Shown here in pieces: positions 1-64,000 of a stretch of 64,000 nt of DNA. The notes below the pieces were generated by a model that was not told the DNA's origin, did no database searches, and saw nothing but the letters and a program-made list of their open reading frames with translations. Source of the DNA: Mobula hypostoma (lineage: Eukaryota); NCBI RefSeq assembly GCF_963921235.1, contig NC_086108.1, forward strand, positions 43,898,001 to 43,962,000, read 5' to 3'. A program made the translations under genes and the position numbers. The stretch's first letter is position 1. Each line of letters opens with the position of its first letter.

Positions 1-2120
1 TGGAATACTTTTATCCTCAATATATATTTTGAACTCATTGTGGATTGATTCTCTGTTGATATTTGTTTTTAACTTTTTATAAACGAGAATCTCTTCATAA
101 ACTTTTCCATTTTTGATAAATTGTACATATGCCATTAGCAATGCCTTGTTGTCTCGCACAGTTGACTCATCCAGTTGTATCCCAAATTCTGTTTTTTGTA
201 GCTCTGTGCATAGTTGATGGTTTTACTCATTTCAGCAATACAATGAGCTACAGAGTTATTAGAGGAATTGATTTTAAAATATTAGTATCCATTTTGACAA
301 CAGTGGTGAGTACTTTTGATACAGCAGGCATTATTAATCTTTCACCAATTGTATGAGATCTTCCACACTTTGCTATCATTTTGGAAATGTAATAGTCATA
401 GTCATACTTTATTAATCCCGGGGGAAATTGGCTCAACGGCTCCATAAATAATAAATAGCAATAGAACCATAAATAATTAAATAGTAGTATGTAAATTATG
501 CCAATAAATTATGAAATAAGTCCAGGACCAGCCTATTGGCTCAGGCTGTTTGACCCTCCAAGGGAGGAGTTGTAAAGTTTGATGGCCGCAGGCAGGAATG
601 ACTTCCTATGACGCTCAGTGCTGCATCTCGGTGGAATGAGTCTCTGGCTGAATGTACTCCTGTGCCCACCCAGTACATTATGTAGTGGATAGGAGACATT
701 GACCAAGATTGTATGCAACTTAGACAGCATCCTCTTTTCAGACACCACCGTGAGAGAGTCCAGTTCCATCCCCACAACGTCACTGGCCTTACGAATGAGT
801 TTGTTGATTCTGTTGGTGTCTGCCACCCTCAGCCTGCTGCCCCAGCACACAACAGCAAACATGATAGCACTGGCCACCACAGACTCGTAGAACATCCTCA
901 GCATCGTCCGGCAGATGTTAAAGGACTCAGTCTCCTCAGGAAATAGAGACGGCTCTGACCCTTCTTTGAAACCACTATCAAGGTTATTTTTGGCTTTCTT
1001 GGCAAATGACTTGAAATGTGCAATACTTTTCAAATGCTTCTTTCATTATCTGGAACTGAGTAATACCATAAGTAGCCTTTTCAGGGTGTCTTTTACAGAA
1101 GTGTTCCTGCAACCTTGATGGTTTCATGGCTTCATTAGTATTATAAATAAGATACATGGGGTGTCGCTGATCTGACAGGAACAGTATAAACCCATACATG
1201 AGGTATGTAACTTTGTACTGATGCACTTTCTGTAGTTTCTGTTTCTTAGCAGGATTAGAATTCAAGGCTTCACTGTCTTCAAACTCGCAGAGATTGCACC
1301 ATACGTATTTATCCATCAGTAGAAGGGGCTAAGATAAAATAAAAGATTAGCACAAGCTGGGAATGCCTATCAGATGCTGACAATGGTAGTGAGTTGACAC
1401 AGATGGAGCGATGGTAGCAGCCTCCAAAGGAATGGTGAGGCAAAGATGAAGACAATCACAACAGGGAAAATTACATTCACAAGAATTCTGTTTGGAATCT
1501 GAATGTTAGTCGGGATAGAGCTAGAGTTCGGCAAGCTACCTTTATACTATTCCGGTTAGCATGACTGACCAATCACATAACGTCTCATAATCCCCATAGA
1601 TGGTTCTTGACCGCACATATGAAGCCGAAGTCGCTTTGAGCACCTCAGGAGGAGTCCTTGGGGTCCGCAGGTTCACTAATTGCTTCTATTTCACCATTTG
1701 GTTCTGACCAGCACTGTATCGTTGCATGACTTGTTTTCTGTAGATCTGTAGGGAAAGTTAAGAGGATGTACTTGACTTACCAACCATTAAAATGCACGAA
1801 CATGTCCTTTGCCGCAAGTTGAAGGGAACTGTTGGGCACGCTAGATGCTCTTTTATGCATTCCCAATAATGTCTGTTTGGTTGGTAAGGTCAGATGAGAT
1901 TGCTGAGCTTCAGACGTGTTGTGACAACAAGTGCCCACTGCCTGTGGCTCTTCCTGTGTTCCAGTGCCTCATCCTTTTTCTTGGAATTGCCTACTCTACT
2001 AAATCAGTCGGGTCTCATGTTTTCGTAGGTTGCCGCCTACCACCTCCAAGAATCTTGAATGCCTTCCGACGACTTCTATTTCCTCTAATGCCCCTGTAGG
2101 ACACATAACCACCCCCAAAA
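1..2120 (-). mobile_element. hAT (Charlie/Buster-like) DNA transposon remnant, interrupted by a Rex1/Babar LINE; runs off the window
   Basis: Peptides YGFILF...EAMKPSRLQEHF (984-1316) and IAKCGRSHTIGERLIMPA (248-390) are Buster/ZBED5-type transposase. Subterminal region resembles 34700-35250. Confidence 0.8.
392..968 (-). mobile_element. Rex1/Babar-type LINE, 5'-truncated 3' end
   Basis: RT C-terminal peptide MLRMFYESVVASAIMFAVVCWG...RKSFLPAAIKLYNSS and AATAAAG(TATGAC)n tail; near-identical to 36866-37450 and 56600-57170. Confidence 0.85.
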
Positions 2121-2124
2121 CACG

Positions 2125-3265
2125 AAATTTCTTCTCTTTAACCCATTTTGTTGTTGGCTTACTCCTGTGTTTCAATCATTGTCTTGTTGCATCATCCAAC
2201 TTCTCTTAAGCTTCAGGTGACAGACGGCAATCCTGCCATTCTCCTTTAAAAGGTCTTGATACAATTTTGAAATCATTGTTTCCTCAAATATTGCAAGCTG
2301 AGGCAGCAAAGCAGCCCCAAACCATGATGCTCCTTCCACCATTCTTCACAGTTGGGATGAGGTTTTAGTGCTGGTGTACAGTGACCTCTTTCCCCAAACA
2401 TTTCTGTTGAAAAGTTCAACTATTCTCTCATCTGTCCACAGAACATTGTCTCAGAAGTGTTGTAGAACATCCAAGTGGTCTTTTGCAAACTTGAGACGTG
2501 CAGCAATGTTTTTTTTTTGGAGAACAGTGGTTTCCTCCATGGTATCCTTTCATGAACACCATTCTTGTCCAGTGTCTTTGTTATAGGGGGCACATGAACA
2601 GAGACTTTAGCAAGTTCTAGAGATCTCTGCAGATCTTTTGCTGTTACCTTTGGGTTCTTTTTCACCTCCTTCAGCACTGCATGTTGTGTTCCTGGTGTGA
2701 TCTTAGTAGGATGCCCACTCCTAGGGAGTGTAGCAATAGAACTGAATTTCCTCTATTCGTAGACAATTCCTCTTTCTGAGGACTGATGAACAATCAGGTC
2801 ATTAAAAATGTTTTTGTAGCCTTTTCCAGCTTCATGCATTTCTCCAATTCATCTTCTAAGGTCCTCTGAAAGTTGTTTTGATCAAGGGATGGTGCACATA
2901 AACTGATCTTTCTTAAGAGCAGGCTCTGTCAGTAACCCGCTTTTGTGTGTCTTTCTTTATAGGGCAGGACACCTCTACAACCCACATCTTCAATCTCATC
3001 TCATTGAATGGATCACCTGACACCAAATAGCTTTTATAGAAAGCATTACTCCAGAGGTTCACATACTTTTTTGAACCTAGACTGCGACTGTTTAAATGGT
3101 GTACTCAGTATTGACAAGAAGTACAATTGTTTGTGTGTTATTAGTTTAGGCACATTGCACTTGTCTATAATTGTGACCTAGATGAAGATCATACCACATT
3201 TTGTAAGTAATTAATGCAGAAAATCAGGTAATTGCAAAGGGTTCACAAACCTTTTCTTGCAACTG
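2125..3265 (-). mobile_element. Tc1-like transposon, 3'-truncated and decayed
   Basis: Terminus TA|CAGTTGCAAGAAAAG on the minus strand at 3265; transposase remnants LKEVKKNPKVTAKDLQRSL and WMMQQDND. Confidence 0.85.
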
Positions 3266-3395
3266 TACATAGATCGGATCTCCACTGGAAATATGAAATA
3301 ACATTAACTAGTTCTGATTTCTGATATAAAAATGATAAATAAAGAACAATTGTTCTATGTTCAGATGAATTCCTGACATATACCTAATGACTTAC

Positions 3396-3520
3396 CCAAA
3401 TGGATCTCCTACTACAAGAAAAGCAATGTCATTATCAACAGCATGCCTCAAAATTTCATCAGCATCTTGTTCAACCATCTCTCTCTCTGCAATGATGAGT
3501 TCACGACCATAAAACTCCTC
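3396..3520 (-). CDS. DPH5: DPH5 second coding exon (125 nt, [42 protein letters not shown])
   Basis: Manual minus-strand translation continues DPH5 in frame and includes the [10 protein letters not shown] motif. Acceptor ttcattgtag at 3530-3521, donor GTAAG at 3395. Not in the ORF track. Remaining exons lie left of the window. Confidence 0.96.
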
Positions 3521-4056
3521 CTACAATGAAAGGGAACATAATTAATATTTAAGTATGATTTTCCCATTCATATAGTTGGGTTTATAATGGTAATTGTAAG
3601 GGACAATATTTAATCATCAGTCTGTCTCTTTTGTTTGCCAATGAGCCTGTTTTTCTGAGCTGATAACTCAAATGCATTCAGTTGCTAAAGGTTTTCTTTT
3701 CCACCACAATGTGAACAAAATCATTATTTTTAAATTTTACCTATAAAATGTTATAATGAAAGATGAAACAAGAAGCCAAAGTTCTGCTCTGGAGATTGAT
3801 GCTAATTAAACAATTAAACAATCTTTTCTGCTCTTTTAACATAACAACTTCAAGGCATTTCTCTTTAAACTCAAAAACACTAGAATCAACAACTTACCAG
3901 AACTGCACTTCTAATCTGGCTAATAGCAAATTAGTTCACAGCAGCAAAAGCATACCTAAAACCATTTATGGTTTTATGGTACACTATTTGCTATTTTAAC
4001 TGGGCTACAGATAAAATTCAAAGTATTTTTGTACTATGCAAAGTGGTTATTTATGT

Positions 4057-4837
4057 AACATACATCAAAGTTGCTGGTGAACGCAGCAGGCCAAGCAGCA
4101 TCTATAGGAAGAGGTGCAGTCGACGTTTCAGGCCGAGACCCTTCGTCAGGACTAACTGAAGGAAGAGTGAGTAAGGGATTTGAAAGTTGGAGGGGGAGGG
4201 GGAGATGCAAAATGATAGGAGAAGACAGGAGGGGGAGGGATAGAGCCGAGAGCTGGACAGGTGATAGGCAAAAGGGGATACGAGAGGATCATGGGACAGG
4301 AGGTCCGGGAAGAAAGACAAGTGGGGGGGGGGGGGTTGACCCAGAGGATGGGCGAGAGGTATATTCAGAGGGACAGAGGGAGAAAAAGGAGAGTGAGAGA
4401 AAGAATGTGTGCATAAAAATGAGTAACAGATGGGGTACGAGGGGAAGGTGGGGCATTAGCGGAAGTTAGAGAAGTCGATGTTCATGCCATCAGGTTGGAG
4501 GCTACCCAGACGGAATATAAGGTGTTGTTCCTTCAACCTGAGTGTGGCTTCATCTTTACAGTAGAGGAGGCCGTGGATAGACATGTCAGAATGGGAATGG
4601 GATGTGGAATTAAAATGTGTGGCCACTGGAAGATCCTGCTTTCTCTGGCGGACAGAGCGTAGATGTTCAGCAAAGCGGTCTCCCAGTCTGCGTCGGGTCT
4701 CACCAATATATAAAAGGCCACATCGGGAGCACCGGACGCAGTATATCACCCCAGTCGACTCACAGGTGAAGTGATGCCTCACCTGGAAGGACTGTTTGGG
4801 GCCCTGAATGGTGGTAACGGAGGAAGTGTAAGGGCAT
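4057..4837 (-). mobile_element. Penelope-like element, 5'-truncated (GIY-YIG endonuclease plus tail with hammerhead)
   Basis: ORF 4456-4782 contains VIYCVRCSRCGLLYIGETRRRLGDRFAEH (GIY-YIG). Flanked by direct repeat GTTATTTATGT (4046-4056 / 4838-4848). Highly similar to 43345-44120. Confidence 0.92.
4118..4153 (-). ncRNA. Minimal type-I hammerhead ribozyme motif, intact core
   Basis: Minus strand reads AGUC-CUGACGA-A-GGGU-CUCG-GCCU-GAAAC-GUC-GACU: stem I AGUC/GACU, CUGANGA and GAAA cores, stem II, palindromic ACGU stem III, GUC cleavage triplet. Confidence 0.82.
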
Positions 4838-5349
4838 GTTATTTATGTGTTTTCTCTCAGAATAAATTAGGTTTCCAGCATTCCTAGCAAGTCTACAACC
4901 TAACAACAAATGCCTGCTCTATCTTACAAAGATCAGCCACAGCACTGGTAGAGTTAACAACTCCACTTGAGAGATCAGACTGCAGTAATATTTGAAGTTT
5001 TTAAAGACTAATCTCAAACAGCATAACTGTAGCAGAATATTAAAACCAAAGTAGCCAGAGAAACCCAATGCATACTTAATAAGATGTTATTTTTTTAACA
5101 GGGTTCATGGGATATAATCAGTGAATGGAAACATGACTGATATTCACTAATACATAGTAGTTGGGATGATTAATAATACAGTTGTTTTTTTTACTTTGAA
5201 CAGCTAATGAGTATCTTTTCTATCAGAATAGGTAATGTAAATATTGTTGAGCTTCATAGCATAGGACCATACTATCTACCAACCTAAATAATGATGGAAA
5301 CTTCGGAATAGTTTTGATAAATTTTGTTCTCTAATTAGCAATGGCAGAA

Positions 5350-7140
5350 AGGAGCAAACATAGCCAAAGTGGTTTGTTATCTTCTCAAGGTCAAAGCGGG
5401 GGGGGGGGGGAGGGGGGGATTTATGCATAAAGACAATGCAGTGGGTGAGGTACTTCACATTAGTACTGTATTGACCAAGGGAAGGATCGGGTTGATAGTG
5501 AAATTAGGAACTGGCTTGTTAATGTTCGATGGCAAGTCAACATTTAAGGAAGAGGTGTAAGCTGTCTTGAAAAACATTAAGGTGGAAAAGTTTTCAGGGT
5601 ATGATGGGACCTATCCTAGGATCTGAGGAGAGAATGGGAGCTTGGTGGAGATCTTTGTATCCTCTTTAGCCACAGGCAGGGTCCCATAATTCTGGAGACA
5701 GACAATGTTATTCCTTTGTCTAAGTAAAGCAAAAGAGACATCCCAGGAAATGATGGGTTGGTGAGGCTTACATCAGTGGTATAGAGATTTTTGGAGCAGA
5801 TTCTTAAGGATAGAATTTACTCACATTTGGAAAAGGATAATTTATAACCTGCTTGGCTTTGTGAAGGAGAGGTCCTCTCTCACAATCTGATTGAGTTTAT
5901 TTTGTGGATGCGACAAAGATAATTGATGAGGGTAGGGTATTGAAACCAGCCTCTGCTCCATTAACTCTGTGTATGCTTCCCTCTGCCTTGGGAAAGTAGG
6001 CAACATAATCAAAAATTCCTTACATGATGGTCATTCTCTCATCTCCCTCCTTCCGTTGGACATAAATTACAAGAGCTTGAAAACACACACCACCAAGCTC
6101 AAGGATACATTCACAAGACTGTTGAACTCAGATTCTCTTGTACAATAAAGATAAATTCTAAATCTTTCAATCTATCTTTCCTTGGGTCCCATACCTTATT
6201 GCCTATCTGCACTGTACTTTGTTCTGTAAATGTAATACTATATTCTGCATTTTGTTATGGTTTTTCCCTCTGTATTACTTCAATGCACTTATGTTTTGAA
6301 ATGATTTGTTTGGATGAAATGAAATTTTTTTTCACTGTACCTCGTTTTGTGTGACAATAGTAAACAAATTACCAAACTGGTTCAATTAGAGATGACAGGG
6401 TGTAGTCTTAGAAGGGTGCTTTTGTGACTGGAAGCCTGTTACAGTGATGTTTCTCACAGATGAGTTCTGTGCACTCTTTGTGGCTAACCTCAGTGACCAC
6501 TTTATTAGAATCACCTGTATACTAGCTCATTAATGCAAATATCTAATCAGCCAATCATGTGGCAGCAACTCAATGCATAAAAGCATGCTGGCATGGTCAA
6601 GAGGTTCAGTTGTTGCTCACGCCAAAGATCAGAATGGGGAAGAAGTGTGATCCAAGTGACCTTGAGAGTGGAATGACCTCCTGGAATTTTGATGCATAAC
6701 AGTCTCTGAAGTTTACAGAAAATGGTGAGAAAAACAAAAAATGTCCAGTATGTGTTGTTAATGAGAAAAGTGAGAGGAGAATGGCCAGATTGGATCAAGC
6801 TGACAGAAAGATGACGATAACTCCAATAACTATGTGTTACAACAGTGGTATACAAAAGAGCATCTCTGGACTCACAACATGATGAACCCTGCAATGGATG
6901 GCTCCAGCTGAAGACCATGGTATATACTCAGTGGCCATGTTATTAAATACTGGAGGTACCTATTAAAGTGGTGACTAAGTCTGTACAATTGATTTGAATG
7001 AAAATGTAGATGGACAGATTAGAACATCTGAAAATGATACAAAAATTGCTGAAATTTTGGATGGTGGTAAACATTGTCAAAGGATACAGTAAAATATCGA
7101 TGGTTAGGAAGAAGTGACAGATAGAATTTAATCCAGACAA
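5350..7140 (+). mobile_element. Old CR1 LINE fragments interrupted by a Rex-like 3' end (about 5945-6375) and a Tc1-derived element
   Basis: Decayed CR1 ORF2-like sequence (e.g. aggtcctctctcacaatctgattgagttt); boundaries approximate. Confidence 0.55.
6488..6985. mobile_element. Tc1-derived non-autonomous element (MITE-like)
   Basis: Imperfect inverted termini ctcagtgaccactttattag ... ctattaaagtggtgactaagt; internal Tc1-like leader sequence. Confidence 0.6.
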
Positions 7141-7959
7141 ACCATGCTGCTACACAGCAGTAATTTATTTGACCGTGGTTGCAAAGAACACTGAAGTAAA
7201 ATCAGAGTGTTAAACTAGTTAAAAGTGAAATAAGTGGAACTTTCCTTGAAATCGAGGCTTCAAAGAGCTTCAGTAAAATTGAAAGCAAGGCGATATCTCT
7301 GCATTGGTTAGTCATACCATACACAAAGGGAGATGGTTACATTTTTGAGTGACCAATTTTGTGAGCCCTGGATACTGCTGCATGGACCTAAAGGCAACTA
7401 ATAAAATTATTTTTTCAGTGCTTAATCAACTATTTTCCTATATAAACCTGTATAAAGCTACACCTCATGTCAACCACTATGCCTCCATCAACTTCCCAGT
7501 CAACTCCTTAAAAATCTCAATCAGAGTTGAGAGACATGATCACATTGCACAAAACCTGACAGGTCCCAGTCTTTTCAGATGATCATATATTCTGTCACTC
7601 AGAATTTTCTCCCAGTTTCCTTACTACCGATGCAAGGCTCACTGACCTTAGGTTTCCAAACTAATGAGACTACATTAGTTATCTACAACATTAGTTAGTC
7701 TTCTGGTACATCACTCATGGTTAACAAAGGTGCTAAAAGCTTCATTGGCAATCTCCTAACTTGCTTCCATTAACATCTTGTAATTAACCCCATCATATAA
7801 ATTTCCTGTACCTGATGTACATTTTCTTCTTTTCCTTGATCTAATCTTCAATATTCATTCGCTAACCTAGGGTTCCAAAACTTAACATCTCTACTTCTTA
7901 CTCTTACAGGAGCCTTCCAAATCTGAATGCTGTTCCATTTTCAAGCAACTACTTCTCAC

Positions 7960-10900
7960 ATGTTCACATCCAAGGATACACATTGTATCAAAAGGATAGG
8001 CAGGTAGGCAGAGGAGGTGGGGAAGCTCTGTTGGTAAAAAAAAAGAGAAACCAAATCCTAAGAAAGAGGTGGCATAGGATCAGAAGATGCAGAATCCTTG
8101 CAGGCAGAGTTAAGAAACTTCAAGTGAAAAAAGACTGTGATGGGAGGTACATATAGGCCTCCGAGCAGCAGCCAGGTGGTGGAATTCAAATTCTGATGGG
8201 AGATAAAGGCATGTAAAAAGGCTTCACTTCCAGATGAGCTCCATGCCTTCTATGCTCTCGTTGGCTGTCAAAACATGGAGGAACCTTCATGAACTCCGAC
8301 AGCCCACATCCTTCAGGAGGGTGAACCCACGGAAAGCACCCAGCCCAGACGGGGTACCTGGCTGAGTACTTACGACCTGTACTCATCAACTGGCTGGAGT
8401 GTTCACTGAGATCTTTCACCTCTCACTTCGGCAGTCTGAGGCACCCACCTGCTTCAAGCAGGCTTCAATTGTACCGGTGTCTAAGAACTTGGTTACCTAC
8501 CTCAATGGCTATCGTCCAGTAGCACTTGCATCCACTGTGATGAAGTGCTTTGAGAGGTTGGTGATGAAACATATCAACTCTTGCCTGAGAAGTGATTTGG
8601 ATCCACTCCAACTTGACTACTGACACAACAGGTCCACAGCAGATGCCATTTAATTGGCTCTGCAATCAACCAGGGAACATCTGGACAGCAAACATGCGTA
8701 TATCAGGATGCTCTTTATCGTCTACAGCTCAACATTTCATACTATCATCCCCTCAGAACTAATCAGTAAGCTTCAAGACCTTGCCCTCAATACCTCCTTG
8801 TACAATTGGATCCTCGATTTCCTCACTTGCAAACTCCAGTCAGTTCAGATTGGCAACAACTCCTCCACAATCTCCATCATCACAGGTGCACAAGACTGTG
8901 TGGTTAGCCCCCTGCTCTACTCGCTTTATACTTATGCCTATGAGGCTAAGCATAGCTACAATGCTGTATTTAAGTTTGCTTATGATACCACAATCATTGG
9001 ACAAATCAAAGGTGGTGATGAATCAGCACATAGGTGGGAGACTGAAATCCGGCTAAGTGGTGCCACAATAACAACCTCTCTCTCAATCTCTGCAAAACCA
9101 AGAAAGTGATTATTGACTTTAGGAGGAGGAAACTGGAGGTCCATGAGCGGGTCCTCATTGGGGGATCAGAGGTGGAGAGAGTCAGCAACTTCAATTTCCT
9201 CTGTTTATCATTTCAGATGACCTGTCCTAGGCTCAGCAGGTGAGAGCAATTATGAAGAAAGCAGGGCAGTGCCTCTACTTGACAGCATCTATACTGACGG
9301 GCTGCATCACAGCCTGGTACGGAAACACCAATGCCCCTGAATGGAAAAGCCTACAAAAAGTAGTGGATGAGGCTCAATCCATCATGGGTAAAGCCCTCCC
9401 AGCCACCAGGTTCAAGAACTGTTATTACCCTTCAACCACCAGGCCCTTGAACAAGAGGAGATAGCATCACTCACCCCATCACTGAACTGTTCCCACTAAC
9501 TATGGGCTCACTTTCAAGGACTCTTCATCTCATGTTCTCTATACTGATTGCTTATTTATTATTTTTTCCTCCTTTATATTTGTACAGTTTGCTGTCTTTT
9601 GCGCATGGTGGTTGTTTGTTCTTCCTGCAGGGTGTGGTCTTTCATTCATTTTATTGTATTTCTTGCATTTACTGTGTATGCTCGCAAGAAAATGAATCTC
9701 AGGATTGTACACAGTGACGTATATATACTTTAATAATAAACTTACTTTGAACTTTGGAAGGGCAATGTTATTATAGTCCTGGAGGATTTCAATATACAGG
9801 TAGACTGGGAAAACCAAGCTGGATCCCAAGAGAGGGAACTTGTAGAATGCCTCTGAGATGACTTTTTAGAATAGCTTGTAATAGGGAAAAGGCAATTCTG
9901 GAATGGGTATTGTGTAATGAATGAGCTATGGTTAGAACTTAGGAGGCGGTGATAAAATTATAGAATTCACCCAGTTTCAGAGGGAGAAGATAAAGTCAGA
10001 CGTATCAGTATTACAGTGGAGTAAAGTGAATTACAGACCCATGAGAGAGGAGCTAGCCAAAGCTCACTAAGGAGATACTATTAGGGATGACAGATCAGCA
10101 ATGGCGTCAGTTTCTGAGGGTAATCTGAAAGGTGCAGGATAGATACATCCCAAAGATGAAGTATTCTAAAGGGAGCATGAGGAAACCTAATAAGCGTTTT
10201 GCATCAATCCTAACTGTGGAAAACACTAACAGTATGACAGAAATTGGAATGTGATAGGCAGAAGTGAATGTAATTGCTATTACTAAGGAGGAGGTGCTTG
10301 GGAAGCTGAATGGTCAGCTGGACCAGACCCCAATGAGGTAACTGAAGAGATTGTAGTGGCATTAGAAATGATCTTTTAAGAATCACTAGATTCTGGAATG
10401 GTTCCTGAAGACTAGAAAATTGCAACTGTCACTTCACTCTTTAAGAGAGAGAGGCAGAAGAAAGGAAATTATAAGCCAGTTAGTCTGAGCTCAATGGTTG
10501 GGAAGATATTGGAGTCGATTGTTAAGGATAAGGTTACAGGGTACTTGGAGGCACATGATAAAATAGGGTCAAGTCGGCATGATTTCCTTTAGGGGAAATC
10601 TTACCTGACAAATCTGTTGGAATTCTTTGAGGAAATAACAGGCAAGATAGACCAAGGAGTCAATGGATGTTGTTTACCTGGATTTTCTGGCCTTTGACCA
10701 TGAGGCTACTTAATAAGAGCCCATGGTATTACAGGAAAGATCCTATCATGGATAGAAGAGCAGCTGACTGGCAGGAAGGAGGCAAGGTGTGGGAATAAAG
10801 GGGGTCTACTTTGATTGGCTGCCAGTGACTAGTGGTGTTCCACAGGGTTCAGTATTGGAACTGCTTCTTTTCGTTATACGTTAATGATTTGGATGATGGA

Positions 10901-11800
10901 ATGACGGAATGATGGTTTTGTAGCCAGGTTTGAAGATGATACAAAGATAGGTGAAGGGACAGGTTGTGTTGAGGAAGCTGGGAGAATTCAGAAGTGTTTG
11001 AACAGACTGGGAGAATGGGCACAGATAGCAGACATAGTGTAGGGAAATTTATCACCATGCACTTTGGTAGAAGGAATAATGGCCTAAACTATGTTCTAAG
11101 CAGGGAGAAAATTCAAAAATCAGAGGTGCAAGGAACTTAGGAGTTCCTGTGCTGGATTCCCTAAAGGTTAACTAGCAAGTGAATCAGTGGTAAGGAAGAC
11201 AAATGCAATGCTGGTATTCATTTCGACAGGACTAGAATATAACAGCAAGGATGTAATGCCAAGGCTTTATTAGGCATTGGTCAGACCACAGAAACGAATA
11301 TTGTGAGCAGTTCTGGGCACCTTATTTAAGAAAATTTGTGTTGGCCTTGTTGAGGGTCCAGAGAATTAAGAATGATTCTGAGAATGAAAGGGTTAATTTA
11401 TGAGTGTCTGATGGCTCTAGGCCTATACTTGCTGGAATTTAGACAAATAGAGCAGGAGGTATCTCACTGAAAACTATCCAGTACTGAAAGGCCTAAACAG
11501 AGTGGATGTGGAGATGATGTTTCCCATAGTGGGTGAGTCTTGGACCAGAGGGCCCAGCCTCAGAATACAGGGATGTCCATTTAAAACAGCGATGAGGAGT
11601 AATTTCATTAGCCAGAGGGTAGTGAATCTGTGGAATTCATTGCCATAGACAGTTGTGGAGGACAGGCCATTGAGTATAAGATGGCTGTAGATAGGTTCTT
11701 GATTAGTCAGGGCATCAAAGGTTATGGGGAGAAGGCAGGAGGGATAATAAATCAGCCATTATTAGAGCAGAGTCAATGTCCAATTCTGTTCCTATGTCTA
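7960..11800 (+). mobile_element. CR1 LINE (EN-RT remnant to 3' UTR), split by a Rex1/Babar insertion at about 8220-9756
   Basis: CR1 ORF2-type sequence (gacaaatctgttggaattctttgagga, gatgatacaaagatagg); endonuclease region resumes at 9757. Confidence 0.75.
8220..9756 (+). mobile_element. Rex1/Babar-type LINE remnant (second family)
   Basis: RT peptides [41 protein letters not shown]; tail aataaacttactttgaactttg. Confidence 0.8.
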
Positions 11801-12772
11801 ATCATCTTGTTTTTTCACCCCTCATAGTACTTGTTCACCATCTACTTCCTCCAGGTCCTATCTCGTGGGCCCTTACCTTTTTCCATCATTATCTTTTAAG
11901 CTTACTGACTATATTCCTCGTGTTTGTGTACTGACTATATTCATTGTTTCTCTACATACTCTTCTATCACTTGTACATTCTCATTCTCCAAAATAAAATC
12001 AACTAACTGCCCCTTCCCTGGAAGAAATTTTAAATGTTGCAATTGTATTAGCCTCTACTGGCCTATTTAGCACCATGTTCCAGATAACCATCACTCTGGA
12101 TTAAAATCTTACAAACAAAACCCTTTTAGATGCATCTTACAAACTCCATCCCATCTAAAATCTGTGCACTATGCTAATCCCAGTCCATACTGAGAAAGTT
12201 AAAAATCCCACCACAAAATCTGGACACTATGATTTTACACCTTTTTGCATTCTGTAGACCAGAGTCCACCCATCCCCATACGAGTGTCATCCCCTACAGC
12301 GAGTTTCCTGTAACCACATCTTTGCCACCTTTATTACCTTAAAAGACACGAGACACTTTGGGATACGACTTGGAAATGTATTACCATCCCTTGATCATTG
12401 CTAAAGCAAAATCCTCCTACTTCCTGCCCAAATTAACCGAATACGATCACTCAACACGTGGACTGCAGAAGTTCAAACAGGCCTTTGCTACTCAGAAAAT
12501 AACGGATACTGGTGAATATTTTAATCTATCACCAGTCCGTCCCCTTTCCCACATCAAGCATGCAGTTCTGTGATAAACTAGAATGCAATATAGCTATCGC
12601 TGTTTTACAGAATAAAATGCAAAGCTATCTTTATCATTTGATTTCGGGGGGGGGGTGAAGGGGAGTCGCTGAGACGTTTATAATATAGGAGTAAAACTTT
12701 GCACATAGGAACCCGACTTTCTGAACGTAGTTCTGTTTGAAACGGCCGTGCTGCCGCTGCCGCTCCACGTAC

Positions 12773-12907
12773 CAACACGTCTCTGCCGACACAGAGGAGC
12801 GAGGTATAAGCCTCCAAGTAGACCCGGCTGCATTGCTTTACGATCTCCAGTCCTTTCACCGTGATGTCCCGGGCGTCCCCCAATCCCAAACCGATTAAAA
12901 ACAACAT
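12773..12907 (-). CDS. DPH5: Diphthine methyl ester synthase, first coding exon (135 nt, [45 protein letters not shown])
   Basis: Translation matches the conserved DPH5 N-terminus ([21 protein letters not shown]...VYLEAYTS). ATG at 12907-12905; phase-0 GT donor (GTACGT) at 12772. Confidence 0.96.
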
Positions 12908-13093
12908 GACACCGTGACTTAATACTTAAAATTATCTCCTCCAGTCCTTTATCAAACCCCTATGCCACAGACCGGATTACGGCACAGCCGCAGAACACGC
13001 AGCCGTGCTTCGCGTCGTTTTGCGACGTTGAAGCTCAGGGGAAAGTGAAAGGGTCAAAGGATCATACTATTAACACTAAGTAAAAATCTGGGA
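12908..13093. promoter_or_regulatory. Putative bidirectional, CpG-enriched promoter between DPH5 and the AKR gene
   Basis: 186 bp separate two divergent ATGs. Local CpG cluster (about 12740-13030, e.g. ttcgcgtcgttttgcgacg) in otherwise CpG-poor unique DNA. Confidence 0.7.
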
Positions 13094-13169
13094 ATGGATT
13101 ACTGCGAGGGATTGAGTGTACCGACTGTAGAGCTAGCTAATGGGTTGAAAATCCCAATACTGGGTCTTG
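13094..13169 (+). CDS. Aldo-keto reductase family protein, first coding exon (MDYCEGLSVPTVELANGLKIPILGL-G)
   Basis: ATG at 13094; 25 codons plus 1 nt end at a consensus donor G|GTGAGT (13170). VPTVELANGLKIPILGLG matches the AKR N-terminal LxNGxxIPxLGLGT motif. Downstream exons not found in the window. Confidence 0.8.
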
Positions 13170-14822
13170 GTGAGTTTCTTAATAATATGCTTGACGGTGA
13201 CTTTGCTGACTGGCTCAATTTATTGCTCACCATGTGACTTAAATGCAGACTGCATCCTGTTACAATTATATCTAACTATTCCAGCCTGGTAATTTTATTC
13301 CTGCAGTATTAAATAAGTGACTTGATTTGATGCATCTCTGCTTGTAGAGTAAGCCCTGATTCACGTGCTGCCTGGCACCTCATCACAGCAATTTCCTCAA
13401 CGAGGTCTGAAAATTGGGTCATGTTTTTTGGATTATGGTTTGCAACCCCACCCTAACCACTTTATTCGTGGGAGATTTTATGAAAATTATCAGAAATGAA
13501 TTTGAGCTACAGCTTGTTTAGCAGAGATAGTTCAACGTCCAGAAAAAATAATCTGCAGTTGAACAAAAAAGTTCTTCCAATACAGTATATTAATCCATGA
13601 AATGTAAAATAAAATTTGATACTCTGTCATGAGAGGATTTATTGGGGGGGGGGAATTAAAATTTTGTTCAAATCTATATTTTAAAAGGTAAACTGTGGCA
13701 GAATGTTTTAATGGTGAAATATTAAAATTCAGGATTGCTAAAGGGTAGAATTGTAGATATTTTGAAAGATTGCAGAACTAATGGAGATTACTGAGAAAGT
13801 TAGGAATGAGAACATGAAGTTATTTGTAAAGTGAGTGTTGGAATAATCAAGACTTTAGGTAACAAATGCTGAGATGAGTGTTTTGGCAGCAGGTGGGCAG
13901 ACGTGTAGATTCATTATATGAAACTTTGACTACAGTAATGCAGTAGAGTTGCAAACAGTCTAGTTCATTTTTCAACAGTTGCTAGGGAAAGAAATATTGA
14001 TTCCAAAGGAGCGAAGACTATGACTTTAATCTTCCTACAATTTATTTCGAGAACATTTATGCTCTTCCTGAACTTGATATTAGATAAATAAACAGTCAAG
14101 GTGATTAGGTGATGGTGGGTTAGAATTGGAGTTGTTTGTATGTTCATGGAAGCTGAATCACTGTTTTCAGTTGATGTTACCACAGAGCACCTTTTGATTG
14201 AAAAATAGAGAGGGTGAATGGGTAGATATTTGGGAGCACCAAAGATTATATTGAAGTTTTAGGGGAAAAAAGCTGCTGCAGGTAATCTGAGCTCGGCCAG
14301 GTAAATAAGGTTGAAACCATGCAAGTATAATTGTTCTCAATTAGACAAAGGTAAGGAGATGCTGGAGGAGGAGGAGAGATGGCTAGTGACCATCTTTACA
14401 GGGCATGTTAGCATGAGCTGTAATTGACTTACTGTACAGGCCACATTTTCAGCATAAAACCAGATTATAGAGAGAGGGAGCACCATCAACCTCTATAGTA
14501 TTGCATGGTGCTTGTTATTCAAGGGCAGAAAACACACAACTGCTGCTACATAATGTTTTTAATGTTGCTAGCTGGATTATTTTTCTGAGCATGACCATGT
14601 CAATGTAGATTTATGAAAGGAAAATCATGTACAATATATCTATTGGTGTTCTCAAAGGAATTGATGGAAACAAGCCTGTTGATGTGTATTTAGATTTCCA
14701 GAAGTCACTTGCTAAGGTGCCACATTAGAGGCTGGTGCACACGATAAGAGCTTGCATTTTTGGGAAAAGTGTGCTAACCTGAACTGAAGACCAGTCATCA
14801 GATAAAACGCAGAGAGGTGGAA

Positions 14823-15042
14823 TAACAGATAAAATGCTGGAGGAAATTCGTAGGTCAGGCAGAGAGAAATTCCCACTTTTAAATCTCTTACTAGCTCTTT
14901 CTTCAGTTAGTCCTGACGAAGGGTCAGGAAACGTCAACTGTGCCTCTTCCTAGAGATGCTGCCCGGCCTGCTGCGTTCACCCGCAACTTTGGTGTGTGTT
15001 GCTTGAATTTCCAGCATCTGCAGAATTCCTTGTGTTTGCATT
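14823..15042 (+). mobile_element. Penelope-like tail fragment with damaged hammerhead (14909-14939), preceded by a short inverted tail piece
   Basis: ttcagttagtcctgacgaagggtcaggaaacgtcaactg followed by the family tail gatgctgcccggcctgctgcgttcacc...ccagcatctgcagaattcc. Confidence 0.75.
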
Positions 15043-15616
15043 TTGAAACATAAACTGTTCCTTTCCTTCTGTGGATATTGCCTGGCCTTCACTGTCGTGT
15101 ATGTCACTCATGATTTCCGGCACCTGCACATCTCTTGTATCTCTATGGGTCTTTTACAAGCTTGGAAGGATACAACTAGTAGAGTGTCCCATGAATCAGC
15201 TCTTGACCCTCAATTACTTACTATCTACATTAATCATTGGGGGTGGGGAGCAATCTGTGCAGTTCACTGATGAGATGAAAGTAGAAAGAAGGACCTGCTG
15301 CAATGAGGATGTAGAGAAAATATAGATAGGTTGAATGAGAGGACCAGAATTTGGCACAGAAAGCTTAATGCAGGTGAGTGTGAAGTTATACACTTTTATA
15401 AAGGGAATCAAAAGACAGATTAAACAGTGAGAATTTACAAATGAATGAGTAAAGAGGGATCAAGCTGTTCTGTATGAATCACAAAAAGATAGAATACAGA
15501 TATAGCAAGTTAGGAAGGCAAGTGGCATATTGGCCTTCAGTGTAATGGATTTGGAGTTCAAAATTAGAGAAGTGTTATGATTCTCTTGGGGGTTGCTGAT
15601 GCCACACTGTAACTAC

Positions 15617-16455
15617 TGTGACAAAAGAACCAGTTATCAGAAGATTGATGCCGTTAAGAGGACAATGGGGGAACATGCAAGGTGCTAATAAGAGAGAGAT
15701 GAGAGAGATTACCGAAAGGAGACACGGTTCCGAGTATTGTCAGAGACCGGTGGCTTTGAACCCTGAACTGTTTGAAGTTTGATGGACAGGCGATACCCCA
15801 GCAGGGGGATAAAAAGGGACAGGTTCGCTAAAGCAACAGACACACTACACCACGAGGTAACGAGACCCTGGAAGCGGTGTGCCCCCACAAGTTGCTGGGA
15901 GTTTTGGAGGTCTGGTCGCGGGACCAGCCATAGATGCACAGGGTAGAAAGATACGGTCGGGCGGGAACCCGGTGTGTGTGTCCGCCCTTGCCTGGGTGCC
16001 AGGTTCACCGCAGAAGAACGATCGTATCTGGAACGGAGGGGTCACAATCAGAACACATTACAAAGGGCTCGCCCGAAAGCTAACTGCGAGGAATAGCGAA
16101 GGTCTGTGTGGAATCCGTTTTGAATATTCATTCGCTTTCGCTCTCTTTCTTCTCCCCGCCCCAACGGCACAACAGTGATTACTGTGAACTGAACTGAACT
16201 CAATTGAACTGAACTTTGCGTCACTTGAAACTGGTCATTTACCCCTAGACTGCGATAGAGCTTGATTGATCCTATTATCCTAGTTCTGTGTACGTGTGTG
16301 TTTTATCATTGCTAAACTGTTGCATTTATATCCTCTTGATTAGAGTACTGTGTTACTTATTTCTTTAATAAAACTTTCTTAGTTTCAGTAATCCAGACTC
16401 CAACTAAGTGCTCCATTTCTGCTGGTTTGGCAACCCAGTTACGGGGTACGTAACA
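15617..16455 (+). mobile_element. Solo LTR (family A)
   Basis: TGTGAC...GTAACA termini, 4-bp TSD CTAC (15613-15616 / 16456-16459), AATAAA near the 3' end; near-identical to 31408-32256. Confidence 0.9.
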
Positions 16456-17282
16456 CTACAGAAAGGATATACCAGCATTGGATGAAATCCGGAAGAGAAT
16501 GACTCAGCTAATTCCTAGGTTGAGTAGGATGTCCTATCATAAATGGCCAAAGAACCTGAACATATATTCTTTTAAGTTTAGTAAAATGAGGGGTGATATT
16601 ACTGAAATGCACAAGGTGCTAAAGAGGCACAACAGGGTAGATACTGAGATGCTCCCAGTAGCGGGAGGGTCTCAAACATGGGGATGTAGTTACAAAAGAA
16701 AGGGCTGTCATTTAAAACTGTTGTGTGTAGGATTTTTATTTTCAATGGGTGGTGAGTATCTGGCATGATCTACCCCAGTGTTTTGGAGGTATGAGAGCTA
16801 TTTAAAGAGTAAGTAAATATAATTTTGAAAAACAAAGGAATTGTACCAATTCTCAATCCCTGTAGGATCAGGGAATTGAGATTGCAACCTCCTGTGACAC
16901 CTGACAATATTTTTCTTTTTCTTGTATTCATTGAAATTCCTTTTGAAGGCTACTATTGGACCTACTCAATTTTATCTCATTCAATTCAGCTATAAAGTTT
17001 TAGCAATTAGAATTGGAATAAATAAAGATAAACTATCTACACCTTCATGATTTTAAACCAGAGCAATTGATGATTGTATTAGTTCAAGGGAAAGGATTTA
17101 AACCCTTGTCAGAGGAAAATCTCAGAATGCAACCAAGGAGGACCAAAGTATTGATAAGAAAAGTGAAAGCAGAAATCAGAGCAGGCTGGTGAGAAGGATG
17201 GTAACCACAGAAATATAGAAAGGAAAGGATTAGCAAAAGCCAATGTGGATGCTTTACAGACAGACAGGAAAACTAAATTGGA

Positions 17283-17857
17283 ATATTGCATGCAGGAGTG
17301 AGGGTGTTATGTTGAAGTTGTATAAGACATTGGTGAGGCCTACTTTGGAATATTGTGTGCAGTTTTGGTCATCCACCTACAGGAAATATATCAATAGGTT
17401 TGAAAGAGAACAGAGAAAATTTACAAGGATGTTGCTGGAACTTGCAGACCTGGGTTACAGGAGAAGGTGGAATAGGTTAGAACTTTTTTTTTCCCCACCT
17501 AGAGCATAGCAGAATGAGGGGAGGTAGAATATAAAATTATGAGGGGTATAGTAAAGGCAAACAGGCTTTTTCAACCGAGGTTAAGTGAGACTGGAGTTAG
17601 AGGTCATAGGTTAAGGATGAAAGTTAACATATTTAAGGGGAACTTCTTCATTCAGAGGGTGGAGCAAGCTGCCAGTGGAACTGGTGGATGTGGGTTTGAT
17701 TGCAACGTTTAAGAGGTTTGGATAAGTCCATGGATGGGAGTGGTATAAAGGCCTATGGTCCAGATGCTGATCGATTGGACTTGGTAGAATAGCAGTTTGT
17801 CACGGACTAGATGGGCAAAAACACCTGTTTCTGTGCTGTAGTGCTCTATGACTCTAT
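17283..17857 (+). mobile_element. CR1 LINE 3' end
   Basis: Peptide MLKLYKTLVRPTLEYCVQFWS; tail tgctctatgactcta. Confidence 0.8.
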
Positions 17858-18229
17858 AGTAGAGAATCATGAAATAGCAGAGACATTAAACAACATTCTT
17901 TATCTGTCTTCAAACAAGAAGACAAAAATATCTCTGGAAAAGTTGAGGACAACAGAGTTGGTGTGAATGAAGATCATTAGTTAAAAATTGTAGCACTGGG
18001 GAAATCATTAGAACAGGATGGTAAAAAAGTAATAGGACTAGTAAAGTACAACGTAGGGTTTTGAAAGATGTTGCTCTGGAGTTAGTGGATGAACAAGTCA
18101 TTATCTTACAAAACTTCACAGATTCTAGAACAAATTGAAAAGCAACATGTTCAACTCGTCTTGAAAAGGGGGTTGGGGAGGAGAGGAGAAGAGAGAAAAT
18201 GGGGAAGCACAGAGAAGTTACCGGACATC

Positions 18230-20740
18230 AGGTAATAATAATAACATTACAGTGGCACAGGCAATAAACAGAGAAATACCTGAGGCATGTAAGAATGGAA
18301 CAGCAGTTATCGTGGGGGACTTTAACTTGTACATGGATTGGGTGAATCAAGTTGGTTGAGGCAGTCTTGAGAAGGACTTCATAGAATGCATCCGTGATGG
18401 CTTTCTTGAACAGCATGTTACTGAACTTACAAGGGAACCTCCTATATTAGATCTGGTCCTGTGCAATGAGACAGGTAAAATTAGTGATCTTGTAGGTAGG
18501 GATCCTCTTGGAAAGAGTGATCACAGTATGATTGAGTTTCTCATACAAATACAGGGTGCAATAGTTTCAAAACGTTTCAATATTTCAATCTAAAACCAAT
18601 GTATTATGCCTAAACAATGGAGGCAACAATGGGATGAGGGAGGATTTGGCTAGTGTAGACTGGGAACACAGGATATATGGTGAGACGTTGAGGAAGACTT
18701 TCAAAGAGATTTTCCGACAAAAGTATATTCTAGTTAAAAGCAAGGACAGTAGGAGTGGGGAGAGCCAGCCTTGGATAACTAAGGAAATAAAAGAAGACAT
18801 CAAATTATAAGCGTGTGCATACAAAGTCGCCAAGAATAGTGGGAAACTGGAAGATTGGGAAAACTTTAAAGAGCAACAAAGAACCACTAAGCAAGCAATA
18901 AAGAAAGGGAAACTAGATTATAAAAATAAACTAGCACAAAATATAAAAACAGATAGTTTTTATAATTATATAAAGTGGAAAAGTGTGGCTAAAGTGAACA
19001 CAGGTGCTTTGAAGGAAGAGAAGGGGGAATTGATATTGGGTAATGAGGAAATGACAGAGGTTTTGGAATGACTATCTTGTGTCGGTCTTCATGGTGGAGG
19101 ATATGTCTAACATGCCATAGAGAAATGTTATAGATGCAATGGAAAGTGAGGACCTCGATGCAATAGCTATCACTAAAGAGGTAGTGCTGAGCAAACTTGT
19201 GGGCCTGAAGATAGACAAGTCCCCTGGTCCTGAAGGAATGCAGCCCAGTGTACTGAAAGAAATGGTAGAAGTTATAGTAGAGACTTTGGTCATAATTTAC
19301 CAAAATTCTCTGGACTCTGGACGGGTCCCAGCGGATTGGAAGACAGCAAATGTTATGCCACTATTCAAAAAAAGATCTAGGCCAAAGGCAGGTAACTATA
19401 GGCCAAGCAACACACATCAAAGTTGCTGGTGAACGCAGCAGGCCAGGCAGCATCTCTAGGAAGAGGTACAGTCGAGACCCTTCGACAGGACTAACTGAAA
19501 GAAGAGATAGTAAGAGATTTGAAAGCGGGAGGGGGAGGGGGAGATCCGAAATGATAGGAGAAGACAGGACTGACGAAGGGTCTCGGCCCGAAACGTCGAC
19601 TATACCTCTTCCTAGAGATGCTGCCTTCACCAGCAACTTTGATGTGTGTTGCTTAAATTTCCAGCATTTGCAGAATTCTTCGTGTTTGAGTAACTATAGG
19701 CCAGTTAGTTGGGAAAATGTTTGAAGCTATCATTGAAGAAGAAATAGCGAGGATCTGGAAAGAAATGGATCCATCAGGCAGACACATGGAAGAAGGGACT
19801 GAGTGCAGTGTGTCCAAGTTTGCTGATGATACTAAATTGACTGGAAAAGCAAATTGCGCAGAAGATAAGGGGAGTCTGCAGGGAGATATAGATCGGTTAA
19901 GTGAGTGGGCAAGGATTTGGCAGATGGAGTACAACATTGGTAAATGCAAGGACATCCACTTTGGACGGAAAAATGAAAAATCGGATTATTATTTAAATGG
20001 TAAAAAATTGCAGCATGCTGCTTTGCAGAGGGACTTGAGAGTGCTTGTGCATGAATCAGAAAAAGTTGGTTTGCAGGTGCAGCAGGCTATCAAGAAGGCA
20101 AATGGAATGTTGGTCATTGCTAGAGGGATTGAACTTAAGAGCAGGGAGGTTATGCTGCAGCTGTACAGGGTACTGGTTAGGCTGCACCTGGAGTACTGCG
20201 TGCAGTTCTGGTCTCCTTACTTGAGGAACGATATACTGGCTTTGGAGGCAGTGCAGAGGATATTCCCCAGGTGGATTCCAGAGATGAGGGGGTTAGACTA
20301 TGAGGAGAGATTGAGTCGCCTGGGACTGTACTCAATGGAATTCAGTAAAATGAGAGGAGATATACATATACATATACAATTATGAAAGGCATAGATAAGA
20401 TAGAGGCAGGAAAGTTGTTTCCATTGGTAGGTGAGACTAAAACTAGGGGACATAGCCTCAAGATTCAGGGGAGTAGATTTAGGACGGAGATGAGGAGAAA
20501 CTTTTTCACAGACAGTAGTGAATATGTGGAATTCTCTGCCCAATGAAGCAGTGAAGGCTACCTCAGTAAATATATTTAAGACAAGGTTGGATAGATTTTT
20601 GCATAATAGGGGAATTAAGGGTTATGGGAAAAAGGCAAGTTGGTGTAAATGAGTCTGTGGCCAGAGATCTTATTGAATGACGGAGCAGGCTCGACGGGCC
20701 AGATGGCCTACTCCTGCTCCTATTTCTTATGTTCTTATCA
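18230..20740 (+). mobile_element. CR1 LINE with internal deletions, hosting an inverted Penelope-tail insertion
   Basis: Peptides KSPGPEGMQPSVLKE, DWKTANVMPLFKK, SKFADDTKL, LEYCVQFWSPY; 3' tail tatttcttatgttctta. Confidence 0.88.
19406..19689. mobile_element. Non-coding inverted (tail-only) Penelope-like insertion with two hammerhead remnants
   Basis: 19406-19569 is the family tail on the minus strand; 19570-19689 is the tail on the plus strand starting at CTGACGA. 14-bp TSD GTAACTATAGGCCA (19392-19405 / 19690-19703). Confidence 0.88.
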
Positions 20741-21344
20741 GTAATAAAATAATGTTAAAATCAATTACAAATAAATGCACACTTGATATATTTTATTAGC
20801 ATTCGCCAAAGGCAACTTTAGGCAGTCCTGTTAGTACATACCAAATATATGTAAATCACATATGACAAATCCATTAGATTTTTTTGAGGTTGCAACTTGA
20901 AGAATGGATAAGAACAAACCAGCTGATGTGGTGTATTTGAACATTCAGAAGGCCTTTGATAAGTTCCACACAAAAGATTATTAAACGAAAGTGCATGTAT
21001 GCTCTTGCGTAATGTATTCATGTGGATTGGGCAGAAAATAAGTGATGAATTAACAGATTTTTTTCAAGTTGAGTGGCAATGACCGGTAGAATCATGATGA
21101 GAGCCTCCACTCCTCTACTGTGCCAGTTTTGCTTATTACTCAATTCCTTGATCTTTCAAAAATATTGACTTCTTTGTCAAGACTATAAAAATGGATTGAG
21201 TTACTTATAGCAATTCTTATATCAACATTTTTGCTGATCTCTTCCTCTTTCTCTGCTCTATATCATTGAAATTTCTTGCATTTCGGATACCAATGACCTT
21301 TTTATTCCTCCTTTTCAAGCAGTCAGTGATTCTGTTACTCTCTT

Positions 21345-22100
21345 AGCAAAATGGGGGAAGGGGGAGGAATGCAAGGTGGCAGATGATAGGTGAGACCAGG
21401 TGATGGGGAAGGTAGACGGGTGAGTGGGAGAGTGGGAAATGATATAAGAAGCTGAGAGGAGACAGGTGGAAGAGGTGAAGGACTGAAGAAGAAGAAATCT
21501 AATTGGAGAGGACAGTGGACCATGGAATAAAGGGAAGGAGGTGATGGTTAGGTCTTGAGAGTGGAGGAGGAGAAGAAAATGGGTGAGAGGGTAACCAGAA
21601 TGGAGAATGGATATAGAAAGAAGGGGGCAGTGGGGAAAATAGACAGGTGTGATTATCAGAAACTAGAGAAATCACGTTCATATCATCAGGTTGGAAGCTA
21701 CCCAAATGGAATATGAGTTTGGCCTCATCATGGCAGTGGAGGAAGCCATGGACTGATATGTCAGAATGGGAATGGAAGTCAAATTGAAATGGGTGGCAAC
21801 CAGGAGATCCTGTCTTTTTCAGCAGACAGAGCAGAGGTGCTCAATAAGTGGTCCTCCAATTTGTATCACATACCATCGACGTAGAGGAGGCCACTATGGG
21901 AGCACCAGGTAAAATACGTAGCCGTGACAGACTTGCAGGTGGAGTGTTGCCTCACTGAAAGGGCTATTTGGGGCTTTGAATGGTGGTGGAGAAGGAGGTC
22001 CGGGGCAGATGTTATGCTTATCACACTTGCCAAGATAAGTGCCAGGAGGGAGATGCATGTGCTCTAGGTTTCTAGCATCTGCAGAGTCCCTTGTATTTAT
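21345..22100 (-). mobile_element. Older Penelope-like GIY-YIG remnant
   Basis: Degenerate similarity to 4300-4840 (atcatcaggttggaagctaccca, atgtcagaatgggaatgg). Confidence 0.7.
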
Positions 22101-23332
22101 GCCTTACTGTTCTTTCTACATTTCTATATTTCTATTGTGCTGTCGTTTCTATATTAGTTGTGACACTAAATATGATAGTATCATAAAAATTCAAGGAAGA
22201 GAGAGAGGGAGGGTGATGGGAGGAGAGGGAATGGCTTGGCAGAGAGAGTGAAATAAACACAGAGAGATGGAATGAGAGAGAGAAAAGCAGGAGAGGGAAA
22301 CAATTACATTGAGTGAGTGTTACAGTTGAGGGAGTTGATAATATTATTTATTTATTCATTTGATAAAGACAGTCTTAGTAAGGCTGTAAATTGCCTCTGA
22401 ACTAATTCCTTGTTATTCAATCACATTGGTGTGTTTGGATTCACCTTGAGTAGACTGGGTATAAGTGACATATTTACTGCCCTGATGAATACCAATGAAC
22501 TAGGTGAGTTTTTACAACTGTTTTATGATTTCATCATCACCATTACCAAAGTTATCTTTTAAACTGTAGATGTAGTTAATTCCCTACCAGAGGAGGAACG
22601 TGTGCATCTGGATTAATTGCCCATTTCTGTGGATATAGTGCACCAATTTAGAACTTGTACTGCAGTAAGCAGTTTATTACCACGGGGGAAGGGAGATATC
22701 TGACTGAGTAAAAAATGCATTGTCCCCGCAGATCTTGGGGATGCTTAGACCATGACACCTCAAAGTAGACAAGCAGCATTCAAGATAAAATTGTAAACTT
22801 CAGGTTCAGGCATTTGGAGCACACTGAAGCCCAGAGCAGCAGCAGAAAGAGTACACTACCTTCCAAATACTTACCAGGCATCTCCGTCCCATGTGTGGAT
22901 GTCTCCAATTCCCACCTCAAAACTCACGTAGTCAGAGAGGAAGCAATGAACCTTTGATCCCAAGGGATTGATCAAGAGAAAGAATTTTCAAGGAAAAAAT
23001 ATCTGATGAATGTTTGAATTACACAGTATCAGAATCAGCATTCTATTTTAAGTAGGTACAGGATATTACTGGCAATCAACGTGATGCTCAAGCCATTGTG
23101 TCCTTGTCCTGACGTCTGTTTTCTGGTAATGCAGCAAGCCTTCTCTTAGACTTGATATTCATTTTGTCTAAGTCATTTGCAAACACAACCTCTACAGCAA
23201 GGCAGGATTCTCTGAGATTCAAAAGCATGTAGTTACATGAAAATAATGCGATGTTATTTAAAATACAAGTTTTGAAGAACAGCAGTGAAAATTAAGTTCT
23301 GTAATGTTTAATTTATTCATGCTTCTGTGTAT

Positions 23333-25140
23333 TAGAGTCATACAGAAGTACTGTGCAGAAACAGGCCCTTTGGCACATCTAGTCCTTGCTAAACCATATA
23401 GACTACCTAATCCCATGGACCTGAGCCGGAACCATAGCCCTCCATACCTCTACTATCCATATGCCTATCCAAACTTCGCTTAAACGTTGAAATCAAGCTC
23501 GCATACATCACTTCTGCTGGCAGCTCATTCTACACTCTCATGACCCTCTGAGTGAAGAAGTTTCCCCTCATGTTCCCCTTGAACTTTTCACCTTAACCTC
23601 TGGCTGTTGTCCCATCCAACCTCATAGAAAAAGCCTGCTTGTATTTACCTTATCTATACCCCTCATAATTATGTATACCTGTATCAAATCTCCCTCAGTC
23701 TTCTATGTTCTAAGGAATAAAGTCTTAACCTATTCAATCATTCTTTATAACTTAGATCCTCCAGACCTGCCAACATCCTTGTAAATGTTCTCTGTACTCT
23801 TTCAATCTTTACATCTTTCCTGTAGATAGGTGACCAAAACTGCTCACAATACTCCAGATTAGGTCTCGTCAATGTCTTGTACAACTTCAACATAACATCC
23901 CATCTCCTGTACTCAGTACATTGATTTATGAAGGCCAAGTAGCCAAAAGCTTTCTTTAATGCCCTATCTATGCTGTGACACCACTTTCAACAACTTATGG
24001 GCCTGTGTTCCCAGATCCCTTTGTTCTACCACACTACTCAGTGCCCTATACAGTTCACTGTGTAAGATCTACCCATGGTCCTACCAAAGTGCAACACTTT
24101 GCATTCGACTGCATTAAATTCCATCTGCTGTTTTTCAGCTGATGCAAATCCCTCTGCAAGCCACGATAGCCTTCCTCGCTGTCCACTACACCCCCAATCT
24201 TGGTGCCATCTACAAATTTGCTGATCCAATTAACCACATTATCATTCAGATTGTTGATATAGATGACAAACAACAAGGGACACAGCACCGATCACTGCTG
24301 CACACCACTAGTCACAGGCCTTCTGTCAGAGAAGCAACCATCAACTACCACTCTCTGGTTTCTCCCACAAAGCCAGTATCTAATCCAGTTTACTACCTTC
24401 TCTTGAATGCTGAGTGACTGAACCTTGACCAATCTTCAACGCGGAATCTTGTCAAATGCCTTGCTAAAATCCATGTAGATAATGTCCACTGCCTTGCCTT
24501 CATCCGCTTTCTTAGTAACTTCCATGTCTATCCAAATACTCATATATCCGGTCCCTTAGAATAACTTTTCCACAACTGATATCAGACTCACTGGCTTATA
24601 ATTTCCTGGTTTATGTTTTGCGCCTTTCTTAAGCAGTGGAACAATATTGACTATCCTTTAATCAACTGGTATCTCTCCTGTCGCAAAGAATGATTTAAAT
24701 ACCTTTGCTAAGGCCCTGGAATTTCTGCACTTGCCTCCCATAGGGTTCGAAGGAACACCTTGTCAGGTCCTGGGGATTTATCCACCCAGATTTGCCTCAG
24801 TATAGCAAACACCTCTCTTGTAATCTATATCGGGTCCATGAAGTTGATTGCATTTTGCCTCATTTCTATAGGCTCTGTGTCCATCTCCAGAGTAAATACA
24901 GCTGGAAAAAAATAATTTAAGATTTTCCCCCATCTGTTTTGGCTCCACACATGAATTACTATTCCGATCTTCCAGAGAACCAATTGCAATCCTTTTGCTC
25001 TTAACATATCTGTAGAATCCCTTGAGATTCTCCTTTACATTGTCTACTAGAGCAACCTCATGCCTTCTTTTTCTTTCACTCCTGATTTCTTTCATAAGTG
25101 AAAGAAATTTCTTTTGCATTTCTTATACTCCATAAACACC
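23333..25140 (-). mobile_element. CR1 LINE remnant with 3' end
   Basis: Minus-strand peptides MLKLYKTLTRPNLEYCEQFWSP, WISKFVDGTKIGG, KGFYRYVKSKR. Confidence 0.82.
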
Positions 25141-25164
25141 TCATTTGGTCCTACCACCCTATAC

Positions 25165-25915
25165 CTGCACTTCATCATGACAATAGACAGCTCATCCTGC
25201 TCTTCTTGGGCACTGGTATGGTTGTTGCCCTTTTGAAGAAGGTGGAAACCCACGACTACAGCAATGAGAGATTGAAGACATCCTTGAACACTTCTACCAG
25301 TTGGTTGGCAAGGTTTTCAGGGCTCTACCAGGTACACCATCAGGCCTGCCGCCTTGAGAGGATTCACCCTATTGAAAGATGTTCTGATGTTGGCCTTCAA
25401 GATAGAAATCACATGGTCACCAGATGCTACAGGGATATGCACAGATGTAGTTTTATTCTCGCTTTCAAAGAGAGTATAAAAGGTGTTGAGCTCTGGGCGT
25501 GAAGCATCACAACCATTCATGATGTTAGGATTTGCTTTGTAGGAAGTAATGGCATGATGTACATCCGATTCCATCTCTAACCACAATTGGAATTTCTTTT
25601 TCACTCAAAATAGTCTTCAGTAGGTTGAACCTGGACTTCTTGTATAGTTCTGCATCACTGGTCTTGAATGCCACTGAGCTAGCCCTCAGAAGACTATGAA
25701 TCACTTGGTTCATCCATGGCTTTTGGTTTTGGTTTCTCCAGTATGTTCTTGAAGGCACACACTTATCCACACGGGTCTTGATGAAGTTGGTGACAACTGT
25801 GGTGTATTCATTCAGACTTGACGATCAATCCTTGAATATAGTCTAGTCCACCAACTCAAAGCAATCCTGTAAGCATTCCTCCAACTCCCTTAACCATACC
25901 TGCTTGGTCCTCGCC
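25165..25915 (-). mobile_element. Rex1/Babar-type LINE fragment
   Basis: Peptides NQKPWMNQVIHSLL, ELNTFYTLFE, RVNPLKAAG. Confidence 0.7.
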
Positions 25916-25919
25916 ACTG

Positions 25920-27650
25920 GTTTAAAACAGGAAATAGAAAAGGTGTGTCAAAATGGCAATGTTATGATAGTCATGGGAGATTTTAATATGCAGGTTGATT
26001 GGGGAAATCAGGCTGGTAATGGATCTCGAGTGAATTTGTTGAATGCCTATGAGATGGCTTTTAGAGCAGTTTGTTGTTTAACCTACTAGGGGATCAGCTA
26101 TACTGGATTGGGTGTTATGAAATGAACTGGTTAGGGAGCTTAAGGTAAAAGCCCTTAGGAGCCAGTGATCACAATATGATTGAGTTCAATTTGAAATTTG
26201 ATAGGGAGAAAGTAAAATATGCTGTAGCAGTATTTTAGTGGAGTAAAGGAAATTACAGTGGTATGAGAGAGGAGTTGGCCAAAGTAAATTGGAAGCAGCT
26301 GCTGGCAGGGGTAATGGAAGAGCAGCAATGGCTTGAGTTTTTCGGGAAAATGAGGAAGGGGCATGATAGATGTATTCCAAAAACAGAGAAATACTCAAAT
26401 GGCAAAATAGTACAACCATGGCTGACAAGGGAAATCAAAGCTAATGTAAAAATAAAAGAGAGGGCATACAACAAAGGAAAAATTATTGGGAAGACAGAGG
26501 ATTGGGAAGCTTTTTTAAAACATTTTAGAGAGCAATTAAAAGAATCATTAGAAGGGAAAAGATGAAATATGAAAGCAAGCTAGCAAACAGTATCAGACTG
26601 GATAGTGAAAGCTTTTTCAAGTATGTAAAAATAAAATAGAGATGAGAGTGGATATAGGACTGCTCGAAAATGAGGTTGGAGAAATAATAACTGGAGACAA
26701 GGAGATGGCAGATAAACTAAATGAGTATTTTTCATCAGTCTTCATTGTGGGAAGACACTAGCAGTGTGCCAGATGTTGTAGTGCGTGAAGGAAGGGAAGT
26801 GAGTGCAGTTACTATTACAAAGGAGAAGGTGCTCAAAAAGCTGAAAGACCCAAAAGTGCGTTAGTCATCCGGACCAGATGAACTGCAGCCTAGGGTTCTG
26901 AAAGAGCACAAGAGATTGGGGTGGAATTAGAAGTGATCTTTCAAAACTGGAAAATTGCAAATGTCACTCCACTCTTTAAGAAAGGAGGAAGACAGCAGAA
27001 AAGAAATTATAGACCAGTTAGCTTGATCTCAGTGGTTGGAAAGATGTTGGAGTCAATTGTTAAGGATGAAGCTATGGAGTATTGGTGACACAGGACAAGC
27101 TGGGACAAAGTCAGTATGGTTTCCTTAAGGGAAAATCTTCCCTGACAAACCTGTTGGAATTCTTTGTTGAGATTACAAGTAGGATGGATAAAGGGGATGC
27201 AGTGGATGTTGTATATTTGGACTTTCAGAAGGCCTTTGACAAGGTGCTTCACATGAGGCTTCATACCTGGTTAAGAGCCCATGGTATTACAAGAAAGTTA
27301 CTAACGTGGTTAGAGCATTGGCTGATTGGTAGGAGGCAGCGAGTGGGAATAAAAGGATCTGTGTCTGGTTCGCTGCCAGTGATTAGTGGCGTTCCGCAGG
27401 GGTCGATGTTAGGACCACTTCTTGTGCCGTATATCAATGATTTAGATGATGGAGTAGATGGCTTTGTTGCCAAGCTTGCAGATGATACAAAGATTGGTGG
27501 AGGGGCAGGTAGTTTTGAGGAAACAGATAGGCTGCAGAAGGACCTTAGATTTAGAGAACGGCCAAGAAAGTGGCAAATTAAATACATTGTTGGAAAATTC
27601 ATGGTCATGCACTTGGTAGCAGAAATAAGTGTGCAGACTATTTTCTAAAT
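25920..27650 (+). mobile_element. CR1 LINE EN-RT remnant
   Basis: IVMGDFN endonuclease motif; RT peptides QYGFLKGKSSLTNLLEFF, VYLDFQKAFDKV, GVPQGS, LADDTKIGG. Confidence 0.88.
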
Positions 27651-27654
27651 AGGG

Positions 27655-28020
27655 TTGTGTCCTCTAGTCTTAGACTCTCCCACTATAGGAAACATCCTCT
27701 CCATGTCCACTCTATCAAGGCCTTTCACCGTTCAATAGGTTTCAAGTAGTTCACCTCTCATTCTTCTGAATGCTTACGAATTCAGGCCTAGAGTCATCAA
27801 ACGCTCTTCGTATGCCAAGCTGTTTAACCCTGGGTCATTTTCGTGACCCTCCTTTGAACCCTCTCCAGTTTCAGCACATCCTTTCTAAGATAAAGGGCCC
27901 AAAACTGCTCACAATACTCCAGTGCTCACCATTGCTTTATGAAGTCTCAACATTACAACCTTGTTTTTATATTCTAAGCCACTTAAAATGAATGCTAACA
28001 TTGCATTTGCCTTCCACAAC
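27655..28020 (-). mobile_element. CR1 fragment in opposite orientation to the adjacent CR1
   Basis: gcccaaaactgctcacaatactccag is the reverse complement of the LEYCEQFWA coding sequence. Confidence 0.65.
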
Positions 28021-29149
28021 ATACTCAATTATCAAATTGATTGATCTGTTTGTTTTCCTCTTTTTCTAGTCATTCTGCCTCATGTTTAAAATTCTTCCCA
28101 ACTGCAGTCCTCTTAAATGCCAAAGTGCCTTCCCTGCAAGGACATTCTTCCTTAGTCTGTGCGCCACAGGATCTGTTTTATCACAAATTTCAATGCACAT
28201 TTAATTTGTAACAGTCCATGCCCTTACAGAGGCTTTACATAGCATTTCCCTGCCCACACAATGTATAACTATGCAACAATTCCTTTATGACAGCCTGAAC
28301 ACTTGAGGTTGACGTTTTCACATTCCATACTACACCTTCCTTCTGCAGCCTCACTAGCTTTACTTCCATTCTCCTAACTGAGCTCATCCAGTATCCTTTC
28401 TGTTGATCTACTAAAAAGCTGCAATGGAAACTTCTTGCAGAGATTTCTAATATTAGTATCTTAATAATTTTAATCCATGTTGATATTTTTGTGTTTAAGA
28501 TGTCATCCATTCTAATGTATAACAACTACATCAGACAAGATTGTAACTGTAAGATTTTCAAGAAAATAAATTGTGAGAGATTCAAACTGGAATTTTTTTC
28601 TCTCTGGTATGCTTTCTGTTGTTTTTCAGCAAATCATTGCATTTATACTCGTGATCTAAATGTGTATTCTTTTCTTGCTATTGACAGGTTTTTGTGATAC
28701 ACTATAAATTTACAGTGTTTGGGTTATGGCCTCTGTTCTGTAAATGTACATGGGTGCGTGAGATTGGTTGTGGGTTGGAGATTAAGCATCCAAAATGGCA
28801 GCATATGTGAAATTCCCTCTTGCCAACGTCCTCATTAACCTTAGAATAGCTATCTGCATACAACCAGCCCCTTCAGCAGAGACAGTTTGATAATTTTCAT
28901 AACAATAGTTATTAGAAGCTACTTTTAATAGGAGTTTTGAACTTTAATTCAATAAACATGAGATCCTTGGGTTTGTTGAAAGTGAGGCAGGTCAAGGACT
29001 GAAGTTTAGATGGGTTAACCTGTGAATGAATACTGCAAGTTTATGAATGGCTTCCTGAGTAAATGTGTAAAAGATTCTTCATAGCTTTTGCACTTTCAAA
29101 TTTAGAGACGACTATTTGTGAAATGTACTTGACAGGATTTAGGAGGCTA

Positions 29150-30970
29150 TTTATAAATCAGGAGCAGGAGTAAGCCATCTGGCCCTCTTAGCCTGCTTTG
29201 CCATTTAATAAGATTGTAATTCCAATTTCCCCTTCCTGTGTATTCCCGGTAATCTTTCACTGCCTTGCTTATCAAACTCTATACAGTTCTACTTTCAAAA
29301 TATTGAGACTGTGCTTCCACCACCCTTTGAGGAAGAGATTTCTAAACACGCTTGACACTTGGGGTGTGGGGGTTAGCAATTGCTTCTGCCATAAGTGCAC
29401 AGCCCTGTATTTTTAAACAGTGTGTTCTAATTCTAGATTCTCCTGCAAGAGGAAACATTATCTCCCCATCCACCTTGAGGGGAGAATCAGATGGGAAATG
29501 AAGCTTAGCTCTATTAGGGGTTTGGGTGAAGGGCTAAGTATTGAAGGAGAAGCCAATGTGCAGAGCAATGAGAGCTAGTGTGGATCAGGAAGGACGGAAG
29601 GGGCATTATAGGATACTAGCAAATAAAGTCAGAAATAGGAAAAATGCTACAATAAAATTAAGGCTAAAAGTTGAGAAGAAATGGAGAAGACAGTTCGTGT
29701 GTCAACTTATGATTTTAATGAGGTCAGTAAAATATGGAAATGATATATTAAATTTGGTTAATGCTACGTGTCTGTTAGTGCATAGTGTGAGATAAATAAG
29801 GTTGGTAAACTGCAGGTACCAGAACTTGCTTGGAAGCATGAAGTGATGATGATGATGGAAATTGTGAACAAAAGGCTGGGACTGGGCATTAAATATTCCT
29901 GGATACAAAGTACTTGAGATGGATAGAAGAGGAGCAGCATTGATGTGAGTGAGTGGGAGTGAAAGCTCCATAGAAAACATCCTAAATGGATCCATCGTAG
30001 CTTAGTGTGGCAACTGCTCTGTCTGAATCTGCAAGGAACCGCAGAGTTGTGAACTCAGCTCAGCACATAATGGAAACCTTCATGGACTTTGTCAATACAT
30101 CTCACTGCTTTGGAAAAGCAGTCAACATAATCAAAGACTCCTCACACACTAGACATTTTCTCTCCCCCCCCCCATTGTACGTAAGACACAAAAGCCTGAA
30201 AGCACATGCCATCAGACTTGAGGACAGCTTCTGTCCAACCTTTATATGACTATTGAACAGACCTCTTGTACAATCTACCTCATCCTGGCCTTGCACCTTA
30301 TTGTCTCACTTTCTCTGTAACTATAACACGATATTCTGCAGTCTATTACTGCTTTTTTTTCTTGTACTAACCTGATGTATTGATGTGGTGAACTGATCTG
30401 TGTGGATGGCATGCAAAACAGTTTTTTTTATTGTACCTCAGTAGACGTGACAATAATTACCAATTACCTAGTGGATCAAGTGTGCCAAGTTTCAGATGAG
30501 GAACCTTTAGTCTATAGTAACAATAACATCATAGAATTTAGATAAGCTATAACAAGGAAGGAACAATATGAACTAAGAGTAATTCTTCAGAGAAAGGCCA
30601 ACTTTTGTGGGATGAGAGTTGTTCAGGGCCACATAAATTGGAACTAAAAGTTAACCAGCCAAACTATAAAAGAGCAATAGACTGACCTTAAGGAAGAGAC
30701 AATTCAGGTACGGTTTAGTGCACTCTCCTGAGAAGCAAATGAAAAGCAAACAAATCCAGAGCTCAATGAATGAGAAACTGATAAAGGTAAAGCAAGAAAT
30801 GGCTGAATGTGACAAGTGTAGGGTTAAAAATGTTGAGAACCAGGCTGATTACAAAAGAGCCAGAGGGGAAGTGAAAACAAAAATCAGAGACAAAGAGGGG
30901 TTTAAAAAAATAATTATCTGCCAACAAAAATAGGAGGACAATCTATGGCCATATAAGTAGTAAAAAGATA
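29150..30970. mobile_element. Cluster of old CR1 fragments and a Rex-like 3' end (about 29955-30470)
   Basis: CR1 3' UTR-like caggagcaggagtaagccatctggccc; peptide RRVVNSAQHIM...CFGKAVNIIKDSSH; boundaries approximate. Confidence 0.55.
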
Positions 30971-31407
30971 GAACATCTATGATTACTTCAATTAGATTTG
31001 CCTTCCTTCTTGAATTTGGTGTTGGTTATGGTGACTCTGAGGAGTTCTGGCATGGGAGATGAGGGAAGTGACATTGTGAGTCTGTAACTCAAGTTATTCT
31101 TCACCAGGTTTTGGAACTATTGAGGCTCCGAGTTTTTTTTCAATACAGTTAGCCTTTATCGACTAACTGTATGTCAGGGAGGTGGCAAGGCCAGACTGGG
31201 CAATTTGTTATGGAGAGAAATCAAATACACCCATGTCAAGGACAGAGTCATCAATGAGTAGCTCTTTGAAGCACTTTTTCCAATAGGTGCTATCCACATC
31301 TCAACCCAATAAGTTGACTTGTGTTTTTGGCTGTCTGAGAGGCGGTTCATTGACTGGGACTCAACTGGTTTTGAAGGTGTCCTGCACATCACATCAAAGC
31401 TGAACAT

Positions 31408-32256
31408 TGTGACAAAAGAACCAGTTATCAGAAGATTGATGCCGATAAGAGGACAATGGGGGAACATGCAAGGTGCTAATAAGAGAGAGACGAGAGAGAT
31501 TACCGAAAGGAAACACGGTTCCGAGTATTGTCAGAGACCGGTGGCTTTGAACCCTGAACTGATTGAAGTTTGATGGACAGGCGATACCCCAGCAGGGGGA
31601 TAAAAAGGGACAGGGACGCTAAGGCAACAGACACACGACTCTACGAGGTAACGAGACCCTGGAAGCGGTGTACCCCCACAAGTTGGTGGGAGTTTTTTTG
31701 AGGTCTGGTCGCGGGACCAGCCATAGACGCACAGGGTAGAAAGATACGGTCGGCGGGAACCCGGTGTGTGTGTTCGCCCTTGCCTGGGTGCCAGGTTCAC
31801 CGCAGAAGAATGATCGTATCTGGAACGGAGGGGTCACAGTCGGTGACCTCAGAAGACATTACAAAGGGCTCGCCCGAAAGCTAACTACGAGGAATATCTA
31901 AGGTCTATGTGGAATCTGTTTTGAATATTCATTCGCTTTCGCTCTCTCTCTTCTCCCCGCCCCAACGGCACAACAGTGATTACTGTGAACTGAACTGAAC
32001 TCAATTGAACTGAACTTTGCGTCACTTGAAACTGGTCATTTACCCCTAGACTGCGATAGAGCTTGATTGATCCTATTATCCTAGTTCTGTGTACATGTGT
32101 GTTTTATCATTGCTAAACTGTTGCATTTATATCCTTTTGATTAGAGAACTGTGTTACTTATTTCTTTAATAAAACTCTCTTAGTTCCAGTAATCCAGACT
32201 CCAACTAAGTGGTCCATTTCTGCTGGTTTGGCAACCCAGTTATGGGGTACGTAACA
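31408..32256 (+). mobile_element. Solo LTR (family A, second copy)
   Basis: TGTGAC...GTAACA termini, 4-bp TSD ACAT (31404-31407 / 32257-32260). Confidence 0.9.
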
Positions 32257-32309
32257 ACATCTGTTAGACAGCTGATGATTCTCCTGCGGTTTCATGTTTA
32301 CAGCTGTGA

Positions 32310-32425
32310 GAGATCTGGCCAAGGTCACATGTTGGCTAGTGACATCTGGTGATCTGGCCAAGATCATGTGTTAGGCTGCAGTTACAGGAGATCTGACCAG
32401 GATCATATGTTGGATTGTGGCATCT
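32310..32425. repeat. Degenerate tandem repeat, three 39-bp units
   Basis: GATCTGRCCARGRTCAYRTGTT recurs at 32312, 32351 and 32390. Confidence 0.75.
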
Positions 32426-33941
32426 TTACATCGCATTATTTTCAAGAGAAATACAGGGAGTGGTACCCATACCAACCAAAGTGACTCTACCAAGTTAGTA
32501 AACATAGCAATCACACACTTTCTTGTGAGAGCTCTTAGAATTGCAATCTGGGTTATTGGTATATCTGATCTGCCATCAGATGATCTCTCCATTTCAAAAA
32601 AAAAATCAGACCTAAGGTTAATAAGAAACCAGCTGATTATTATTCAGTAACTGTACTGTAAAAAGGAATAAGATTAGTATGGATGATTCATTCTGAACAT
32701 CAGAAGAACAAGAATTATGTACTAATGTCAGAATAAAATGAGCTTTAAATGTTCCTCTGTAACAAAATGGATTATTGCTTAATCTGATATACCTGCAAGC
32801 TTTATATTGCCATAGTGTGCAGCCTATCAGATATAATTTTAGAATGTAGAGTCATAGAGCTTAGGCCACATTAGAGTTTTCATATGGGGACAAAGGTTTC
32901 TCATCTCCTTTTAAATATCTGATTTTCACAGACATTTGTCCTAGTGTTTATATTCTGATATTCATAATTTTTTCTCTCTGATGACAATGCACATTTAGGT
33001 AACTTCTTCTGACTAAACTTAGCAAAATTTTGCATGATGGGAATGAAACTCTCAAAATGTTAAAAAAATAATGAGAATTAGCAATGCAGATTATTGTTTT
33101 TTTAAAATCAGTTAATTACGTGGAGGAGATTCCGATGGCATTTGGTTTGTGATAAACCGACTAATTAGTACTGGAAGATGCCATTCAACCTGCTGACTGG
33201 TTAAGATGAAGCCCTGCTAATTTACTATAGCACTGCTGTTTTCTAGTCCGAACACTGACAGGTACATGCTACCCTGTATCAAAAATCTTACTCTGGCCTA
33301 CAAATTCCTGTACTGCAACAGGGACATAGGGCAAAACCCTGCCTTATATTGGCACTTCAAGAGGAGTGAGTAGCCCACTACTTGAAACGGAGAAGCTGCT
33401 TCTGAGGACTGTGATTGTCGATGGGTGCAGATCATCAGCACTGAGATCTGTGCTTCATGACTGGACCCTTGCAAAGTACTGCTGTGGACTGGAGGCACCT
33501 TTTCCATTTAGTGACTGATTGCCCAAATCCTATAACCTTTCTCTTATAATCTCTTAGTTTCTATCTTATCCTGCTGGATGTGATGGAAACTACTGTTCTT
33601 CACCACCCCCGCCCCCCCTCCCCCCCGCCATTTGCCTGCACAGTTCTGCCAAGTCCTGAGAGTTTGCTGATAGAAAAAGCTCAACATCGGGTTTCTGGCA
33701 CAGCAGTGCTGTCCATAACGTTTCTCTGTATATGATGCACGAATTAGAAATGATTCCCTTAGTGCTTTAGCACACATTCTAAGTGGTTAGTGTGGTATTA
33801 ATGTAGTAATCTTGTGGTGTCCTTATCCTTTTCACAAATGTGTTTTTCATATTACAGCACTTCAGTGTGTTCTTGTTATGTACAAACTGGACCTGTTGTC
33901 AATAATTGAGCTGACTATTTATGAATCATGAAGGATTTATG

Positions 33942-34409
33942 TAAATCTAGTGGGCTCCATCTTTGGCACTAGCCTACAAAATACCCATGACATCTTTAGG
34001 GAGCGGTGTCTCAGAAAGGCAGCGTCCATTATTAAAGACCTCCAGCACCCAGGGCATGCCCTTTCCTCACTGTTACCATCAGGTAGGAGATACAGAAGCC
34101 TGAAGGCACACACTCATCAATTCAGGAACAGCTTCTTCTCCTCTGTCAGCCGATTCCTAAATGGACATTGAAGCTTTGGACACTACCTCACTTTTTAAAA
34201 AATATACAGTATTTTTGTTTTTGCACATTTTAAAACATCTATTCTATATATGTAATTGATTTACTTGTTTATTTATTATGTTTTTTTCATTTATTATTAT
34301 TATTTTCTCTCTCTCTCCCCTAGATTATGTATTGCATTGAACTGCTATTGCTAAGTTAACAAATTTCATGTCACATGCTGGTGGTGATAAACCTGATTCT
34401 GATTCTGAT
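33942..34409 (+). mobile_element. Rex-like LINE 3' end with (CTGATT)n tail
   Basis: Peptide RCLRKAASIIKDLQHPGHAL...LLPSGRRYRSL; tail aaacctgattctgattctgatt; same family as 58676-59190. Confidence 0.8.
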
Positions 34410-36865
34410 TTTATATATATTTTTAGCAAATCTCGAGTTGGAGTAGTTCTGTCGGTTGGTTACAAGGGCAAATGTTAGAATTTCAGCAGTGAAAGAGTAA
34501 AGCTGAGGGAGCTGCAGAGATGAAATAAGATTTTTTTAATATATGTATGTATGACTGGAAGGATGTAGAATCTAAGCTGGGAGTGCAGATAAACAGCATT
34601 CCAACATTGTAAGTACTCTGGTTATGCTTGAGACATGGGCAAGAAGGCAGATGGAATTGCTTAAAAAGAAATCATAGTTTAGAGCAGTGATTCCCAACAG
34701 GGCAGTTACGTGTCCTAAGGGGGCGTTTGGGGAAATGGAAGTCGTTGGGAGGTATTAGTCAAGATTGTTGGGGGGAGAGGGGAGGGAGGCTGTATACAGC
34801 ACTCTAACTTGAAGCATGAGACCTGATCGATGGTTAGTAGAGCAGGAGCAGGCACTTCTAGAAGAAAGGATAGGCACTGGAACACAGGGTGAACTATTGC
34901 TCTGCAGGCTGTGAGCGTCGTCGTCACAATGCATCTGAAACTCAGCAATCTCGTACAATCTTACCAACCACACAGACATTATTTGGAATGAATAAGTTAG
35001 CACCAGGGTGCTCAACAGTCCCCCTCAACTCGTGGCACAGAATGAGCTCATGTAATTTAATAGTTGGTAAGTCAAGTCCAACCTCTACAGATCTACAGAA
35101 CACAGGTCATGCAAAGATGCAGTTCTGGCTGGAACCAAATGGTGAAGTAGAGCCAATCAGTCAACCTGCCAACCCCGAGGATTCCACTTGAGGTGTTCAA
35201 AGCGACCTCGGCTTCATATATGCCAAGAAAGCTAAAAATGAAAATGACCTTGATAGTTGTCTCATTGCTTCTTATAATATTTCTGAAGTGGTAGCAAAAT
35301 GTGGTGAATCTCATACAACTGGTAAAAGAATTATAATGCCTTCTGTATTAGAAGTGCTCACCACTGTTCTCAAAATAGATACCAGTATTTTAAAATCAAT
35401 TTCTCAAAGTAATAATTCTGTAGCTCATTGTGTTGACAAAATGAGTGATCGTCTATGCACAGAGCTACAAAAAACAGAATTTGAGATACAACTGGAGGAG
35501 TCAACTGTACATGACAATGAGGCATATGTACAGTTTATCAAAAATGGAAAAATTTATGAAGGTATTCTCTTTTGTAAAAAGTTAAAACCAATATCAATGG
35601 AGAATCAATCTATGACAAGCTTGAAATGTATATTGAGGATAAAAGCATTCCGATAAGGAACATGACTTCTTGTGCAACAGATGCAGCACCATATATGACA
35701 GGTTGCCATGCTGGTTAGTGGCATTTATGAGAAAAGAAACTCTGTTTGCAATTCATCAACATCTGGCAGCCAAATTCCTTAGCCAGTGACTTTTTTTTTC
35801 AAGCATGACTCTTGTAATACCTGCTATCAACAAAATTAAAGCTCATCCATTAAATAGAATATTTCACCAATTATGTCAAGGTAACGATGAAGAGTTTGAA
35901 CGCTTACTTCTTCACAGTGAAGTGCATTAGCTGTCAAGAAGCTACTGCTTAAAATGTTTTTGATCTTTTTAACACTGTGGTTGAATTTTTGCTCAAAGTC
36001 AACAAGAGCTTGGGAAACAAGGTTGAACTTCTACGTAGAGATTTGGCATACTATCCAATCTGTATGACAAAATGAACATTCTAAATATGAAACTGCAGGG
36101 TGAGAATTTCAATTTAATCCAGACAAAAAGTGCAGTGTCCACTTTTATTGGAAAATTGGAAATATATACGCAAAACATTGGGAGAAGAATGTTCTCTCAG
36201 TTTTCCTACATGGAAAATATGGCACTTTCTTTCACAGATGATTTGCAAGAGTACTGTTTACACCAGCAGTCACTGAAGAAGGATTTTCAGAATCGATTCA
36301 AGGATTTAAATGATCTGGAAATTCTGCACTGGGTAATTAACTCATTTCTTTGCAAGGTGAAAGAACAGGAAGAGAGCTTGCAAGAAGAAATGATGGAAAT
36401 TCAGAATGACGAAGAAGTGAAAATGCTTTTCAAAAATGTCTACTTTGGTAGTATATGGCTACACTGTAATAAGACTTGGTTTTTGGAGAAGAGCCAAACT
36501 GCTCTTCATTGCACTTCCATCCTCCTACCTTGTTGAAAGAGGCTTCATTGTAGTGAACCACATACTCCACAAAAAACAGAAACCGCTTGGACGTTGTTAT
36601 GTATTGGGACTTGCGGCTTTTGCTGTCACAACTTGAACCACATATTTCAGTTCTTGCTAAAAGCTATCAAGCTCAAGGATCACATTGATATCGAAGCTGC
36701 TGTACAGCACACAGGTACTGTGTAAGCTAGGTTTAAAGACCATCAAAGATTTAAAGCAGTATCATTTCTCTCATGTTAGCATATGGTAGACGTGACTTTA
36801 CACTATGGGGGTGCCAGTAAGTATATTGTGCCTAAGAGGGGCATTGGCAAGTGTGAAGGTGCTTT

Positions 36866-39628
36866 AGTCATAGTCATGGTCATACTTTATTGATCCCGGG
36901 AGAAATTGGTTTTCGTTACAGTTGCACCATAAATAATAAATAGTAATAGAACCATAAATAGTTGAATAGTAATATGTAAATTATGCCAGTAAATTATGAA
37001 ATAAGTCCAGGACCAGCCTATTGGCTGAGGGTGTCTGACCCTCCAAGGGAGGAGTTGTAAAGTTTGATGGCCACAGTCAGGAATGACTTCCTATGACGCT
37101 CTGTGCTGCATCTCGGTGGAATGAGTCTCTGGCTGAATGTACTCCTGTGCCCACCCAGTACATTATGTAGTGGATGGGAAACATTGGCCAAGATGGTCTG
37201 CAACTTAGACAACATCCTCTTTTCAGACAACACTGTGAGAGAGTCCAGTTCCACCCCCACAACATCACTGGCCTTACGAATGAGTTTGTTGATTCTGTTG
37301 GTGTCTGCTACTCTCAGCCTGCTGCCCCAGCACACAACAGCAAACATGATAGCACTGGCCACCACAGACTCGAAGCACATCCTCAGCATTGTCCGGCAGA
37401 TTGAGGTCTCCTCAGGAAATAGAGACGGCTCTGACCCTTCTTGTAGACAGCTTCATTGTTCTTTGACCAGTCCAGTTTATTGTCAATTCGTATCCCCGGG
37501 TATCTGTAATCCTCCACCATGTCCACACTGACCTCCTGGATGGAAACAGGGGTCACCAGTACCTTAGCTCTCCTCATGTCTACCACTAGCTCCTTAGTCT
37601 TTTTCATATTAAGCTGCAGATAATTCTGCTCACACCATTTCCCACAACGTTTCCTACTGTAGCCCTGTACTCAGCCTCATCTCCCCTGCTGATGCATCCA
37701 ACTATGGCAGAGTCATCCGAAAACGTCTGAAGATGACAAGACTCTGTGCAGTATTTGAATTCCGAGGTATAAATGGTGAAGAGGAAGGGAGACAAGACAG
37801 TCCCCTGTGGAGCCCCAGTGCTGCTGATGACTCTGTCGGACACACAGTGTTGCAAGCACACGTACTGTGGCCTGCCAGTCAGGTAATCAAGAATCCATGA
37901 TACCAGGGAAGCATCCACCTGCATCGCTGTCAGCTTCTCCCCCAGCAGAGCAGGGCGGATGGTGTTGAACACACTGGAGAAGTCAAAAAACATGACCCTC
38001 ACAGTGCTGGCTGGCTTGTCCAGGTGGGCATAGACATGGTTCAGCAGGTAGACGATGGCATCCTCAACTCCTAGTCGGGGCTGGTAGAAGAACTGGATCT
38101 AAGTGTAGCCTGACGTAGGCCGGAGCAGCTCCAGAACAAGTCTCTCCAGGGTCTTCATGATGTGGGAGGTCAATGCCACCGGTCTGTAGTCATTGAGGCC
38201 GCTGGGGTGCGGCGTCTTCAGCACAGGGACAAAGCATGACGTCTTCCACAGTACAGGAACCCTCCAGAACCTCAGGCTCAGGTTGAATACATGGCAAAGT
38301 ACTCGTCATAGCTGAGGGACACAGGCTTTGAGCACCTTGGTACTGACACCGTCCGGTCCTGCAGCCTTGCTTGGGATGAGACGTTTCAGCTGTCTTCTCA
38401 CCTGTTCAGCTGTGAAGCCCACCATGGTGGTTTCATGTGGGGAAGGGGTATAGTCATGAGGGCAGGGTGAGGGACTGTGAGGAGGGGTAGGAGGGGAGAG
38501 TGAAATATGTGTTGGTTGGGGGCCGACAACGGATGGCTCATGTGTGGGATGGGCAGGGGCCACAATGTCAAATCTGTTAAAGAACAGGTTAAGTTCATTG
38601 GCCCTGTCCACACTGCCTTCAGCTCCTCTGTTGCTAGTTTGCTGGAACCCAGTGATGGTCCTCATCCCCCTCCAGACCTCTCTCATGTTGTTCTGCTGGA
38701 GTTTCCGCTCAAGCTTCCTCCTGTACCTGTCTTTAGCCTCCCTGATCCTGGCTTTCAGGTCCCTCTGTATCGCCCTCAGCTCCTCCCTATTCCCATCTCT
38801 AAACGCCCTCTTTTTAGCGTTCAGGATGTCCTTAATGTCCTTTGTCACCCATGGCTTGTTATTGGAATAACAAAGGACAGTTCTTGTCGGAACATTGCAG
38901 TCCACACAGAAGTTGATGTAATCAGTGATGCGCTCTGTGAGCCCATCAATATCCTCTCCATGTGGCTCACAGAGTGCCTGCCAGTCTGTCACCTCAAAGC
39001 AACCCTGGAGCGCCTCATAAGCCTCCTGTTAGAGTGGATTTCTTTTTGGGTAGATGATTTGTTTACACTTAAATGACTTTGGCCACCAGACTTCTATTTT
39101 AACTGTTTGACAAAGGACTGTGGATTGAGTCCACCACAATGGGCTTCCTAAAAGGTGTAAATACCAGATGCTTCTGGCTCCTGATGCTGTAGTTTCGAAG
39201 ACAGTCTTATCTATACATTATAAATATTAATTGTCTTCTATGTTAGCACGTAAAATGCCAAATAAATGTATTGTGGATTGAATTAAAGGCTGTGGATACC
39301 AACACAGACATGTTGGCGTTGGAAGGAAAGGATGAAATCCGAAGGTGTGATGTTTGTATGTAACTTCAAAAGGAAGCATTGTCTGTAACTTTTTAAGTAG
39401 CGATTGCCTTTGTGTTTAGCATATAAGTATCGAGCCCACATTTTAGCTAGCAGACCTTTCTGCGGAAAGCGTCTCCATCCGTTAAGATGCCTGCTGTACC
39501 TTGTTGTGTCGAGTAAAGAAGCTGCTTTGTATCTACCAGTGACTCTGTCTCTCCGGTGATTACATCCACATTACAACACCTCCTCTGACCATTTTCTCAC
39601 TGTCCTCGAGGTTGCAGGTTTACTCTTC
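36866..39628 (-). mobile_element. Rex1/Babar LINE (long 5'-truncated copy) nested in the hAT element
   Basis: RT peptides VMFFDFSSVFNTI, GAPQGTVLSPFLF, FSDDSAIVG; (TATGAC)n tail at 36866; coding sequence resumes after the LTR at 39579. Confidence 0.9.
39027..39578 (+). mobile_element. Solo LTR (family C) nested in the Rex1/Babar LINE
   Basis: TGTT...AACA termini, 5-bp TSD CCTCC (39022-39026 / 39579-39583). Strand tentative, from AGTAAA near the right end. Confidence 0.82.
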
Positions 39629-40587
39629 ACCAGAGGCACCAGAGGGGAGGCGTTGAGCTAAAAATGGTTGGGAAACACTGATTTAGAGGATGAACTAAAT
39701 ACCAATTTTTGCCAATAGTGGGCTGCTGGAGGCCAGCAGGAGGAGTCCACATTTTGCTGCTTTGACAACCTCTAGGAGTCCATAAAAGTTGATCATTAGC
39801 TAAGTTGGGTGGTAGACATTGTACCTTTTTCACCTTTGTTTTTTATTTGGAATAATTCCTGGAGTGATAGCTTTTAGTTATGTCTTAGACTTCACTAATT
39901 TCTTAGAGTCAATTTCGTCTCCCAATTCTTCCTTCGTATAAGATCATTATAATCCACTTAGTGATGTTTCATGCCATCTAGTACTTAACAGTTTACTGAT
40001 AGCTTATCTGCTTCAAAAAAACTTTATTTAAAAACTCCATTAAAAGAATCCACCCCCATAAAATTTACTTGGAAGTTAATGGGTGTTCAATCACTAGTGG
40101 CCATGGGTTTTTGTTTTGTGCTTGATGTATGCTGATCATGTGACCATAAGAAATGTAAATAAGAATTTACATAGCCCTTTGAACTTTTCTGCCATTCAGT
40201 AAGATTACAACTAATATGATTTTTGGACAAAGGTGCATAAAAATACGCCCACATATTCCTTATATCAATGAACATAAAGGACATTAGTTCTCTTAACTGT
40301 GTTGTGGATTGCAGACATGGTTGTGATTTAAAATTACTCATTTAATGTATGAAGTTACAATATTGTGTATTTGCATTGCTGCACTTCAAACCAACATAGA
40401 AATACAGCATCATCAATGTGTGTGTATATACATACATGTGTACGTCAATTTTGGGATAACTTGACAGGATCAATTGAGAAAAATAAGTTGGCTTTAAATC
40501 TAATTTCCAGAATTTCAAGTTGCAATTTTTAAAAAAATGTTCAATTAATTATCACGGAGAGGTCAGGAGACAGCGAGCGATAAAGTG

Positions 40588-40688
40588 ACACACATAAAAA
40601 TTGCTGGTGAACGCAGCAGGCCAGGCATCATCTATAGGAAGAGGTACAGTCGACGTTTCGGCCGAAACCCTTCATCAGGGTTAACTGG
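40588..40688 (-). mobile_element. Penelope-like tail fragment with hammerhead core (40648-40682)
   Basis: Minus strand AACC-CUGAUGA-AGGGUUUCGGCC-GAAAC-GUC-GACU followed by the family tail. Confidence 0.75.
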
Positions 40689-41001
40689 ACCTTAAATTGA
40701 CCTTGGATTAATGAGGGAATACTTCTGTAATGATTGGAAAAAGTTTTGAAATTATCTAATTGGACCAGTTGTCTGTTTTGAAAATAGCTGAATCCACATT
40801 AATGGGTTGGTAGACACTCCTGCTTCTGAAGATAAGGTTGTGGGTTTGAGATTCTGAGCACATCGTCCAAGGTGACGTATTCTGCATGACTGAGAAAGAG
40901 CTGCACTGTTGGAGATACCGTCATTCTCAGAGGTGATGCTGAAATAACATGTTCGATTGCAAAACCGTGTGAACGATAAAGTCCTCATTTTTATTTGTAA
41001 T
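40689..41001 (+). repeat. 313-bp direct duplication, copy 1 (contains a decayed SINE-like segment)
   Basis: Near-identical to 44712-45024 (accttaaattgaccttgg...cctcatttttatttgtaat). Confidence 0.9.
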
Positions 41002-41972
41002 AGGTATCTGTAGTTTCCCAAAGCAAAGAATGAAAACCATTAAAGTGATTGCAAGCCAAAAACAAGAGCTGCAATAGAGGGTGGAGGTGCTTACTTCTGC
41101 TCAAGCAGACCTCCAAACCAATGAATGCAATGATTCCTTCAATTCCAGAAGGTTGTGTTTGTATAAAACATTTTGTTGAATTATAAAGGTTGAATGAGAC
41201 TTCAAGTTTATAAAATATAACACATTAGTAAATTTAAGGTTACAATGGAATAGCTGCTTTTTTCCCTGTGCCATCAGATTTCTGAATGGACATTATATCC
41301 TTGAACACTAAATCATTACTTTCTATTTCTCTTTTTGAACTACTTACTTAATTTTACTTTTTAAATACCTATATACTTTAATTTACATTTTTTGTTATTG
41401 TGTATTGCATTGTAAGATAAGATCTTAACATAAGCAAGATCTTCTGGATATGGTTCAAGATCTTGAGAAACTTATACTGAGACCAGACAGCATCCATCAG
41501 AATAGAAGGAGAAGTGAGTGAGTATGTGAATATCATGAGAAGAGTCAGGCAAGGTTGTGTCTTTTCGCCAGACTTATTCAACCTGTATAGTGAAAATATC
41601 TTGAGAAGTATCAAAGACATCAAAGGATTCACAATTGGAGGCCATAATGTAAATAACATCAGATATGCTGATGACATTGTACTAATAGTTGACTCACAAA
41701 CAAAACTTCAAGAACTACTCACTATAGTGGCAGCAGAAAGTAATCGCAGAGGCCTCTCAATCAACACCAGGAAGACAGAAAGCATGGTCATCTCCAGAAA
41801 GACAAACATCTCACAATGTGTGATCAAGATTGGAAATACAAACATCAAACAAGTCATCAAATTCAGATATCTTGGCAGCCTAATAACAAGTAATGGCAGG
41901 TGCAACACAGATATCAAATACAGAATAGCAATGGCGAAAGAAGCTTTCCAAAAGATGAAGACCATATTAACA

Positions 41973-44120
41973 CACCTCTACCTTGCCGAGGCACAGCGAC
42001 AACTCGCGGATACCTCCTCTTATTTACCCCTCGATAGTGACCCCACTAAGGAGCACCAGGCCATTGTCTCCCACACCATCACTGACTTTATCCGCTCAGG
42101 GGATCTCCCATCCACTGCTACCAACCTTATAGTTCCCACACCCCGCACTTCCCGGTTCTACCTCCTACCCAAGATCCACAAACCTGCCTGTCCTGGCCGA
42201 CCTATTGTCTCAGCTTGCTCCTGCCCCACCGAACTCGTTTCTGCATACCTCGACACGGTTTTATCACCCCTTGTTCAATCCCTTCCGACCTATGTTCGTG
42301 ACACTTCTCATGCTCTTAAACTTTTCGATGTTTTAAGTTCCCTGGCCCCCACCGCTTTATTTTCACCATGGATGTCCAGTCCTCATATACTTCCATCCCC
42401 CATCAGGATGGTCTCAAAGCTCTACGCCTCTTTTTGGATTCCAGACCTAATCAGTTCCCCTCTACCACGACTCTGCTCCGTCTAGCGGAATTAGTCCTTA
42501 CTCTTAATAATTTCTCCTTTGGCTCCTCCCACTTCCTCCAAACTAAAGGTGTAGCTATGGGCACCCGTATGGGTCCTAGCTATGCCTGCCTTTTTGTTGG
42601 GTTTGTGGAACAATCCATGTTCCGTGCCTATTCTGGTATCTGTCCCCCACTTTTCCTTCGCTACATCGACGACTGCATTGGCGCTGCTTCCTGCACGCAT
42701 GCAGAACTCGTTGACTTTATTAACTTTGCCTCCAACTTTCACCCTGCCCTCAAGTTTACCTGGTCCATTTCCGACACCTCCCTCCCCTTTCTAGATCTTT
42801 CTGTCTCTGTCTCTGGAGACAGCTTATCCACTGATGTCTACTATAAGCCTACTGACTCTCACAGCTATCTGGACTATTCCTCTTCTCACCCTGTCTCTTG
42901 CAAAAACGCCATCCCCTTCTGGCAATTCCAACGTCTCCGCCGCATCTGCTCTCAGGATGAGGCTTTTCATTCTAGGACGAGGGAGATGTCTTCCTTTTTT
43001 AAAGAAAGGGGCTTCCCTTCCTCCACTATCAACTCTGCTCTTAAACGCATCTCCCCCATTTCACGTACATCTGCTCTCACTCCATCCTCCCGCCACCCCA
43101 CTAGGAATAGGTTTCCCCTGGTCCTCACCTACCACCCCACCAGCCTCCGGGTCCAACATATTATTCTCCGTAACTTCTGCCACCTCCAACGGGATCCCAC
43201 CACTAAGTACATCTTTCCCTCCCCCCACCCCCCGCTTTCCACAGAGATCGCTCCCTACACGACTCCCTTGTCCATTCGTCCCCCCCATCCCTCCCCACTG
43301 ATCTCCCTCCTGGCACTTATCTGTGTAAGCGGAACAAGTGCTACACATGCCCTTACACTTCCTCCCTTACCACCATTCAGGGCCCCAAACAGTCCTTCCA
43401 GGTGAGGCAACACTTCACCTGTGAGTCAACTGGGGTGATATACTGCGTCCGGTGCTCCCGATGTGGCCTTTTATATATTGGCGAGACCCGACGCAGACTG
43501 GGAGACCGCTTTGCTGAACATCCACACTCTGTCCGCCAGAGAAAGCAGGATCTCCCAGTGGCCATACATTTTAATTCCACATCCCATTCCCATTCTGACA
43601 TGTCTATCCACGGCCTCCTCTACTGTAAAGATGAAGCCACACTCAGGTTGGAGGAACAACACCTTATATTCCGTCTGGGTAGCCTCCGACCTGATGGCTT
43701 GAACATCGACTTCTCTAACTTCCGCTAAGGCCCCACCTCCCCCTCGTACCCCATCTGTTACTTATTTTTATGCACACATTCTTTCTCTCACTCTCCTTTT
43801 TCTCCCTCTGTCCCTCTGAACATACCTCTTGCCCATCCTTTGGGTCCCCCCCCCTTGTCTTTCTTCCCGGACCTCCTGTCCCATGATCCTCTCGTATCCC
43901 CTTTTGCCTATCACCTGTCCAGCTCTTGGCTCCATCCCTCCCCCTCCTGTCTTCTCCTATCATTTTGGATCTCCCCCTCCCCCTCCAACTTTCAAATCCC
44001 TTACTCACTCTTCCTTCAGTTAGTCCTGACGAAGGGTCTCGGCCTGAAATGTTGACTGCACCTCTTCCTACAGATGCTGCCTGGCCTGTTGCGTTCACCA
44101 GCAACTTTGATGTGTGTTGC
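41973..44120 (+). mobile_element. Penelope-like element (RT plus Cys-rich linker plus GIY-YIG; probably Neptune-like), 5'-truncated, two frameshifts
   Basis: FYLLPKIHK, GRPIVS, DVQSSYTSIP, GVAMG, RYIDD, LPFLDL, linker CKRNKCYTC, VIYCVRCSRCGLLYIGET; TSD TTAACA (41967-41972 / 44121-44126). Confidence 0.93.
44022..44057 (+). ncRNA. Minimal hammerhead motif with two CpG-type transitions
   Basis: AGUC-CUGACGA-AGGGUCUCGGCCU-GAAAU-GUU-GACU. Confidence 0.68.
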
Positions 44121-44711
44121 TTAACAGACAGAAAGATGAGCACATACACTAAAAACAGAATACTGCAGTGCTACATTTATTTTATCCTGACTTACGGAAG
44201 TGAATGCTGGACCATTTCTCCAGCAATGGAAAAGAGACTAGAAGCAGCTGAATTATGGTTCTGCAGGAGAATGTTAAAAGTATCATGGACCACACACACA
44301 TCAAATGAAGAAGTTCTCAGAAGAGCCCAAGCAGTTCGATCACTCTTACCAACAATAAGAGAAAGACAACTCAGATTCCTAGGACACATCATGCGGAAAG
44401 ATGAGCTAGAAAAACTCATGCTCTCTGGAAAGAGCAAGAGGAGCAAACCTAGAGGAAGATCTCGGCTTATGTACATCAAAAGCCTAGCCAGGTGGTTACA
44501 CATCGAGGAAATGGAAGTTATTAAAAGAACGAAGGATAGATCTATATGGAAAACCATGGTCACCAACGTCCGCATCTGATATGGTACCTAGACAGACAGA
44601 CAGTGTTGCATTGTACTGCTGCATAACAGCAAATTTCATGACATATGCCAGCAATATTAACCTGAGATTCTGATTCTGACAATGAACTTATTGTATGTTC
44701 TTTGTGAAAGA

Positions 44712-45024
44712 ACCTTAAATTGACCTTGGATTAATGAGGGAATACTTTTGTAATGATTGGAAAAAGTTTTGAAATTACCTAATTAGACCAGTTGTCTGTT
44801 TTGAAAATAGCTAAATCCACATTAATGGGTTGGTAGACACTCCTGCTTCTGAAGATAAGGTTGTGATTTTGAGATTCTGAGCACATCGTCCAAGGTGACG
44901 TATTCTGCACGACTGAGAAAGAGCTGCACTGTTGGAGATACCGTCATTCTCAGAGGTGACGCTGAAATAACATGTTCGATTGCAAAACCGTGTGAACGAT
45001 AAAGTCCTCATTTTTATTTGTAAT
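44712..45024 (+). repeat. 313-bp direct duplication, copy 2
   Basis: Near-identical to 40689-41001 with a handful of substitutions. Confidence 0.9.
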
Positions 45025-46149
45025 TTGTAATTTTTATTTGTTATTTGCTGAAATAACATGTTCGGTCACATGATTGTGTTATTTGAAAAACAGCAGAATT
45101 CTTCCCAACCCTTTGCAGGTGGCGGTGGTTGGGGGGGGGGGGGGACCTACAATCATGGTCTAGTCATTTACTTCATTGCTATAGTTGATATTTCTCTGCA
45201 TAAATCAGCTGCTCCATTTACCGAATTAATAAACATATAACATCTTTTACTTGCTCTCAGAATGACCCAATATGTTATTGTCATTAAGAACTGTTGAAAT
45301 ATTGTCATTGTTGTAATACAGGAAACTGCAGTTACAGTTTTGTTCATCATTAAGATAATTGCAAAATAAATTCTCAAATCTTCAGCTGCTTAAGCTTTTA
45401 CCCAAATATCTCCAAACTTTATTATTCTGTGCTGTGCTGTCAGGCTTCTCATCTTCCACATTATATGAGCTGACAAAACCATGCTTGCACCTGCTGACCG
45501 ACATCCTGGCCTGGGATTGCTCCACTTTTAAACTTTCATCCTTGTTAACTGATCAATCAAAGGTTCATCCTTTGCCAAGCTCTAATGTCTGTCCACACAC
45601 AATTTTGATCTTTCAACATACCTTAATGAGCTGTAGCTGTGGCAGAACCTTAAGTATCTGGAAACCACCTTCGTAAACCACAAGAGCATTTGTTCTCACT
45701 CTCTTGCCTGCTCACTCGCGCTCTTTCTTTTGCTTTTAAATGATCTTCAAACTTTAAGTCCTGCTTCTCAAGCCAAGTTGTTGGGCATCTATTGTAGTAC
45801 TTCCTTGCATGATCTGGTGTCAAATGCAATTCCTGTGATGCTAAGATTACTTCCAAAGAACCTTATTTCATCCTTGATGCCAAACGCATCTTTCCTTGAC
45901 AATGTTCAGTTTCACTAAAGCCCAAAACTTCTCAGTACTTGAATTCCTCTAAATTGGATTTCACTAAATTTCACTGCAACTCTTGCTTTGGCTGGACTGA
46001 ATACAAATAAGAAGGCTCTCACAACCTTATTAAACACAGTACAGGGCACTCGACCTATCATGTTGACATTAGCTCCCAGGAGAACAATCCCGTTGTCCAT
46101 ACTCCTTTCCTCATTTCCCTGTACCTCGCAACAAATTTTCTTTTTGTGT

Positions 46150-46390
46150 CATTAATTCCCCTTGGCTTCTTTTGCCATTTATCTACATGAAGTATTTTAT
46201 TTCCTGCAGCCAATTAACACACCAGCATGTCTTTACAATAAGTGAGGAAGCTAGAACACCAAGCAGAAAGCTGCATAATCATGGGGAGAATGTGCAAACT
46301 ACACAAATATCACATGAGCTCAGGATTAATCCCCAAGTCCCTGGAACTGTAAGGCAACGGCAGTATTTGCTGTACCATTATGCTGCACCC
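46150..46390 (-). mobile_element. Decayed tRNA-derived SINE (V-SINE-like)
   Basis: ggggagaatgtgcaaactacaca core-like segment followed by a reverse-complement tRNA-like head; by-eye similarity only. Confidence 0.45.
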
Positions 46391-46585
46391 ATTTTTTCTC
46401 TTGATCTAACACCGTTGCTTCTGAAATTTCATACCTGGGTATTGTCTATTACATTGCACATAAATATGCACGAAAATGGCAGGCAAATGTGAGGTACTGC
46501 ACTTTGGAAAGACAAATGTAAGAGAAAAGTGTGCAGTAAATGCAAGACCCTTAGGAGCATTAATGTACTCGGGCTTCTTGGGGTC

Positions 46586-48258
46586 TGTCTTATTTTTACG
46601 ATGAATGTCCAGTCCCTGTACTCCTCCATCCCCCACCAAGAAGGCCTCAAAGCTTTCCATTTCTTCCTGGACACCAGACCCAAATAGTTCCCCTCCTCTG
46701 CCTAGCGGAACTTGTCCTCACTCTAAATAATTTCTTCTTTGGCTCCTCCCACTTCCTTCAAATAAAAGTGGGAGCCATGGGCACTCACATGGGTCCCAGC
46801 TATGCATGCCTATTTGTTGGCTACGTGGAACAGTTTTTGTTCCAAGCCTACATTCCTATCCCGCTCTTTTCCTACATTACATTGAGGACTGCATTGGTGC
46901 TGCTTCCTGCACCCGTGCTGAACTTGTCGATTTCATCCACTTTGCCTCCAACTTCCACCCTGCCCTCAAATTCACCTGGTCCATTTCCGACACTTCCCTT
47001 CTCTTTCTCGATCTCACTGTCTCTATCTCCGGAGACAGCTGATCCACTGATGTCTATTATAAACGAACAAACTCTCACAGCTACCTGGACTATACTTCCT
47101 CCCACCCTGCTACTCATAAAAACGCCGTCCTCTTCTCTCAAATCCTCTGTCTCTGCTGCATCTGCTCTCAGGATGAGGCTTTTCATTCTCGAACGTAGGA
47201 GGTACCCTCCTTTTTCAAAGAAAGGGGTTTCCTTCCTCTACCATTAATGCTGCCCTCAACCACATCTCTTCCATTTCCCGCACGTCTACTCTTGCCCCAT
47301 CCTCCCACCACCCTACCAGGGATAGGCTTCCTCTTGTCCTCACCTACATACCACCAGCCTCTACATCCAGCACATAATTCTCCAATATTTCCGCCACCTC
47401 CGACAGGATCCCACCACCAAGCACATCTTTCCCTCTCCCCCCCCACCCACTTTCTGCTTTCCACAGGGATCGCTCCCTACGCGACACCCTTGTCCATTCG
47501 TCCCTCCTCACTGATCTCCCTCCTGGCCCTTATTCTTGCAAGCAGAACAAGTGCTACACCTGCCCCTACACCTCTTCCCTCACTACCATTCAGGGCCCCA
47601 AATAGTCCTTCCAGGTGAGGCGACACTTTGCCTGTGAGTCTGTTGGGGTTATGTACTGTGTTTGGTGCTCCCTGTGAGGCCTTGTGAGACCTGATGTGGA
47701 TTGGGAGACCGCTTTGCCGAGCATCTACGCTTTGACCACCAGAACAAGCAGGATCTCCCAGTGGCGACCCATTTTAATTCCATTCCCATTCCAATATGTC
47801 ATCCCTGGCCTCCTTCACTATCGTGACGAGGTAACATTTAGGTTGGAGGAACAACAACATGTTCCATTTGGGTTGCCTCAACCTGATGGCATGAACGTCA
47901 ATTTCTCAAATTTCTCATCGATTCCAGTATTTCCCATCCCCTTTCCACTCATGTTATCTCCTTGCCTGCCCATCACCTCCCTCTGGTACTCCTTCCCCCC
48001 ACCCCACACCATTTTTTTCCCTTTCATGGCCTTCTGTCTCTTTCACCAATCAACTTCCCAGCTCTCTACTTCGTCCCTCCCCCTCCAAGTTTCACCTGTC
48101 ACCTGGTATTTCTCTCTCCCCTTCCCTGATCTTTCAAATCTATTCCTCAGCTTTATTTTCTCCAGTCCTGGCGAAGGGTCTTGGCCTGAAACGTCGACTG
48201 TGCTTTTTTCCGTAGATGCTGCCTGGCCTGCTGAGTTCCTCCAGCACTTTGTGTGTTG
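46586..48258 (+). mobile_element. Older Penelope-like element (RT-GIY-YIG remnant plus tail with mutated hammerhead at 48163-48200)
   Basis: Colinear degenerate similarity to 42355-44100 (GAMGTHMGPSYACLFVG, FASNFHPALKFTWSISD). Confidence 0.85.
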
Positions 48259-48372
48259 GTCTGGAGGAATGTTGTTTTGTTTGGCAGTTCACGTGTGTAC
48301 AGATGAATGACCATAAATTGAACTTGAGAGTATATAAGTCAGGAAGTTAAGTTGCAACACTAGAATTGGAAA

Positions 48373-48453
48373 CACTAGAAAATCTGCAGATGCTGGAAAT
48401 TCAAGCAACACACACAAAATACTGGCGGAATGCAGCAGGCCAGGCAGCACCAG
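48373..48453 (-). mobile_element. About 80-bp Penelope tail-end insertion
   Basis: aaatctgcagatgctggaaattcaagcaacacacac...gcagcaggccaggcagca flanked by 12-bp direct repeat TAGAATTGGAAA (48361-48372 / 48454-48465). Confidence 0.75.
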
Positions 48454-48477
48454 TAGAATTGGAAATGGTTTATTAGA

Positions 48478-49862
48478 CCATAAGACATAGGAGCAGAATT
48501 AGGCCTTCCGGCATATTGAATCTGCTGCACCTTTCGACCCTGGATGATTTATGTGCTCTCTCAACCCCATTCTGCTTTCTCCCTGTAAGTTGTCACCCAT
48601 ATTAATCAAGAGCCTATCAGCTATCACTTTAAATATACCTAATGACTTGGCCTCCAGAGTCGCCTGTGGCAATGACTTCCACAGAGTCACCACCCTCAGG
48701 CTAAAGAAATTCCTCCTCATCTCCATTCCAAAGGGATGTCTTTCTATTTTGAGGTCCTAGACTCTCGCAGTATTGGAAATATCCTCTCCACATCCACCTT
48801 GTCCAAGACTTTCAATATTCAGTAGGTTTTAATGAGACCCCCACCCCCACTTCTAAGTTCCAGTGAGTACAGCCCCAGAGCTATCAAACACTCCTCATAC
48901 ATTAACCTTTTCATTTGCAGGATAATTCTCAACAACCTCCTCTAGACCCTCTCCAGTGCCAATACATCCTCTCTGTCACACAGGTGAGAAACTGCTAGAA
49001 AGTTCAGCAGTCTAATGAACAAGGAGGCAATTAAAAGAGAGAGAGAATATGGCGCGAGCTAAGACACGAGCTGGGAAGCGACCATGGTAACAGCTCAGAG
49101 CGGTTGAGCTAATTGGTGCTGGAATTTTGGATTATAAAAAGTTGATCCTTCGGTCTGATAACGGCAGAGGAGACACGACACGAGAGAACTGGGGAAGCTA
49201 CCCGAGAAACCACTGGTGGAGTTTAAGACTACCACGAGGGTGGAGGCCACGGACCGATTAATTTCAACACGTGGTTACCAGTGTGGGTAAGAGCTTGCCT
49301 GTGGGCGTCTGCTGGTGGTGAACCTGTGCCATGGGTTAGTAGACTGTTCCCTAGAAGGGGCTCTGTCCATCTGTGTCTGTGTGGGGGTCATACGAAGTGA
49401 CTCTGAAGACTTCGGAAGCAAGAACAACTAAAGCTGCTAACTGGAACATCAACTCAATTAACTCTCTCTCTATCCATCAATTCAACTCGATGCAACACTA
49501 AGTGAACTGAACTGCTTAATCTTACCTGACACCTCCCGGACTATTATTTTTGTATCCACACACACATTTACGGAGATATGTATATAAAATAGTTTATAAC
49601 CTGTATTGTATTATTCAGTTTAATGATATTAATTCGTAGTAGTGATAAATATAGTCTTAATTTATAGTAAACCAGACTCCAGAGGTGTTCCATTTCTGCT
49701 GGTCCTTTTTAACCTGTCACGGGGTTCGTGACATCTCTTAGATGTGGGGCCCAAAACTGCTCACAATACTCCAAATGCAGTCTGACTAGTACCTTACAAA
49801 GTCTCAGCATTATGTCCATGTTTTTATATTCTAGTCCTCGTGAAATGAATACTAAAATTGCT
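48478..49862 (-). mobile_element. CR1 LINE 3' end, split by a solo LTR
   Basis: 3' end cataagacataggagcagaattaggcc; peptide EMRRNFFSLRVVTLWKSLP. Confidence 0.8.
48974..49733 (+). mobile_element. Solo LTR (family B, 3' part related to family A)
   Basis: TGTCAC...GTGACA termini, 4-bp TSD TCTC; shares ccagactcca...ccatttctgctgg...cggggt with family A. Confidence 0.88.
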
Positions 49863-49867
49863 ACCTA

Positions 49868-50780
49868 GTGAGCTTTCCAGGCTGTGCTGTCAAGGTGGCT
49901 GACCAGGACAGGCTATTGGTGATGTTCGCTCCTAGTAACATGAAGCTCTCAATCCTCTCAATCTCAATTATTGTCATGTCCCATCCCAAGATACAGTGGA
50001 AAGCTTGTCTTGCATACTGTTCAAACAGGTTACGTCATTACACATTCCATTAATGTGGTACAATGTAAAACACTAACAATGCAGAATAAGGCTACAGAGA
50101 AAATGCAGTGCAGGTAAGCATTGAGCAAGATCATAAGGCAGATTGTACATTGTGAGGTCAAAAACTCATTTTGTTATACTAGGTAACTACTTAATAGCTT
50201 ATAATGGCATGGTAGAAGCTGTCTTTGATTTTGGTGTATGTGCTTTCAGGCTTTTGTATCTTCTGCCTGGTGGAAGAGGGCAGAAGAGAGAATGTCCTGG
50301 GTCGGTGTGGTCTTTGATGATGAGGCAGCAAGAAGTATAGGCAGTCCGTGGAGGGAAGGCTGGTACCCATGATGTGCTGAACTGTGTCCACTACTGTCAG
50401 CAGTTCCTTGCAATCACATGGAATGCATTTGTCACATCAAGCCATTAATGTATCAAGATAAGATGCTTTCGATGGTGCATTAATAAAAATTAGTAAGGGT
50501 CAACGGGCATGCCAAATTTTCTTAGCCTTTTGAGGAAGTAAAGACACTAGTGAGCTTTCTTGACTGTGGTGTCAATGTGGTTGGAGAAGGACAGGCTAAT
50601 GGATGTTCACTCCTAGTAACTTGAAGCTCTCAACCTGAACATTAACGTAGAGAAGAGCACGTACACTGCCCAGGTTTTTGAAGTCAATGACCAGCTGTTT
50701 AGTTTTTCTGACATTAAGGGAAAGGTTGTTGTCCTGACAACGTGTTACTAAGCTCTCTATCCCCTTCCTGTACTCAAACT
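49868..50780 (-). mobile_element. Rex-like LINE remnant(s)
   Basis: Peptides CQDNNLSLNVRKTKQLVIDF and DTVQHIMGTSLPS. Confidence 0.65.
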
Positions 50781-51073
50781 GGTTAGACCACATTTGGAAT
50801 ATTGTATGCAGTTCTTGTCATCACTTTACATGAACAAACTTGGATCATCTTCTCTGGAGTACCAGAGCCTGAGGAGTGATCTGATGGAAGTATATAAAAA
50901 TATTGTGAGGCATAGATGGGGTAGATAGTCAGAGACCATTTCCCAGAATACTGGAGGGCAAAGTTTTAAGGTGAGAGGAGGAAAGTTTAAAGCAAATTTA
51001 CAAGGCAAATGTTTAGTTTACACGGACGATAGTAGATTCCAGGAACATTGCCTGCCTTTACAGAGAGCACTCG

Positions 51074-52510
51074 TTACGACTGGCAGATGTGTTTACAGAC
51101 ATTTTTAATCTTTCCCTCTCCCAGTGTAAAGTGTCCTCCTGCTTCAAAACATCCACCATTATCCCTGTAACCAAAATGACCAAGGTAACATGTCTGAACA
51201 ACTGGCGTGCTGTCGCACTCACCTCAATAATAAGCAAATGCTTTGAGAGGCTGGTCGAGGACTACATCTGCAGCGTGCTACCACTCACACTGGACCCCCT
51301 ACAATTCACCTACCGACAAAACCGATCAACAGATGACGCAATAGCCACAGCTCTACACACCATCCTTGCACATCTGGAGAAGAAGGGTGCTTATGTGAAA
51401 ATGCTATTCTTGGTCTACAGTTCAGCATTCAATACCATAATTCCTTCCAGGCTCGACAAGAAGCTCAGAGACCTTGGCCTTCACCCTGGCTTTGTATAGC
51501 TGGATCCTGGGCTTCCTGTCAAACTGCTGGGATGTGGTAAGACTGGGCTCCCTCACCTCTGCTCCTCTGACCCTCAAAATAGGTGCCCCTCAGGGCTATG
51601 TCCTAAGCCCCCTCCTTTACTCTTTGTATACCAATGACTGTGTCACCACCCACAGCACCAATCTGCTCATTAAATTTGCTGATGACGCTACACTGATTGG
51701 CCTAATCTCAAATATTAATGAGACAGCCTACAAGGAAGAAGTCATCACTCTGACACAGTGGTGTCAAGAAAACAACTTCTCCTTCAATTTCGCAAAAACA
51801 AAGGAGCTGGTTGTGGACTACAGGGGGAATGGAGACAGGCTCACCCCTATTGATATCAATGGATCTGTGGTTGAGAGGGTGAACAGCTTTAAGTTATTCC
51901 ACATAAACATCACTGAGGCTCTCACCTGGTCTGTACGTACCAGCTGTGTGGTGAAAAAGGCACAACAGCACCTCTTTTCACCTTAGACTGTTGAAGTTCG
52001 GTATGGGCCTCCAAATCCTAAGAACTTTCTACAGGGTCACAATTGAGAGCATCCTGACTGGCTGCATCACTGCCTGGTATGGGAACTGTACTTCCCTCAA
52101 TCGCAGGACTCTACAGAGAGAGGTGTAGACAGCCCAACTCATCTGTAGCTGTGAACTTCCCATTATTCAGGACACTTACAAAGACAGGTGTGTAAAAAGG
52201 GCCCAGAGGATCATTGGGGACCTGAGTCACCCCGACCGCAAACTGTTCCAGCTGCTACCATCCGGGAAACGGTACTGCAGCATAAAAGCCAGGACCAACA
52301 GGCTCCGAGACAGCTTCTTCCACCAGGCCATCAGACTGATTAATTCATGCTGCCACAACTGTATTCCTATGTTATATTGACTGCCCTGTTGTACATTCTA
52401 ATTTATTATAAATTACTATAAATTGCACAGTTAGACGGAGACGTAACATAAAGGTTTTTACTCCTCATGTATATGAAGGATGTAAGTAATAAAATCCATT
52501 CAATTCAATA
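51074..52510 (+). mobile_element. Rex1/Babar-type LINE inserted in the Gypsy 5' LTR
   Basis: Peptides [40 protein letters not shown]; tail aataaaatccattcaattcaa. Confidence 0.85.
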
Positions 52511-53075
52511 CATTCACACATATTTGAGCATTGCCTTTTCATTCTGCTGAGTGTACATACTTCAGTGTCTTCTCTCGGTATGTTCTTATAATGGGCTCTA
52601 AACAGAGCTGATGTGCTTGAGGTGGCTTTATGGTGCCTTTCCCACCATACACAGTTCTTTAGTAAGGGGATGTTTAAAAGTGTATATGTTGTTTGTGTAC
52701 TGTATTTGAGGTAGATACTTCTGTTTATTTTGTAATATGATTGTAACTTCATAATATTCAAATTCATGTGTAGCCTTAAGTTAACTTTGTGGGTAGTTAA
52801 AGATGGTATGTCCTGGTGCCTTAAAAAAAGTGGGACTCATTGCTTCCAGTAGGAGAGGGAGATTGGAGCTGCCAGGAGTTAACACTGGACAAAATAGTAT
52901 GGAGCTAATATTCTGTTTTCTGGTTGATAGCTTTTTGTAAATATTGGCAGTTTTCATTATTTTCACTAACTTTTGTAAGTTTTTTTATTTGATGCACCTA
53001 ACAAATACCCATTCACTAAAGTGCCAAGTGGCTCCAGCCATTTTTCCTTCAGTCATAACTCACATATCTAACATA

Positions 53076-53093
53076 TGGTGGCAGCGGTGGGAT
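53076..53093 (+). other. Primer-binding site complementary to the tRNA-Leu 3' end
   Basis: TGGTGGCAGCGGTGGGAT lies 2 nt after the LTR CA end and is the reverse complement of the vertebrate tRNA-Leu(AAG/TAG) 3' end ATCCCACCGCTGCCACCA. Confidence 0.82.
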
Positions 53094-55615
53094 GGCCAGT
53101 CGCAAAAGGTTGTGTTCAACTTTGACAAGAGTGGGATTACAGCCCCAAGTCAGGAAACCTCCAAGACTAAAAATAAAGCAGATGCCTGGGGAACAGCAGA
53201 GACCCCAGTGGATGAAGAACTTCAGCCCAGGGCCAAACTCAGGCCAGAAGCAGAAGGGCCTTCAAGTGGCACCACCTCCAAACCCACTCTGGAAAATCTG
53301 TTCAGAGACTTTTTTGTCTGCCTAACAGAGGAGAGATAATGCTTTTAGAAAGGAGCTTCAAAGCCTGCAGAAGGGCTCCAAGGTGTAGTCTTATCAACAA
53401 GATGATGATGTTCTGAACTCTCTCCTCAGATTCAAGATGATGGCCCAGATATGGCAATGGCCAGAGGAGGAGTGGGTCTGCAAGCTCGTGCCACTACTGA
53501 CTGGTAAAGGTCTTGAAGCCTGTGCTGTAATGAATGAAGAAATTTCCAACGACTGTCCTGACCTAAAGGAGGTGCTGCTGGCTAAATTTGATATTGTGAC
53601 AGAAACCTATTGTCAACACTTCCGTTCCAGCCCCCTACCATGAGGAGAGTTGCCCCCTGAGATGTATCATCGCTTGAAGGGTCTCTACTACTGATGGATT
53701 CGACCAGAGTACAAGTACAGAAGGAGATTGGTGAGGCCTTTGTTCTGGAGCTTCGACTGTGGGTTCTTCCTCCAGATGCCAGAACAAGGGTCTGAGAGCA
53801 TGAGCCAGCGGATGGACTCACTGTGGCCTGACGTGCCCTGCAGTACCTCAGTGCTTGCAAGGGGGTGTCATTGCGGCCATTATTTCGAAGCAACAAAGAC
53901 TCTAACACTTCAAGGGACTCTCAGGGTAACTGCAGAATTGGGTAGTGGGAAAAAACAAGGGCAAAGAACCTTTGATAGTTGCTTCTAAGACTTTTATTTA
54001 CATTTTCAGCAGCCAGATCATAAGTCCTCTGAATGTCCTCTCAAGAAGCCCAAACTGTCAGCTGTCTGCTATGTACCAAGAGGGAGAATGTGACAATGAC
54101 AATAATGACTGTAATGGTTGTGAATACGGTAATAAAAAAGAAGCAGAATATGAGGAGAATGAGCCCATGTTTATAATAGTCAGTTAATGGAAAACCTGTT
54201 TAAGCTCTTTAGATTATGGCAGATCACTGTCATTTATTTTAAAAAAATCTTGCGCCTTCCTTTGGTGTTGACTATAGTCACCAAACACCTGTGCAATGTG
54301 TCCATGGTGACTGGAAGTCTAAGCCACTAGCAGAACTCACTATTGTGCTGAACGACCATAGGTACTTGAAGGTGTGGGGTGCCGGAGAAACTACCAATTG
54401 ACATGATTCTGAGGAGAGATTTGCCTGTGTCACATGAGTTGCCGAGGAAGAGGAATAGTCAATCACATTCATCTATTAATGCAGGAGTAGAACATGCTCT
54501 TTCGTACTTTGGCATGACTCGTGCTAAAACCAAAACCATGGCTGGGTTACAATCTCTACCAGACTTGAATGCTAGTCTGTGCGAGGGAGAAACCAAAAAG
54601 CCTAGAAGTCACGCTAGCAATGGTGCCCATGGAAATATGCTGGTTCTCCTGTATCTGTTGATATTTGTACAGATGATGTACTTATTGATGGTGGAGGCCT
54701 GGGAAGGTTGACCTCTCCCATCTCAATGACCACTGATCATTGGAGCTGCAGAAGGTGCTTACTGACTTTTCACAGCTGTTCCAGCTGAGACCAGGACTGA
54801 CAAAGCTCCTAAAACATTCCACCAAGATCAGACCTGACCAGAGTTCAGTACACCAACACTGCTACAGAGCACTAGAGCAACCTGTGGGGACACTGAAGGA
54901 TGAGATTCGGACCATGCTGGAGCTGGGAGTCAGTGAGCCTTCAAATAGTGAGTGGAGCAGTTCCATCCTTATCATCCCCAAGAAGGATGGCATCCTGAGG
55001 GTGTGCATTGATTTCCAGAAGTTAAATGCCATTTCTTTATTTGATGCTTGTCCTATGCCCTGCATTGATGACCTACTGGAAAGGATTAGACGGGGATAGT
55101 AGCATTTTTACACTGGATCTTAGTAACGGTTAATGGCAGGTTCCCCTGTTTGACCAGTCAAAACCTCTCACTGCCTTCTGCACACCCCTGGGTCTATTTT
55201 GATTTACCATGATGTCCTTTGGTCCTCATGGTGCCTTCCAGCAGCTGATGGACTGGGTGCTGCAAGGCTGTGAGGACTGCAGTGCAGCCTATCTAGATGA
55301 TGTGGTTGTCAGAACACCTGGAACATCTGCACAGTGTCCTGGAGAATATTCATGTTGCCAGTCTCACCCTCAATCTACAAAAATGTGAGTGGGCAAAAAG
55401 AGAAACCAGATACCTTGGCTACCAGCTGGGACACGGAGACGTTCAAACATAGGTGGACAAAGTGGAATTGATCTGTTACAGTCCTTGATATCCTGACCTT
55501 GTACTAAGAAGGAAGTGAAGTCCTTCCTGGGTCTGGTCTGGTGGTATTGTAGATTCATTCCCCAATTTGCCACTCTGGCTGCACTTCCAACTATTCTTAC
55601 TGAGAAGCTTATAGG

Positions 55616-57170
55616 TGAGAAGCTACAGGTGAGAAGACAGCTGAAACGTCTCATCCCAAGCAAGGCTACAGGACCGGATGGTGTCAGTACCAGGGTGCTC
55701 AAAGCCTGTGCCCCTCAGCTATGTGGAGTACTTCACCATGTATTTAACCTGAGCCTGAGGCTCCGGAGGGTTCCTGTGCTGTGGAAGACGTCCTGCCTCG
55801 TCCCTGTGCTGAAGACGCCGCGCCCCAGCGGCCTCAATGACTACAGACCGGTGGCATTGACCTCCCACATCATGAAGACCCTGGAGAGACTTGTTCTGGA
55901 GCTGCTCCGGCCTATGGTCAGGCCACACTTAGAGCCCCTCCAGTTCGCCTACCAGCCCCGACTAGGAGTTGAGGATGCCATCGTCTACCTGCTGAACCAT
56001 GTCTACGCCCACCTGGACAAGCCAGCGAGCACTGTGAGGGTCATGTTTTTTGACTTCTCCAGTGCGTTCAACACCATCCGCCCTGCTCTGCTGGGGGAGA
56101 AGCTGACAGTGATGCAGGTGGATGCTTCCCTGGTGTCATGGATCATTGATTACCTGACTGGCAGACCACAGTACGTGTGCTTGCAACACTGTGTGTCCGA
56201 CAGAATGATCAGCAGCACTGGGGCTCCACAGGGGACTGTCTTGTTTCCCTTTCTCTTCACCACATACACCTTGGACTTCAACTACTGCACAGAGTCTTGT
56301 CATCTTCAGAAGTTTTCGGATGACTCTGCCATAGTTGGATGCATCAGCAAGGGAGATGAGGCTGAGTACAGGGCTACGGTAGGAAACTTTGTTACATGGT
56401 GTGAGCAGAATTACCTGCAGCGTAATGTGAAAAAGACTAAGGAGCTGGTGGTAAACTTGAGGAGAGCTAAGGTACCAGTGACTCCTGTTTCCATCCAGGG
56501 GTCTTTGTGAACATGGTGGAGGATTACAAATACCTGGGGATACGAATTGACAATAAACTGGACTGGTCAAAGAACACTGAGGCTGTCTACAAGAAGGGTC
56601 GGAGCCGTCTGTATTTCCTGAGGAGACTGAGGTCCTTTAACATCTGCCGGACGATGCTGAGGATGTTCTTCAAGTCTGTGGTGGCCAGTGCTATCATGTT
56701 TGCTGTTGTGTGCTGGGGCAGCAGGCTGAGGGTAGCAGACACCAACAGAATCAACAAACTCATTCGTAAGGCCAGTGATGTTGTGGGGATGGATCTGGAC
56801 TCTCTCACGGTGGTGTCTGAAAAGAGGATGCTGTCCAAGTTGCATGCCATCTTGGTCAATGTCTCCCATCCACTATATAATGTACTGGGTGGACACAGGA
56901 GTACATTCAGCCAGAGACTCATTCCACCGAGATGCAACACAGAGCGTCATAGGAAGTCATTCCTGCCTGTGGCCATCAAACTTTACAACTCCTCCCTTGG
57001 AGGGTCAGACACCCTGAACCAATAGGCTGGTCCTGGACTTATTTCATAATTTACTGGCATAATTTACATATTACTATTTAACTATTTATGGTTCTATTAC
57101 TACTTATTATTTATGGTGCAACTGTAACGAAAACCAATTTCCCCCGGGATTAATAAAGTATGACTATGAC
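55616..57170 (+). mobile_element. Young Rex1/Babar LINE inserted between Gypsy RT and RNase H
   Basis: Nearly intact RT (one frameshift near 56505), (TATGAC)n tail, apparent TSD TATAGG (55610-55615 / 57171-57176). Confidence 0.9.
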
Positions 57171-58012
57171 TATAGGCAACCCATTGAGGCAGACAAGTGA
57201 GTGCAAAAATGCTTTTCAAGACCTTAAAGCTCAGATATGTTCTTCACTTGTCCTTCAGAGCCCAGACTTTGACAAATGGCTCCTTGTCCAGGTGGATGCC
57301 TCAAGAGTAGGCATTGGAACAGGAGAACCTGGAGAAAAGCGACCTGTCCTTTACCCGAGCTGAAAACTCCCCACTCGGGAAGCCAGGTGTTGCACCATTG
57401 AAAACGCGTGCCTGGCCATTAAGTGTGCCCTTGACAGCCTCTGGTACTACCTTCTTGGTAGGGAGTTTGATTTTTACACAGACCACAGAGCATTGACATG
57501 GATTCAGACAATGAAGGACACAGTGGTACCTGGAGCTCCAACCCTTCAAATTCTGTGCCCACCATAAAGCAGGGAAAGGAAGTGTTTCTGCAGACTACCT
57601 GTTTCAGTGGATGAACATTGTCACCATAGGAGAGGAGGGTGGTAATGTGATGGAGAGCACTCAGTAAACGCAGTCCTTATACATGCACATACACACGCAC
57701 TCACTCACACACACACTACCTTATCATTCTGCTGTTGTTGCGCTGACTGTACACATTACTATGTCTTCTCCAGTATATTCTCATAATGGGTTCTAAACAG
57801 AGCTGATGTACTCGAGTTGGCTTTATGATGTCTTTCCCGCCATACACGGCGGAATGTTCTATTTTTTTTTAGTAAGGGGATGTGTAAATGTGTATATATT
57901 GTTTGTATATTGTATTTAAGGAAGTTTTTGACTCACCTAATAAACACCTGTGTGCTGTAGTGCTAAGCGACTCCAGCCATTTTTTCCTTTGGTCATAATC
58001 CACATATATAAC

Positions 58013-58234
58013 GCCGGCTGGTGGCGTAGTGGCATCAGTGCTGGACTTTGGGGCGGAAGGTCCCGAGTTCGAATCCAGCTGGCTCCCGTGCATGCTTTTC
58101 ATCCGTGCTGGGTTGAGCGTCGAGCTAGCAACTCGACCTCGTAAAAAAGAAATTGCCTGCTACAAAAACATCAACAGCAAAAGTTGATAGTCTATGCTCC
58201 CTCGTGAGTTGAAAGGCAATTTCTCTCTTTTTCT
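58013..58234 (+). mobile_element. tRNA-derived SINE
   Basis: Pol III box A TGGCGTAGTGG (58022-58032) and box B GAGTTCGAATCC (58065-58076); pyrimidine tail; 12-bp TSD CACATATATAAC (58001-58012 / 58235-58246). Confidence 0.85.
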
Positions 58235-58675
58235 CACATATATAACACCTGGGAAAGTGGTGGAAGTAGATACAATAGTAATGTTTAACTTGGTGCCATC
58301 CTGCACTCATAGTTGTCAATAGAAAACATTATTTTGTTTTCTAATATTTGTCTAAGTTTCTTTATTAGACAAGAGCTTTGCGCCAATAGTACTATCATCT
58401 TGGATTTGGGGAAGAAATCAGAATCAAACTATTTATCATGTATACTTCATGGTATCATAAATCAATTGTAAATTTCTTAAAGAATCAAGGAGCATAGTTT
58501 ATCAAGTCTTTGATACTTTGGCTGATGGATGAAAATATAATCCGTCTTGTGTATGATTGAAGGAGAAGGGGAAAAAGTCTGTGTGGGATTTCAGTTAGTA
58601 ACCAACTATTTGAAATGGGTGCTCTAATTTAAAGAAAAAGCAGGATTGTATGATGAATGTAATGCTTAAAGAAAA

Positions 58676-59190
58676 AATCAGAATCAGGTTTATTATCACC
58701 AACATGTGACGTGAAATTCGTTAACTTAGCAGCAGCAGTTCAATGCAATACATAATCTAGCAGAGAGAGAAAATAATAATAAATAGAACAAAACATAATA
58801 ATAAGTAAATCAATTATGTGTATTGAATAGATTTTTTAAATGTGCAAAAACAGAAACACCATATATTGAAAAAAGTGAGGTAGTGTCCAAAGCTTCAGTG
58901 TCCATTTAGGAATCAGATGGCAGAGAGAAAGAAGCTGTTCCTGAATCACTGAGTGTGTGTCTTCAGACTTCTGTATCTCCTGCCTGATGGTAACAGTGAG
59001 AAAAGGGCATGCCCTGGGTGCTGGAGGTCCTTAACAATGGATGCTGCCTTTCTGAGACACCGCTCCCTAAAGATGTCCTGGGTACTTTGTAGGCTAGTGC
59101 ACAAGATGGAGCTGACTAGATTTACAACCTTCTGCAGCTTCTTTTGGTCCTGTGCAGTAGCCCCTCTATACCAGACAGTGAGGCAGCCTG
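58676..59190 (-). mobile_element. Rex-like LINE 3' end with (CTGATT)n tail
   Basis: Reverse-complement match to 33942-34409; peptide GCLTVWYRGATAQDQKKLQKVV. Confidence 0.8.
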
Positions 59191-61654
59191 ATGCAGATAG
59201 CTGGTGCTCATTGAATTGTACTTTAGCAGCTGTTTTTATATGGTATGGGAGCAAACAATGCTGTACTGGCAGATCTCAGAATGTAAAAATGAAAAACAAA
59301 AGGCAAAAACAAAAAATGGTTATTACATTTTCTATCTTCATGCAATTAATTGAAATTTCAAGGAGCCTTTGTAAATGCCTATTTTGGTTTTTTCATAAAC
59401 CAGAAATCATCTGTATGCTAATGCTGTGAAGGAATCAGATTGTGAAAGCTATTCTTCATTGTCTGCAATGAAACAGAACATTTCTGTTGTAAAACTTGGT
59501 ATTTTTTCTACTTCTTCAGGACACACTGGTTCATCTTAGACATAGCTTTTTTTTATCATTGCCAGTTCTCTTGGAGAACTTTTTTTTTGCTTTGTTAGCA
59601 TTGCTTTACAGAAGATTCTGTTAGATGCTGTCTGTCATGCTGTTTTTGGAGGCCACATTTTGTGGAAAAAAATAGCAACAAATCTAGGCTCTGATCCAAT
59701 GTAAAAGCCTTTTTGTTCTTGGTGAATGTTGTGAATCGCTTTGAAAAGCTTTGCATTCTTTTCGTTCCATTTTGAATTGGTCACAGCCACACTGACCTCT
59801 GGTTTCTATCAGCGAGTTGGATAGGCTTTTGTTCGATACTCCTCTGTGATACTTCGAGGAGACAAAGCAAAGTCTGAAATGAAGAACAGTTTTGTAGGTC
59901 CAAGCTTTTCTGCATGACCTACAGAAACCACTGTACTAAATTCCAAAAATTATTTCAGCAGGTTTTATTGAGCCGATCTGTTCTTAAAACTGTATGAAAT
60001 ATGCAAATTTCTTTCTATGAAGGAAAATTTTAAAATTTTTCAAAAATTAGCTTGTGATTTAAAATCTTGAAGTTTACTACTTAAACCAGTGCTCAGGGAG
60101 CTCCCTTTGTTAGAACCTAATCCTTGAGCTCTGTATCTTTCATAAACACCTGATAATAACAGTAGATATTGTTCAACATTTACAATTAAATTGTTGACAG
60201 AAATTTATACAAATATTTCCACCCATTTTTGCATCCCATAACAGCTAGGAATCGGTCACAAGATATTTTTCAGAGAGAAAAGGTTTGATGAACCCTATTA
60301 ATGTGGTATAATATATGCCAGAAATGCATCATTTTCACAGCTGGAGTTCCTATTGAAGAAGGCTACAATTCCTTATATAAAATAAATGGTTTCTAAGGAA
60401 GCTGTGTGGAACATAGCATCTGAAAACAATTTGTTTGGTAATGGGAAATGCTTTAGACAACGGTGGGAAAGAATCAGCTGAAAAGAAATGATTCGTGAGT
60501 TGGCAGCAAATTCGCAATGGCTTTTGCCTGTGTGTGTTCTACAATGCCTTTTATAAAGTGACTGCATTAAATGTGCATTCATTAATTGTCCCAACAAGTA
60601 CACTACTGTGTTGCCTGCAAAGGCATTCCACTCTTCCATCCAAAATGTGTAACCAGACTTAAAAAAAAGTTCACCTTCCTTATTTCATGCTAACTTAAAT
60701 CACTGTATATTGTACAAAGAATTAATAAAGATTGAATCTTCATTAGTATTGGTCATATAGTGAATCTAGGATGAGATCTAGTTCAACATTTTAGGGTTGC
60801 TATAGAAAAGTTTGATGTTGATTTACAAGTTGGTGAAGATAGATTGTGAGCTAGAAATAGAATAGGAGAAGTGAGCAATAGCTTCCTCTGAGTCTGGTGC
60901 CTTGACAATGGTTTTTAAGAGTGAAATCAGGAAAGAGTTGTTTATATTAAATCAGAAGAAATATTGAGTAAAATTGTTTGAGCAACAGAAAGAAAGGTTA
61001 TACATATTGCCATTGTCAATAGATGGTTTTCAGGACCAACTATAGGACAAACAGAGACTGAGAATAGTGTAAATGGTTGTAAATGAAAAGATTATTTTGA
61101 ATTAAATCAGTTAGTGGTCAGTATATGTCAATGAAAGCAAGGGTGATGGGCAAGCATGTTAATGTGGGCTTCCATCTTGCGAGGATTTGGGAGAAAGTCT
61201 TAACAGAAAATGTTAGGTTTTGGTTAGTATTATAAATTTTCTTATTGAGAAAACATTCAATCCTGTCATGAAATATGGCTGTCAGAGTTCATATGCACGA
61301 TGGCAGAGCAACGGGAACCTCTGAAACAATTCAGGAGAAAGGAGGAAGTGAAGACGAAGTTAGAAAAGCAGTAAGTGAAATAAATAGATAGCAAAACAAA
61401 ACTGAGCAGCAGAGTGGGTTAAACTACGGAAAAAATGTTATCGTGGCAAAATTAAAGGCACTGTATTGGAATGATTGTAGGGTTCACAGTGAGGTAAATT
61501 AATTGATGACACAAATTGAAGTAAGTGGGTATAATTGTATTGTCTTTATAAAATTGCCAAATATAACAGTAGATCTGGGGATTGGGGTAATCTTAAAGGA
61601 CTACAAAATTGATAAAGGTTTGAGAGTACGGTTTATTTTGTACAGCTTTGATCA

Positions 61655-62180
61655 CTTTACCTAAGAAAGGATTTAAATGCCATAGAAGGAGAACAACTTA
61701 GATTTGCTGAACAGATTTCAGGATGGCACATACTCCATAAGGAGAGAAACTGAATAGACTTGGGGTGTGTTTTTTTGGAATTTCGCGGCACGAGAAGAGA
61801 TCTCACTGAAATCTGCATAATTCTGAAAGAGCTTGACAGGTTAGTATGGGGAGGATGATTTCCCTGATTGAGGAGTTCAGTACGGGGGATGAACAGAGAG
61901 AGAATAAATGGTAACCAATTAAGGACTGAGATGAGGAGAAATTTCTTCAAAAGCATAGTGAGCAGTTGGCATACTCTTTCCCAGCAGGGTATGGAAGTTG
62001 TATCTTTGTGTTTGTTCAAAACTGAGATTGACAGATTTTTAGAGTTTAAGGGAGTCAAAGGGCATGGGTATAGTTATGGAAAATGATCCTGGGGTGTCTG
62101 CTCAGTCATGATATTAATGAATAATGGAGCAGGCTCAAAGATCCAAATGGTCTACTCTGTTCCTGTTTCTTCTGTTCTTA
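61655..62180 (+). mobile_element. Old CR1 3' end
   Basis: Peptide LRTEMRRNFFKSIVSSWHTL...FKTEIDRFL and CR1-type 3' UTR. Confidence 0.7.
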
Positions 62181-62629
62181 GGAGAATGAGGTATTCAGTC
62201 TTTAACAAAAGAGATGTCTGTGGATGCAGATGGTCCACTTCATGTTCCAGATGCAAAACTATTTTGCAGCACTGTGTACTTCCAGTTTGACAAGCACATT
62301 CCAATTTATAAAGTTTCCAGCCCAAGCAGTAATTCAATTCTGACCTGTTTACCTAAGAGTAAGCTTTGAAGAAACATGTCTGCATCTTGCCAGAAAATGA
62401 ACATATGCTATATAGCATAATCCTGTTGCAGTGTAAAGCAGAGTAAAATCCAACTCTGAAGGTCACCAAAACAAAAGCTAAGACTGGAAAATTATTTCTT
62501 GTAGGGTCATGTTGATTTGGCAGAGCTTTTGGGATGGCTCTCAGAAAAAAAAATACTGAGATGAATACCTACTTATAATAGTTGTGCCCATATATGTTAC
62601 AGTTTAAGGTTAATTTGTCATTTTCTTCT

Positions 62630-62920
62630 CAGAAACAGGCCTTTAGGTCCACTCAGTCTAGGCTAACCATCAAGCAAATCCAACTATATTTTTCCCCACA
62701 TTCCCAACTTTTCTCTAATTCAACCACTCACCTGAATTTTAAAGGCAATTTGTGGAGGCCAATAAACCATTCTTTATGGGAGGAAAGCAGTGCATCTGGA
62801 GGAAACGCATGTGGCCACATAGTGAAAGTGTGAGATTCGTGCAGACTGCATTGGATGTTACGACTGATCCATGTCACTGGTGTTGAGAAGCAAAAGCACT
62901 TCTAGCTGTGTCATTGTAGT
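62630..62920 (-). mobile_element. Decayed SINE (V-SINE-like)
   Basis: ggcaatttgtggaggccaataaacc...tgggaggaaagcagtgcatctggaggaaacgcatgtggccaca; by-eye similarity only. Confidence 0.45.
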
Positions 62921-63589
62921 TACAAAATACTACAATCATTCTGTGATTCTAGATTGAAATTAATTTTAGCAATTATTTCTTTGTCAATTTACTCCCAAAC
63001 TATTTTGCACAAACTTTGCCCATGTAAGTCATAATCTGGGTGATCTCTTCCTCCCCCCCCCCACTTCATATCTGATGTATGTACACGTGTTTATATATCA
63101 CACATTTAATATTGCCTACCATTTTAGGAAGGGCATTGATGAGAATGGGTGCACAATATGAATTTAATATCCCAACTCCCAACTCGAGCAATCATTAGGG
63201 TTTGACCCTTGTCATCAGCCATATGGGAACCAAGCTATGCAGCTCAATGCAGGGAGGAGGAAAGGAGGAGAAGTCACAGCCCCTTTCAGGCCCACTGTCT
63301 GTGGCCAACTTCTCAGATTGTACAGCAGTCCCAAAAAGTTTAATAAAGCAACAGTTCACATTCCTTTTATTGCTAGACAGAATCCACTGAATAAAGTGCT
63401 GAGTATTCCAAAATAAACTTGTATATCAACACCAGTTAAAGTCAACTGATCACTCCCATGTATTCCATTTGTTTACTGTTCTCACACTATGCTGCTGGAA
63501 GGCTGATGGCTGTCAGTGGAGGAGACTGCGGACGGGCTCAGAAGACAACCTTACACAGCTCTAGCCCTCAAGCCCTGGAAGGCCCATAT

Positions 63590-63856
63590 TTGGGCTGCTC
63601 GCCATCCGATCCAGGACATGCCTTCTGCTCATTACTACCACTAGAGAGGAAGTACTGGAGCCTAAAGACCCACTCTTGACATTTTGGGAACAGCTTCTTC
63701 CCTTCTGCTATCAGATTTCTGAATGGTCCGTCAACATTACCTCACTTTCCTCTTTTGCACAATTTTTTATTGTGACTTCCAGTAATGTGTTCTGTCTGCA
63801 CTGTGCTGCTGCACAAAACGACAAATGTCAGTGACAATAAACCTGATTCTGATTTC
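63590..63856 (+). mobile_element. Rex-like LINE 3' end
   Basis: Peptide DPGHAFCSLLPLERKYWSLKTH; tail gacaataaacctgattctgatt. Confidence 0.7.
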
Positions 63857-64000
63857 CAAGTTTCATGATCAACAGTCCGGGCTGAATGGCAGGCCATGGC
63901 AAGGGTACTAGTAGATTAGCAGGTGTGGTACAGTATATAAATGCTGTCACTTTGATAGTGGATGACATTTTTGCTTAAGCATGCCAGGACTGCCTCTCTA

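Follow-up and report, generated by a model that had tools for sequence, protein, structure and literature searches.

Minimal type-I hammerhead ribozymes (min-HHRs) were reported in 2014 by Cervera and De la Pena in the pLTRs of metazoan Penelope-like elements (PLEs), with an extra nucleotide and a palindrome (PMC4209133). The main result of that paper, in the sections cited here, was the genome-wide presence of solitary min-HHRs left by truncated PLEs, with fish, coelacanth, frog and reptiles among the hosts. A min-HHR of S. mansoni showed no cleavage as a monomer and low cleavage as dimers and trimers (PMC4209133). Small hammerhead variants described by Lunse, Weinberg and Breaker in 2017 share a diminished palindromic stem III, an association with PLEs and cleavage as dimers, as summarized in the cited part of a review (PMC6765202). 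The Neptune clade of EN+ PLEs is characterized in the cited sections of Craig et al. (2021, PMC8557442) by an RT followed by a C-terminal GIY-YIG, a CX2-5CxxC linker, 5′ truncation, an inverted 5′ partner, an optional 30-40-bp tail and a hammerhead near the 3′ end. For the Poseidon element PAc of Anolis, the cited sections of Frangieh et al. (2024, PMC11167929) report that the hammerhead cleaved only with protein and that RNA-seq showed no ends at the position of its cut. Finally, Li, Clavereau and Pollet (2026, bioRxiv 10.64898/2026.07.22.740005) reported PLE-derived hammerheads of non-LTR retrozymes, together with PLEs, from a set of genomes of which one is chondrichthyan, and the part cited here gives only Neptune and Poseidon in the vertebrates sampled.

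The kind of motif analyzed here has thus been known since 2014, and the idea of an abundant family of such ribozymes, which came with the original prediction for this locus, is not new. The interpretation given there is otherwise supported, with qualifications on recent mobility, intactness and novelty. We conclude that the motif very probably is a min-HHR of a PLE terminal repeat, brought into an intron of the diphthine synthase gene DPH5 by a 5′-truncated retrotransposed copy, where it would be an inert passenger.

The hammerhead motif and its carrier element

In the window (the whole 64-kb stretch of DNA that was analyzed), a hammerhead motif of 36 bases was read on the minus strand (Table 1). 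The full core (CUGANGA ... GAAA N ... N U H) is present. The minus strand reads exactly as originally predicted, with all core nucleotides, the extra A and the loopless ACGU, and the predicted cleavage between 4122 and 4121 agrees with hammerhead numbering. Across the tail copies of the window, 90% of stem I cells are paired. Judged by its sequence, this is a genuine min-HHR motif, and its designation as a minimal type-I hammerhead of the dimer type matches the published consensus except for G10.1-U11.1.

Table 1 Features of the locus and of related copies in the window.
Feature	Position	Strand	Evidence or remark
Min-HHR motif, G10.1-U11.1 variant	4118..4153	-	Descriptor match; consensus in PMC4209133 Fig S3 (part cited)
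Motif stem I	4153-4150 with 4121-4118	-	5′ strand with 3′ strand; 4 Watson-Crick pairs + U.G
Motif C3-A9 core stretch	4149-4143	-	
Motif extra A	4142	-	Between A9 and 10.1
Motif stem II	4141-4138 with 4133-4130	-	4 bp: G.U, G-C, G-C, U.G
Motif loop 2	4137-4134	-	4 nt
Motif G12-A14	4129-4127	-	
Motif A15.1 C15.2 G16.2 U16.1	4126-4123	-	Palindromic ACGU, no loop 3
Motif C17	4122	-	Predicted cut 4122/4121
5′-truncated PLE, 781 bp	4057..4837	-	Linker/GIY-YIG coding end + 3′ tail (pLTR part)
C-terminal GIY-YIG endonuclease part	4456..4837	-	Open to stop, no start; PF01541 E 4.5e-05
Pyrimidine-rich 3′ tail	4057..4455	-	Hammerhead ~60 nt before element 3′ end; loose contig ends at 4057
Target-site duplication, left copy	4046..4056	.	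11 bp, AT-rich
Target-site duplication, right copy	4838..4848	.	11/11 identical
DPH5 coding exon downstream of insertion	3396..3520	-	PDB 3i4t diphthine synthase E 1.1e-07
DPH5 (diphthine synthase) host intron	3521..12772	-	GT/AG ends, in-phase exons
DPH5 first coding exon	12773..12907	-	PF00590; diphthine synthase E 1.9e-10
Short tail copy	14871..15038	+	Stem II deletion, optional ~35-nt 3′ extension
Head-to-head inverted pair of tail fragments	19406..19689	.	14-bp TSD
~100-bp tail copy	40585..40687	-	Starts just upstream of decayed motif
Longer sister copy	41973..44120	+	RT + CX4CxxC linker + GIY-YIG; frameshifted, 5′-truncated
Older sister-subfamily copy	46590..48256	+	74-78% identity

If a repeat tail merely happened to resemble a hammerhead, this would fit the unremarkable folding energy of the motif (z -0.37), the absence of covariation among the seven tail copies of the window and the Rfam search, which up to an E value of 10 returned no hammerhead and only five chance matches. 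Against it, a loose core pattern matched four times in the window (mean 1.24 in shuffles, with none of 100 shuffles reaching four), and the 31-base motif with at most three mismatches also matched four times, where 0.00 were expected. The full min-HHR descriptor matched twice, at the focal motif and at a decayed copy at 44026, both of the same repeat family; only one of 200 first-order Markov windows gave a match. Moreover, the motif sits where published PLE hammerheads sit (PMC4209133 and PMC8557442, cited parts), and a Neptune example from Acropora digitifera has the same layout in its core, extra A and C15.2/G16.2, and a stem II that is G-rich and 4 bp long (PMC4209133). Because both position and consensus match, chance is effectively refuted and its probability negligible. 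A degenerate pattern of the family found no locus in metagenome and viral contigs. The expectation that standard repeat annotation would not flag such ribozymes held for Rfam, which misses this one; the element as such should presumably be picked up by a repeat library.

That the hammerhead lies in the tail of a PLE was borne out by the upstream GIY-YIG match, which is above the curated Pfam cut-off, by the target-site duplication and by the sister copy with RT and EN at 41973-44120. The closest proteins belong to Mobula hypostoma (93%) and to Hypanus sabinus (85%), with 11 matches among 138 candidates, which makes a myliobatiform ray the likely host. The linker is of a kind found in Neptune and Nematis, and the vertebrates sampled by Li et al. 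(cited part) yielded no clades other than Neptune and Poseidon; from the linker and this survey we infer that the element belongs to the Neptune clade. All the copies in the 64-kb window are 5′-truncated, and it holds no complete tandem source element (pLTR-ORF-pLTR). No tandem non-coding array of the retrozyme type was found in the window either, the focal copy being solo.

Copies of the family in the window and in sequencing runs

The window contains seven tail copies of the family. The copy at 41973-44120 is inserted, with a 6-bp target-site duplication, in a LINE that we take to be RTE-like from the look of its protein (Pfam gives RVT_1 only). This PLE copy itself shows GIY-YIG and an RVT_1 match that falls short of the curated cut-off (E 1.6e-4), the CX4CxxC linker being read in ORF 43207-43728. 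It differs from the focal copy by 28 mismatches in 780 aligned columns, of which 22 are transitions, 8 in CpG context, and its motif (44022-44057) carries C15.2U and C17U. A 334-codon open frame (41481-42485, +) runs from the RT of the RTE-like LINE across the junction at 41972/41973 into the PLE and is likely in frame by chance. In the inverted pair at 19406-19689, the plus arm starts at C3, has G10.1-C11.1 and is devoid of the 5′ strand of stem I, and in the minus arm the motif is shortened by a deletion of 13 nt between two TCG triplets; the junction of the pair shows microhomology and falls at motif C3. The motif of the older copy at 46590-48256 (48164-48199) is identical to the focal motif at 34 of 36 bases, with A6G in the core and one change in the loop. 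The optional 3′ extension occurs in two of the seven copies. Only the focal copy has the core, both stems and ACGU^C all unchanged. Over nine pairs, these copies, which are few and close, show no two-sided and two one-sided changes.

Other repeats were also observed in the window. Another LINE family with an RT (Pfam RVT_1, E 2e-20) is present at 389-966, 36867-39028 and 55497-57173, its copies being 91-94% alike and young. Two further repeat pairs lie at 40689-41001 / 44712-45024 (97% over 313 bp) and at 15617-16455 / 31408-32256 (95% over 850 bp).

For a family-wide view, contigs from four sequencing runs (X3, X5, X9 and X19) were aligned to positions 4000-4330; the stretch or part of it is contained in 20 of the 24 runs listed. 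X9 is RNA by guess only, and run contigs carry no RNA ends, strand or level. On these 331 bases, 42,589 (X3), 74,716 (X5), 6,249 (X9) and 25 (X19) contigs aligned. Summed depth in X3 was 8-15 on the unique flank versus 5-6 million on the motif, contig depth not being copy number. The PLE family is very large in this genome, and the claim of an abundant family stands with the seven tail copies in 64 kb and the X3 contigs. Recent mobility is to be read as a divergence of a few percent, the longest copy of the window carrying frameshifts. The X9 contigs leave 4000-4035 uncovered, which was not used as evidence.

In X3, X5 and X9, loose contig ends pile up most at the two outer edges of stem I, 4117 and 4153 (among 24 rows listed, with 798 more). 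In X3, among the positions listed, the piles comprise 431 contigs at 4117, 483 at 4153 and 297 at the element end at 4057; in X19, loose ends at 4117 and 4153 come from five and three contigs. The consensus of the 4117 pile reads as the tail of a sister subfamily. The 4153 pile is heterogeneous (consensus agreement 0.38-0.47), probably because it contains both sister subfamilies and 5′ truncation points, and so gives no clean measure of conservation. As to whether the core is better kept than the flanking tail between subfamilies, the sister copy at 74-78% identity partly supports this by its 34 motif bases. The result is not a clean one, as the best 40 of 80 difference rows from the run contigs include no compensatory change on both sides of a stem. 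Structure-level selection is thus not demonstrated by the window copies or the contig rows.

Depth-weighted CpG transitions in X3 amount to 5.0-7.3% at G8, C15.2, G16.2 and C17 versus 7.1-9.8% at two CpG positions of loop 2; the corresponding values in X5 are 6.5-12.6% and 10.0-11.0%. With CpG decay at the catalytic positions close to that in the loop, daughter copies would decay roughly neutrally after insertion. The slight deficit of the core in X3 could hide weak selection or reflect a subfamily change at N7. In X9, CpG decay is about half that in X3 (2-4% versus 5-10% at most sites), in loop and core alike, which may be due to younger copies or to an assembly-depth effect.

Some contigs contain joints within the motif. 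A joint from 4153 to 4119, found in the DNA run X3 and in X9 at single-locus depth, is a 35-nt direct duplication of the motif and reads as a head-to-tail double hammerhead that occurs naturally at some genomic locus. Joints with an end at 4122/4123 make up four of the best 12 of 50, each in X5 only and at single-locus depth. We rejected these joints near the cut site as evidence of cleavage in vivo, because they come from a single run and one or more of them can be read as short duplications that have undergone CpG decay; they could stem from template switches onto cleaved RNA or from alignment breaks at a decayed CpG.

The 10.1/11.1 pair of the focal copy is G.U, in contrast to the G-C called highly conserved in min-HHRs, a point that the original prediction passes over, like the unremarkable folding energy and the predicted monomer fold. 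In the published consensus, G10.1-C11.1 exceeds 80% and is not invariant, and by our own count G.U occurs in 8 of the 56 examples of Fig S3, including cichlid, coelacanth, Xenopus and S. mansoni family 1 (PMC4209133). The variant is therefore not new; it is an accepted one and does not exclude the motif from the min-HHRs. However, the published G10.1-U11.1 examples have a stem II of 6-7 bp (PMC4209133), whereas that of the focal motif has only 4 bp, two of them wobble. By the substitution stem II loses 2.6 kcal/mol of its predicted stability (-2.5 instead of -5.1 kcal/mol), and the predicted probability of the 10.1-11.1 pair is 0.26 with U11.1 versus 0.96 with C11.1. With U11.1, an alternative register that pairs the extra A is predicted to compete (0.19 versus 0.26). 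Our literature search, mostly short of subscription papers, gave no rate measured on a G10.1-U11.1 motif.

U11.1 predominates in all four runs, at 55-79% of depth; the share of C11.1, which is also present in the tail copy at 19570 (G10.1-C11.1), is 23% in X3, 29% in X5, 21% in X9 and 45% in X19. This does not fit private CpG decay of the focal copy, as other CpG sites show 0-23% decay, with the exception of N7 in X19 (46%). Reference bias seems modest, the other private differences of the focal copy showing 82-98% of the other letter in X5. Because the share of C11.1 is far below what CpG decay alone gives, U11.1 is likely carried by the source elements.

The predicted weakening of stem II by the majority state raises the question of whether the motif is kept in source elements mainly as a non-catalytic signal, such as an RNA 5′ boundary or promoter, a protein-binding site or a landmark for reverse transcription, with little or no part for self-cleavage. 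The Anolis PLE hammerhead proved dispensable for insertion in vitro, where its mutants left insertion unaffected (PMC11167929, cited part), Naiads proliferate without canonical hammerheads (PMC8557442, cited part), and no pile at the cut site was seen among the loose ends listed. On the other hand, the catalytic positions and both stems are kept in the sister copy at 74-78% identity except for the one A6G, the variants listed at 11.1, 11.2, 11.4 and N7 are tolerated by hammerheads, and the published G.U examples speak against it as well. We regard a mainly non-catalytic role as possible, though rather unlikely; it is compatible with an inert passenger in DPH5, and the two are not mutually exclusive.

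Predicted folding and the DPH5 intron

The insertion lies between two consecutive coding exons of DPH5, in an intron of 9.25 kb whose 3′ splice site follows the motif at about 600 nt, and the motif has the same orientation as the gene. This intron setting was absent from the original prediction. Positions 1-12907 contain no second descriptor match or tail homology on either strand, and the focal motif is thus solo in the window part of DPH5, the rest of the gene lying beyond the left end of the window.

No single motif can close stem III, because the sequence has no loop there. The predicted fold of the monomer is not a hammerhead; core G5-G8 is paired with C15.2-C17 in a rod, at -10 kcal/mol versus -6.0 kcal/mol for a hammerhead-like monomer. 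Other inactive hairpins are predicted when the motif is folded with 56 or 91 nt of context. Two motifs have a predicted energy of -9.5 kcal/mol as a double hammerhead, -20.0 as separate monomers and -28.3 in the best duplex. These three values come from a nearest-neighbour model, which has no tertiary or Mg2+ terms. The predicted inactive folding agrees with the published absence of monomer cleavage and low dimer cleavage of min-HHRs, and with the protein-assisted hammerhead of the Anolis PLE. The description of the motif as intact therefore fits its sequence and not its function, as a solo copy is likely silent and its predicted folds are inactive. If this kind of motif is catalytic at all, it would be so in tandem source elements.

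The following course of events would account for these observations. In a tandem pLTR-ORF-pLTR source element, two motifs on one RNA would pair their ACGU palindromes and stem I strands, and the resulting double hammerhead would cut after C17 and trim the element RNA. Selection would act only on such tandem elements, as suggested by the loose-end piles at the motif borders and by the motif bases kept in the sister copy. A truncated daughter would keep one motif, unable to close stem III alone and predicted to form an inactive rod. The DPH5 pre-mRNA would then stay uncut and the focal copy would decay neutrally. We infer that a solo daughter, being silent, is therefore tolerated in the intron of a housekeeping gene.

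Alternatively, the focal copy might cut the DPH5 intron with the help of a partner transcript in trans or of the element protein. Its sense orientation in a housekeeping-gene intron, the intact core bases and the complementarity of any two copies of the family in their stem I and ACGU strands would allow this, and the X9 contigs on the tail, if that run is RNA as guessed, would be consistent with it. However, the motif is solo in the window part of the gene, its predicted folds are inactive as a monomer, in 56- or 91-nt context and as a duplex, published rates of min-HHRs are low even in cis dimers (PMC4209133, cited part), and core positions decay family-wide. We therefore consider cutting of DPH5 by this copy very improbable, and retain the inert passenger as the preferred explanation.

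A more general possibility is that the huge load of complementary, obligate-dimer hammerheads in this ray lineage makes host pre-mRNAs such as that of DPH5 cleavable as soon as another sense copy, be it in cis or in trans, provides the partner. We hold this to be very improbable. If it were true, the lack of a loop in stem III, together with the stem II weakened by the majority variant G10.1-U11.1, would act as a safety catch for spread through introns, and same-orientation intact pairs would be depleted within genes.

Comparison with known systems

As an individual copy the focal motif matters little, since solitary min-HHRs from truncated PLEs were described in 2014. The addition is a cartilaginous-fish family, a group absent from the 56 examples of that paper (PMC4209133); our literature search, mostly short of subscription papers, found no paper on PLE hammerheads of rays or sharks. 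Owing to its abundance, the family lends itself well to statistical study of the role of PLE hammerheads in vivo. Usable contrasts are orientation and pairing bias in introns, insertion ends versus the cut site, and U11.1 versus C11.1 subfamilies.

The focal motif shares with the published min-HHRs the type-I form, CUGANGA with an extra H, GAAAC GUC without loop 3 and a stem I of 4-5 bp, as well as the U-rich upstream flank and the occurrence mostly as solitary copies from 5′-truncated elements (PMC4209133, cited sections). The palindromic reduced stem III and the PLE setting are also shared with the Lunse-type variants (PMC6765202, cited part). The window family shows all the Neptune features listed above, of which the linker is shared by Nematis too (PMC8557442, cited part); it differs in that the window contains no complete tandem element, and its placement in the clade is a putative one, made from such features. 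Like PAc of Anolis, it has a hammerhead in the pLTR of a vertebrate PLE and an optional 3′ tail, but PAc belongs to the Poseidon clade and its protein-assisted cleavage has been demonstrated (PMC11167929, cited part). Non-LTR retrozymes likewise carry PLE-derived type-I hammerheads (bioRxiv 10.64898/2026.07.22.740005, cited part); they are tandem non-coding arrays, whereas the focal copy is solitary, truncated and still accompanied by coding sequence.
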